This document shows, in pieces, positions 1 to 64,000 of a stretch of DNA of 64,000 nt. The translations under genes and the position numbers were made by a program. The notes under the pieces were generated by a model. The model had not been told where the DNA came from, made no database searches, and saw only the letters and a program-made list of their open reading frames with translations. The first letter of the stretch is position 1; each line of letters opens with the position of its first letter. The DNA comes from Basidiobolus meristosporus CBS 931.73 (taxonomy: Eukaryota > Fungi > Basidiobolomycota), in NCBI GenBank assembly GCA_002104905.1, contig MCFE01000107.1:1-64000 (forward strand), in the 5' to 3' direction.

Positions 1-1400
1 CTGCAGAAAGGTGTTTGAGCTTCTGCTTGCTCAGGAGCTCTACTCTGACTCCCTCAAGTTTCATCCTGCACAGTTTGGCTTTGTTCCTGGCCTCTCATTG
101 GAATATGCAGTCATATCTAGCCAAGATCACTCTCTCCAGTGCAAGTATCCCTCTGTTCTATTTGATATTACTAAGGCCTTTGATTCAGTTGACAGAAATC
201 TGCTTTGGTCCAAGTTGCAATGCTTCTCCAGTACCTCTCTCACCCTCCTTGTCAGGTCTCTGTTTCTGGATCCACAAGCAAGAATTCTGCACCCAAGTGA
301 GCAATCAGCTGTGTTCTCAGTTCCTAATGGAGTGGTTCAAGGCTCTGTGCTTGGTCCTATACTGTTTGCCATCTTCCTGAATGATTTCCCAAGACTCTCA
401 GCTGACTGCCTGGTTACTCTCTTTGCTGATGACATCAGAATATCCTCCTCCAATGTGCAACAAGACTCCCAGACCATCCACCAGTATCTGCAGAAGAATA
501 ATCTCCAGCTTTCCATTGCAAAGCAGTACCTTTGGGCTCTCCCATCAACTTGGAGAACTCCACTCTACCTGCTCAGGTTTCTGCTACATATCTTGGCTTT
601 CCTTTCCTTCCTACTGGACTAGACTCTGGAGCACACCTGAAGAAGAGAATTATCCTGGCAAGACAGGCACTCCACAAGCTACTGGCTGTTACTCCTCCTA
701 CAACTTCAGCTCCCAGCTGCCTCCTTCTACTCAAGCAGTTTGTCTTCCCTGTCCTGGAATTTGGCTTACCACTTCTCTCTCTTACTTCTAGAGACTGCAC
801 TAAGCTTGACAAGTTTGCAGTATGGTGCATTACCTCCTTGGTGCCTCATTTGCCTGAATGCCCCATACAGACATGCTATTCTTGGTGCTTTTGGGTTTAT
901 GCCCTATAAGATCAGACTTCTCTACCTTAGAACCAGATTATACCTCAGACTTCACAACTGCAACAACCCACTGATTAAGGCCTGGAAGAGAACACACCAC
1001 ACCACACCTGGCTCCTGCTGGAGAACTATACTTGGAGATCCTGAAGTCAAGAAGTTTGCTCACTATATTCTGCAGTCAGAAAAACCCAAGCTGGCCTACC
1101 TGAAGTACTTGACAGACCTTTGGCAGCAATATCTGCAGCAGCACACTCCCTTTATGATGAATATCAATCCTTATCACATTCCCCTCATTAATGTTGTTCA
1201 CAAGTCATTCTTACCTCTCTTGCTACCCCCCTTCCCACTGAACAGTGTCTTGAGCACTGAAGAACTATCATCACTTCTTATTAACTTACCTACTAATTCC
1301 CCTCAGCTACACACTCTTGTATCAAAGCTACAACAGTAGCGCTGGCTTCTTTAGTTTCAACTGAAATAAAGATTTCACCTGTTGGTGACTGTCTCCCCCC
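1..1400 (+). mobile_element. Degenerate non-LTR retrotransposon (LINE): RT and C-terminal region; the 5' part lies outside the window
   Basis: ORF 11-622 has non-LTR RT motifs QFGF, FDITKAFDSVD, GVVQGSVLGPILF and LFADD. The frame continues through frameshifted ORFs 532-909 and 740-1339. A short 3' UTR ends AATAAAGATTTCACC-TGTT-GGTGACTGTCTCCCCCC followed by TAAG. Confidence 0.9.
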
Positions 1401-1439
1401 TAAGTGGCATACTTGATTCCTGTACATTGCAACCCATAT

Positions 1440-4336
1440 TTACTCCTCATCTGTCGTCTCATCACCTCCTCTTCATCTTTGTGCATCAGAAATCCACTGC
1501 CTTGCGCTTCATGTAATGCTCAAGTACCAATCATCTTGCTCTTGAAGTTGTAATGAAATTGGTACTTTGGATGCTTCATCTACCAACGTATGCGTAATCT
1601 GGCCAAATAAGCCAATCTTACAAGTTTGACTGTCAATTACACCCTGAGCTTCAATGGAATCTTGCATGACTAACTGGTAACTAGAAACATTATTTGGTTG
1701 ATTCACCCTCCAAACTCTGGCCTTTCGCTTGGATTTCTACATAGGGATTCCACCAATTGTCGGCAATGATCACCGCCAATGCCATCTGCAAATTTAATCC
1801 AAATGCGCCACATTTGATGTTGATCAGTAACACACAAATCTGTGCCCTCCGGAACTGGCAATGCAAATGTTTCTATACTGCTCTTTTCGTATCCAAACTG
1901 GGGTGGAACCGGTAATCTTCAGATGTTCAATGCTCTGCTCCCTCAAATGGTAAGCCACTATGTCAAGCATCAGATTAAACCCAGAAAAAATAATAACACA
2001 TGCGTGCTCCTTATTTTCTTGGATTTCAAGCAGGATTTCCATGATTTTCCAAGTTTTGCCACTATGCTCTGTTCACAGTGTTGTTGGTTACACCAGTGAG
2101 GAAATCTTGGATGAATACCCTGTTGGAGTCCTCTAATGCAAGCCCTCTTTGGGCAATTGTAGGGGCGTCTTTGGTGTGTATGGCAGTTGGTGCAGAAGTA
2201 GATGGAACGTTGGATGAGCTGTCAACCTCTTCGCTATTAATCTCTTGAAGCTGCTCCTCAACCTCAACCGCAACCGCCTCAAGATCCTCATCAATCTCAG
2301 GTAGAAAATCATCCTCACTCATCTCAACATCTTGGACAATGCTAGCATCAGCCGCTTTTTTCAGTCGATTCCTCTTCCTGCTCCAGGTATACATATATGG
2401 ATGGCATGAGTACAGACGCAGATAGGTATTTGCACCCATCCAACCAACTTCCTCTGGAAGACTTGACTGCAGTTGTTTGTACTCCTGCAGCTCCTCCGGC
2501 AAGAATTGGCACAAGACAATCTGCTCTTGAATACTAGGCATGGATACTGCGCGTTCTCCAAATATTTGCAACTCTGGAACGCGTCTCAATATTAATGGGC
2601 CAAGTCTTTCTACAACCCATTCAACTAGCCTGTTTGCATTGGCCTCCTCAAGTAGGAGTCAATGGAAATCCTTTGGAATGCCTTCCCATAGATTGAATAA
2701 TGTGAAATATGAATAAAGATCCATAATCTCATTTTGGAATGGGGTGGCAGTGACAAGTATCAAGGATTCTCCATCAATTTTACTCACTGGTTTAAGCTAC
2801 CGCCTTCGTAGTTCTTAAGTGTATCTGCCTCATCGGCCACTATTTGGCCAAATTTCACATTCCATATAGGCAAATCAGGGTTCCTTGCTTCAACACATAG
2901 TGTGTGGTAGGTGGTGAGCACAATCCTCTTAGGTCTCCATATCTGACTTCTTGATAGCTTGGAATTTTCCATGAAATACATGAAGCTCTTCATTGGATAT
3001 CCTTGTTTTTGTCTTTATCTCCATCACCCAATTGAGAAGTATTCCAAGCGTGACAACAATAAGATTTGGCCTTTGCTCAGGTGTCTCCAATATGAGACTT
3101 AATATCTGCAATGTCTTTCCAAGTCCCATGGAATCGGCAAGCAATGCTCCTTTATGGATGGCCTCTGTATACATCAGCCATTGTACGCCAAATGCTTGAT
3201 GGTTCTTAAGTGGGACAGTAAGACCATGGGCACTATGCCGCAAGATATTTTCAGTCTCAGCACTTCCTTTGCCTTCCCTCTCGTGCCGCTGAGAGATTGC
3301 TGCCAATTCATTAAGAATGCGCCCTAGTAGCTGCTTTGTACTCATTTCTTCCTGACTTGGATTGGGAGGGTAAATCCAGATCTGATTATCAACATCATAG
3401 GTGAATGTAACATTTGCATTGTTGATGTATTGGATTTGGTTGCCATACTCGTTTACCACAGCAATAAAGTTTTCTCCAAGCTCCTGTATTGCTGAGTGTA
3501 CATATTGTCTTTCCCAATCACCAGTTCGCAATTTTAAACAGTAGAACTTGTTTAAAAAACTCCCATTTGGTTGGGTATAAGGTGGTTCCAATGGTGTAGG
3601 ATAGCCGCCCAGCAAGAATAAGCAATCAAATGCGTACGTAAGAACTGCCCAACCTCTTGCTGAAGGCATATTTGCCGGATTATTCAAGAATGGCCTTGTC
3701 TCCAATACTCTGGAGCATCCATTGCCATCTTTGTACGTGATTACCTCCAGCTTGCTCAGTCTTCTATTGATTGTCTCCCCACTCTTGCTTTGTATCGCTT
3801 TTTTCCCCCGTTTTTTGGCACTTTCATGTTGCCCTGAGTATTCTCTACGGCTCAGCTCAAAACCACCATATATGTAGAGATTCTTGTGGTCACTAGCACA
3901 GCAGTTGCCAATTAAAATCACCCCTTTGGCTGCCTCTGTAGTTGATATGTTGTCTGGAGTTGGGAGAACTGTCACTGTGATGTCTTCATCACCGTGTAGA
4001 TCTGCAAGGTGAATCATTTGAACCTTTGAGCTGGGCTCATAGAGTATTCCACGGCCGGATGTTTCTTCAGCTCTACGCTCATCATAAGGCGGGGATATTT
4101 TGCTGTCTTGAAAGTGCTCAACAGAATACCCTCCATATAATAGCAAGTATCTCATAGACAGGGTAATGGTCATCAAGCAATAGCTGCGTTTTGTTACACC
4201 TGCCACCGTTGCCAGGTAAACGCCAAAATTTTTCCGAATGCTCCTTGTAACTGCTGGCTTCTAATGCCATTGGGATAGGGATACAACAACTGCTGCGTGA
4301 TTTATGTGACGGTGAATACTTGATAATACACCACAA
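1440..4336 (-). pseudogene. Kelch-repeat + SNF2-family (RAD5/RAD16-like) ATPase/helicase, disrupted (copy 1)
   Basis: Kelch-like segments LLLYGGY, LYIYGGF and LFLLGGY..FYCLKLRTGDWE. SNF2 motifs LKNHQAFGVQW, LLADSMGLGKTLQIL, VADEAD and helicase-C VIIFSGF..MLDIV. The gene is broken by stops and frameshifts across ORFs 2929-4206, 2784-2993, 2062-2589, 1824-2042 and 1509-1706. Confidence 0.85.
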
Positions 4337-4461
4337 CTTGAAAGCTCTTAAGTACTACATACTTTACATATATTAGTCTGTAAATTGTCAATCTTATCAG
4401 TTCAACTTATTACTTGTCAATTCATTGATTTGGGATGGTGGAAATTCTTTATTTACTCAAG

Positions 4462-5248
4462 TTAGCCAGAGGATGGTGGTGGTGATGGGGGCACAGATAG
4501 TGATGATGGGGGAAGTGATAGCAATGAATCAACCTGTGGTATTTTTAAGATGACAATATGACTTGGTCTCTCCGCCTCCATTACAGTTTCTGGTTGGCCT
4601 ATAGTATCCCCACTCTGCTTCTCCACGTCTTCTTTGCACACTTCCATATCAACCTGCTGTGGGGGCCATTCTCATTGTTGTGGAGGATTCTGCTCTTGTC
4701 TCTTGGCTTGTGGTAGGTTCAAGGGAGGAAGTAGTATCCCCTCCAATACTGTTGCTCGCAAGTACACCTGGGTTGGAAGATGCACCCTGCTCATTGCTTG
4801 CCCTGATGCAGGCAAACTTTTCCACCATTTGTGCCACTAATGCCTCAGTAGAATGGTGGAAACTGAAATCAATCTGGGCTTGAAGTCCAGCAATATCCCG
4901 ATTTAGCTTTACAATATCACCCCTCCTCTGTTTAATCTCCTGGCACATACGTCGCAATATCTCATGGTGCAATGTTGTCCTATATTCCGGAAGCTCTTGT
5001 CAAACCTCTGACAATGCTTGGGAAACTTGGTTGACCGGCCGCCTGGTAGTGACTACAGCAACTTGCTCAGCATCATCCACGTTTGCTGCAACACCTCCTT
5101 CACGCTCCTCTTGGATTTGGCCACTTCCTTGCCCTCTTCCTCTTCCGCGCCCGGTTCCGCGTCCTCTTCCACGTCCTTGTCCCCTTCCTTGCTCTCTTTG
5201 TACTCTACCTTCACTCCTGGCATCTACCCGGCTACTGCCTGCTTCCAT
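4462..5248 (-). pseudogene. Unit ORF-B (copy 1): GR-repeat, coiled-coil-like segment and Ser/Pro-rich tail, frameshifted
   Basis: ORFs 5000-5248, 4649-4972 and 4462-4647 join into one reading that matches copy 2 (14561-15347). AT-rich spacers flank it on both sides. Confidence 0.55.
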
Positions 5249-5480
5249 GCTTCTTGTTTTTTATGAAGGATTATGTCTACTTTCTCCACTTTTATACTCA
5301 TTTGGATGATGTCGGTGGCCCATTCATCATATCTTTCCTTTGAGGTTACTGAGCTTCTTGCTCCTACGTAACATCCATCTAGCCAGTATTTGAATCATTT
5401 GATGTACACATAAGTTAACTTTATTCTGTTCTTATTAACACCCTTTTATTTTATTAAAATGCAAAACTACATTGGCAAAA

Positions 5481-5942
5481 TTATTTGGTTTCTGTAATTG
5501 TCAATTCTTGTTCCGTCTCTTGGCTGTGCGACTGTTTCTCTACCTGATCTAAGAAGTGATGCAATTGACTATCACTTAATTTATCAGTCTCTGCCTGATT
5601 CTCCTTCATACGCTTATAATCCAAATAAGCCACTTGGAGTACTTTATAGTGAGGCAAAGAAGAACTAAGCTGAAGTTTGTTTTGGAACTGCTCAATCGCA
5701 TTGGTTTGTTTTCTCCTCAGGACAACTGAGTCATCTGCCAATTTTTTCCAAGTTTTCTCCAGGTATTTGGGACTTCCAAAGGTACCACTACCAGAACTGG
5801 TAATTGTACTGCTCTTCTCGCCGCAATCTTTGTCTATAATAGACTCTTGGTCTTCCTTTGGAGCGCGAGGACTGCTATGGTAGAGGCAGCTTCCTCTTTT
5901 GGTCTTGATCCCCAAGTAGCGGTCCTTAAGCTTTCCCCTCAT
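5481..5942 (-). CDS. Unit ORF-A (copy 1), hypothetical protein of 153 aa
   Basis: Open 153-aa frame, conserved with one frameshift in copy 2 (15581-16043). No recognisable domain. Confidence 0.45.
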   Translation of the reverse strand: MRGKLKDRYLGIKTKRGSCLYHSSPRAPKEDQESIIDKDCGEKSSTITSSGSGTFGSPKYLEKTWKKLADDSVVLRRKQTNAIEQFQNKLQLSSSLPHYKVLQVAYLDYKRMKENQAETDKLSDSQLHHFLDQVEKQSHSQETEQELTITETK

Positions 5943-6401
5943 GACTTGTTTATTGTCCGTGTTGGTACTCTACTTGGTGGAGTGTCAGTGAGTGCTGTTT
6001 AACTACTAGTTGTTCTCTTCTGTCCTGTAGATTTATATTACTTTCATATACACTTACTTCATCACATTTCACTTTTGCCTCTCTTGTGACTGTACTCTGG
6101 TTTCATTCCTCAACAGCTAGACAAAACCAAGGCCACCGCATATTGGGTGCAGTGGTTTAGTGATCAAAGAGCAAGCTATTGATGCTAATATTGATTTTGA
6201 GCATATTGTCTAGGAATATCTTGGAACCAACTAGAGTAAATAGCTACTCAATAATTCACATAGTACCACTATTTGCACATCAATACTTGCTAACAACAAA
6301 GCAATGCTTTTCTATGATGTTCCATTCCCACACGGCTGTTTGTTGATAGTCCGTACAATACACAAGTGAGCGTTTAAAGTAAGCATCCACACTACTTTCT
6401 G

Positions 6402-6958
6402 GGGGTATGGTTACCGCGCACTATAAAAGTGTGTTAGGGACTCATGTAAAACTATCATGATGAAAAATAAAAGCACTTTAATACCGCGTGGCTGATGATT
6501 GATGACTCCCGCTAGACACAAGTAAATGTAGCAAGTGGGTATCCTTAAAACCTGTTGGGGTATGGTTACCACGCACTATGAAAGTGTGTTAAGGACTCAT
6601 GTAAAACTATCATGATGAAAAATAAAAGCACTTTATTACCGCGCGGCTGATGATTGATGACTCCCGCTAGACACAAGTAAATGTAGCAAGTGGGTATCCT
6701 TAAAACCTGTTGGGGTATGGTTACCGCGCACTATGAAAGTGCGTTAGGGATTCATACAAAACTAGCATGATGAAAAATAAAAGCATTTCAGTATTGCGCG
6801 GCTGATGATTGATGGCTCCCACTAGACACAAGTAGACGTAGCTAGTGGACATCCTTAAAACCTGTTGGGGTATGGCTACTGCGTACTTTCAAAGTGCGTT
6901 AGGAACTCATGTAAAACTATCATGATGAAAAATAAAAGCACTTTTGTACCACGTGGCT
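6402..6958. repeat. 155-bp tandem repeat array, ~3.6 units
   Basis: GGGGTATGG starts at 6402, 6557, 6712 and 6867 (period 155). Confidence 0.95.
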
Positions 6959-7367
6959 AAGTTTTACAATTCCCGCGGGATACATGTGCGCATAGAACAT
7001 AAGTAGTAGTTGCAATGGTGTCAAATAAAGTTTCTATTATAGCCATAATATATATTGAACTTTGGGATACACTGTATATTTGGTAAAAGCAATTGGGTTA
7101 CAGAAAATTTGTATTGGCCATGAATTTTTTTATCATATTAGGGCCGTGCAATTTATGGTGCCCAAAGCTTATCAAAATATGGGATTGTGGTCAGATTGGG
7201 ATGAATCCCATTAATTATTAGATATACATTAAAAATAAGAATTTATTAATTAAATAGTCATCAAGACTTATACAGAGCATATGGACAGTATAGGGAGACA
7301 AATATTGGCCCAGACATGCCCACTATATGAGCAGACAATGTGCCAATTGTAGGGTAAAAATATTTAT

Positions 7368-7590
7368 GGTTAGGGTGATAAGGGTTAGGAGGAGGAATTC
7401 TAACCCTAAGGGACCAGAACCAAGAATGAGAGAAAAGTAATCCAAAGGGAATTTAAAGAGTATGGGAGCAGTATGGGGGATTGCATCCCCCAAACCCCCT
7501 GCTTTTTTATTCTCTAGGGGACTGCGTCCCCCAGACCCCCTGCTCTTCTAACCTTTTCCTAGCCCTTACTATAACACCTACACCCTAACC
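7368..7590. other. Structured right terminus of unit copy 1: GC hairpins, a 10-bp inverted repeat and a telomere-like end
   Basis: GGTTAGGGTG (7368-7377) is the reverse complement of the terminal CACCCTAACC (7581-7590). Hairpins GGGGGA-TTGCA-TCCCCC (7475-7491) and GGGGAC-TGC-GTCCCC (7517-7531) are each followed by A(A/G)ACCCCCTGCT. The same structure is present in copy 2. Confidence 0.7.
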
Positions 7591-10500
7591 CACTAAAGCT
7601 TTCTGCAAAGTCATCAATAGACGGAGGTACTGCGGCATCTCTGATAGTGACAGCATTTGCAGGTTGCATGTCTTGAATGAATTGGAGCTTCCCATTCTTC
7701 TTTTTGGTCACAAACCATCTGTTAGCATAAGGTCCATGGCAAGGTTCTAGGATACCAGCTTCAATCTTCTTCTTAAGTAGGTCATGCACATCAGCTTGGA
7801 GTCCTCTAGGTAGTGGGTAAGGCTTAAATGACCAGGGTGTGTGGGGCACTGTATGAATCTTGATAGGTTTTTCAACCAATGTCTTTAAGAGTCCCATCTC
7901 CTTGTCATTATATGAGAAAACCTTATCATGCCTTATCAGGGTTTCTTCAAATAGTAAGATCTCCTCCGGTGTTAGGTCTCCATCACCAATGATCAGTTGC
8001 TTAAGTCTCTGAGGTGTAAGTTGTATATCTTCTTGTGTTCCTTCTGGTGGTCTGATGTAGTCAGCAGGTTGAGATCCATCAGTTAAAGGTGTAAGTGATG
8101 GTCTAATCTTCTGTTCTACTGTCTTGTATTTTGTGCAAACCATAGCTGTCTGCTCCTGTATACCTAATGAGCAGCTCCAACTGTTGGGGTGTATATTGTC
8201 AGGCTCCTCATCTTCTTCTATAAAAAGTTGTGTCTTCTGGCAGGCGGTATGTGTCCTCTTATTGTTGGGTGTTACCCCACAGAATGTTGACTGTAGTCCT
8301 GGGTTGGATCCTTGTATATTGTACCACACTGACCCATCAGAATAGTTGGTAGTTGTAGCCTTAGTACTGGTCTCCCATGGTCTGCCTAACAGAAGGTCAA
8401 AGTTTGCCTTCTGGCAGATAAAGAGGGGAAGCCAGACCTTGATTCCTTGTACCTCAATAGGGAACTTGTGCACTACACCATAGAGTGGACTAGATCCTGA
8501 GTTTGCATCAGTCATGTTCCATCCAATATCTCTATCAACAGGCAGTAGCTCCTTGCTTCTAAGCATCTTCCAGAAGTCTAGCGGCATAACACAAATCTCC
8601 AAACCACTGTCAATATGGCAGTCAACAGGGTCATCATAAATATACCCTTTTACCACAGCAGTTGCAACTGAGTAAAAGGTCTTATATTTGGTAGCGTTGT
8701 CATCCTTTTTGTGGTCTTCATGGTTTGTCTGGATTATATGGGTGCCCATATGTTCAACAGCTTGTCTTCTTGTTCTAAGCTTCTCATCAAAGGTCTTCCT
8801 AACAGATTGTGATACACTCATGATTTCTCCAACTGACAGAGTGAGGTTCTGCTTCAAGAGTTTCTCAGTAATCAATTGGGGGCTTGAGTAGCTTGCTATC
8901 TTTGAGGTCATCTGAAAGTGGGGTAATGGGTCTTGGGTAGGCAGTGTTCCAGGCCTCTTGTCAATAATAACCTCAGGCTCTTCAAATTGTGGTCTTCTAA
9001 GGATGGGTTTGACAGGTTCTTCAGGAAGGTGTCTCTTAGTAGCAAAGGTGTCTACTTTGTATTTTCTGTTGTCAGGGCTGTTTGGACTCACTTTATGAGT
9101 CTCAATAGGGGCATCAACAGTAATCTTTCTAGTTGCTGAGTCAGACTTCTGGAAAAGGGCTCTCATTCCGCCTCTCCGGAAATTAGTGGGAATCCTTTTT
9201 CCTTCCTTATCAGCAAGCATTCCATCAGCATCAAACTGTACTGTTCCTTCTCTAAGTAGCTGGCTAAGCTCTGAGCATTCACGTCTGGCATGCTGGGTAG
9301 AGTCACACCAAATGCAGTGTCTAGGCAGAGCTCTTTGGCCCTCAGTAGGTACCTTGGCTGAGCCATTAATCTTGAGGGCTAGCTTTTGTAGCTGTTCAGC
9401 AAGTTGGTCAATTCTGTTGGTAGTGTAGGTCTGATTGTCAGCAACAGCACTCTTTGGCTCCTTAGTTGGCTGGTCTGGCAGATTAGATGTCAGTAGTCTC
9501 ATAAAGGTAGAAGTTTGCTTTGCCTCTAGGAGTACACGTTTCATCTCTGCAAAGCAAGGAATGCCAGACTTGTCATCCTTGGCTGCATGTAGGTCAACTT
9601 TCCTTGCCAATTCCTGGGGAAGCCCTTGTGCAAGGTAAAGTGTCATGGTAAACTCAGTTATTGCCTGGGACTCTAGGAGTGGCTTGGCCATATCTTCATA
9701 TTGTTGAATGAACTCTTCAAGTGGTAACTTGGAGAGTCCCATCCTTCCAAAGTGTCTGAGGTCCTCAATTCCATAGTATATCTGGGGTCTGCCATACTCG
9801 GTCTGTAGGTAGGTCTTCATTAAGGTCCAGTCAGTCAGAGTGTCTCCTTGTCTGAGAAGCTTAGTAGTAATATCATCAGTGCAGTAGTAGGGGAAGTCTT
9901 CAGCCATTTCTTGTTCAGATAGGCTGCACATCTTGCAGAGCTTCTCCCATTTGTATATGAAGCTCTCCACATTCTTTCCATCAAACTGTGGGGCTCCATG
10001 TGAGAGTGGTAATGGCATAGAGTTCATTTTGGGTGGGTAGGTTGGTGTTGTAGTCTTGATAATATTGGTAGTCTTGCTTCAATAAATGGGTAACAGCTCA
10101 AATCTTCAGGTAAATCTTGTTGGGTCCTAGGGAGCTTGTATGAACCCCCCACGTTGGGTGCCAAATATGTGGTGGTGTATAAGTCCAGAGGGCAAAATAC
10201 GGCCAACACTTCTCAAGTGTGAATGTGTGTGGGGTGTTCACTGGGTGCGATAACCTCTGGCAAAAGCTTGCTAGGAATACTGGATCTTTTGTCTAATCTA
10301 ATGTGATGGGGGATAAAGCCTCAAGCTTGTCAAGGGAAAACTATTGAACTACAATCCCCAACTTAGTTGGTGTCTTAACAAAAGTTTATAATGGCTTCGA
10401 CGTCCTTTGAGATGACAATGTACTAAAGCTTCCAAAGTCAAAACAACTGTAAACTCCACCAACAGGGACTTGATAAGAATGCAGCTTTGACCAATAGTTA

Positions 10501-11089
10501 CAAAGACTGAAAAGTATCTTTGCCTGTACAAGAACAAACTTGGGAAAACAAACAAATATAATAAAATATACCTACTCTGAGTATTCCTCACAAGTAGTGC
10601 CTCCAAGGTCAGTTGGCTGTCAGCGTGGTTTCCTGGGAGTGTTGTCAGGTCTGAGTCAGAAAATAGTGGTAATAGGTAGCGGTGATCTCACTAATCAATA
10701 AGTCGGAATACTGGAAGAGGGATGATTTATTTTAAGGGATAGCCTCCCTTATATACTTTTTTTTACTGCTCAAATTCTTGCTAGAAAACACTTTCCGGAA
10801 GTTTCCAGAAGGTAGTAGACAACCAATCATGTCTTTGTGTACTAAAAATAGCGCAAATTCTTGGTGGATTGTTCCATGAGACATAGTAGCACCTAGCCAA
10901 TCAGGTAGTGGTAGTATGAAACCTCTGTGTCATGTGGTTGCCTCTTATGGTAGTGATATGGGGGGTTATGAAACCAAGATGGTCACGTGACATGGGCACT
11001 GTTGGGGTACTTGCCTTATAAGGTAACTATCTTATCTTGGCATCTTGGCAAGGAATAAGAATAGCTTGTGCAATGGGTTAATAGTGACA
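7591..11089 (-). mobile_element. Ty3/Gypsy LTR retrotransposon, 5' half (LTR, gag, protease, start of RT), truncated within RT
   Basis: ORF from 10027 has gag, a CCHC knuckle CIWCDSTQHARREC, protease IDSG and the RT start PYPLP..GILEP..PYANRWFVTKKKNG. The sequence stops abruptly at 7591, where unit copy 1 ends. Confidence 0.88.
10643..11089 (-). repeat. Putative 5' LTR of the minus-strand Gypsy element (447 bp)
   Basis: TGTCA...TGACA inverted termini, a TATA-like AGTATATAAGG on the minus strand (~10745-10757), and a position upstream of gag. No partner LTR or TSD is visible in the window. Confidence 0.6.
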
Positions 11090-11543
11090 AATAGTTTGTC
11101 AGGTTGCATAGTAATAATCACATAGACAAAAATAGGAAATATTGCAAATTTGGGATGATAATAATATAGGCGGGGTAATCCTTTTTAGGGAAGTGAACGC
11201 ATAAGAATGAGCACATCTGCCTGTGGGTGTCACTGTGACCCCGCTACACTGCGCGGCACCAAACCTATGATTATTCTCATCACTATATTCTAGCATCGCA
11301 CTTTCATTTGTGCCGGATGAATCCCCAACACCACCGCGCGGCACCAAATGCATGTTTATCTTCATCACCATAAAACTCTTGCACCCTTTTTTATTTAGAC
11401 TGTACCACTCTGACTTTTCTCTCTCCCTCTCCCTCTCCCACCCTTCTTGTGCAAAAAGATTAGTCTCATTGTTTATTTACCAATAGTAGCTACTACTACC
11501 TTGAGTCTGGCATACTTGATTCCTGGTACATTGCAACCCCTAT

Positions 11544-14435
11544 TTACTCCTCATCTGTCGTCTCATCAACCACCTCTTCATCTTCGTGCATCAGAGATCC
11601 ACTGCCTTGCGCTTCATGTAATTGGCTCAAGTACCGATCATCTTGCTCTTGAAGTTGTAGTGAAATTGGTACTTTGGATGCTTCATCTACCAACGTATGC
11701 ATAATCTGGCCAAATAAGCCAATCTTACAAGTTTGACTGTCAATTACACCCTGAGCTTCAATGGAATCTTGCATGACTAACTGGTAACTAGAAACATTAT
11801 TTGGTTGATTCACCCTCCAAACTCTGGCCTTTGCTTAGATTTCTACATAGGGATTCCACCAATTGTTGGCAATGATCACCACCGATGCCATCTGCAAATT
11901 TAATCCAAATGCGCCACATTTGATGTTGATCAGTAACACACAAATCTTGCCCTCCGGAACTGGCAATGCAAATGTATCTATACTGCTCTTTTGTATCCAA
12001 ACTGGGGTGGAACCGGTAATCTTCAGATGTTCAATGCTCTGCTCCCTCAAATGGTAAGCCACTATGTCAAGCATCAGATTAAACCCAGAAAAAATAATAA
12101 CACGTGCGTGCTCCTTATTTTCTTGGATTTCAAGCAGGATTTCCATGATTTTCCGAGTTTTGCCACTATGCTTGTTCACAGTGTTGTTGGTTACACCAGT
12201 GAGGAAATCTTGGATGAATACCCTGTTGGAGTCCTCTAACGCAAGCCCTCTTTGGGCAATTGTAGAGGCGTCTTTGGTGTGTATGGCAGTTGGTGCAGAA
12301 GTAGATGGAACATTGGATGAGCTGTCAACCTCTTTGCTATTAATCTCTTGAAGCTGCTCCTCAACCTCAACCGCAACCACCTCAAGATCCTCATCAATCT
12401 CTGGTAGAAAATCATCCTCACTCATCTTGATATCTTGGACAATGCTAGCATCAGCCGCTTTTTTCAGTCAATTCCTCTTCCTGCTCCAGGTATACATATA
12501 TGGATGGCATGAGTACAGATGCAGATAGGTATTTGCACCCATCCAACCGACTTCCTCTGGAAGACTTGACTGCAGTTGTTTGTACTCCTGCAGCTCCTCC
12601 GGCAAGAATTGGCACAAGACAATCTGCTCTTGAATACTAGGCATGGATACTGCATGTTCTCCAAATATTTGCAACTCTGGAACGCGTCTCAATATTAATG
12701 GGCCAAGTCTTTCTACAACCCATTCAACTAGCCTGTTTGTATTGGCCTCCTCAAGTAGGAGTTGATGGAAATCCTTTGGAATACCTTCCCATAGATTGAA
12801 TAATGTGAAATATGAATAAAGATCCATAATCTCATTTTGGAATGGGGTGGCAGTGACAAGTATCAAGGATTCTCCATCAATTTTACTCACTGCGTTTAAG
12901 CTACCGCCTTCGTAGTTCTTAAGTGTATCTGCCTCATCGGCCACTGTTTGGCCAAATTTCACATTCCATATAGGCAAATCAGGGTTCCTTGCTTCAACAC
13001 ATAGTGTGTGGTAGGTGGTGAGCACGATCCTCTTAGTCTCCATATCTGACTTCTTGATAGCTCGGAATTTTCCATGAAATACATGAAGCTCTTCATCGGA
13101 TATCCTTGTTTTTGTCATTATCTCCATCACCCAATTGAGAAGTATTCCAAGCGTGACAACAATAAGATTTGGCCTTTGCTCAGGTGTCTCCAATATGAGA
13201 CTTAATATCTGCAATGTCTTTCCAAGTCCCATGGAATCGGCAAGCAATGCTCCTTTATGGATGGCCTCTGTATACATCAGCCATTGTACGCCAAATGCTT
13301 GATGGTTCTTAAGTGGGACAGTAAGACCATGGGCACTATGCCGCAAGATATTTTCAGTCTCAGCACTTCCTTTGCCTTCCCTCTTGTGCCGCTGAGAGAT
13401 TGCTGCCAATTCATTAAGAATGCGCCCTAGTAGCTGCTTTGTACTCATTTCTTCCTGACTTGGATTGGGAGGGTAAGTCCGGATCTGATTATTGACATCA
13501 TAGGTGAATGTAACATTTGCATTGTTGATGTATTGGATTTGGTTGCCATACTTGTTTACCACAGCAATAAAGTTTTCTCCAAGCTCCTGTATTGCTGAGT
13601 GTACATATTGTCTTTCCCAATCACCAGTTTGCAATTTTAACAGTAGAACTTGTTTAAAAAACTCCCATTTGATTGGGTATAAGGTGGTTCCAATGGTGTA
13701 GGATAGCCGCCCAGCAAGAATAAGCAATCAAATGCGTATGTAAGAACTGCCCAACCTCTTGCTGAAGGCATATTTGCCGGATTATTCAAGAATGGCCTTG
13801 TCTCCAATACTCTGGAGCATCCATTGCCATCTTTGTACGTGATTACCTCCAGCTTGCTCAGTCTTCTATTGATTGTCTCCCCACTCTTGCTTTGTATCGC
13901 TTTTTTCCCCCGTTTTTTGGCACTTTCATGTCACCCTGAGTATCTCTACAGCTCAGCTCAAAACCACCATATATGTAGAGATTCTCGTGGTCACTAGCAC
14001 AGCTGTTGCCATTAAAATCACCCCTTTGGCTGCCTCTGTAGTTGATATGTTGTCTGGAGTTGGGAGAACTGTCACTGTGATGTCTTCATCACCGTGTAGA
14101 TCTGCAAGGTGAATCATTTGAACCTTTGAGCTGGGCTCATAGAGTATTCCACGGCCGGATGTTTCTTCAGCTATACGCTCATCATAAGGCGGGGATATTT
14201 TGCTGTCTTGAAAGTGCTCAACAGAATACCCTCCATATAATAGCAAGTATCTCCTAGACGGGGTAATGGTCATCAAGCAATAGCTGCATTTTGTTACACC
14301 TGCCACCGTCGCCAGGTAAACGCCAAAATTTTTCCAATGCTCCTTGTAACTGCTGGCTTCTAATGCCATTGGGATAGGGATACAACAACTGCTGCGTGAT
14401 TTATGTGACAGTGAATACTTGATAATACACCACAA
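11544..14435 (-). pseudogene. Kelch-repeat + SNF2-family ATPase/helicase, disrupted (copy 2)
   Basis: ORF 12468-13727 carries the SNF2 N-terminal ATPase (LADSMGLGKT, VADEAD, LVTATPFQN). ORF 11835-12425 carries helicase-C (GAFGLNLQMASVVII..WWNP). A CGA>TGA stop and frameshifts interrupt it. Confidence 0.87.
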
Positions 14436-14560
14436 CTTGAAAGCTCTTAAGTACTACATACTTTACATATATTAGTCTGTAAATTGTCAATCTTATCAGT
14501 TCAACTTATTACTTGTCAATTCATTGATTTGGGATGGTGGAAATTCTTTATTTACTCAAG

Positions 14561-15347
14561 TTAGCCAGAGGATGGCGGTGGTGATGGGGGCACAGATAGT
14601 GATGATGGGGGAAGTGATAGCAATGAATCAACCTGTGGTATTTTTAAGATGACAATATCACTTGGTCTCTCCGCCTCCATTACAGTTTCTGGTTGGCCTA
14701 TAGTATCCCCACTCTGCTTCTCCACGTCTTCTTCGCACACTTCCATATCAACCTGCATGGGGGCCATTCTCATTGTTGTGGAGGATTCTGCTCTTGTCTC
14801 TTGGCTTGTGGTAGGTTCAAGGGAGGAAGTAGTATCCCCTCCAATACTGTTGCTCGCAAGTACACCTGGGTCGGAAGATGCATCCTGCTCGTCGCTTGCC
14901 CTGATGCGGGCAAACTTTTCCACCATTTGTGCCACTAATGCCTCAGTAGAATGGTGGAAACTGAAATCAATCTGGGCTTGAAGTCCAGCAATATCCCTGA
15001 TTTAGCTTTACAATATCACCCCTCCTCTGTTTAATCTCCTGGCACATACGTTGCAATATCTCATGGTGCAATGTTGTCCTATATTCCGGAAGCTCTTGTC
15101 GAACCTCTGACAATGCTTGGGAAACTTGGTTGACCGGCCGCCTGGTAGTGACTACAGCAACTTGCTCAGCATCATCCACGTTTGCTGCAACACCTCCTTC
15201 ACGCTCCTCTTGGATTTGGCCACTTCCTTGCCCTCTTCCTCTTCCGCGCCCGGTTCCGCGTCCTCTTCCGCGTCCTTGTCCCCTTCCTCGCTCTCTTTGT
15301 ACTCTACCTTCACTCCTGGCATCTACCCGGCTACTGCCTGCTTCCAT
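14561..15347 (-). pseudogene. Unit ORF-B (copy 2), GR-repeat and coiled-coil-like protein, one frameshift
   Basis: ORFs 14967-15347 (GRGQGRGRGRGTGRGRGRG) and 14561-14935. Confidence 0.55.
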
Positions 15348-15580
15348 GCTTCTTGTTTTTTATGAAGGATTATGTCTCCTTTCTCCACTTTTATACTCAT
15401 TCGGATGATGTCGGTGGCCCATTCATCATATCTGTTCCTTTGAGGTTACTGAGCTTCTTGCTCCTACGTAACATCCATCTAGCCAGTATTTGAATCATTT
15501 GATGTACACATAAGTTAACTTTATTCTGTTCTTATTAACACCCTTTTATTTTATTAAAATGCAAAACTACATTGGCAAAA

Positions 15581-16043
15581 TTATTTGGTTTCTGTAATCG
15601 TCAATTCTTGTTCCGTCTCTTGGCTGTGCAACTGTTTCTCTACCTGATCTAAGAAGTGATGCAATTGACTATCACTTAATTTATCAGTCTCTGCCTGATT
15701 CTCCTTCATACGCTTATAATCAAAATAAGCCACTTGGAGTACTTTATAGTGAGGCAAAGAAGAACTAAGCTGAAGTTCGTTTCGGAACTGCTCAATCGCA
15801 TTGGTTCGTTTTCTCCTCAGGACAACTGAGTCATCTGCCAATTTTTTCCGAGTTTTCTCCAGGTATTTGGGACTTCCAAAGGTACCACTACCAGAACTGG
15901 TAATTGTACTGCTCTTCTTCGCCGCAATCTTTGTCTATAATAGACTCTTGGTCTTCCTTTGGAGCGCGAGGACTGCTATGGTAGAGGCAGCTTCCTCTTT
16001 TGGTCTTGATCCCCGAGTAGCGGTCCTTAAGCTTTCCCCTCAT
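15581..16043 (-). pseudogene. Unit ORF-A (copy 2), frameshifted
   Basis: Homologous to 5481-5942; only 15581-15841 is open from an internal start. Confidence 0.45.
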
Positions 16044-16502
16044 GACTTGTTTATTGTCCGTGTTGGTGCTCTACTCGGTGGAGTGTCAGTGAGTGCTGTT
16101 TAACTACTAGTTGTTCTCTTCTGTCCTGTAGATTTATATTACTTTCATATACACTTACTTCATCACATTTCACTTTTGCCTCTCTTGTGACTGTACTCTG
16201 GTTTCATTCCTCGACGGCTAGACAAAACCAAGGCCACCGCATATTGGGTGCGGTGGTTTAGTGATCAAAGAGCAAGCTATTGATGCTAATATTGATTTTG
16301 AGCATATTGTCTAGGAATATCTTGGAACCAACTAGAGTAAATAGTTACTCAATAATTCACATAGTACCACTATTTGCGCATCAATACTTGCTAACAACAA
16401 AGCAATGCTTTTCTATGATGTTCCATTCCCACGCGGCTGTTTGTTGATATTCCGTACAATACACAAGTGAGCGTTTAAAGTAAGCATCCACACTACTTTC
16501 TG

Positions 16503-17214
16503 GGGGTATGGTTACCGCGCACTATAAAAGTGCGTTAGGGACTCATGTAAAACTATCATGATGAAAAATAAAAGCACTTTATTACCGCGCGGCTGATGAT
16601 TGATAACTCCCGCTAGACACAAGTAAACGTAGCAAGTGGGTATCCTTAAAACCTGTTGGGGTATGGTTACCGCGCACTATGAAAGTGCGTTAAGGACTCA
16701 TGTAAAACTATCATGATGAAAAATAAAAGCACTTTATTACCGCGCGGCTGATGATTGATAACTCCCGCTAGACACAAGTAAACGTAGCAAGTGGGTATCC
16801 TTAAAACCTGTTGGGGTATGGTTACCGCGCACTATAAAAGTGCATTAGGGACTCATGTAAAACTATCATGATGAAAAATAAAAGCACTTTTTTACCGCGC
16901 GGCTGATGATTGATGACTCCCGCTAGACACAAGTAAACGTAGCAAGTGGGTATCCTTAAAACCTGTTGGGGTATGGTTACCGCGCACTATGAAAGTGCGT
17001 TAGGGATTCATACAAAACTAGCATGATGAAAAATAAAAGCATTTCAGTATTGCGCGGCTGATGATTGATGGCTCCCGCTAGACACAAGTAGACGTAGCTA
17101 GTGGACATCCTTAAAACCTGTTGGGGTATGGCTACTGCGTACTTTCAAAGTGCGTTAGGAACTCATGTAAAACTATCATGATGAAAAATTAAAGCACTTT
17201 TGTACCACGTGGCT
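16503..17214. repeat. 155-bp tandem repeat array, ~4.6 units
   Basis: GGGGTATGG starts at 16503, 16658, 16813, 16968 and 17123. Confidence 0.95.
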
Positions 17215-17846
17215 AAGTTTTACAATTCCCGCGGGATACATGTGCGCATAGAACATAAGTAGTAGTTGCGATGGTGTCCAATAAAGTTTCTATTATAGCC
17301 ATAATATATATTGAACTTTTGGATACACTTTATATTTGGTAAAAGCAATCGGGTTACAGAAAATTTGTATTGGCCATGAATTTTTTTATCATATTAGGGC
17401 CGCGCAATTTATGGTGCCCGAAGCTTATCAAAATATGGGATTGTGGTCAGATTGGGATGAATCCCATTAATTATTAGATATATATTAAAAATAACAATTT
17501 ATTAATTAAATAGTCATCAAGACTTATACAGAGCATATGGACAGTATAGGGAGACAAATATTGGCCCAGACATGCCCACCATATGAGCAGACAATGTGCC
17601 AATTGTAGGGTAAAAATATTTATGGTTAGGGTGATAAGGGTTAGGAGGAGGAATTCTAACCCTAAGGGACCAGAACCAAGAATGAGAGAAAAGTAATCCA
17701 ACGGGAATTTAAAGAGTATAAGAGCAGTATGGGGGATTGCATCCCCCAAACCCCCTGCTTTTTTATTCTCTAGGGGACTGCGTCCCCCAGACCCCCTGCT
17801 CTTCTAACCTTTTTCTAGCCCTTACTATAACACCTACACCCTAACC

Positions 17847-18370
17847 AAGAACACTTAGCCTTGTGGTTATCCCTAACCCTTCCATACCCATGGTTGTGGG
17901 TTCAAATCCTGGATCCATCAAAATTTGATTAATAAATTGATGTGTGCTCATTGGGAGATGGCTTGATCAACCATTGGGCAAAGTAAAGGCTCTGATTGGC
18001 TGAAATCCTTGAAATGCTAATTGGCCAGATTTGCCTAGTAAATTTGGCCAGTGATCGCCCAGAAATTCCTCTCAGTTCCCCCAGTCTACTGGCCATTCCG
18101 GCCACAATTCAGCTACTGCAAACCAGTATAACTTAGCTCAGATATATTCAGATACTCACTTCTCAGGCCTGGCTTTCCAGGAAACCACTCTCAGACCTAG
18201 CTAACTATGAAATATAGTACCACTCAGCTTCTCAACTCTCAGACCTGGCTCACCAGGAAGATATCTCTCAGACCTAGCTTTCTAGGAATAACTTCAGATT
18301 AACTTGGCTTCTTTAGATACTTGTCATAAGTAAATAAAGATTTCACCACTTGGTGACTTTCCTCCCCCCC
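17847..18370 (+). mobile_element. tRNA-derived SINE-like element with a LINE-type 3' tail
   Basis: A-box-like TAGCCTTGTGG at 17856-17866 and B-box GGTTCAAATCC at 17899-17909, in tRNA-like spacing. Internal CTCTCAGACCT(A/G)GCT repeats. The 3' end AATAAAGATTTCACC-ACTT-GGTGACT..CTCCCCCCCC matches the LINE tails at 1365-1400 and ~24746-24781. Confidence 0.68.
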
Positions 18371-18398
18371 CTAACCCTAGCCCTAACCCTAACCCTAA
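18369..18398 (+). repeat. Interstitial telomere-like repeat (CCCTAA)n, ~5 units, one variant CCCTAG
   Basis: Sequence CCCTAACCCTAGCCCTAACCCTAACCCTAA lies between the SINE-like tail and a 5'-truncated gag. Confidence 0.85.
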
Positions 18399-18399
18399 G

Positions 18400-21300
18400 C
18401 CATTTTGAAGATCCTCTCAAGAAAGCACATCTGAACTGCAACTTATAGAAAACTAAAATGCAAAAAGGTGAATCTGTGCAACACTTCTGTGATAGATTCC
18501 AAAGACAAATGAGATTAGCTGGAGTTAGTGATGATAATCCATTGCTTACTGCTCATTTTCTTTCAAACTTTTCACACCAGCTACAGAGCAATATTGCTAT
18601 TGTCAAAGCATGCAACCCTGCATGTACCTATGACCAGATCTCAGAGATATGTACACTGGCAATCACCTTGACTGCAGCTGTTAGCCAGACTTCAGGCAGC
18701 TCAACCCAATATCCCACAACAGCCGGAAAAGAGACCAGTCATGTGACCAAGAAGCAGTCAACCGCTACTAAGCACTGTGAGCTTCATGGAAAATGCTATC
18801 ATTCTACCAATGAATGCAAAGGCATCACCAAGCAGTCAAACAAATCAGGAAACACCGCAGAAAAGCAGCAAAACACCAAAACTGATAATCCATATGCTGA
18901 TGACAAGTGCTTTAAAAGTGGAAATATGGGACATAGATCACCTGCCTGTCCTGAGAAGAACTCCACACCATCAGCCAAAATTACCCAGATCCTTGATGAT
19001 CATTCAGCCAATGATACAAAGGGGTATGAAGAAGCATATGAAGAACTTACAGTTCAAGATTATTGCAACCTCTTTGAGTTTCCGGCTAAAATTGCAACTG
19101 TTCAAGAAAAGAAGCAACCAATCACACAGCTCAAAGCCATAGAAGTGCCACTCACCCTCAATGGCCAATCATACGTAGCACTACTGGATGCTGGATCATC
19201 CAACTCTATTGTATCACCCAATGTAGTCAGAGAACTCAACTTGGAGATAGAAAAATGACCAGGAAAAATCATTCTTGCAGCTAAGGATCTCTCAGCCCCA
19301 AGAATTGGCATTACCAACCCAATCAACATACATTGTGGCTCAGTAACCATAATCCATCAGATGGAAGTGATTGACATACCAGATGGACCTCAGGTAGTCA
19401 TTGGTCTGGACACCTTCACCAAACTTGGCTTTCACATAGGCGGATTACCGGTTTCCTATCCAGGAATCACTAAATCTCAGCCGCTCATAATGGATCAAAT
19501 CCCAGAGATTATCTCATCCCAACCGGAAGAAGAAGAGTTAACTCCAACTTTTCAAGAATATTCTCTATCAGTCAAATTGGATATTCAGCCGGCCATAGAG
19601 AGAAATCAGGCCATTCCAAGGAACAGCTTCTGCACCATCCCAGAATTCATTGTTACACTAGAGACCCCACCTGGTGAGTCAACATGGAGGAGGCAATACC
19701 CAATTCCACATTCATGTCAACACTTAGTTGATGAGATAGTCCAAAAATGGGCTGACAATGGAATTATCACTCAAGCCCCTGTCAACACAACATTCAACAG
19801 CCCTTTGACGCTTGCACCAAAGAAAGATGCTGATGGAAATCTCACCCTGAAGAGACCCTGTTTGGACCCCAGACCTCTGAACAAGCTTCTCCAAGATGAC
19901 AAGTTTCCAATTCCAAGAATCCAAGATATCTTTTCCGCACTATCAGGAGCAAAAGTATTCTCCAAGTTGGACTTGAAGGATGCATATCACTGATTCCAGA
20001 TCCATCCTGATCATCAGCATAAGACTGCCTTTACTTGGAATAATATGCAATGGATGTTTCAGGGAGCTCCCTTTGGCCTAAAGACACTTACCAGCAAGTT
20101 TCAGAGAGTCATGACTATATTACTCAAGAATGCACCATATGCATTGGTATTTGTTGATGATGTCATCATATTTTCCAATAACCGTGATGATCATGCAACC
20201 CATGTCACTGATGTAATCAACAGACTGACAAGTGCTGGACTGATTCTCAATGCTGAAAAGTGCAGTTTTGCCCGCCTCAAAATCAATCTACTTGGATTTA
20301 TAGTCACACCAGCTGGCCACCAATTAGATCCTTTCAAACTGGTCAATATCCCAGAATGGCCAAAACCCACTAGCGCCAAGCAACTTCAACATTATCTTGG
20401 AGTATTCAACTATTTCAGGGAACACATACCACTCATGTCCTCATTGAGTGCCCCTTTAGATGCATTACGCCATAGCCCTGATCTCACCTCAGCCTGGAAC
20501 AAGACTCATGACCAAGCCTTTGAGTCACTCTGCCAACTGCTTCCACAAGCACCCACCTTATCCTACCCAGTCTTTACTAAGCCCTTTGTTGTTGCTACGG
20601 ATGCATCTAATGTTGGGTTAGGGGCAGTCCTCTATCAAGATGAAGACCAAAATCCACCTCACTGGATCTCTTTCCAAGCCAGGTCCCTACAACCTGCTGA
20701 GAGAAACTACTCTGCTACCAAGAAGGAGCTACTTGCCATAGTCTTTGCCTTAAAGAAGTTTCATCAGTATCTATGGGGTAATCCTTTTACCTTGTACACT
20801 GACCACCAAGCCCTTGTCTATATCCACACTCAGAAGACTCTGACTCCAATGCTTACCAACTGGCTTGATACTCTACTTGATTATGAATATACAGTTATTC
20901 ATCGCCCAGGAATTCTCAACATCCTCCCTGACCACCTGTCAAGACTTTTTCCAACTTCACCTTGGGAGGGACATGTGATTACTGATGTAATCAGTAAACT
21001 CTCTACAACTTCCAAAATAATTCCTCAACTGGATTCAGCAACTTGGAAAATCCCACCTGAAGAACAAAGGAAAACATTGATACAGAGGAGTCATTTACTT
21101 GTCCACTTTGGAGCTGACACACTTATGAAGAAGCTACACTCTGATGGATATCACTGGCCAAATATCAAAGTTGACTGCTTTGAATTTGTCAAGTTGTGCA
21201 GAGAATGTCAACTTTACAATATCAGCCGCCATGGATTTCACCCTTTGAGCCCCATCCATGCAAGCCTTCCTATGGATCATATTGCAATTGATCTAGCTGG

Positions 21301-22309
21301 ACCTTTCATCACTAGTGATGATGGTAATCACTACCTCTTTGTAATTGTGGATGTCTGCACACGTTTTGTCTTCCTCAAAGCTATCCCAGACAAGTATGCT
21401 GCCACTATTGCACAAGAACTATTGAAGCTCTTCTGCCTTTTTGGATTCCCTAAGGTCATTCAATCAGATAATGGAACAGAATTTGTGAATCACGTGATCA
21501 AAGCCCTTTGCCAGAATAGCGCCATTGATCACCGTCTGATCACTCCATATCATCCCAAAGCTAATGGACTGGCTGAAAGACATGTTCAGACCTCAATGAA
21601 CATCATCAGGAAATCTATCAAAGGTATCAAGAAGAATTGGGACAAGTACATTCCAACTGTACAATATGCTATCAACACCAAAATTGCCGCTCTACATGGA
21701 TCAACACCATTTTCCTTGATGTTTGGAAGAAGATACAACCACTTTGGAGACTACCAGAATGCAGAGTTAGCAAGTTTGAGTACAGATAAGCTAAAGAACC
21801 GGCTTGAGTACCTTACCAACATTGTCTACCCTGCTATCAGTGCCAGAAGTAAGGCCTCTCAGCAAAAGATGACTTCAGCATATGCCTCAAGACACAGGAA
21901 CAGCAGCTTTCCAGATGGGTCATATGTCATGACACTAGATCCAATCCGGCAATCTAAACTTGACCCCAAGTATGAAGGACCATTCAAGGTTGTCAGATGC
22001 ACTACTGGAGGATCTTATGTACTTCAGGATAACACTGGAGCACTGCTACCCAAAAACTTTCCACCTTCTTCACTCAAACTTATTTCTCAAGACCCAGTAA
22101 CTTCAGAATCCTATGAAGTTGAAGCTATTGTGGACCATGATGAAGAAGAACCAAATTGCCTTTATTTAGTCAAGTGGAAAGGCTATGATGCCAAACACAA
22201 CACCTGGGAACCTTACACCAACTTTGCTGATGTTGCCATTATTGATCAGTATTGGAGCCGCAGAGGAACCCAGAAGGTATCAAAAAACTCCCCTTCCAGA
22301 AGGAAGTGA
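18400..22309 (+). mobile_element. Ty3/Gypsy chromovirus-type retrotransposon (gag-PR-RT-RH-INT-chromodomain), 5'-truncated, two in-frame TGA stops
   Basis: Protease ALLDAGS; RT PCLDPRPLN, FSKLDLKDAYH and FVDDVII; RNase H VATDASNVGLGAVL; integrase H..H/C..C, IDLAGP and SDNGTEF; chromodomain YEVEAIVDH..YLVKWKGY...NTWEP. The gag begins mid-domain at ~18400. Confidence 0.93.
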
Positions 22310-22717
22310 TGTTGCGCATCAACATTTAAAACTTAGCCAATTTCACTCCGTTTGAAAATCTAGTACCCTAACTGATTTTCCCTAACCCAAACATAACAAA
22401 CCCCAGTTACAGTTTATTTTATCCCACCTCAGAATCTATTTTTAGCTATCACACCTGATCTATTTTCAAATGGTCATTACGTTATCAACCTATCTGCCAA
22501 GCCTTCCCAGGTGATTAGTCATCTGAGATCTATCCAACCATGGTGCAGTTGCCAAGACATCAGTTGATTGATGATGTAATTTTCATTTATCTTACGCACC
22601 TATGAGCACCCAAATTGATTTCAATCAATCCAGTCCCTTGGCACTTACTAATTCAACTTGATCAGAATAGTATAAATAAAGTTTACTGAACCTTTTGGTT
22701 TAGTGTGTGTCTCAACA
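22310..22717 (+). repeat. LTR-like segment related to the Copia LTR at 23690-24284, in opposite orientation
   Basis: Starts TGTTG right after a purine-rich AGAAGGAAGTGA. The first ~230 bp align with the reverse complement of 24056-24284. It has TATAAATAAA at ~22670 and a possible CAACA end at 22713-22717. Confidence 0.55.
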
Positions 22718-22926
22718 AAATTAAGATTCTGTCTCAGCAAAAATAAGAATCCAACAATTCCATTCTAGTTTCTATCCAAGCCTAGTATATCTAGCACTCC
22801 AAAGAACACCAAGCCTAGCCTGCCTAGCAAACAAATATCATTGTCTTTATAGCCAACCCAGCTATATCCACGACCAATATTAGATCAGAATCTTTCTGCT
22901 AATATTTCCACCACTCTCTGACAATT

Positions 22927-24284
22927 CTAAGATTCTGCACTTAATTGTCCCTTTGGTTCAGTTAAACCATTCAAGAGTTTTATTACACTTTCTCTTGGAT
23001 ACAACATAGGGTCTTGGAACCTCCTTTGTTGGTTATCATTGCTTATTAAAGCATTTTCTTCTTCCTTCTTATTGGCACTTGATTTTCTTAATTCTTTATC
23101 CAGGAGCCTTCCATATATGTAATTTAAGGTCAAATCTTCAGTTCTGGACTCTAGGGCTGATACAAGGCCCTGAAACTTGTCTGTCAGGCTATTCAGGATG
23201 GTAACTATCACATCCTCATCAGTAGTTGGTACACCCACAGATTTCATCTCATCTACCAGCATGGTAATTCTGTTAATTAGATTTTTCATTTCTTCTCCAG
23301 GCAGCATCTTTGTAGTAAAGAATTTTTGTCTCAGATACATCTTCTTGGCAGCTGAACATGATTGGTAGGTGTCTTCTAATGCTTTCCAGGCATTCTTTGC
23401 CATTTTTGCTCTTGAGCATTGAATTAGCAATTTGTCCTTGACATTAAGGCAAATGCAATTAAAGGCACTTTGTTCTTTCTTCTGGTACTTTAAGGCTTCC
23501 TCTCCCACGTTTTTAGGAGGGCATTTTTCTCCCATGACAATGTCCCAAAGGCCTCTTTCTTGTAGCAGCATCTTCATCTTCACCTTCCACACTTGGTAGT
23601 TAGATCCATCCAACTTTTCAGCAGAGGGAAAAATTCCAGTAATACCAGTAGTAGACATTGCAGAGAGTGACAGCTTGGGGCTCATAACCTGTTGTAAGAG
23701 TCTTGGAGATATTGGAAGTGATTGGGAGAACAAGTAGATTATGTGGTTTTCACTAAATGATTTATTGAATGTAAAAGTAGTATTTATACTTTTACCTGGT
23801 CTTGGCATAACAAGCATGTCAAGTAGGTTAAGGAAGGTCCCAAGAGCATGTGTGCAATGTTTGGGGCTGTTTGGACAACTTTGAGAATTTTGATGTTCTG
23901 GGTACCTGGTATTTTGGTGAAAATATTCTAAGTAAATCCCAATCAGGAGTTTGGTCAGTATTCTCTAGGATTTGAAGGTAATGATCTAAGTGACCAAGTT
24001 AGATGAATATTTAGGTGGAAATACAAATTTTTACAACTTTGGCAACTACTAAGTTGTTGGATAGATCTCAGATGACTAATCACCTGGGAAGACTTTGCAG
24101 ATAATTTTATAACCTAATGACCACACAAAAATTGATAAGGTGTAGCAGCTAAAAATAAATTCTGAGAAGGGATAAAATAAACCACAACTGGGATTAGTTA
24201 TGTTTGGGTAAGGGAAAATCAGTCAGTGTACTTGATTTTCTAACAGAGTAAAATTGGCCAAGTTTTAAATGTTGATGCACAACA
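22927..24284 (-). mobile_element. Ty1/Copia retrotransposon 5' portion: LTR (23690-24284), PBS (23678-23689), gag (ATG probably 23658); pol is missing
   Basis: TGTTG...CAACA LTR of 595 bp, then GGTTATGAGCCC (copia-type PBS) on the minus strand. The gag has KLDGSNYQVWKVKMKMLL..LWDIV, AKNAWKALE and ILNSL..KF..LVSALE. Confidence 0.88.
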
Positions 24285-24786
24285 TGCACTATAAGCTCAG
24301 ACTTCTCTACCTTAGAACCAGATTATATCTCAGAACTCATCACTGCAACAACCCACTGATCAAGGCCTGGAAGAGAACACACCACACTAAACCTGGCTCC
24401 TGCTGGAGAAATATACTTGGAGATCCTGAAGTCAAGAAGTTTGCACATTTTTTCTGCAGTCAGAAAAACCCAAGCTGGCCTACCTCAGGTGTTTGACAGA
24501 CCATTTGCAGCAATATCTGAGACAGCATACTCCCTTTATGATGATTATCAATCCTTGTAATATTTCACTTATCAATGTTGTTCACAAGTCATTGTTACCC
24601 CTTTTGCTATTCCCTTCACATTGAACAGTGTCTTAAGCACTGAGAACTATCATCACTTCTTATTAACCTACCTACAAGTTCCCCTCAGCTGCACACTCTT
24701 GTATAAAATCTACAACAGTAGTGCTGGCTTCTTTGTTTCAACTGAAATAAAGATTTCACCCATTACTGACTGTCTCCCCCCTAACC
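24285..24786 (+). mobile_element. 5'-truncated 3' fragment of the same LINE family as 1-1400
   Basis: Aligns with ~899-1400 (YKLRLLYLRTRLYLR..HCNNPLIKAWKRTHH). Ends AATAAAGATTTCACC..CTGTCTCCCCCCTAACC. Confidence 0.9.
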
Positions 24787-25291
24787 ATAAGTGTGGGTAT
24801 ACAGAAGGGCTCAGATTTGCTACTTGTACCTATTGCAAGGATTATTAGAGTGATCAATCCTAAGAAACTAAAGCATACTCAAATGGCTTATTACAAATAA
24901 ATGTTGCATCTACACTATGACAGTTGCTTGACAGAAAGCACAAGGAGTACTGCTGGAATATATATGAGCAGGTGCACAAATATGGGGGTTTTGTACAACT
25001 TTGCAAAGTCTAATAATCTAAGTGCCAGGTATTTTGACAAGACTGCTCAAGACAATACGTAACTGAGAGCTCTGACCTGGAGTAATAAAGCTTTTGTACC
25101 AAGCTAATGATAATATTTGGAACACAAGTTTGCTTTGGCACTTGGAAGTATTTACGCTGGCTACTGTCAGTATTGGCAAATTTTGAGACTTTGCGATGCT
25201 CTAGAGTGTTCATTTTATGCCATTCTCACAGGCACTGAAAATTTCCAGTCGGTGGTAGCAATATTTATTTCATGTAATATCCGCAAATATA

Positions 25292-25594
25292 CTAAAATTT
25301 GGTACATTTGCCACCAAAATGATTCTGTGCGGCTATGACCTCATTATAGCTTTCTTCCACACTGCAGAGAATTGTCGTATCACAATTTGCATTGCGTCTC
25401 ATTTCTCTGGTACTGCAGTATTTACGAGTGATATCCCAGTCAGAAAAGCAGTTCTGTTGCTCAATAGTCTCCAAATCCTCAAGTGCAGTGGGAGTACTAG
25501 TAACCCTCTTGAGTACGTAGCAGTGGTTTTCCAGTGCCGCCATAACAGCAGTTAGCTCCAGAGTAAGAGTAATAAGTAGGATCTTGAATTGCAT
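25292..25594 (-). CDS. Small secreted cysteine-rich protein, 100 aa, 6 Cys
   Basis: Signal-peptide-like N-terminus MQFKILLITLTLELTAVMA, six cysteines, and TATAAAA about 35-40 nt upstream. Confidence 0.65.
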   Translation of the reverse strand: MQFKILLITLTLELTAVMAALENHCYVLKRVTSTPTALEDLETIEQQNCFSDWDITRKYCSTREMRRNANCDTTILCSVEESYNEVIAAQNHFGGKCTKF

Positions 25595-25930
25595 GTTGAT
25601 GAGGTTTGCTTGGTTGTCAACGTAGAGTATTTTATAGGTGTCAACATGCAGGAGGGTTTAGGAGAACCTCTGGAGAAAACCGGTCATTTTCTGGTTGAGG
25701 TCAAGAGAAGATGGTGAAGGAATTGCTGCGTACCTGAATCATAAGTATTATCCTTATCAGAACTGATTTGTTCGTAGTACAATGCAATCTTATAGGGTTA
25801 GAGCAGCTCAACAGAGTCAAGAAATCTTGTAGCAGGTTCATTGTCTTGCCATGGTAAAGGTAAAGGCCAAATGTTGACCCCTAAGTGTCCGCTCAACCCA
25901 AGTGACCCCGGTGAAGTGATACTAATGCAG

Positions 25931-26726
25931 TGCCTTTGCCTCCCCGAGAATCCAGTCTAAAGAGCAATCCTGATGGAGGAGTGAAGGAACAGACTGCTGG
26001 CCTTTACATCGAAAAATTGACCAAGCTTGGCTTATTACCCTGGCTTTCGATGTCACCAACCAAGGCAAGAGTGAAGACCCCAACCAAGGAGTGGAGGACT
26101 TCAATCTAAGCACCTTGGGTGAGGCTGATATCTCTGCTTTAGGAGGATACGCCACTTGTGCCGTACAAACCGATTTTGTGGGGAAAAGGTATGTATGGCA
26201 GTCATTTATTAAAAGACTTGCAAGAGGCAAAGGGTGAGTCGCCTTCCCTAAGCAACTGGGTGTCAAAGATCTGCCACCTCGTAGTTCCTACAGGTAAGCA
26301 TACGGCTACTACCGCACCCCTTGTGCCCCGCACACTCGCAGTACAAACCAAAGCGTGAATGTGGTAGTTGGTGGCTGAGCTCTTAACTCGACGTTGTTCT
26401 CCAGTTGCGGCAGGCTAAAGTCAGCGGTATACAATACCATGTGTCTAGCAAGAAAGCAAGATACAGTTGGCTTAACAACACTACCAATGACCCGCAATAC
26501 CAACGGACAACACCTTCCAGGAGATGAGAGGACTACCGTAAGTGGCACTTGGCTCGGAGGTGGAACAAAGATACCAAAAGGTGTGCATATTCAGCTCATA
26601 GGACAAAGCACCATCCAGGAAAGCTACATTGACACTAATGAAGAGCCACGCCCCATTGAAAGTGACCATTGTAACCTTGGAGTCTATCGACGGAAATTTT
26701 TTAGCTCATGGGTTACTGCCCATTAA
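25931..26726 (+). pseudogene. Degenerate alpha/beta hydrolase (YcjY/X-Pro-like family, common in bacteria)
   Basis: Across frames the sequence reads LPEN..AIL..PDGGVKEQTAGLY..L..LG/ITLAFD...QGKSEDP...VEDF..LSTL....ALGGYA..A.QTD, matching my recollection of that family's GGVKEQTAGLY / ITLAFD motifs. It has a stop, frameshifts and deletions. Confidence 0.6.
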
Positions 26727-26969
26727 TAAACAGTTACAAAAGTTCTTACTAGTATAGACAGTTACTGCAGAAGTTGAGACAATACTAAGTGTTATTAGGG
26801 GCACTATTGGCCAGGTAGTCCTCATTATTCACACTGTGTAGCCTTGGTACGAAGAGACAATGTAGCAAACGGTGTGGCACCCAGGTTAAATCAATCTAGC
26901 TCGCATGAAGCTATGAGCGAAGTCTAATTGAGTGGGTACCAGAAGGTGATATAAATCGGGAAAATTTGC

Positions 26970-27281
26970 ATGAGACTCCGCCAGCCAGGATTCTCTGGGT
27001 TGCAAGGGTTCGATATTTCCAATGTTCAACCGTCCCACGTCTTGTTGGACAGCATCAATGGCCATTCTTCCAGTAAAGCCAACGCCTTGCCCAACTCAAA
27101 CCAGTTCGACCAGACGCAAGTCATTGATCAAACCCTCTACCAGTCCAAGCAGCAACAGCCACAAATTATCATCACTCAGCCAACAGCGCGTGCACTTAGC
27201 GGGGGGTACAAGAAGTATAAGAGATCGGCTCGTCGCCACTTCAAAATCAGATATTTCAGTGGAAACAGACATCAAATTTAG
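26970..27281 (+). CDS. Hypothetical Gln/Asn-rich protein with a basic C-terminus, 103 aa
   Basis: Open frame preceded by ATATAAAT at ~26950; no recognisable domain. Confidence 0.35.
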   Translation: MRLRQPGFSGLQGFDISNVQPSHVLLDSINGHSSSKANALPNSNQFDQTQVIDQTLYQSKQQQPQIIITQPTARALSGGYKKYKRSARRHFKIRYFSGNRHQI

Positions 27282-27647
27282 TAAAAGTAAATTTAAGAAA
27301 TAAAATGAGTGACATACTACTAGTTATACTGATGATATACAAGTACTCAAGCATTTGCTGGTGTGTACATACAGGAATAGCGTACCTTATCGTTGTACAT
27401 ATGGTTATTATTTGCGCTGAAGAGAATTATGAGCAGCGGTGATAGAACCCTAGAGATAAACTGAGGCGGGCATTCCAGTGCATGTGTTTTATAGGTTACA
27501 GGTTTCCTCAAATAAAGTCCATAACAGAATGTAAGACATGTCTTATCTAACAAAATTTACTTTATGCCCTCGGACTAACCTTGCTATAAGCTTCTAATGC
27601 TATATAGCGGCCTATGCAACTAACCTATTTCTCACCTATTCTTCAGC

Positions 27648-28211
27648 ATGCACTCTACTACCATAGCAGTGATTCTAGGCCTTGCCGCTCTTCAAGTTAC
27701 CGTTGCTGCCCTAATCGGCTGTTCTCCTCCATGCACTCGCGAGTATAGAAAGGTTCATTATCGCAGTTTACCATGTGCACAGTATGTGAACGATTGCTAC
27801 CAAAACGGTCGAGTTTTACCTGTCGTTAAGACGTCGAATGTCCAATCCCCATCATTGTGCCAGGTTTTCCCCACCGTGACCAGAAAGCACGATACCCTGA
27901 ACATTGCCAATGCCAACAGCAATAAAAGCTTCAACGTCAAGTATCAAGCAGGACCCAGTCTCGAACTGGAGGGCCAAAAACTGTGCTACACGTTTGATCT
28001 TGGTATTACAAATATTCGATTTTTGTCAGACTGCTCGGTGGCTATTAGGATTGTGATTTTTCCTCTTTTGGTTGCTGCAATCATTTTTGTGCAAGCTTTA
28101 GCAACAGAAAAAGTGATGAGGGTGGGGTTCGAACCCACGCCTCCGAAGAGACTGCGACCTGAACGCAGCGCCTTAGACCACTCGGCCACCTCACCAGCCC
28201 ATTCTTGTTAA
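27648..28211 (+). CDS. Putative secreted Cys-containing protein; the true 3' end is uncertain because the ORF runs antisense through the tRNA
   Basis: Signal peptide MHSTTIAVILGLAALQVTVAA, several Cys, TATATA at ~27601, and a paralogous first-exon remnant at 29642. Confidence 0.6.
   Translation: MHSTTIAVILGLAALQVTVAALIGCSPPCTREYRKVHYRSLPCAQYVNDCYQNGRVLPVVKTSNVQSPSLCQVFPTVTRKHDTLNIANANSNKSFNVKYQAGPSLELEGQKLCYTFDLGITNIRFLSDCSVAIRIVIFPLLVAAIIFVQALATEKVMRVGFEPTPPKRLRPERSALDHSATSPAHSC
28114..28195 (-). tRNA. trnL(CAG): tRNA-Leu (anticodon CAG), intronless
   Basis: Minus strand reads GGTGAGGTGGCCGAGTGGTCTAAGGCGCTGCGTTCAGGTCGCAGTCTCTTCGGAGGCGTGGGTTCGAACCCCACCCTCATCA. All stems pair, there is a long variable arm, and a T5 terminator follows. 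Confidence 0.97.
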
Positions 28212-29641
28212 GCAACAAGGGTAAGTGGAGTAGGATCTGAGGATATTCAATAAGAATCGGAGAGGGTTATCTGAATGACTGATGAACCGGTGAAAGGTTG
28301 ATGCTTTATTGATAGTGTTTAGAGGGGTTTATATAGAGATAGCCTCGGGAGGAGAGCTCCGATAACGTAGGGCAAGCTTCCAAAAGGAGGGTCCAAGATG
28401 TATTAAATAATGTGTGTATCATTGAGTGTGATTGATCGTCAGTGTGCGATTCAAGGTGTTCGATCAGTAGTGTTCAAGTGATCGGTGGTGACTAGTTAGG
28501 ATTTAAATCATAACATTCTTGTCACAAAGTAAGGAGTCGATCAATGTTAAGTGGCATTAGCGCATACAAAGACGACTCAGTATCCCAGTAAAGAAGATAA
28601 ATCGCATATAATCACAATAAGGTACAAATACGAGCTAAATAATCGAATAAAGGGGGTAGTTTGTTAGAAATGAGAAGAGCGGTAGAAATGGTTATTATCT
28701 TGGATATATTTCTACACGTCACCAGCCTAACATCTTAAAAGATATTCTCATACTACCCCGTCGGATCCACTGTTGTTAGTTATGATCTGATCAATGCACA
28801 AATCTAGGAGATATTGCTTGGTAATGAATTCAACCAGAGAAAAGTGCTACTTTATACCGGATAAACTAGACTATTTTCAGTTTTGGAACGTGATCTAACA
28901 TATATATGTTTGTGCCAATTTTGGGAATCTGGCCCACCGAATTCCTGGGTTCTTCCTAAACGGGATTAGTATTAACAGCAAGCCCACATATCCTAGCTCC
29001 TATTGTGGTAGTTGAATTCACGGCTTTAACATTCTTTAAATCTAGTCATCCTGAACTTGCTTTACTCCAACTCAATCATCAAGCTTTCTCTTACCCTCCC
29101 TCTATTCATCACAACTCCCCACCCAGCCATGGTGTTTGAAGAGAGATAAGGCTTTATAAGGCAAAGTTACCGTATGTTGTCAAGGCTTTTGAAAGCAATC
29201 CTTGGAGCTATGCTCAACATATAATGCTGACTTGGATACCAGACAGTTGTGGGAACTAAGAAGGTCGGCCGGGACTACACATAAGCGAATATAAAGGCCA
29301 AAGAGGAGTTTACATTCAAGAAACACTTAACAACAAAATGCTTTTCAGAAATATCCTCTTGGCCAGTGCTTTGGTGGTCTCCACGCTTATGGGTAGTGTT
29401 GATAGAACCATATATATACACTATTGTGTGAGGGGAATGCAAAATATTGATGGCAATCAGACAATCGTTAGGAGTGTGCCCGCAGAAATGTAACGGCACA
29501 GTAATACTGTGGATAATCACCTGAATAGTCAATGAAAGGTGAGATATGAAATATGTCATAGCAATTCGCCGTGCTAAACCATGGTATATGCTATAAAACA
29601 GCCCAGGCAATTACAAATACGTGATTCAGCTGCTGCTCCAC

Positions 29642-29746
29642 ACGCGCTTTACTACCGTAGCAGTGACTCTAGGCCTTGCCATGAATCAAGTTGCCATTGC
29701 TGCCCCAATCGGCTGTTCTCCATCAAAACCCATTTTGTTGCACTAA
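29642..29746 (+). pseudogene. Remnant paralog of the 5' end of the 27648 gene (start codon ACG, early stop)
   Basis: ACTACCGTAGCAGTGACTCTAGGCCTTGCC...CAAGTTGCCATTGCTGCCCCAATCGGCTGTTCTCC aligns with 27657-27728. An upstream TATAAAA is retained. Confidence 0.7.
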
Positions 29747-29992
29747 AAGCACTTTTTGGCTCTAGAGTAACCTCCACAAAGGAGCATACAGATATATCCG
29801 AAATTGGTATTCTCCCCTCCCCCAACCCTATTCTTCGTAAACATACTAGGTATACCCACATATAGCTATATATTACTATATTTTCCCCTATGACACAATA
29901 GGTGGAAAGTTAATATCATACAAACTGGCATTCCAACTATTAAGCAATTTTATTAATGGGTTATATAGATTATAAATACATTACTCTATGTG

Positions 29993-30697
29993 TTACTGAC
30001 AATTGTTGTTACCGTTACCGGCTCCATTACCATTTCCGGAGCCGTTCCCACCATTTCCGGAGTCATAAGCACCAACACTGTTACCACCGCTGCCATTGCT
30101 ATCTCCATTACCTCCGTTGCCGTTACCGCCGTTTTCTTTTCCGTCATTTCCAGAGCCATAGGCACTGGCTTCGTTTCCATCGTTTCCATTACCATCTCCA
30201 TTGACTCCGTTGCCGTTTCCGCTTCCTCCATTTCCAGAGTCATGAATACCAGCTCCGTTCCCTCCATCCCCATTGCCACCGTTGCTACTGCCGCTATTTC
30301 CATCTCCGTGGTCTCCATTTCCAGAGGCATAGGCACCAACTCCGTTACCGCCATTTTCGTTACCACCGCTTCCATTGCCTCCATTGCCGTTACCGCCGTT
30401 ACCATTACCACCGTTTCCGGAGTCATAAGCACCAGTTCCATTTCCATCATTGCCACTGCCATTTCCACCATTTCCGTCGCCATTACCGCCATTTCCAGGG
30501 CTATAGGCACCAGCTCCATTTCCTCCATTGCCATCGCTACCGTTGGAATCACCATTTCCGCCATTACCTCCACCAAATACATCCATCACATCGTAGGCCC
30601 CACCGCCTCTGGCTTGCAATCTTCTATCGAAAGCTACGGCTTTGATTGCTGCCAAACCAGAGAGGAGGCACAAGATTCTAGGTGCGAAAAATTTCAT
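29993..30697 (-). CDS. Secreted Gly/Asn-rich repetitive protein
   Basis: Signal peptide MKFFAPRILCLLSGLAAIKAVA, then repeated GAY(D/A/S)(S/P)GNGG and (GN)n motifs. Confidence 0.85.
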   Translation of the reverse strand: MKFFAPRILCLLSGLAAIKAVAFDRRLQARGGGAYDVMDVFGGGNGGNGDSNGSDGNGGNGAGAYSPGNGGNGDGNGGNGSGNDGNGTGAYDSGNGGNGNGGNGNGGNGSGGNENGGNGVGAYASGNGDHGDGNSGSSNGGNGDGGNGAGIHDSGNGGSGNGNGVNGDGNGNDGNEASAYGSGNDGKENGGNGNGGNGDSNGSGGNSVGAYDSGNGGNGSGNGNGAGNGNNNCQ

Positions 30698-31773
30698 TCT
30701 ATTATAAAAAGAGATAAAGTGCTTAGTGGATGACTTGGTTTCTCCCACTGGAGCTTCTATTTATACCAACTCACTGCTTTCCTCTTATGGACGAGGGAAA
30801 TATGGGGTATTCCACATGTAAACAGATGCCCCCTCATGATCCTGCTATGTCCCATCCAGCCAAAGTACAGCTCAGTGTTAACTATCTGCATCAAACTGGA
30901 TTTAACCTAAAATAACGGTTGGTCGACCACTCCCTGCCTTGTAAATTTCGTAAGTAGAACCTCTTTCCCCGTATTCCCATTACATCCTTACCTTATGTCT
31001 GGTTAGTGGCGCATCATATCAAGAAAGCGATATATTTTACAGGAATGTTGCTGACTAGTCAGGAGGATTAGAAATAAGGAGCCAAATACCAGGCATATCA
31101 CACTGGAAGTAGGTTGACTCTATTCAAGGGAGCAGAATTCAGTATTGAAGGAGTCGATGTTGGAAAAGGAATATCGGAGTTTTATGCGCAATGTATTTAT
31201 ACTCTTTACTCATATACCATTCCTCTGGCACTGAAGATGAAGGAATGCCTTTCGCCTGGATCGTAGATTACTGCGTGGAATGGCATTGAATGCCTTAAGT
31301 CTTACCATTAGATAGCTAACAACGCTGTGGAAAGACATGAATAAACAAATGAACATGTAGTAGCTTTTGAAATATTCATATATAATAGATCGGCATGTCC
31401 TCTTAAATATACATGACACTATGATGTAGTCCGAAATTTAGATGCATGTGCCTCTGCCTCTGCTTGCTTTCCTGATTACAGAATCGCTGCTACCAGTATT
31501 ATAGGCGCCGGCTCCATTCCACCAGTTAATCGCGAAGTAGCATTGTGTAATGAGGTGAGGCAAGTACGTCAAATAATATCTTGGCGGCTGCCTATACTAG
31601 CTTACCGAGAATCAAGTCAAACGACTTCCTCTCGTGTATAATAAATGTTAAGCGTTGCACAAGTCCCAATCAATCAGTTCCGAAATGTCGAAAAGTACCT
31701 AGTTGCATCAATAATAATGGATCAATGGAAGCTGGTGTTGAATTTATTCAGAAATTTTACATGCGATTGTAGA

Positions 31774-32664
31774 TTAAAATTTGTTGCCGCGACGACCAAT
31801 GGTGGCAGTGATGTATCCAGAAAAGTCAGTCACTGGTGAGAAAATGGTCATCTCTTGGCCAGCATTGGGAAGGTTGAAGGGTGCGAGGTTGGTGGTGAAG
31901 TGGTGGCTGTTGGGGAGTGCATAGTATACATCTTGGACTTCAGGGAAGCGCTTCAAGATCAACTCGGCCATGCGGTACATGGTGGCCTGAACTGAGGCAG
32001 AGTCGTCATGAGCGAACACATCCAGGGTGGTCTTGCGAACTCCTTCGAAGATGCGGTCGAATGGAATGCTCTCGATACCAATTGAGGTGTCGATGTTGTA
32101 GTGAGCTTTTACCGTCGTGGAGAAGATACGGTCATCGGCATCCTGAAGGGTGGTGTTCTCGCAGAGATGGAAATTGGTGAAGGAAGAGCCGGTGGTCTTC
32201 AACACAAGAAGGCCTTCCAATCCAGACTTGATGCTCACACTGTCGGCAGTAACAGTGACCCAGGTCTCTCTGGTCTCGCTACCATCACGGTAGAAGGAGT
32301 GGGGATGTGGCTCGCCATTGACATTGATTCTGGTCCAACGTTGTTGAACAATGTGGACATTGGCATGGGTGACATGGGAATACTTCTCAACGAAGTGCTT
32401 ACCAAGCTCGTACGCATAGCGCTCGATGGTCTGGACGTGGTTGGACTTCTTGGCAATAACATAGCAGGTGTTCTTGACAGTGTCGGTTGGAACAACCATG
32501 CTGTTGTCAGCCTTGGTGTAGGCCTCTTCGAAGTCACCTTCAAGGAGTACTTGGCAAGTGAGCTCGACAATGTCATTATACTGGGCAGTGTGACGGATAG
32601 CTTTGGTGACTCTGACCTTGGCCTTACCATAGGCTTGACGCTTCAACTCGACTGCTCCAGACAT
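31774..32664 (-). CDS. uox: Uricase (urate oxidase), copy 1
   Basis: YGKAKVRV, VVPTDTVKNT, LKTTGSSF, DRIFST, SASVQATMY, LPNSHHF; intronless; C-terminus NKF. Confidence 0.96.
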   Translation of the reverse strand: MSGAVELKRQAYGKAKVRVTKAIRHTAQYNDIVELTCQVLLEGDFEEAYTKADNSMVVPTDTVKNTCYVIAKKSNHVQTIERYAYELGKHFVEKYSHVTHANVHIVQQRWTRINVNGEPHPHSFYRDGSETRETWVTVTADSVSIKSGLEGLLVLKTTGSSFTNFHLCENTTLQDADDRIFSTTVKAHYNIDTSIGIESIPFDRIFEGVRKTTLDVFAHDDSASVQATMYRMAELILKRFPEVQDVYYALPNSHHFTTNLAPFNLPNAGQEMTIFSPVTDFSGYITATIGRRGNKF

Positions 32665-33090
32665 CTTACAAGATTGTAGACTATTACTACTCTCTACGAC
32701 CCAGTACTCCTATATATATGGCTGGAGGTATTTACCTCCTCTCGGATTGGCACTAAGACCCCATAACTCTTTGACCTATTTCCATCTTTTGAATCTAGGC
32801 TCGTATCCGACTAGTTTTGCGAGGTGGATAGATAAGATTTGACTTATCGGACTGCCAACACAGCAGTTCATGTCACACAATCCATCTGCGATGTGGAGTA
32901 GATCTCAATCCCTGAGAATATCTGTATTAGAAGGCATCACGACTTACACTTCAATATTGGTAGGACAAGTGTGAACAAAGGCCGAGACTGCCATACATCT
33001 GATGCAGTTGGTATCGCTTGTGAATCCACTCCGACTATAAGTTCTCATCACCAGTCCATACTGAGTATCAGCCAAGCACATATTCACAAA

Positions 33091-33981
33091 ATGACCAACA
33101 CCTCCAGCGCTTACTTGAAGAAACAAGCCTATGGCAAGACCAAGGTTCGCATCACCAAGGTCATCCGCCACACCAAGAGCTGGCACGATGTTGTCGAGCT
33201 CACTGCCCAAGTCCTTCTTGATGGCAAGTTCGAGACCTCCTACACCGAGGCTGACAACTCTGTTGTTGTCCCAACCGACACTGTCAAGAACACCCTCTAC
33301 GTCCTCGCCAAGAAGTCCGAGAATGTTCAAACCATCGAGCGCTTTGGTTATGAGATTGGCCAACACTTCATCAACAGATACTCCCATGTCGACGATGTCT
33401 ACATCAAGCTCATCCAACACCGCTGGACTCGTGTTGAGATCGATGGCCAACTCCACCCCCACTCCTTCCTTCGTGATGGTGATGAGACCAGACGTGTCGA
33501 GATAACTGTTTCCCGTGACGGAAAGGTTTCCGTCGAATCTCGTCTCAAGGATCTTCTTGTGTTGAAGTCCACCGGCTCTGCCTTCACCAACTTCCACCGT
33601 TGCGAGTACACCACTCTTCAAGATGCCACTGACCGCATCTTCTCCACCAGTGTCGATGCCAAGTGGACCTACAACCTCGAGAAGTCCAAGATCGAGGAGA
33701 TTCCATTCGATGAGATTGCCAACAGTGTTCGCGAGATCACCCTCAGCACCTTTGCCACCGATGACTCAGCCTCAGTGCAAGCCACCATGTACCAGATGGG
33801 TGAGAAGGTGTTGGGCCAGAATGTGGATGTTAGCGAGATCAGCTACGCCCTTCCCAACAAACACTACCTCAGTGTCAACCTGAAGCCCTTCAACCTTCCC
33901 AATGAAGGCAAGGACATGAACATCTTCCAACCCATCAGTGACCCCTCTGGCTATATCACTGCCACCATTGCGCGTCAGTAA
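33091..33981 (+). CDS. uox: Uricase (urate oxidase), copy 2
   Basis: YGKTKVRI, VVPTDTVKNT, LKSTGSAF, DRIFST, SASVQATMY, LPNKHY. The likely start is ATG 33091 (MTNTSSAYL); C-terminus ARQ. Confidence 0.96.
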   Translation: MTNTSSAYLKKQAYGKTKVRITKVIRHTKSWHDVVELTAQVLLDGKFETSYTEADNSVVVPTDTVKNTLYVLAKKSENVQTIERFGYEIGQHFINRYSHVDDVYIKLIQHRWTRVEIDGQLHPHSFLRDGDETRRVEITVSRDGKVSVESRLKDLLVLKSTGSAFTNFHRCEYTTLQDATDRIFSTSVDAKWTYNLEKSKIEEIPFDEIANSVREITLSTFATDDSASVQATMYQMGEKVLGQNVDVSEISYALPNKHYLSVNLKPFNLPNEGKDMNIFQPISDPSGYITATIARQ

Positions 33982-34263
33982 TAATTCCTCCACCTGATGC
34001 TCGTTCATTGTACTTTGCTTCACTTCGTGTATAGTCCAGATACTGAATAAACTTCAAAGCCTAGCCATGGAATAAATTGACTTCACAGTGAATCAAAGCG
34101 TCCAATTTGATAATGCGATCATTTAATGGAATATGAGAAGTAGCATTGGGATTTCGAAATAACCTAGAGTGTACCGACTGAATAGACATATACATATTAA
34201 ATGATTCAGCATAACTGATTCACAACATCTGCTGGTTGTTTGTGTGCCAAGTGTACTAGTTGA

Positions 34264-34758
34264 TCATTCATCGTCAAAATCATGATCTTTCTGAGACCTC
34301 AATTTTGCCAGCTCCACATCTCTTGAATACTTTCGCTTGTCGGAAATCAAGCTTTGAAGCAAGCGAGCAAGTTCGCGGAAAAAGGTCGCGTCCGACTCAC
34401 TCACCGCCCAAGTTGCTAATACGACGGGGTGCTGGTTTGGTGGTAAGGGCGAGCGTTCATTTTCATCATATATGCTCTCTTCTTGCGGACTCGTGGATGA
34501 TGTTGCTATGGAACCAAGCCCCCAGGCACTCCTTGGTTGTGCAGAAGCAGTGCCAGCGAGTTTGGGTTTTTTTGCCTCCTGGTGGGCAACGTAACTTCCA
34601 CGAAGTTCCTCCAAAGCAGCAGTGATGGCGATAATCTGTTCTGCAAGTTCCTCAAGATAACGATTTGGAAGATCGTGTGCGCTGGTTGTCATTGACATGT
34701 TGACGCCTCCAGACGAAGTGATTGAGGCGGAGAAATTGTCTCGCTTCTTGGGGCGCAT
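34264..34758 (-). CDS. Hypothetical protein, 164 aa, with helical/coiled-coil-like segments
   Basis: Open frame with protein-like composition; no family recognised. Confidence 0.5.
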   Translation of the reverse strand: MRPKKRDNFSASITSSGGVNMSMTTSAHDLPNRYLEELAEQIIAITAALEELRGSYVAHQEAKKPKLAGTASAQPRSAWGLGSIATSSTSPQEESIYDENERSPLPPNQHPVVLATWAVSESDATFFRELARLLQSLISDKRKYSRDVELAKLRSQKDHDFDDE

Positions 34759-35332
34759 GGTGCACAGGGTTAGAATAGAGAGGAGCAGAGTTTAATGGCA
34801 AACACAAGAAGAGGTGGGGAAATGCTAGAGCAAAGCATCAATTGAAGGAGAGGAATAGCATACAAAACGCTGTCACACGTTACTGTAAGTCATCCATTGA
34901 CTCAATAGTTGCCAATCAATATTGCGTATTCACATGTAGTCACCATAAATATTCATTCATATCCTCTGGCTCTCCAAGGTGTGGGAAGTTTTGTTTACTT
35001 ATTCATAATCAAATCAGAGGAGGAGCTTGTCTATAGGACTGAACTTGGATATCATTTCTTACAATAGCAGTGATCATGTTCAACCCTTCCAGACTAACAA
35101 TCACTGAGGCTTATTATCTTTGGCTTGATCATGCTGCCTGCAACAACTAAGTATAGTATGATTTTTGTGGTTCATATCTGCAGATTAGATGGTGTTCCTT
35201 GAGTTACGAAATTTTATGTCTTGATGTATAGCCCTTTGTAGTGCAAGTTATGTATCATTGAAACTATGGGAAACCAAACCCTCACACTGCAAGAGGGAGC
35301 ATTTTTTACTGTTAACAATTATCAGCAACGCT

Positions 35333-37684
35333 CTATATTTCTGTCACTGCACGATCGCTTTGATAACGCAGCACCTTGCCATCGGGGAACTTGGCCATTA
35401 TCGAATGGGCTTCTACACACATCCCGCATTTGGCGTTTCCTTGGAGATTTCCACCATGAGTGTATGCGTGGTCCCCAAAGTTCGCGACCAACTGCGTCCC
35501 ATCTTCGAAGGTGGTCCGCTGCACTCGGCGATCCTCCGATAGCCAGGCGAAATCCGTCATCGATTTAAACGCCAGTTTCTCGTGCACTGGTCTGAAAAAA
35601 GCATCCAACCGAAGCAAGTATTTCGTTCGCACCTCGGCCGTAGCCAGATTCAGGTGTACCATTGGAGGGATGTTGTACAACATCTGCATCAACTCCACGT
35701 CCGACTGGATTTCCGGGAATTTCAGGTTGTCGATCAGCCAGTGGTTGGTGGTCACTATGCTATCATGGAAAACGGCTTGGAACAGCGGGACCCGCTTGGC
35801 TGGGTTGTAGAACAGCTCACGATAGATCGGCTTAATGGCGGCAGGTTTGAAGAACAAAGCAGGCTGGTTTTCAGGGAAATAGCCACCCAGGAAATACGGG
35901 GAGCTTTTGTTCTTGTGCATTTCCACATCGCCCCATCCAAAGTTGGTGTTTTGCATGCCATGAGCAAAGGGAACTTCTCTGTTCACATGGGCATAGCCGT
36001 TTTCCGATCCAGCTAGTAGCCTTAGCCTTGGATCCATTGCCACCCACTGCATACGTCTGTTCCTGTCAGCGGCATCTTGGGATTCGGTGCTAATGTGAGC
36101 AGGGTCGTAATCTTCGTGGACCATCCCAGAAGCATCTGCATCCAAGAACCAACTGTTATATGCATTGCGGGTCTGTGTCTGGATCTCCCGTACTCTTCGA
36201 TGATACACATTCTGAACACAGGGCGTATTGGTGTAGACCCCTTTCCCTTGAAAGCCAGGTAGGCGTTTGCCGTTCTCCAGCATCACTCCGCATTTTTCAA
36301 ACACCTCCTGGCCCATGTTAGCAGTTCGGAACGACTGATCGGTCCCGTCTGGAATGGCTGTGTTGTATGAATCATAAGGGCCAATTAGGTAGCCAGCATC
36401 ATTCGCAGCTTGGACTCCCTCTGGGTGATAAAACCCTGCCTGGTAATCAGGGAGCCCAAGGAACATTCGCGTCAAACCCGACTCGTGTAGCCTCTCCATC
36501 ATTTTGGTTGAGGCCCCATCTCCCCATCTTTCCATTGGAATCACCGAATCCTGGAATAGTTCCTTCAAGGCATGCTTCTGCTTATCTTCTAGATACTTGA
36601 GCTCCGGGGATTCCAGCTGGGTGGCATCAAGTTGGGGCACAATTTCGTTGATATCATTGGTGACAACTGCTTGGGTGAATCTCTCGGTTGGCAAGTCTTT
36701 GGACGCTAACGCTTCTTTGCTCTCGAGGCTAAGCTTGCTTCGCAATGCTTCGGCCAACGGTTCGGTGCTGTTACTCAAGATTTCCGAGAATTTCGCCCAA
36801 TTTTTCACATCCTGAGGGGCAAGCATCTGTTTTCCCCAGAGGTAGGAGTGGCTGGCCCCGATTAATTTGTGGCCTGTTTGGGACCAACCAATGCGATGCA
36901 GTTTCTCCCACAAGCTTTTGAACTGCCCTCGGGACTTGATCAGTCGACGGAACCGCTTGGATGGAGCAATTGGGTCCAGCTTATTTGGTGTAAGGTGATA
37001 CAGCAGTTCATACGGCTGCTTATAACTTAGTTTAGAAAAGGTATGATGGCCGGTTAGTCGCATTGGCTCGTCAATAAACTCCACCACGGTGTTGAAAGGG
37101 TTGGGGAAGATGACGCTCAGCGTATCCTTCCTCTCGGTGGTGCTGTTCTTCGCTGGATGTATGTACTCCACCCCGAACAATGGCAAGCTCATCTCTTCCG
37201 TCACCGAGATTTTTTCACCGGTGAGTTGAGCTCGCCATTCCTGATCGTCCAATGGGATGTACATTCCCTCCACTTTTGGAAATAACAGCGCCTTAGCCCC
37301 CCGTTGCTCGCTTAATGGTAGTAAAGGCCACTGCATCGTGCCAGGGCTCGTCCTTGATACCCGGACATGAAAATCGTCTCCGGACAACGAGGCAGATATC
37401 GACACCGGAGAATTTTCCCACCGCCATTTAGCATGATGGCGCCCAACGGACAGCTTCTGAATATTTTCGGTGAGGTTCGCCATAGGGAGTGAGAGAGTGA
37501 TGATCTTCCCGTTCTTTCCGGCAGTCTCCGCCTCCATTGCCAAGGTGCTAGGATCAATGGTGATATGCCACAGGTCATTTGAGAGCTTGAATTTCCTTCC
37601 GGCATCATCAGCAGAAGCCGCGATGGTGACGGAGGAAATACTGAGCACAGTAAGAAACAGCTGAATATATCTTGATCCGGTCAT
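35333..37684 (-). CDS. Secreted bacterial-type glycoside hydrolase, probably of the GH101/GH129-related (GHL) group
   Basis: Intronless ORF of ~780 aa. Likely start MTGSRYIQLFLTVLSISSVTIAASA (signal peptide). Motifs GASHSYLWG, YLIGPYDSYNT, NSWFLDADASG, GSENG and PLFQAVFHDSIVTTNHW resemble my recollection of proteobacterial GHL proteins. Confidence 0.7.
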   Translation of the reverse strand: MTGSRYIQLFLTVLSISSVTIAASADDAGRKFKLSNDLWHITIDPSTLAMEAETAGKNGKIITLSLPMANLTENIQKLSVGRHHAKWRWENSPVSISASLSGDDFHVRVSRTSPGTMQWPLLPLSEQRGAKALLFPKVEGMYIPLDDQEWRAQLTGEKISVTEEMSLPLFGVEYIHPAKNSTTERKDTLSVIFPNPFNTVVEFIDEPMRLTGHHTFSKLSYKQPYELLYHLTPNKLDPIAPSKRFRRLIKSRGQFKSLWEKLHRIGWSQTGHKLIGASHSYLWGKQMLAPQDVKNWAKFSEILSNSTEPLAEALRSKLSLESKEALASKDLPTERFTQAVVTNDINEIVPQLDATQLESPELKYLEDKQKHALKELFQDSVIPMERWGDGASTKMMERLHESGLTRMFLGLPDYQAGFYHPEGVQAANDAGYLIGPYDSYNTAIPDGTDQSFRTANMGQEVFEKCGVMLENGKRLPGFQGKGVYTNTPCVQNVYHRRVREIQTQTRNAYNSWFLDADASGMVHEDYDPAHISTESQDAADRNRRMQWVAMDPRLRLLAGSENGYAHVNREVPFAHGMQNTNFGWGDVEMHKNKSSPYFLGGYFPENQPALFFKPAAIKPIYRELFYNPAKRVPLFQAVFHDSIVTTNHWLIDNLKFPEIQSDVELMQMLYNIPPMVHLNLATAEVRTKYLLRLDAFFRPVHEKLAFKSMTDFAWLSEDRRVQRTTFEDGTQLVANFGDHAYTHGGNLQGNAKCGMCVEAHSIMAKFPDGKVLRYQSDRAVTEI

Positions 37685-39392
37685 GTAAAGTAGCGAGCTT
37701 AGCAAAAAGGAATCGCTCGATGCCCTCATTATATACCTCTTGAGTGTAGCCCAGCCCGGCGCCTATTACGGCCGCTTGCATCTGGCGAAAACGCTGGGCT
37801 ATTTTTAACCGACGGTTGAATGCAATGAACATTGAATTTTGGCCCAGCCACCCATCTATGAGCAGCAAGCAACCCTACTGATGTCAAGCGTGGTCACGAG
37901 GGCGGATGCATCTGGGGTATGTCCGCCACCTTTGTTTTGGATTGCGATCTCCTTTCTTGGGTGAATCTTCAATGTGAATCCTCCTTATTTGGTGGCGTAT
38001 TTTTAGACCCAATGCGTATCTACGATCCACACCCTCGAATTGGGAATTTCATGCATTTGCTCAAGCGTAATGACGCCGACCGAGCTATTGGGAGTTTACG
38101 CAGCGATATCCTTACCATTGGTCACCTAGTAAGGGCTCGGCCACGATTAAGAGTTTGGATGGCCATCGTTTATTACGGGTTTGGTTTCATGGGTTTGTAT
38201 GATTTATAAAGCTATTGTTTCTTCCCAGTTGATGTGTGGGTGGCCATGATTAAGAGTTTGTTACAAAGTAGCTTGTTTTATTGGGAGACTGCAATCATAC
38301 AGATGACATCCTCGTGTTGAGGCAAGGATAAAATCCAATAACAGGTGTGTTTCCAGCGGAATTCCTAGCAGCCGAGAGTTCATTTGGATCTGGCTCTCAT
38401 CTTTCTTCTCTTGCGCTTGAGACGTCTTTGTCTCTTCTTCTTCCACTTATCTCTCATCTGAAGGTGATCGACCAAGGTGAAATCGGGGACCATGATTAAG
38501 AGTATGCTGGGATACGTCCCACTTGCAAATCCCACTCTCCATTGGTGGGAAGCACTCGAATATAACCAGGTGGAAGAGCCAGCGGTGGGACCTGACGAAG
38601 GCGCCGACTCCTTTTGACTTGGAAATCAATGTTTGGAGGGGGGATCTTTACTTCACTTGTTAATTCGGTACCGGCGATGCAATGCCTGGGTTAGGACTAC
38701 ACGGTGCATTATCCAGAACCACTTTTTCGGAACAATGTCAGCCCTCCATTCCCGATATGTCGAGAAAATTTTCCTGATAGTTGGCTACCTAAATATCAAG
38801 TCTGTCTTAGAGGTTAATCTAATGTATCCGGCAACACCCTTCAATAGGTCCTGAGCGTGGTCATGATTTCATACTACAGTATTACCACATTAAGGTATCA
38901 TTGCTTGCACAATCAATCGGAGTGTTATGACGCAATATTCTGACCTATTCCACATGGGATCCGGTGGAGTGGATTTGGCTTGTCACCAAATCTCCTTGAC
39001 AAGCACCCACCGAGATGTAGGACATGAGTAAGTCAACTTGGCCAATTGTTTTCCCAAAGCAGCTCCGAGATGTATGGGCGAAGTGACGCGCGACAGGCCC
39101 GCTATCGAATTACACCATTTACTCAAGAGTCCGGTGGATATTTGTTCCGTCGAAATCGACTCGTAGTTATAAACAAATCCCCTAGCCAGCACATCATTGG
39201 TGGACACCGGATGACGTTGGATCGCTGGGGTTCCAAAACGATCTAGGATCCGGCATAAACGATGGTGGGAGGTGCGAGAAATTACGATTCAGGAGTGGAA
39301 GTGCAAGGAATCTCCAAGCTGACAAATCCAATGCTACACGCATATGGTATAAATAGACTCGTCATCAAAGACCCCATACCTATCCATCCAAT

Positions 39393-40278
39393 ATGTCCAC
39401 TGCATCCAAGACCCGTTACGAGCTGTTCTACTTCAACTTGCCCGCCCGCGCAGAAGCCATTCGCTTTTTGCTGGAGTACGGTAAGGTAGGGTAGGAGTGG
39501 ATCCGCGAGATTTCTCTGCCCCTTCACTCACCATTCTTCCTCGATTCAGGCCGATTGGACCGAGCGCAACCCTGTGGTGAGTTTTCTGTTGTTAGGATTT
39601 CGAGATCGCCCCGTATTTAACCACAGTCCCATTTCAGAACTGGGCCGAAGAAAAACCCACCACCCCGTTCGGCTGCCTTCCAGTCCTCACCGTACACCGC
39701 GAGGACGGTTCGGTAAGTTCTTCCCTACCGAGGCTCCGGGAAGAGCGGCCTATTTAATGCGGTTCCCCTCGTTTAGGAATTCCAACTGGGAGAAAGTCAC
39801 ACCATTGAGCGTTATCTCGCCCGCAAGTTTGGTAAGTTCTCGGCATTGGGGTGTGCCACGTAACTCCGGCTCATTCATTTCCCGCCACACAGGACTTCTG
39901 GGTTCCAACGAGGACGAAGCCGCGTTGATCGACAGCTTCTGCGAGGGCTGGGCCACCCTCATCAACGCCATGGTCGCCTGTAAATTCGGCAAGACCGAGG
40001 CGGCCAAGGAGGCCGGGAAATCCAGCTTCGACCGCGCCTCCCAGGATATCCTCGAGTACCACGAAAAGCAACTCGCCAAGAACGGCAACGGCCTCTACTT
40101 CGGCACCCAACTCTCCCTGGTGGATATCCTCGCCTATACCATGGTGCAGTCGGTGAAAGGGTTCGGATTCGACGTGCTTGACAAGGCGCCCGGTCTGAAC
40201 CGACTCTGCGAGACCATTCAGAACCACCCAGTCATCGGTGCCTACGCTCAGGAGCGTCTCAAGGCTAAGAGCCTGTGA
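39393..40278 (+). CDS. Glutathione S-transferase (sigma-like), multi-exon
   Basis: Exon 1 MSTASKTRYELFYFNLPARAEAIRFLLEY, then PFGCLPVL and the C-domain YFGTQLSLVDILAY. Several short GT-AG introns. Confidence 0.88.
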
Positions 40279-40801
40279 TCGCACCGTGTAGTATCGGACG
40301 AAACGGTCATGTAGCAGCATTCCACAGATTAGGAAATAAATGAAATCCCCCTGTAAAATACGCACTCTTCTCGATGTCCATCTCCATCATATCATCCGTT
40401 TAGTATGGAAACGGGGGGTTTGGTGAGATTTGGGGTTAACCAGACCAGGCTAAGCCAACTCTTGGCCATCGAGCCTACTATCTGGACATCATTGCTATCA
40501 GGGATTAGAGTCCTCTGGCTGATCCAAATTTGGGAACCTCCCATATGAAAACGAGATCCGTTCAGATCGAGCGGACCATATATGTCCATCCCATGTGAAG
40601 ATACCCTATCTCCACCCTAAATCCAGACGTTCTTTCGCTTTCACATGCGTTTCCAATCAAGAATTCCACTCTACTCTACCGTCCGGGCGAACCTATTTAA
40701 ACGGTGAAGCCAAGTGATCTCCCAAATCCCACCCTCTAAACCACCACCCTACCCCCCCATCTACCAACCTGTCGAGCATTCATTTAACTCCGATAACCCC
40801 C

Positions 40802-41485
40802 TTGGACGCGGTGAACACCCGCTTCCGCCGGATGAGCACCTTTGTTGGCAAGGAGGATCTCCCGCTGATCGTCGGCATGGTGCTGGCCGCAGCGATCCTC
40901 GGTAGTCCCCGGGAGTTCTTGCTGGTCCTGCTGCTGGCCGTGGTAGCCTCCGAGGTACCCAGCACGTTAGAGTCCTTAGTCATCATCCTCCTGGCCGGGA
41001 TCACCCCGCTCCTGACCACCTCTCGAGAGTTACTGTTCGTTTTCGGTTTCACCGTGATCATTGCCACCATCGAGACCAACCCGAACTTCTGGAAACGGTT
41101 CCTGCTCGCCGGGGCGTTGGCGTATCTCTCCGGCATCGAGGAAGTGCTCCTGATCTTCGCCATTTCCTCCATCGCCGGGGCCTTCACCGGGACCAAGGGG
41201 CTTCTGCTGCTGTCCGGGGTGATCGGGATCGTGACCGGGATCGCCGGTTTCCAAGAGTTCCTGCTCATCACCGCGCTGACCCTCGCGGTCGGCCTGGGGA
41301 TGGTGATCATCCAAGGGGTCGCCTGCGCCGTCCGGTTCCTCCTAAGAAACCTCTCGAGATCCGTCTACCGTCTCTTCTCCTCCGGATCCTCCTCCCTTTT
41401 CGTCCTTCTGCTGACCATCTCCATGATTTGTCTGGAGGAGTCCTGGAGATTCCTTCTGTACTTCCTCTCGGCGGAGATCCGTTGA
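40802..41485 (+). CDS. Highly hydrophobic repetitive integral membrane protein, 227 aa
   Basis: Open GC-rich frame with about 8 hydrophobic stretches that recurrently start E(F/L/V)LL; TATTTAAA upstream at ~40694. Confidence 0.65.
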   Translation: MDAVNTRFRRMSTFVGKEDLPLIVGMVLAAAILGSPREFLLVLLLAVVASEVPSTLESLVIILLAGITPLLTTSRELLFVFGFTVIIATIETNPNFWKRFLLAGALAYLSGIEEVLLIFAISSIAGAFTGTKGLLLLSGVIGIVTGIAGFQEFLLITALTLAVGLGMVIIQGVACAVRFLLRNLSRSVYRLFSSGSSSLFVLLLTISMICLEESWRFLLYFLSAEIR

Positions 41486-41899
41486 CTGGGGACAAGAGGG
41501 GAGGGGGGGGGTACGAGTAGCGTATGAATGTAAATACTGTCACCGCAAATCTTTTTGTAATTAAATAACCGACCTCAACCGGAGGAAATGAATGTAGGTC
41601 CCACGGTGGCCTGTTGATACGGATGTCGAGTCATTAGGGAGACTTGTGTTTATTGAAGTAGAAAGGTATATGGGTTCAGGGTGAGGGTTAGGGTAGGAGC
41701 TCAAGCTAGGGGTAGGGGGGGTAGGGGTAAGAATGCCGATGAAAGTGTAAATGAATATGATCGATGTTGATGTTGGGCTATCGGCGGAAGGAACAAGTTA
41801 TTCTTCAAGCAAGTAAGGGAAACCTCGGTTTGGTTGGTTGAGGGGGATGGGGAGATTGGTGTTGGAGTTTGGGTGAGTGGTGTGCGCACCATCTTCCAT

Positions 41900-44800
41900 T
41901 CACTCTTGGGCTCGGGACTCCTTCAGCTCTCTCAGCTCCTCTTCCAGCCGGATCCTGGCATTTCTCTCCTCCACCAACTCTTCTCTCAATTTGTCCATCT
42001 CCTCCTTCATCCACGCCCTCATCTTGTTCTCCAGCTCTCCTAGGGCCAATGCCTGGGCTGCCCCGGCTACTCCGCCGAATTTACGGGGGGCAGTGTCGGC
42101 GGTGGAAGTCGATTCCCCACGGCCGCTGTCAAGATTGCCGCTGCCAATTCTACGTCCAAGTTCCCCGACGTGTCCGGACTTGCTTGGGAGAACCGGGACT
42201 CCGGATTTTCCGAAGGAGAGTTTGGCGAAGGGGGTGGCCTGTCCTCGAAGGGCAGATGGCTTGATCAACCTGGGCTGCTCCTCCTGCTCCGTAGTATCGG
42301 GAGTCTCCTCGGGGATCTCTCGCGATTTCACCGGTTCCACCACTGCTGGTTTCTCTACCTCCTTCGTCTCGTCTTGTACCTGAAAAGTAACAAACGAAGA
42401 TTAGTGATGTTATTCAACGTGGATGGGATGTTGGATTCCCGAACACTTGCCGTGTCTTCCTCGATGGCTTTCTCTAAGAGTTGAGTTTGCGAAGTGACAG
42501 CGTCCCTGGCCACTGGAGTGGGCTTACGTTTGGTGCGCAAGGGCCTACCTTTGGTCAAGGATGACAATGGCTGCACCTCAGGGAGCGCCGGTAGGGAAGC
42601 CACGCTCTCCTCTGGCACTTGCTGATCAACTTCCTCTTTACTTTCTTCGGCGGTGGTCTCGAGCTCCTCAGCCAGTCCAGCATCACCCTCTGGTTTCGCG
42701 AGCTCATCGGTAACCACGGAGCCCGACGCTTCTGGAGTGGAGGTCTCCTCCGGAGATCCCAATTCCTGCTTCTTGTGGCGGTCGTCAGGGGTGAATGTCG
42801 GCTCCACCTGATCGATGTTTCGCTTCTGTTGATCCTCTAAGGATTTGCTTTCGAGTGCTCTGTCCACCTGGTCCAGGTTGGTGGAGATCGAGGCCTCTCC
42901 GTCTGCATATCTAGGGGTGGCAATGTTGGGAGTAGGCTCAGGCTCATGTGGGATCTCCAGGTCCGAGCTGGCCTCGTAAAATTCGTCGTTCTCCGATTTC
43001 AAGGAGAGCTTGGATTCCTTCTCCCCTTCCTCATCGCTCCCCACAGCTGGGATTGTCTCCTCTCTCAGCTCTGGGACTTCCTCCTGGGTTGAGCGGGGAG
43101 ATGCGATCATATTCTCGTGAATGGATCTTCTGGCGGGCGACCCATGGAAACTGTTTCTTTGCGATGGCTCGCTACCGCTTCCGACCGACGGGGTGCGTCT
43201 GGGAGGAGATGGTAGTGACATCTCCTGATTGGACTCTCTATGTGGTAAGCCAGTGGGCATAGGCAACTCAGTTTGAGATCCGTTACCAGAGGGTAAGGGT
43301 GTGGTAGGCGAATGTGGCTCCACACCGTACGATCCGCTTCTTCCGGGGGTAGGTGAGTGTGGGGTGTCCATACGGTAGAAGGAGGTTCGGGATGAGGGGG
43401 CAGGTTCAGGAGCCTCGGGATCTGCCTCGATTTCGGGGACGTTCCTGGCGGTGGGAAGAGCATTTTCCATACCAGAATGCTCGGAATCAATGCTATACAT
43501 GGACGATCTGGACGGAATTGAATGGCTGGCTGGTTCCTGAGATGACGGGGAAGCTGGTGTTGGTCTCGTTACGCGAGATGGAATTTGAGGGGAGATTTCG
43601 CTGCGCGCGGGCACTGCTGGCAGAACTTCGGGCTCTACACCGCCATCACGAGGCTGGGGATGCAGGTCGTCAGATTCGGATCGAACTGGTGGTTGAGGAA
43701 GTTGGCGAGCAGAATCCAAAGCATCGCTGAATTCCGCATGGGCAAAAGATGAGTCGGACGTGGTACGAGATGGGATACTTGGTACTTGTGGCATAGACTC
43801 ATGAATGCTTGTTCGTGAAGGAATGTTTGGGGATTGGGTTTGTGCTTCATAATTAGAGTGAGGAGAACTCTGTACAGGTGATTTAGGCTCATAAGTACTT
43901 GTACGAGAAGGAACACTTGGCACTTGGGGTAGTGATTCATGAGTGCTGGCCCTAGAAAAGCGTTGTCCTTGGGGCTCAGGCTCAGACTCGGGCGCGTAGT
44001 AGCTTGAGCGGGATGGGATGCTAGGCACTTGAGGTAGTGATTCACGAGTGCTGGTTCTAGATGGTACACTTGGTACTGGTGGTGTGGCTTCCCGGGCATC
44101 AGAACGAGGCGAGATAGGCACCTCAGGCTCAGATTCGTATATACTGGTACGAGAAGGAGCACTGGATACTTGAGGTACAGACTCATGGGTACTAGAGCGA
44201 GCTGGAACAGTTGGTAGTTGAGGTACAAATTCATGAGTACTAGAGCGAGTTGGGACAGTAGGTACAGACTCATGTGTGCTAGAACGTGACAATTGAGGAG
44301 CACTGGGCAGAGGCTCATGGGGGCTTGAACGAGAGGGAGCTACAGGAAGTTGAGGTGCACTCGCGGGAACGGGTGCAGAGGCAGGATGGGTAGGTCCAGC
44401 TTCGTTAGATGCAGCCGATGGTTCATCCGAGCCCATACGACGTCCAGTCTTTCTCAATTTTGGCATGCCGCCTGCAAACAATCCTCCAATGCCGCCTTGC
44501 TTCACTCCGTAGGCGGCTAATCTAAATCCTCCACGAGGAGCATTCCCAGACGAATGGTCAGCCTCGCCAGCTGGCTGTTCAATAAGCTTGACCAAATGAG
44601 GTGGGAACAACCCGATTTTACCATTCATTTCTCCTCTCCACCAATCCTCACCTTGTTCCAGGATCGTCACGACCCCTCCTTTTCTGAGGGTCAAGTGGGA
44701 GGAGCTCTGAGCGTCAAAGTCATCCTCGACCAATGCAAGCTTAGGGCCGCTATGCTCTGGAGCATGGGGTGCCTTTTCCGATTTTTCTTCCTCGTCATTA

Positions 44801-46675
44801 TCGGGTTTGACCGTCTCCTGTGAAGTACTTTCATCTAGCTCAGGCGCCTCTTGAGTGACTTCAGGTTCGCTTGGCTCGTGTTCACCGGAATGCTGGTGTA
44901 GCTCCTCTACGTGCTCAGATCCACTCTCAGGGGAAATGACTGGTACCTCAACACTCCCTGAAGGGGAGTCGAAGTGAGGTACTTGAGGCACTGGTGGTAG
45001 TGGTGATCTAATATGAGCTTGCCTCTGAGGAATAGACGGCAATGGTACACTGATCTGGGGCTCTTCCTGAGGAACCGGAGGAAGAGGGGACCTAACGTGG
45101 GGCACTTGAGGCGGTGGTGGTGGTGTACCGGCATCAGGTGAGGATGGAGGCAAGCTGGAAGGAATCGGTGGCAGTGGTACCTTGGCATGAGGGGCTCTGG
45201 GTGAGATAGGCTGTGCTGGCTCAGCTACTGGCTCAGTACTGGGTTGGCTAGAGGGTGAGGGAGCAGTCTTCACTTCAGCTGGAACCGCAGGTACGCTCTT
45301 CTTAGGTAAGGAGGGAAATTTCGGGATAGGAATCTTGGGAATGGGCGGTCTGAAGCTACCGAATCCTGATTTACGCTTGGATGAAGGGCTGGTTGGCTCC
45401 TCGATGCTTTGTCGACCAACTAACCATCATTATGGTTAATAATAAGCTTCAAAGATCCCGTCTATGTAGGCCTTACCTGATGAATCAGTAGATACTCTAG
45501 GAGGCTCTGGCTTCTCGGGCTCCTGTGGTACAGGAGGTAGACTTGAAGGAGGCTTACTGGCTGCCACCTCTTCCGGCTCAGGCTGTGGAGGTGGTGGGAG
45601 TGGAATACTCTTCTTCGGTGGAGTCGCTGGTTGCTCGTTTGCAGTCTGAAAATGTTGCATGGCAACCCATTAGTTCAATAGATATCAAAAATCGATGGGG
45701 CTCGAGGAATCCTACCTCCTGAGCTGGAATCTGATGTTGAGAAGCATCAAGGGAGTGACGGTTGGATTTCTTTAGCGATGGGATCCCGCCAGAGAATAGA
45801 CTTCCAATGCCTCCCTGTTTAACGCCATACGCAGCTAGTTTGAAACCTTTTCGGTCGAATGAGATATTTAGGTTGCTATCGAGTATTAGTTGCGTAGAAC
45901 AAATCTACCTTTTGGTTTTGCTTGAGCTTCTTCTCCTTCATGCTCACCTTCTGTAGCTTCGTCGATTGGTTTACTTTCGATCCGGCTGACGAACTAGTCA
46001 ACCCAGGTTAAATGGAAAAAACCGAATAGTTATTGAAATTAAATAGCACGAACATTAGCGGGGAAGAGTCCAACGTGTCCATTCAGATCTCCTTTACACC
46101 AGCCATCGACCTCCTCCAGGATCGTGACAATTGCCCCTTTTTCCAAGGTCAACTCATCAGAAGCTTGAGCTTCATAATCATGTTTCACTTCGGCCAGTGA
46201 GTTTCCTTTGGTCAACTGAGGCTTGGGCTTTTCTTGAGCAGGTTCGCTTTCTGGTTGAGAAATCGGCTGTTCAGGAGAATCGGGTGGAGGAGGTGGGGGC
46301 AACTGCTGAGGTGGCAGGCGGGATTCGGTCACTTCAGACTCTATTTCAGGTTTCTCTGTTGGGGTAACAAACTAACAAGTCAAGTGTCAGTAGCAAAAAG
46401 ATGGGTGCAAAGTGGATGTAGCGAGAGAGCAACTCACATTGGTTGGGAACCAGCCACTTTGCTGAGTGCTTAGGTTTTTCCCTACCCACCAGGTATCAAA
46501 TTCTTTGCTGGTCACTTCAACAACGTCACCAATGTTTAATTTTAATTCATCCTCCCGTTGTGGTTCATATACATGATGGCATTTGACGAAAGATGCTATA
46601 TAACAATGTGATTAATATTTGAGATCCCTCAAGGAAAACCATGTAAACATAGAGGGGTCACATACACTGAGACAT
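41900..46675 (-). CDS. Triple-SH3, Pro-rich, C-terminal coiled-coil adaptor (CD2AP/CIN85-like), multi-exon
   Basis: SH3-1 VKCHHVYEP..DELKL..GDVV..WWVG..GWFPTN (~46440-46590). SH3-2 in 46039-46332. SH3-3 ALVEDDFDA..LTLRKG..DWWRGE..GLFP. GGLFAGGMPKLR segment, CPI-like LSSLTKGRP..KRKPTP, and coiled-coil tail 41900-42343. Confidence 0.85.
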
Positions 46676-47612
46676 GATGTACTCGTACACACTGTTAAAG
46701 ACCAAATATTAAACTTATTGAGGCTTTTAAGGGAAAGTGCTGAGTAGGTGGAGAGATATCAATATAAATAAGATGGACAAGTGTTGCAATGAAGGGCAAG
46801 TATATCGAAGTCGAAATATTATGCTCGGATTTGAGCACTGTCACGTAAGTCAATTGATTGGCAAATAGGAGGTCGGATCACCCATGTATATCGTAACGGG
46901 GAAGTGATAGCTATATGCATTCATCACATTTCTTGGCATTCAACAAGCGGACAATATTAATCAAGATTACCAAGTCCGCTTAAATCCTTGTTTAACGCTA
47001 CTCCACACAATTAAACCAAGCTTTCGCTACATGTGATTGGTGGTCGCAATTCATATATCCTTTATTTGAAACGCGTAAACCAGCCTGATTGGTGTTCCTA
47101 TGTATTCTTGAGATGCGAAGTCTCGGCTAGCTGGGTGGAATTCCAAACAGCAGCCATGAACTTGCCACATCTACATTCTCTGTCACGGCCAACCCCAAGT
47201 GGTATTAGGATGAATCCACTCACTGATCCAAAGCCAATCGATACAATATCAATCAGAATCTGATCGTTTTTAGGTCATCGGTAGAGCAGCCTATAGTGAT
47301 ATACTTGATCTGATAAAAATAATGACTCTTCAGGCCAGTTCACTGGAGGTTGCTGATTCCAACAGTAGTGATGTGGATTATAGAAATGCGATTGAGAGAG
47401 TAGCTGTGCAGAGCAGTAAATAGACCCTTGACGAGCCCAGCCAGTACTATTTTTAGTGACAGCAAGGCGCCACACCACCACCCACTGGTGGTGATATGGC
47501 GTCTGAACGGTCCATCAGCAAAGGAATAAGCACTTTACAATGGTTGCAGCAGAGAGCACGCTGTATAAATGATGGGCCAAAATTTTCGGATTCGTATATA
47601 CTCGATAGAACC

Positions 47613-48823
47613 ATGCATCTTAAGGCAGCGCTTCTTTTCATTCCCTTGGTTTTTCTTATCACAACGCTGGCTCATGCTTCCAAGAACAATCGCTGTGGTA
47701 TAATTCAAGGGGAGAAGGTTACTTGCCCTGGTGGCAGGTGCTGCTTTACAGGCGGATGGTAAGCACACATACTATAACGCCTGGTAGGGGGCCCACTTGG
47801 TGGGGGAGGATTGATGATACTGAAATGTTTCGGTTTAGGTGTGGAGCCAGCAAGTATCATTGCGTGACCAACTGCCAGTTCCAGTGCAAGAAAAAGAAGT
47901 CCACTTCTACTGTTAAGCCAATTTCAAGCCCTAAGCCTACAACCTCAGCTCCTTCTAGCCCTAACTCCTCCTCTATCGCCACCTCAGCTGATGGTTTCTG
48001 TGGAATGAAGGATAACGTTCTTATTCAATGTCCACCAGGAACCTGCTGCTCACAAGATGGACTGTGTAGCAATATTAAAGAGCGCTGCAATGCAGATGTC
48101 CAGCTTCAAGCAAGTAGTGAGATAGCACCAGGTACAGTCATCAAAACGTGTAGCACGGCGGGTACCTTTGCCATCACTTTCGATGATGGGCCTGGAAAAG
48201 ACACTGGTAAGCTTCTGGACGACTTGCTGGCCAGAAATATCAAGGTGACTTTCTTCGTAGTTGGACAGAGTATATAATGTATCGTTATTCGTCATCCTAT
48301 GCGCAAACCGTTAATGCTTTTACCAACCATCCTAGTGCTGAAGAGTGCTGAAGGACGTCAACTGCTCAAGCGTGCCTATGATGAAGGCCATCACATCGCC
48401 TCCCACACCTACACCCACATCAGCTTGACCAAGTCATCCAACTCAGTGATCCGCAGCGAGATGCAAAAGACTTCTGATGCGATCTTCAATGTCATTGGCC
48501 AGCGTCCTCAGTACATGCGCCCACCCTATGGTGCGTACAATGCCAGGTCACTTGCCCTTATGAAAGAGTTGGGATACAAGGTAGTCACCTGGGATATTGA
48601 CACTCTTGACTGGAAGACCAAGAGCTCCCAAAAAACCCTGAATGTATATAAGAAAGCCCTTGCAAAGGCTAATCCAAGCACTGACCGCTTCATCACCCTC
48701 CAGCACGATATCCAGCCTAGCACCATTAGAGTAGCAGGGGAGATTTTCGACACAGTAACTCGGTCAGGCTTTAAGATCACCACTGTGGCTGATTGTGTTG
48801 GTGACTCGGGATTGTATCACTAA
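47613..48823 (+). CDS. cda: Chitin deacetylase (CE4) with two CBM18 domains, copy 1 (most divergent)
   Basis: Signal peptide, two hevein-like Cys domains, CE4 motifs TFDDGP, HTYTH, RPPYG, DTLDW, LQHD; two introns. Confidence 0.92.
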
Positions 48824-49202
48824 GCTAAGCGTTATATGCATTCGCCACGAAACATTAACCCTCTGCATAAATCACTGTTTCAGAAGGTTCAATCTTGAAT
48901 AAAGTTGCTCCGTAGATCGGACTAATGTGAATGAATGCACACCTGTAGGTAATCTTGAGCATGCTAAGCCCAATTTGACTAACCCCTTTCTGACTTGTGG
49001 ATTGCACCACGAGTTAATAGGTTGAACCGCCTCCGGTTCCTGGAAAGATTCATATTCATGTTCCACAATCTAAAATTAGCCCAGATTAATTACTTTGCAC
49101 TGCGTGGCATTTGATGGTCGAAGACACTTGACTGTTTCATGCAAGTGTGTATAAAAGCAGTCCCATCTTTCGCAACCATATCATTATATCCATATTCCAA
49201 CC

Positions 49203-50402
49203 ATGCACCTCTCCAAAGCTGCGCTTTTATCCATTGCTGTATTCCTACAATTTGCTGCCACACAGGCCGCTGTCTCCAAGGATAATCGCTGTGGAGTAAT
49301 AAACGGAGAGAAGGTCACTTGTCCTAATGACGGTTGCTGCTCCTCTTTCGGGTGGTAAGTTTCATTGTGATGGCTAGTTTTTGGGAGTGGGAAACATGCG
49401 TCAGATAGTAACGTGACGTTTGGATGATATAGGTGCGGAACCAGTACTGACCACTGTGTGACGAACTGCTTTTCCGAGTGCAAGAAAACCACTCCAACCA
49501 CCACCACTGCGCCAAGTGCTTCCAAAACCATCACCTCAACTGATGGTACCTGTGGACTGAAAAACAATGTTTTAGTTCAGTGTCAACCTGGTAATTGCTG
49601 TTCCGAACATGGGTGGTGCGGGAATACTGCTGAGTACTGCAAGGGTACCACACCCCAACAACTGTCCAGCGGGAAAATCGAGCCTGGTCAAGTCATCGAA
49701 ACCTGTAGCAAAGCCGGTACCTTTGCCGTCACTTTTGATGATGGACCAAGTCAGTACACCGGTCGGCTTCTTGATGACTTGAAGGCAAGAAAGGTCAAGG
49801 TTACCTTCTTCATTGTCGGACAGAGTAAGTAGAAATTCTTATGGGGTTATCTACTGCAGTCAATACTGTTGACTAGTGTAAATGTAAACTAACTTGGCCC
49901 CTGGAATCTATTAGTGCTTGAGAATGATCAAGGCCGTCAATTCCTCAAGCGTGCCTATGATGAAGGTCATCACATTGCCTCCCACACCTACACTCACATC
50001 AGTTTGGCCAAATCAACTATATCAGCGATTCGCAGCGAGATGCAAAAAACTTCTGATGCGATCTTCAAGGTCATTGGCAAGCGTCCCCAGTACATGCGCC
50101 CACCCTATGGTGAGTACAATGCCCAGTCACTCGCCCTCATGAAAGAGATGGGATACAAGGTGATCTACTGGAACGTCGACACCCTTGACTGGCAAACCAT
50201 GAACTCCCAGAAGACCTTGGATGTGTACAAGAAGACTCTTGCCAAGGCCAACCTCAAGAACGACCGCTTCATCTCCCTGCAGCATGACATCCAGCCCAGC
50301 ACCATCCAGGCAGCCGGTGGCATCCTTGACGCCGTCATCAAGTCAGGCTTCAAGATCACCACTGTTGCTGACTGCCTTGGCGACTCTGGATTATATATTT
50401 AG
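49203..50402 (+). CDS. cda: Chitin deacetylase CBM18x2-CE4, copy 2
   Basis: Same architecture, intron positions and catalytic motifs. Confidence 0.92.
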
Positions 50403-50733
50403 GTTGCTTGAATGAACAACGGTCTTATTGCCTGCTCATTAATTTAATTTATGCATAATTTAATGATCCCCCATTACAATAAATTGACATATTGTCAACA
50501 TCGAATATAAAAGCATAATCGTGATACTGCGTACAAATTCTATCAGCCATAGACCACTCACCAAAGACATGCGCCAACCTTGGATAGGTTAGACATCAAC
50601 CAAATCTCGTTAGCACCCAAAGGGTTTAGTCAACAATATGGTCGAAAAAATACGATCCCTAATCGCTTTTCCTATTCTGGTCACCGGCGAAACCAAATAA
50701 GCTTCCAGTTTTCATCCAGGGGGGCTCATTTTC

Positions 50734-50829
50734 ATGTTTCACAAACTAAAGTTGGTTAAAAGTGCTTGCATTGAGTTCCATTTTGCCTTCCACGCAAGAG
50801 ATATTATGGTGTGACATTGCGAAATGAAG
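50734..50829 (+). promoter_or_regulatory. Conserved ~95-bp upstream module of cda copies 3-7 (also ~52893, ~54745, ~57200, ~59568)
   Basis: Shared CAC(A)AAC..AAA...CTTGC(A/G)TTG(A/G)GT..CATT...CAAG..GATATT..GGT..GAC.TT.C....TGAA followed by a TATA-like box, inside otherwise unrelated spacers. Confidence 0.6.
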
Positions 50830-50898
50830 CTGTTACGGAGAATACCATAAAAGCAGTCCGAAATTCCATGGTAGCAGCATTCTACTCTAATTCTAATC

Positions 50899-52122
50899 AT
50901 GTACTTCTCCAAAGCAGCGCTTCTCTCCATTGCTATTTTCCTTCAGCTGACAACCACGCAAGCTCGTGTATCCAAGGATGACCGCTGTGGCGTAATCAAC
51001 GGAGAGAGTGTCACTTGCCCTAGCGGCGAATGCTGCTCAACCTATGGATGGTGAGTTTCATTTTTTCCGCCATTTTGGCTATGGACTAACTGTGCTTGCT
51101 GATACTGAAGGTGCGGAACCAGCACTGATCACTGTGTGACAAACTGCTTATTCCAGTGCCAGAAATCCAAGCCAACCACCATCATCACCGCACCTAGTGC
51201 AACTAAGACCATCACCTCGGTTGATGGTACCTGTGGATTGAAGAACAATATTCTTGTTCAGTGCCAGCCTGGTGACTGCTGCTCCAAATATGGATACTGC
51301 GGCAACACTGAGGAACACTGCAAGGGTACTACCCCTCAACCTCAACCCGGCGGCACCCTCGGTAAGCCAACTGGCAATGTTGCCCCTGGTCAGGTCATCG
51401 AAACCTGCAGCAAGGCTGGTACTTTCGCCGTCACCTTCGATGATGGACCAAGTGAGATGACCGGTAAGCTCCTTGACGACTTGAAGAAGAGAAATGTCAA
51501 GGTCACCTTCTTTGTTGTTGGTCAAAGTAAGTGAGCATTACTAAGTGGCTGTGGCCGTTGCAATCAATACCCACAACCTCTTTCCTCTCATTTCCAACAT
51601 GAGTGTCTGCTAACTCGACCTATGTAATATTTTAGTGGTCGACACTACTAAAGGTCGCCAATTCCTCAAGCGTGCCTATGATGAAGGTCACCACATCGCC
51701 TCCCACACCTACACCCACATCAGCTTGGCCAAGTCATCCGAGGCATTGATCCGCAGTGAGATGCAAAAGACCTCTGACGCCATCTTCAAGGTCATTGGCA
51801 AGCGCCCCCAGTACATGCGCCCACCCTATGGTGAGTACAATGCCAAGTCCCTTGCCATCATGAAGGACATGGGTACAAGGTGATCTACTGGAACGTCGAC
51901 ACCCTTGACTGGCAAACCAAGAGCTCCCAGAAGAGCCTGGATGTGTACAAGAAGACTCTTGCCAAGGCCAACCTCAAGAACGACCGCTTCATCTCGCTCC
52001 AACACGATATCCAGCCCAGCACCATCCAAGCAGCTGGTGGCATTCTTGACGCCGTCATCAAATCAGGCTTCAAGATCACCACTGTTGCTGACTGCCTTGG
52101 TGACTCTGGATTATATTTCTAA
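50899..52122 (+). pseudogene. cda: Chitin deacetylase copy 3 with a 1-nt frameshift at ~51871 (pseudogene or assembly error)
   Basis: GACATGGGTACAAGG here versus GACATGGGATACAAGG / GACATGGGGTACAAGG in paralogs; otherwise intact. Confidence 0.8.
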
Positions 52123-53067
52123 GCTGGAATGAACGGTTATTTTTTAGCATAATTTAATCACTAATCTAGCACGGCATTCCTCACAAGTTGGATTCCAATA
52201 AATGTGAACAATTTTTCTACGATGTCAATGCTCCAACTGGATAGTCTCAACTTAGTGAAGTGCTGTGTTAAGGGGACTGTTCATTGTCCTGTGGGAAAAT
52301 CGGCACCAATATCCCTTGTAGCTTTCGCTGTCCCTTTCGTAAGGACTGTTTGTGAACCTGTGATGTATTTGGTGTTCCCATCCATGGACCAATAAGGGCA
52401 GCAAATACATGTAGCACAATATTAAATATTAGTAATGGCTCATGCATAGTTGCATTCTTTGCTAACACAAATACTAAGGTTGAAGTGTGTATCAAGCAGA
52501 GAAATCTTCACAGAAGCAACAAAAAGCGTAATTGGAAATTCGTCTGAGCACCAAACGGTAGGAAAAGCCATTAACTGTTGCACAACAGCTCCAACTCGCT
52601 GCTTCCGGAGGCTCTTCCATTGAACACATTCCTAAGATTACGCCATCTAAGCCAACATCCACGAAGATCGATCCAGATGATGCACAGTTCAAGTATCTAC
52701 CAGGTTTAAATGGCACCAGTAGAACAACAAATCGGATCTGCCACCAAAGCAAATTCTAGATTCACATCAGGTTTCCCAATTCCAATCCGATGCAAAACCA
52801 AATACTTTTCCATGTCTCATCCACCTGTAGCAAGATACAGAAATTCATCTTCGCAGCATCATAGGTTCAAAGGTAGGTCATGATTAGATTCACGTCCCAC
52901 AAACAAAAGATAACTCAATAAACTTGCATTGAGTATCATTTGGCCTACCAAGCAAGGGATATTACGGTACGACCTTGCAGGATGAAAGTAACATGACGCT
53001 ACAACGGATAAAGCTATAAGAGCCGGCCAAGATTGAAGGGTAGCAGCATTCTACACTAATTCTAATC

Positions 53068-54333
53068 ATGTACTTCTCTAAAGCTGCGCTTCTCTCCATC
53101 GCCGTTTTCCTTCAGCTCTCCGCCACCCAAGCGCATGTCTCCAAGGATGACCGCTGTGGTATTATCAACGGACAAAAGATCACCTGCCCTAGCGGCGAGT
53201 GCTGCTCCACCTACGGATGGTAAGCGATACTGGCATTAGCTATGGGCAATATGTAGCCTGAGTAAGCAACTGACCAAACATTTCTTTGTTGCAGGTGCGG
53301 AACCAGCACTGATCACTGTGTGACCAACTGCTTATTCCAGTGCAAGAAATCCAAGCCAACCACCACCACCGTCAAGCCCACCACCACTATTACCGCACCC
53401 AGCGCCACCAAGACCATCACCTCGGTCGATGGCTCCTGCGGTTTGAAGAACAACGTTCTCGTCCAGTGCCAGCCTGGTAACTGCTGCTCCCAATATGGAT
53501 ACTGCGGCAGCACTGAGGAGTACTGCAAGGGCACCACTCCCCAACCTCAACCTAGTGTTACTCCTGGCAAGCCCACAGGTAACGTTGTCCCTGGTCAAGT
53601 CATCGAAACCTGTAGCAAGGCTGGTACTTTCGCCGTCACCTTCGATGATGGGCCAAGTGATATGACCGGCAAACTCCTTGACGACTTGAAGAAGAGAAAT
53701 GTCAAGGTCACCTTCTTCGTTGTTGGTCAAAGTAAGTGGTCGTTTCTTTGTGGTTGTGAGGAATGGCATCAGTGCATAGAGGCATTCCCACACTCCCCAA
53801 TTGCTAATGAAAATGTGTGCTGACTCTGCTTTTGCAAATGCTTAGTGCTCGAGAATGCTCAAGGTCGCCAATACCTCAAGCGTGCCTATGATGAAGGCCA
53901 CCACATCGCCTCCCACACCTACACCCACATCAGCCTGGCCAAGTCATCCGAGGCATTGATCCGCAGTGAGATGCAAAAGACCTCCGATGCCATCTTCAAG
54001 GTCATTGGCAAGCGTCCCCAGTACATGCGCCCACCCTATGGCGAGTACAATGCCAAGTCCCTTGCCATCATGAAGGACATGGGATACAAGGTGATCTACT
54101 GGAACGTCGACACCCTTGACTGGCAAACCAAGAGCTCCCAGAAGAGTCTGGATGTGTACAAGAAGACTCTTGCCAAGGCCAACCTCAAGAACGACCGCTT
54201 CATCTCGCTCCAACACGACATCCAACCCAGCACTATCCAAGCAGCCGGTGGCATCCTTGACGCCGTCATCAAGTCAGGCTTCAAGATCACCACTGTTGCT
54301 GACTGCCTCGGTGACTCTGGATTGTACTACTAA
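53068..54333 (+). CDS. cda: Chitin deacetylase CBM18x2-CE4, copy 4
   Basis: Same architecture; nearly identical to copy 5, including intron 1. Confidence 0.93.
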
Positions 54334-54920
54334 GCTTAGAAAACAGTTTATTATTAGTCTAATATAATACCTAATTTAATGCGTCATTTTACTTGTGTTG
54401 ACTTGCAATAAATGTGAGCTGATTTCGAGAATTTAAATTGTGTTGATAGTTGGACAGAATTGGTTTACGCAGATTTGAATTATTATCGAAGGGATGAATC
54501 ACTTAGTGAACATTTCAAGTCCTATTCACCAAAGTTGGTAACGATCAACTAGATAGATTGCTGAAATATAAGGCAGTCATATCTATTCAAGTTTACACAT
54601 GAATAAGGTGTTTAGTAGATTTGAGTACATCATATCTATTTGTATTTATTTATGTAAGAAACCCAAATGAAATATATCTGGAGTTCAGTTATTGCTTAAA
54701 ATTGATAATGATCCATGTCACAGTCTAGATTGAATCGCTCATTTCATGTCCCACAAACTAAAATCGATTAGAAGCACTTGCGTTGGGTTACATTCTGCGT
54801 TCAAAGCAAGGATATTGTGGTGCGACCTTACAGAATGAAAGCAACATGAAACCGCTGTAGACATGACTATATAAACCGATGGGGATTGAAGGATCGCAGC
54901 ATTCCACACTAATTCTAATC

Positions 54921-56186
54921 ATGTACTTCTCTAAAGCTGCGCTTCTCTCCATCGCCGTTTTCCTTCAGCTCTCCGCCACCCAAGCGCATGTCTCCAAGGA
55001 TGACCGCTGTGGTATTATCAACGGACAAAAGATCACCTGCCCTAGCGGCGAGTGCTGCTCCACCTACGGATGGTAAGCGATACTGGCATTAGCTATGGGC
55101 AATATGTAGCCTGAGTAAGCAACTGACCAAACATTTCTTTGTTGCAGGTGCGGAACCAGCACTGATCACTGTGTGACCAACTGCTTATTCCAGTGCAAGA
55201 AATCCAAGCCAACCACCACCACCGTCAAGCCCACCACCACTACTACCGCACCCAGCGCCACCAAGACCATCACCTCGGTCGATGGCTCCTGCGGTTTGAA
55301 GAACAACGTTCTCGTCCAGTGCCAGCCTGGTAACTGCTGCTCCCAATATGGATACTGCGGCAGCACTGAGGAGTACTGCAAGGGCACCACTCCCCAACCT
55401 CAACCTAGTGTTACTCCTGGCAAGCCCACCGGTAACGTTGTCCCTGGTCAGGTCATCGAAACCTGCAGCAAAGCTGGTACTTTCGCCGTCACCTTCGATG
55501 ATGGGCCAAGTGATATGACCGGTAGACTCCTTGACGACTTGAAGAAGAGAAATGTCAAGGTCACCTTCTTCGTTGTTGGTGAAAGTAAGTAGTCGTTTCT
55601 TTGTGACTGTGAGAAATGGCATCAGTGCAAAGAGGCATTCCCACACTCCCCAATTGCTAATGAAAATGTGTGCTGACTCTGCTTTTGCAAATGCTTAGTG
55701 CTCGAGAATGCTCAAGGTCGCCAATACCTCAAGCGTGCCTATGATGAAGGCCACCACATCGCCTCCCACACCTACACCCACATCAGCCTGGCCAAGTCAT
55801 CCGAGGCATTGATCCGCAGTGAGATGCAAAAGACCTCTGACGCCATCTTCAAGGTCATTGGCAAGCGTCCCCAGTACATGCGCCCACCCTATGGTGAGTA
55901 CAATGCCAAGTCCCTTGCCATCATGAAGGACATGGGATACAAGGTGATCTACTGGAACGTCGACACCCTTGACTGGCAAACCAAGAGCTCCCAGAAGAGC
56001 CTGGATGTGTACAAGAAGACTCTTGCCAAGGCCAACCTCAAGAACGACCGCTTCATCTCGCTCCAACACGACATCCAACCCAGCACCATCCAAGCAGCCG
56101 GTGGCATCCTTGACGCCGTCATCAAGTCAGGCTTCAAGATCACCACTGTTGCTGACTGCCTCGGTGACTCTGGATTGTACTACTAA
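54921..56186 (+). CDS. cda: Chitin deacetylase CBM18x2-CE4, copy 5
   Basis: Same architecture and motifs. Confidence 0.93.
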
Positions 56187-57375
56187 GCTTAGAAAGCCGT
56201 TTATTATTACCTTAATATAATACTTAATGTAATCAGCGTAGTTATGAATTGGTTTACAATAAATTCTTTTAGTATCCAGTGTTTAGAAGCTTAACAAGGT
56301 GTATGGCCTTCTCTAGTTAATTTATGTATTGAGTACTTGTGTCAAAGCCTAAATCGTCGAGGTATGTTTTTCATTGGGTTACATAGCCTCCGTAGAGCAT
56401 CATGATTCAATTCGTAGTTGTTGAGTACACTTAGCTAATTCAAGTTATTACGGCATGAAGTCCCCAAGCATCCCACATTTGCGCACATTATCAAAATCTC
56501 TTAGATAGATTTCATAAATTTAGACGATGTTATTAATGTCCTGCATTTCCGTATAATCAGCGCAACTATACCATGCTGAAGGAGCCGCTCCAGCGGATTG
56601 TGAAGTGTGTTGTTACATACCCATTGCGAAACCCTTTTGTTTATCGCCATCATGGCCTGCATGATTGGTACGATTTTCTAAAGCTGGTAAAGTCTACGTA
56701 CAGGTGTCTCCCGGACGAAATTGATAGGAATATAATCTGCGGAGGCGAGGCTGGTTACCAGCGAAAATAAACCCCCAAGCTTCAGAGATACGCAGGCACT
56801 AGCACTAGAAGTTATTTTTACACTGGGCATGCTAAAATTAGTCGTACTAGCTTTGAGGGCATACTGTACCATCTAACATCTCATTGGGACTTGTTGTCAG
56901 TGAGGTAAAGTACGGTTTCTTGGGAATATTACCAAGCCAAGCTATCTTAACCGTCATGCGAGGTGATCGGGCACGTTCAATTTATTTAACTAGATCAAAT
57001 TAGGGTTGCAATGGGCACAATCGAAGGGTATATTGGAAGCTGCAGCGATTTGGGTTGATCAACCATTAAATTGAACTCGAGATAAACATGCATGTTCTAA
57101 CTGGCCATCCTGGAAACCAATAATACTTCCATTCGCCAACCGCTGGTGGCCAATTACAAGAATTAACATACAGCGTCGCAAGCTTATCCTGCCCAGTTTA
57201 TGTTCCACACACTAAAGCGGGTTAAAAGTGCTTGCATTGAGTTACATTCCGCGTTACACCCAAGCGATATTGTGGTGTGACATTGCGAAATGAAGTCATC
57301 CCACAACCATGATGGCGATTGGCATAAATGCCGGCCGAAGTTCGAGACAAACAGCATTCTACCTTAATTCTAATC

Positions 57376-58659
57376 ATGTACTTCTCCAAAGCTGCGCTTC
57401 TCTCCATTGCCGTTTTCCTTCAGCTCACTGCCACGCAAGCTCGTGTCTCCAAGGATGACCGCTGTGGTGTGATCAATGGCGAGAAGGTCACTTGCCCTAG
57501 CGGCGAGTGCTGCTCATCTTACGGATGGTAAGCTCCACTCTACCTGTTGACGATATGAGCTAGGAGTATCGTTGATGATTCTTTCCTTTGCTGTAGGTGC
57601 GGAACCAGCACTGATCACTGTGTGACCAACTGCTTATTCCAATGCAAGAAATCCAAGCCAACCACCACCGTCAAGCCTACCTCCACCCCCAAGCCCACCA
57701 TTACCACCACCACCACCACCACTCCTGCTGCTACCCAGACTGTCACATCCATTGATGGTACCTGCGGCTTGAAGAACAACATTCTTGTCCAATGCGAACC
57801 TGGTAACTGCTGCTCCCAATATGGATACTGTGGCAGCACTGAGGAGCACTGCAAGGGCACCACTCCCCAGCCTCAACCCAGTGTTACTCCTGGCAAGCCC
57901 ACCGGTAACGTTGTCCCTGGTCAGGTCATCGAAACCTGCAGCAAAGCTGGTACTTTCGCCGTCACCTTCGATGATGGACCAAGTGATATGACCGGCAAAC
58001 TCCTTGACGACTTGAAGAAGAGAAATGCCAAGGTCACCTTCTTCGTTGTTGGTCAAAGTAAGTGGTCGTTTCTTTGTGACTGTGAGAAATGGCATCAGTG
58101 CAAAGAGGCATTTCCATACTCCCCAATTGCTAATGAAAATATGTGCTGACTCTGCTTTTGCAAATGCTTAGTGCTCGAGAATGCTCAAGGTCGCCAATAC
58201 CTCAAGCGTGCCTATGATGAAGGCCACCACATCGCCTCCCACACCTACACCCACATCAGCTTGGCCAAGTCATCCGAGGCATTGATCCGCAGTGAGATGC
58301 AAAAGACCTCTGACGCCATCTTCAAGGTCATTGGCAAGCGTCCCCAGTACATGCGCCCACCCTATGGTGAGTACAATGCCAAGTCCCTTGCCATCATGAA
58401 GGACATGGGGTACAAGGTGATCTACTGGAACGTCGACACCCTTGACTGGCAAACCAAGAGCTCCCAGAAGAGCCTGGATGTGTACAAGAAGACTCTTGCC
58501 AAGGCCAACCTCAAGAACGACCGCTTCATCTCGCTCCAACACGACATCCAGCCCAGCACCATCCAAGCAGCCGGTGGCATTCTTGACGCCGTCATCAAGT
58601 CAGGCTTCAAGATCACCACTGTTGCTGACTGCCTCGGTGACTCTGGATTGTACTACTAA
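57376..58659 (+). CDS. cda: Chitin deacetylase CBM18x2-CE4, copy 6
   Basis: Same architecture, with a longer Thr-rich linker. Confidence 0.93.
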
Positions 58660-59743
58660 ACAACGAAAAGAATCACCCTTAGTATAATTTAATACAGCCT
58701 TTGCATTAGACTACTTAATAAATTAGGTTCATTTCCAATTTGGCTACATCTATAACAAACCCTCTGCAAATTAGTTGCTCGGCATGCTGAAAGTTTCTTT
58801 ACCAATATGCGGCGAGTTGTCTGCCTTTGTGGCTGTTTAGTACTCTACACGGAATACCTACTATTGTAGATCGATTTGGGTGGTTGTTTTGTGTGCTATA
58901 GGCGTTCTGATATCGAGTGTGCTTCAATGCTTGTTGTAATTAAAGCATTATTGAAACATATATAATGGGAGGAATACCTCATGTTGTGGATGGTAATGGC
59001 TGATTAGTCAATAAATGGGATGAATTGTCTGTGTCAGCTTTCGATTTGTGGTGGTTTAGACTTCCTACCAATTATAGATTAGCTTGGTTACTAATTCGCT
59101 AATAGTGATTACCTAACTTAACTTACGGTATTTATTTTTAGACCTCTAAAAATAAGTGTTCAGGATTATATCACAATCCCACTTTATACAGGCTTTAATC
59201 TTCGATGAGATCCTCATTCCTGTAGCATTCCCGACCCTTGGTCCATACTGACTTTGATAAGTATTCATCTCTACCAGGTCACCATAATCAACCTACCATA
59301 TGATTGACCACGCATATCTAAGCGTCAACTAGGTTTTACCAGTGGACAGGAGGTTTAATCGAAAATACAGATGGCTCTAATTAGATCAATCATCAATCGA
59401 AAATGTACAAAAAGTTGGTTTTTACAACAATTTGATTTCGAAATGAACATTCCATAAGCTTACTTCCACATGCCCGCCATAGATCTAAAAATACTACCAT
59501 CTGACAAATACTTGTGGCTAGTAATATAAGTTACCCTACATCAACGCAAGCTTGGCCTGTCCAGTTTATGTTCCACACACTAAAGCGGGTTAAAAGTGCT
59601 TGCATTGAGTTACATTCCGCGTTACACCCAAGGGATATTGTGGTGTGACATTGCGAAATGAAGTCATCCCACAACCATGATGGCGATTGGCATAAATGCC
59701 GGCCGAAGTTCGAGACAAACAGCATTCTACCTTAATTCTAATC

Positions 59744-61025
59744 ATGTACTTCTCCAAAGCTGCGCTTCTCTCCATTGCCGTTTTCCTCCAGCTCACTGCC
59801 ACGCAAGCTCGTGTCTCCAAGGATGACCGCTGTGGTGTGATCAATGGCGAGAAGGTCACTTGCCCTAGCGGCGAGTGCTGCTCATCTTACGGATGGTAAG
59901 TTTCACTCTACCTGTTGTCGATACGAGCTAGGAGTAATCGTTGATGATGCTTTCCTTTGCTGTAGGTGCGGAACCAGCACTGATCACTGTGTGACCAACT
60001 GCTTATTCCAATGCAAGAAATCCAAGCCAACCACCACCGTCAAGCCTACCTCCACCCCCAAGCCCACCATTACCACCACCACCGCCACTCCTGCTGCTAC
60101 CCAGACCGTCACATCCATTGATGGTACCTGCGGCTTGAAGAACAACATTCTTGTCCAATGCGAACCTGGTAACTGCTGCTCCCAATATGGATACTGTGGC
60201 AGCACTGAGGAGCACTGCAAGGGCACCACTCCCCAACCTCAACCCAGTGTTACTCCTGGCAAGCCCACCGGTAACGTTGTCCCTGGTCAGGTCATCGAAA
60301 CCTGCAGCAAAGCTGGTACTTTCGCCGTCACCTTCGATGATGGACCAAGTGATATGACCGGCAAACTCCTTGACGACTTGAAGAAGAGAAATGCCAAGGT
60401 CACCTTCTTCGTTGTTGGTGAAAGTAAGTGGTCGTTTCTTTGTGGTGTTGAGGAATGATATCAGTGCATAGAGGCATTCCCACACTCCCCAATTGCTAAT
60501 GAAAATGTGTGCTGACTCTGCTTTTGCAAATGCTTAGTGCTCGAGAATGCTCAAGGTCGCCAATACCTCAAGCGTGCCTATGATGAAGGCCACCACATCG
60601 CCTCCCACACCTACACCCACATCAGCCTGGCCAAGTCATCCGAGGCATTGATCCGCAGTGAGATGCAAAAGACCTCTGACGCCATCTTCAAGGTCATTGG
60701 CAAGCGCCCCCAGTACATGCGCCCACCTTATGGTGAGTACAATGCCAAGTCCCTTGCCATCATGAAGGACATGGGATACAAGGTGATCTACTGGAACGTC
60801 GACACCCTTGACTGGCAAACCAAGAGCTCCCAGAAGAGCCTGGATGTGTACAAGAAGACTCTTGCCAAGGCCAACCTCAAGAACGACCGCTTCATCTCGC
60901 TCCAACACGACATCCAACCCAGCACCATCCAAGCAGCTGGTGGCATTCTTGACGCCGTCATCAAGTCAGGCTTCAAGATCACCACTGTTGCTGACTGCCT
61001 CGGTGACGCTGGATTGTATCATTAA
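59744..61025 (+). CDS. cda: Chitin deacetylase CBM18x2-CE4, copy 7
   Basis: Same architecture; the upstream ~200 bp is nearly identical to that of copy 6. Confidence 0.93.
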
Positions 61026-61711
61026 GTTTAAATGAGCGATTGTTTTTAGAATAATATAATTTTTAAATTGATACGGCATTTAGATAGAACTTGATTTTCA
61101 ATAAATGGGAGTATTTTTCCGATGATGCTGTTGCCTTTCCCGAAGGTGGTAGGATACTTAAATTTCGCATCAGCACCATATCTAGCACATAAAGCATCTG
61201 TCCTCGGGAAAGTTTGTTCCAGATCCACTTCTGACAATCACCGTCAAATAGGAAAGCCTGCTTCGGGTTGGGGGATGGATTTGGTGGTACTTGAATCAAC
61301 CAACCAATTAGTTCTGCCCTCCATTGTTCCACCCAAGTAAACATTAGCTAAGCCTCTTCAAAAGATTAACCAACGGGGAAGAAAAGCCGAGCAAACTTGC
61401 GTAGCGCGTCAAACGTTAGATGCACAAGAGATAGTAGGCTCTCACCAAAAAACCGGATCGATACTGAAACAGACCTATCGAATGGCCGAGGGGATATTGG
61501 ATCTCTGGTAGGTATTTTGGTGTAGCATGGTCTAAATTTAGCCAACAAGGGTTGGATCCACAGTTGGGAATGCGCTAGTAATATAGGGTTAGAAAAAAAC
61601 GTCGTGCAACATTGAGGTGTTGCGCATATGCTCGCTAGCTTTCATCGGCTTCCCACTACTATAAAGCCAGGAAGGTTGTTGCTCGGTAGTAACAACAAAA
61701 ACATCTTAACT

Positions 61712-62993
61712 ATGTATTTCTCCAAAGCAGCGCTTCTCTCCATTGCCGTTTTCCTCCAGCTCACCGCCACGCAAGCTCGTGTCTCCAAGGATGACCGCTG
61801 TGGTGTGATCAATGGCGAGAAGGTCACTTGCCCTAGCGGCGAGTGCTGCTCATCTTACGGATGGTAAGTTTCACTCTACCTGTTGTCGATACGAGCTAGG
61901 AGTAATCGTTGATGATGCTTTCCTTTGCTGTAGGTGCGGAACCAGCACTGATCACTGTGTGACCAACTGCTTATTCCAATGCAAGAAATCCAAGCCAACT
62001 ACCACCGTCAAGCCTACCTCTACCCCCAAGCCCACCATTACCACCACCACCACCGCTCCTGCTGCTACCCAGACCGTCACATCCATTGATGGTACCTGCG
62101 GCTTGAAGAACAACATTCTTGTCCAATGCGAACCTGGTAACTGCTGCTCCCAATATGGATACTGTGGCAGCACTGAGGAGTACTGCAAGGGAACCACTCC
62201 CCAACCTCAACCCAGTGTTACTCCTGGCAAGCCCACCGGTAACGTTGTCCCTGGTCAGGTCATCGAAACCTGCAGCAAAGCTGGTACTTTCGCCGTCACC
62301 TTCGATGATGGGCCAAGTGATATGACCGGTAAACTCCTTGACGACTTGAAGAAGAGAAATGCCAAGGTCACCTTCTTCGTTGTTGGTCAAAGTAAGTGGT
62401 CGTTTCTTTGTGGTTGTGAGAAATGGCATCGGTGCAAAGAGGCATTTCCAAACCTCACAATTGCTAATGAAAATATGTGCTAACTCTGCTTTTGCGAATG
62501 CTTAGTGCTCGAGAATGCTCAAGGTCGCCAATACCTCAAGCGTGCCTATGATGAAGGCCACCACATCGCCTCCCACACCTACACCCACATCAGCCTGGCC
62601 AAGTCATCCGAGGCATTGATCCGCAGTGAGATGCAAAAGACCTCCGATGCCATCTTCAAGGTCATTGGCAAGCGCCCCCAGTACATGCGCCCACCTTATG
62701 GTGAGTACAATGCCAAGTCCCTTGCCATCATGAAGGACATGGGATACAAGGTGATCTACTGGAACGTCGACACCCTTGACTGGCAAACCAAGAGCTCCCA
62801 GAAGAGCCTGGATGTGTACAAGAAGACTCTTGCCAAGGCCAACCTCAAGAACGACCGCTTCATCTCGCTCCAACACGACATCCAGCCCAGCACCATCCAA
62901 GCAGCCGGTGGCATCCTTGACGCCGTCATCAAGTCAGGCTTCAAGATCACCACTGTTGCTGACTGCCTTGGTGACTCTGGATTGTACTACTAA
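61712..62993 (+). CDS. cda: Chitin deacetylase CBM18x2-CE4, copy 8
   Basis: Exons and intron 1 are nearly identical to copy 7, but the upstream sequence is unrelated. Confidence 0.93.
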
Positions 62994-64000
62994 ACAATAA
63001 CGGGGCATGCTTCGCTCCTCATGCTGAACACTTCCGATATTAGCTAATTTAATGGTCGTATAGAGAGCTGTCGCTTAATCCATTTTTGTGTACGTTTTCG
63101 AACTCAATAAACCCCTCGGCACTGACAAGCCAATTCAAAGAGATGTCGCTCTATGGTGGCAAAGCCGAAGATAATGGCTTGATGATACCTGGCTCATGGT
63201 TCCTGGCAGTAATGACTGATGTCTTCGTGCTCTGGAGCTCAATTGATGCGACTCCGTAATTATCGGCTCGTTTGTGGATGCGGCTACCACTATCCGATTG
63301 GTCTCCCCTGTATAATCCATTGATATTGCGGATCCTCATTTCTTGGTAGTGTCCATAAATTTCCAGACGCATTTTAGCCATAGTACCACTGATGATTGAA
63401 TTTTCGGTTCGATGCCATGAACCTGTTAGATATTCGTAGCTCCCTGTTGAACGTATAACTCAGCCAAACCCACTAGCATTTATTACTTGAGCATGCAGGA
63501 CTCTCTGCAGCAGCAATGCAAAGCCTCTAACCGTCTCTGGGGTTGACAAACAGTCAACACCCAACAGTGTTTGCCCAATATTGTCAAAAGAATCGCAATC
63601 AGTTTCCGCTCAAGTCCAATCAATACACCATATGCTAGAAGACTGCTGCAAGATACCGACCGCATGACATAGAGCTATGAATACCTCTGCAACATCAATA
63701 AAATACCATCAGGACAGTTGCCTCCTCAAAGATCAAAAACCTAGTGAAAGCAATGCTGGTTAGCCCCCCATGAGCTTCTGCTGCTTACCTCCCCCCTTTT
63801 CTCACCACTTAAACCACAATACCTAATATACTCCAGTTTTCCTGTAAACTATCTGGCCATAATCACTCTCACCATCTTTACCAGCAGATGCTAGTGTTTT
63901 ACTTACCTTTGTTGTATGTTGATCTGGTAATCAAGACGCAGGATACATCTGGAGATTTCATTGCAAGACTGATAGAGAAATGTTATCCTGTGGCAGAGTG

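Follow-up and report, generated by a model that had tools for sequence, protein, structure and literature searches.

The window analyzed here, a stretch of 64,000 nucleotides from contig MCFE01000107.1 of Basidiobolus meristosporus CBS 931.73, contains two copies of one unit, at positions 1405-7590 and 11247-17846 (Table 1). The copies are 97% identical: 1405-6944 and 11508-17044 share 97.4% identity across 5548 nt, and 6402-7590 and 16658-17846 share 97.5%, which bears out the duplication described in the initial annotation of this DNA. They differ by about 17 indels of 1-2 bases and one additional 155-bp array unit. The last nucleotide is identical in both (7590 and 17846), the closing sequence ...CACCCTAACC (...ACACCTACACCCTAACC) being common to the two copies. 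As had been noticed initially, the DNA beyond is mutually unrelated, being a truncated Ty3/gypsy pol ORF in one case and a tRNA-derived SINE, met at its 5' end, in the other. The left ends, which had been placed at 1405 and 11508, turned out not to be those of an element. Position 1405 is a truncation capped by the tail of a LINE that also caps other truncated units, and copy 2 runs on past 11508 in an extension common to locus L004. The gypsy element inserted into the distal repeats of copy 2; a later break within pol, at 7591, is the point to which copy 1 became attached.

Table 1. Unit copies and adjoining elements in the window
Feature	Position	Strand	Description
Telomeric LINE, 3' part (RT)	1-1404	+	RVT_1 E 1e-20; ends CCCCCCTAA at 1396-1404; caps eroded distal end of copy 1
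Unit copy 1, distal, younger	1405-7590	-	Unit positions 1-6339; truncated 35 nt past SNF2 stop codon
Kelch-like propeller + SNF2 ATPase pseudogene, copy 1	1440-4270	-	9 frameshifting indels and 1 stop relative to 942-codon consensus
GR/RGG-repeat + coiled-coil ORF, copy 1	4462-5248	-	Frameshifted
Third ORF (ORF3), copy 1	5481-5942	-	153 codons, open; no family match
155-bp tandem array, copy 1	6402-6976	n/a	~3.7 units
Conserved terminal module, copy 1	7464-7590	-	Ends CCCTAACC on plus strand at 7583-7590
Ty3/gypsy element, outside unit	7591-11246	-	ORF 7559-10027 with DUF4100; sits in distal repeats of copy 2
Unit copy 2, proximal, older	11247-17846	-	6600 nt; distal side interrupted by gypsy insertion
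Distal ~92-bp repeat region, start	11247-11440	n/a	Follows SNF2 gene; longer in L004
Kelch-like + SNF2 pseudogene, copy 2	11544-14371	-	3 frameshifts and 3 stops, none at copy 1 positions
GR/RGG-repeat ORF, copy 2	14561-15347	-	One frameshift
Third ORF, copy 2	15581-16043	-	Broken, one frameshift
155-bp tandem array, copy 2	16503-17214	n/a	4.6 units
Conserved terminal module, copy 2	17720-17846	-	Ends CCCTAACC at 17839-17846
tRNA-derived SINE, full-length	17847-18399	+	LINE-type 3' tail and ~4.5 CCCTAA repeats; 5' end joined to copy 2

Genes of the unit and their decay

From the centromere side outward, the unit consists of one TTAGGG, a terminal module of ~125 nt, the 155-bp array, three genes and further repeats. 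The genes are intronless and all directed toward the telomere; they are ORF3, the gene for a GR/RGG coiled-coil protein and that for a Kelch-like propeller-SNF2 ATPase. The SNF2 ATPase, GR-repeat ORF, third ORF and tandem array of the initial annotation are thus all present, and the minus strand of the copies carries SNF2-rel_dom (E 1e-31) and Helicase_C (E 1e-12) domains. Domain, structure and feature searches found neither a reverse transcriptase (RT) nor a transposase inside the window unit, in agreement with the initial annotation.

The family consensus of the SNF2 gene is a single open frame of 942 codons, interrupted by only one stop, at a CGA/TGA/CAA CpG site. It has motifs I, II (DEAD) and VI, including both arginines. 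Of the deviant motifs reported earlier, VADEAD at the DEAD position stands and is shared with a sister family, but motif VI reads QAKARVWRVNQ, not QAKGRVWRVNQ. The Kelch assignment is based on sub-threshold Pfam hits and ESM-Atlas feature and structure matches (TM 0.50-0.55). In its ancestral state, the gene had 942 codons and joined a Kelch-like propeller to an SNF2 ATPase of prokaryote type. The N-terminal 325 residues, which form the propeller, have no homolog outside Basidiobolus among the 1.84 billion representatives searched. The gene is therefore not an ordinary conserved cellular gene.

Both SNF2 genes in the window are pseudogenes disrupted at different places, and every copy recovered is broken. 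The GR/RGG ORF is intact in locus L007 (261 codons). Relative to the consensus, dN/dS is 0.66 for the SNF2 gene and ~1.05 for the other two ORFs; these figures and the lack of an intact copy speak against a present function. Every copy now decays neutrally, with heavy CpG-transition damage. When intact, the SNF2 protein may have had chromosome-end DNA or chromatin as its substrate, as is supposed for Y' and RecQ-type telomere-linked helicases.

Distribution of the copies

Ten copies of the same family (family A) were recovered from the genome beyond the window pair, giving a total of 12 long copies and two short fragments. The sample is skewed to copies long enough for a called SNF2 or Kelch gene model, and a further gene model, P0358, is not counted. 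In the ten external copies the unit starts 7-15 kb from the contig end, one copy running off the end. Three of their contig ends carry TTAGGG telomeres, and TTAGGG arrays terminate L001, L005, L006 and L011. The SNF2 gene points outward at the contig end in all ten external loci, and likewise in the sister-family locus and in one relative found in B. ranarum. The unit is a gene-carrying repeat specific to Basidiobolus chromosome ends, with a visible extent of at least 7.7 kb in family A and ~9.5 kb or more in the diverged sister family. The initial proposal of a Y'-like subtelomeric element is supported, with the caveat that all copies are dead; 'Y'-like' here denotes a likeness in place and content and implies no homology.

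The window copies differ from each other by 1.7%, whereas copy 2 and L007 differ by only 1.3%. Copies 1 and 2 are therefore not nearest relatives and represent independent additions. Variable sites among the copies are star-like, with 286 singleton and 130 shared. Segmental duplication of an ordinary conserved gene within this locus, which the initial annotation had named as the case against its reading, would suit two copies lying 10 kb apart in the same orientation. It is refuted, however, by the restriction of the propeller to the genus, by the presence of at least 12 copies on 11 contigs and by the greater closeness of copy 2 to L007; the broken gypsy element between the window copies also stands against it, and we regard its probability as negligible.

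The sister-family unit is longer and has extra distal ORFs, so the earlier suggestion of cargo in a larger element holds in part. An ABCA gene fragment adjoins this unit. One ORF of 164 codons, distal to the SNF2 gene, is tyrosine-recombinase-like: by Atlas features it scores 0.93-0.95 against unnamed viral clusters and against others with Phage_integrase, and by eye it has an H-x-x-x-T-A-R-x-x-Y-like ending. Searches of Pfam and PDB sequences gave no match, and no relic of the ORF was found in the 12 family-A copies or the window.

Junctions and the addition of units to chromosome ends

The two ends of the unit behave differently. On the proximal side, 13 unit starts (eleven in long copies and two in the short fragments) have the same terminus, one TTAGGG followed by TGTAGGTG. 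They read (GG)TTAGGG joined to TGTAGGTGTTATAG, and the end is constant within 0-3 nt in 13/13 starts, in spite of 12 different flanks; the variable right ends that the initial annotation had allowed for were not found. Of the 12 flanks, nine consist of the 5' end of a telomeric LINE/SINE-type element. The other three are unambiguously broken non-telomeric DNA: one lies in gypsy pol, another in the SNF2 motif I region of an older unit, and the third is unique DNA by a Lactamase_B gene. All 11 family-A long-copy junctions hold 1-1.5 telomere repeats and never a longer tract, the 0-0.5 extra repeats matching LINE/SINE junctions; the sister-family junction has 2.5. The distal ends, in contrast, are variable (unit positions 4527, 4657, 4756, 4761, 5593, 5649 and 6339). 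A LINE/SINE-type tail adjoins every one of them, with no telomere motif at the site, and none of 10 distal junctions is shared.

The terminal module contains degenerate telomere-like hexamers and two G5-N3-G5 blocks or hairpins. Its 127 nt are 88% identical between family A and the sister family, compared to only 67-69% for coding DNA, and 79% identical in B. ranarum. The module, kept far better than the genes across families and species, is suggested by this conservation to be a functional terminus.

The unit was joined many separate times, always with the same terminal nucleotide, to ends that had lost their caps. Some of these were the 5' ends of telomeric LINE/SINE copies; others were a broken gypsy element, an older unit that had itself been broken, and near-unique DNA. 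Erosion from the outer side then shortened the copies to varying extents, and telomeric LINE/SINE tails or telomere repeats capped them anew. Two such additions, made independently, are stacked in the window. LINEs proximal to units diverge more from their consensus than distal ones (1.61% and 0.65%, one-sided p = 0.012), and copy 1, which differs 0.8% from the consensus within the SNF2 gene, is younger than copy 2 by the same measure. The order of the stack thus agrees with age.

These ages bear on the possibility that units are static, having spread once in larger subtelomeric blocks whose flanks were diversified later by LINE/SINE insertion into the boundary TTAGGG. The nine LINE/SINE flanks and the AP-endonuclease-like domain of the LINE would fit. 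The greater age of the proximal LINEs does not, and neither do the three broken non-telomeric flanks. Furthermore, internal TTAGGGTTAG motifs are free of LINE/SINE insertions in any copy, and at the sampled distal junctions the same elements sit on naked, motif-free eroded ends. Static units are thus quite improbable.

Two tail fragments, one of 33 nt from a LINE and one of 76 nt from a retroelement, lead directly into a unit start. Both unit-start fragments (positions 1-53 and ~8-70) break off at the G-rich hairpin block, and a LINE tail follows directly. These unit-start fragments look like abortive synthesis or template jumping. Together with the tail joins, the constant terminus and the LINE/SINE-like repeat numbers, they favor copying from the end of a template. 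We give slightly less than an even chance to the reading that the unit is a Y'-like, end-specific, gene-carrying element added to uncapped ends by copying from a defined template end. Somewhat more tentatively, the template of each addition may be a C-strand-sense RNA ending ...CACCCUAA(CC), which the RT of resident telomeric LINEs would copy, primed from the naked chromosome 3' end. Several observations speak against this RNA step. The putative RNA is antisense to all three genes. The unit is devoid of the 3' module AGTCACC-loop-GGTGA-AATCTTTATTT that the four local telomeric retroelement families have in common, so recognition by their RT is not accounted for. In addition, the nine LINE/SINE flanks could in principle reflect later LINE insertion into the junction TTAGGG.

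The recombinase-like ORF of the sister family hints at a DNA-level mechanism proper to the unit. A unit-encoded tyrosine recombinase would swap strands in a TTAGGG core by means of an att-like module, and a critically short end with residual TTAGGG would thereby gain the unit and the cap beyond. Tyrosine recombinases are suited by a 6-bp core, the length found here, and the conserved module is compatible with a recombination site; the Atlas score, the Phage_integrase-carrying clusters and the ending of the ORF agree. However, besides the empty sequence searches and the missing relics, site-specific integration would be expected to give a fixed distal end, and none was seen among the sampled copies; it also leaves unexplained the 53-70-nt fragments entering LINE tails. 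Two such fragments among 13 copies have a probability of ~0.01 under uniform erosion, by our own estimate. We consider this mechanism unlikely.

Recombination of the Y' type, which appears rather doubtful, would have ends with 1-2 residual repeats anneal to the boundary TTAGGG of another unit and copy outward by break-induced replication or gene conversion. The unit parallels Y' in its location, its outward genes, its helicase content and its stacking into tandems whose members are separated by a telomere unit, the 2.5 repeats of the sister family would fit, and break-induced replication is prone to early template switching that could give short fragments. Nevertheless, a homology of 6-9 nt is very small for strand invasion, and the family-A junctions are uniformly short. 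Mostly truncated donors should spread distal junctions, none of which is shared, and homology-driven copying gives no cause for the terminal 125 nt to be conserved above coding DNA.

Comparison with other elements of chromosome ends

Y' helicase genes in yeast point outward, toward the chromosome end. Like the unit, Saccharomyces Y' (Y'-Help1) is multi-copy, several kb long, confined to chromosome ends and sometimes tandem; a telomere repeat bounds its centromere side, its large helicase-superfamily ORF is transcribed telomere-ward and many copies are degenerate. The Basidiobolus motor, however, is an SNF2 translocase with a Kelch-like propeller that bears no sequence relation to the Y' helicase, and the unit has two further genes, two tandem arrays and a terminal module conserved across families and species. 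Its boundary is exactly one telomere unit, compared to variable tracts in Y', and its junctions have the look of end-primed copying, not that of homologous recombination. Genes for telomere-linked RecQ helicases (TLH) similarly form a helicase-superfamily family, few kb from the telomere repeats on many fungal ends, and are frequently pseudogenized. They are RecQ, not SNF2, and their regions are described as subtelomeric duplications, unlike the discrete-ended unit; to our knowledge, a nucleotide-exact terminus joined to unrelated broken ends has never been reported for TLH.

In their anatomy, the junctions are closer to telomeric retroelement addition than to Y'-type recombination. Drosophila HeT-A/TART, Bombyx SART/TRAS, Magnaporthe MoTeR, Fusarium FoTeR (a telomere-specific non-LTR retrotransposon; PMC12857005) and the local LINE/SINE set all have one orientation at ends, as does the unit. 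Telomeric non-LTR retrotransposons and their partners share with it a fixed centromere-side end with a telomere-repeat complement, variable outer truncation, head-to-tail stacking, in which the unit joins those elements, very short abortive fragments and chimeric junctions. Unlike them, the unit lacks RT and gag genes and has its genes on the strand opposite the presumed template; unlike the local LINE, SINE and ORF1-only families, it lacks the 3' stem-loop module. The Terminons of bdelloid rotifers, large Athena Penelope-like elements (PMC6431247), have an Athena RT core, co-oriented ORFs and hammerhead ribozyme motifs, whereas the unit has no RT and no Rfam ribozyme was found in it. Like the unit, they are gene-carrying and telomere-confined, and their 3' ends have short telomere-repeat complements (PMC6431247).

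A repeated unit at chromosome ends

The unit is a discrete element, exact to the nucleotide at one end, which on repeated occasions was joined to chromosomes whose cap had been lost and so came to form their new terminus. Units added in this way then wore away on their outer side, where telomeric retroelements capped them anew. The two copies in the window, the outer copy 1 and the inner copy 2, are 97.4-97.5% identical (1405-7590 compared with 11508-17846), and differ by about 17 indels of 1-2 bases and by one additional unit of a 155-bp tandem array. The array, which separates the genes from the fixed end, comprises 3.7 units in copy 1 and 4.6 in copy 2. The coding capacity of both copies is entirely on the minus strand, and all three genes are intronless, unlike adjacent host genes. 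No reverse transcriptase (RT), transposase or Rep gene was found within the unit; the absence of the first two had been remarked on in the initial annotation. A near-palindrome about 180-225 nt from the fixed end is a possible binding site for telomere-repeat-binding proteins, by analogy with the TTAGGG/Tbf1 sites of yeast subtelomeric elements, which it recalls.

The right ends of copies 1 and 2 are the identical nucleotide (plus strand ...ACACCTACACCCTAACC), and their neighbours are indeed unrelated, as first described: gypsy pol lies beside copy 1 and a SINE beside copy 2. The left boundary initially placed at 1405 and 11508 is not an element end. Copy 1 is cut at 1405 and fused directly to a LINE tail (CCCCCCTAA), the LINE RT occupying 1-1404. 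Copy 2 extends to 11247, and thus the common 'left end' is merely the point at which copy 1 is truncated.

Gene models of the SNF2 ORF that are 91-94% identical in B. meristosporus CBS 931.73 (GCA_002104905.1), together with their cluster members, led to ten more loci beyond the window (L001-L010), and gene model P0358 marks one further copy. All ten loci are at contig ends: the unit either starts 7-15 kb from the end or runs off it. The sense strand of the SNF2 gene is directed at the contig end in every locus, and TTAGGG arrays terminate L001, L005 and L006. These loci and the window copies constitute family A.

Features of the unit, its loci and the surrounding window
Feature	Location	Strand	Remarks
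Copy 1	window 1405-7590	minus	outer copy
Copy 2	window 11247-17846	minus	inner copy
153-codon ORF	both copies	minus	
GR/RGG-rich ORF	both copies	minus	coiled-coil-like middle
Long gene	both copies	minus	Kelch-like N-terminus, SNF2 ATPase lobe (E 1e-31), Helicase_C lobe (E 1e-12)
Near-palindrome, telomere-like	window 7366-7412, 17622-17668		GGTTAGGG..GGGTTAGG..GAATTC..CTAACCCTAAGGG
Ty3/gypsy gag-pol ORF	window 7559-10027	minus	cut inside pol; adjoins copy 1
tRNA-derived SINE	window 17847-18399		5' end adjoins copy 2; own end is ~4.5 CCCTAA units
Retroelement region proximal to SINE telomere tract	window 18400-24790		chromodomain Ty3/gypsy (5' side cut), then copia-type gag, then older LINE 3' fragment
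Older LINE 3' fragment	window 24284-24784		89% identical to LINE at 1-1404
Uricase genes, two	window 31774-33981		head to head; inverted repeat ~530 nt, 73% identity
Tandem array	window 47700-63000		at least 7 units of ~1.9-2.4 kb, 80-97% mutual identity; each encodes a Chitin_bind_1 (chitin-binding) plus polysaccharide deacetylase protein
164-codon ORF	L011:13896-14390		distal to family B SNF2 gene
ABCA-type transporter fragment	L011:16314-17153	C-strand sense	nucleotide-binding domain 1; E 4e-36 to ABCA4
PIF/Harbinger-type transposon	L001:2123-4393, L004:5740-9179		DDE_Tnp_4, E 4e-24; copies 96-98% identical
LINE-X, second telomeric LINE family	L009:12174-15170, L008:14617-16205, L004:14449-15125, L002:4430-4876		RVT_1 E 4e-21; caps eroded units
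780-bp ORF1-only-type element	L003:11053-11842 and four other loci		likewise caps eroded units

Two further relatives, at ~53% identity, were obtained with a C-terminal query of the SNF2 protein. The end of the largest contig (MCFE01000001.1; locus L011), where a true telomere is present, carries a diverged unit, family B. Its protein is 52% identical over 833 residues in a single frame with 13 stops. The coding DNA of families A and B is 67-69% identical and the first 127 nt are 88% identical. The family B unit comes after 2.5 copies of TTAGGG and a LINE whose truncation point is position 2749. Past its SNF2 gene there are more co-oriented ORFs, followed by a fragment of an ABCA transporter in the reverse orientation, a LINE and finally the telomere. 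The ABCA fragment, between the unit and the capping LINE, is collinear with ABCA1/ABCA4 across 129 residues without an intron, has one in-frame stop, and could be a 5'-transduced or translocated piece. A tblastx comparison of this distal region with all loci and the window gave nothing.

In B. ranarum (L012), the terminal module is found at 79% identity, together with a Helicase_C piece at 56% identity, less than 2 kb from a contig end and beyond ordinary genes. The invariant blocks in the alignment of the module are GGGT-TAG...GTAAGGG; GGGGGTCTGGGGG; GCAGTC; and AAGCAG-GGGT-TGGGGGATGCAATCCCC. Given these blocks and the identities of 88% and 79%, the terminus is conserved far above the genes, as would be expected of a cis-acting signal, for which the module is a candidate.

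The SNF2 motor and its N-terminal region

Both lobes of an SNF2-family motor are present in the long gene: an N-terminal ATPase lobe (SNF2-rel_dom, E 1.1e-31) and a Helicase_C lobe (E 1.2e-12 to 5.9e-14; Pfam). The best solved relative of the former is the SNF2 core of Sulfolobus SSO1653 (1z63, E 1e-19), and the best matches of the latter are eukaryotic remodellers. Overall, the motor is most closely related to SNF2 proteins of prokaryote type, with which it is 24-33% identical. The catalytic motifs (I, II and VI) and the arginine fingers are present; the motifs read GLGKT, VADEAD and QAKA(R/C)VWRVNQ in the consensus and the sister family. The non-canonical points are DEAD in place of DExH and A/W/N in motif VI. 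VADEAD, first noted in the window, is thus confirmed, but motif VI had been given as QAKGRVWRVNQ and is actually QAKARVWRVNQ, with both arginines kept. The window copies and the sister family both have DEAD as motif II; six copies have N in place of its first D (G-to-A).

Read from its first ATG, the majority consensus forms a single continuous frame of 942 codons, whose sole stop is at a site read CGA, TGA or CAA among copies, i.e. a CpG codon affected on either strand. All 12 family-A copies have private frameshifts and/or stops, or are truncated, and the family-B copy is likewise disabled, so that the search for an intact, expressible Kelch-SNF2 gene yielded none among these 13; nor is a full-length protein present in the databases. 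The copy at L006 is open for 634 codons, up to the polymorphic CpG stop. The frame breaks were considered as introns; this was rejected because they are private to single copies and the consensus frame is continuous. Assembly indel errors could contribute to the single-base frameshifts, but stop codons, transposon insertions and truncations are independent of such errors.

Relative to the consensus, dN/dS is 0.66 for the SNF2 gene and ~1.05 for the two small ORFs. CpG transitions make up 28% of substitutions, and CpG is at 0.39 of expectation (window 1440-4270 and 11544-14371; L001-L010). The polymorphic stops come from recurrent CGA-to-TGA/CAA changes. Such CpG decay, a signature of methylated, silenced repeats, suggests cytosine methylation, as judged from the sequence.

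The initial description of a Kelch-SNF2 fusion stands in its SNF2 part. The Kelch part is less firm. With Pfam Kelch models the scores are 19-23 bits, where the cut-off is 50; Kelch_4 reaches 22.3 against 21.6, with no single stretch passing. In the ESM Atlas, the N-terminal region is near Kelch propellers by features, and 10 of 10 structure neighbours are Kelch propellers (TM 0.49-0.55). An AlphaFold2 single-sequence model of the longest open copy (P0236, 634 aa) had a pLDDT of 31 and the fold searches were made without it. A comparison with 1.84 billion cluster representatives gave no homologue of the N-terminal 325 residues beyond Basidiobolus, and no Kelch-SNF2 relative was found in IMG/VR viral contigs. 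ORF3, the GR protein and the extra ORFs of the sister family have no Pfam matches.

Junctions and mode of spread

Searching for the unit's opening bases, at the proximal (centromere-side) end, identified 13 starts: 11 belong to long copies and two to short fragments. All read (GG)TTAGGG followed immediately by TGTAGGTGTTATAG; three have single-base hexamer variants, about as many as 3-5% divergence predicts. The terminus is thus the same in 13 starts even though they have 12 distinct flanks. Nine of these are formed by the 5' ends of LINE/SINE-type telomeric elements, with differing truncation points: LINE positions 2296, 2943 and 3300, tail fragments of 33 nt and 76 nt, a full-length SINE common to copy 2 and L002, two points in the 5' region of a related LINE, and a pile of short fragments at L004. 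The other three are plainly broken non-telomeric DNA, namely gypsy pol at copy 1, the SNF2 gene of an older unit (motif I region) at L007, and near-unique DNA 337 bp beyond a Lactamase_B gene at L010. That the units are static and the LINEs were inserted beside them later is a very improbable account of a set of junctions that includes these three.

The distal (telomere-side) ends, at 4527, 4657, 4756, 4761, 5593, 5649 and 6339 of the 6600-nt reference, are variable. Each is fused to the tail of a LINE, LINE-X (with RT), the 780-bp element or a SINE; no telomere motif occurs in the unit sequence at these junctions, and no junction is common to any two copies. The 3' tail of LINE-X is of the same type as that of the first telomeric LINE. 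The longest family-A copy, at L004, continues ~1.3 kb past the SNF2 stop through a ~92-bp repeat to LINE-X. Units are also interrupted by a PIF/Harbinger transposon (L001 and L004, the same transposon at different unit positions), a copia element (L008, L010), another LTR element (L009), a solo LTR (L004) and a gypsy element (copy 2).

Each family-A junction has one telomere repeat. This and the absence of shared distal junctions argue against spread by homologous recombination through telomere-repeat tracts, as for Y'; break-induced replication of the Y' type, with the residual repeat as its seed, is unlikely. The favoured reading is that the joining step is copying from a template with a defined end, because additional telomere repeats number 0 to 0.5 at unit junctions, the same as at the LINE/SINE junctions of the same stacks; because telomere sequence is lacking in three of the flanks themselves; and because the 33- and 76-nt LINE-tail fragments lead straight into a unit start. 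It is also favoured because two unit-start fragments, ending at 53 and ~70 nt, at the G-rich hairpin block of the terminal module (fold z = -3.0), pass directly into a LINE tail. If a unit of >6 kb eroded uniformly, the chance of two such short fragments among 13 copies would be ~1%, and they look like abortive synthesis or template jumps.

LINE RTs are the only polymerases known to act in this manner at these ends. The postulated template would be an RNA of C-strand sense, antisense to the unit genes and ending ...CACCCUAA(CC), which a LINE RT would copy onto a naked chromosome end. Counting against RNA copying, the unit has no counterpart of the 3' stem-loop/AATCTTTATTT module common to the LINE, LINE-X, SINE and 780-bp families.

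A recombinase working at the TTAGGG core that adjoins the conserved module is a rather doubtful alternative to template copying. It is favoured by the 164-codon ORF of the sister family, whose Atlas features (0.93-0.95) place it with clusters of Phage_integrase and unnamed viral clusters (Preplasmiviricota, Uroviricota), as might suit a Crypton-like element with an R-H-R-Y tyrosine recombinase. Pfam and PDB sequence searches with this ORF were negative, and it is found at L011 only, with no trace in any of the 12 family-A copies; distal to the family-A units at 10 loci, a search for a fourth gene or recombinase relic met only LINE-type or copia ORFs.

Helicase-bearing end repeats, such as yeast Y' and the RecQ telomere-linked helicase (TLH) regions of many fungi, are a recurrent and poorly understood feature of telomeres. 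A mobile-element origin has long been suspected for them and, to our knowledge, never shown. The unit resembles both in place, orientation, size and content, being a multi-copy block confined to chromosome ends with a helicase-type ORF pointing outward. To this extent the initial proposal of a new Y'-like subtelomeric element holds. However, there is no homology to Y' DNA or Y'-Help1, the protein being SNF2 with a Kelch-like N-terminus, and its Pfam domains (SNF2-rel_dom/ResIII/Helicase_C) lack the RecQ-specific domain of the TLH regions used for comparison (PMC1635262; bioRxiv 10.1101/2024.02.27.582403). The unit belongs to neither group because its motor is SNF2; it is a helicase-bearing chromosome-end repeat of a known kind on a different motor.

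In junction anatomy the unit is like the telomeric retroelements HeT-A/TART, MoTeR and FoTeR (PMC12857005). Like telomeric non-LTR elements and SINEs, it is stacked at ends, has a 3' end fixed at the telomere complement towards the centromere and is truncated variably on the outer side, but is without RT/gag and the local 3' recognition module, and its genes are on the other strand. It differs from Terminon/Athena Penelope-like elements, which are defined by an Athena-type RT and hammerhead ribozyme motifs, in having no RT in the parts covered, which for family A stop short of the distal part of full-length units, and no Rfam ribozyme match; at E <= 1, Rfam gave no match of any kind in window 11000-18500, ribozyme or even the tRNA head of the SINE. 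No telomere-linked element based on SNF2, and no work on the chromosome ends of Basidiobolus, came up in the literature search.

Tentatively, the unit might represent an undescribed class of end element: large, non-autonomous and gene-carrying, copied by a borrowed LINE RT via a C-strand-sense RNA ending in telomere complement, with a ~125-nt module under apparent selection (two families, two species), and bringing with it an RGG protein, an SNF2 remodeller directed at telomeres and, probably, a recombinase. It would then be a hybrid of Y'-type helicase blocks and HeT-A-type telomeric retroelements, and RNA copying, if true, would link the two mechanistically. There is a minority chance that the mode of spread is itself new. 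The same design on another motor, an SNF2 translocase with an orphan propeller, in an early-diverging fungus supports convergent recruitment of DNA motors to chromosome ends. All copies seen are dead and the element is so far limited to one genus, Basidiobolus, which limits its value; B. meristosporus is culturable and the predictions are testable.

Likely order of additions in the window

The exactness of the junctions allows a history to be read: a discrete element was added again and again, each time separately, to uncapped ends, and these events are interleaved with additions of telomeric LINEs and SINEs. Ordinary TTAGGG caps also occur in this genome. Over a 3-kb common region, copies 1 and 2 differ by 1.7%, copy 2 and L007 by 1.3%, and copy 1 and L007 by 1.5%; family-wide distances reach 6.4%, with 286 singleton and 130 shared variants. 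Copy 2 is nearer to L007, on another contig, than to copy 1, and the window therefore contains two separate additions. Local duplication as the origin of the window copies is ruled out by the same distances.

From left to right, the window comprises a LINE, copy 1, a gypsy fragment, copy 2, a SINE, retroelement debris to ~25 kb and ordinary genes. This layout fits the external loci, with the chromosome tip at the left. In the likely order of events, a gypsy element would have inserted into the distal repeats of copy 2 (LTR start TG at 11246), the chromosome would have broken or eroded into gypsy pol, copy 1 would have joined onto the broken pol, and copy 1 would finally have shed its outer part and been capped by a LINE. 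Divergence from the family consensus is 0.8% for copy 1 and 1.5% for copy 2, and LINEs proximal to units are 1.61% from the LINE consensus compared to 0.65% for distal ones (one-sided Mann-Whitney p = 0.012); both agree with the proximal elements being older.

The region at 18400-24790 looks like an earlier chromosome end buried beneath later additions. The array at 47700-63000 is a recently expanded chitin deacetylase gene cluster.
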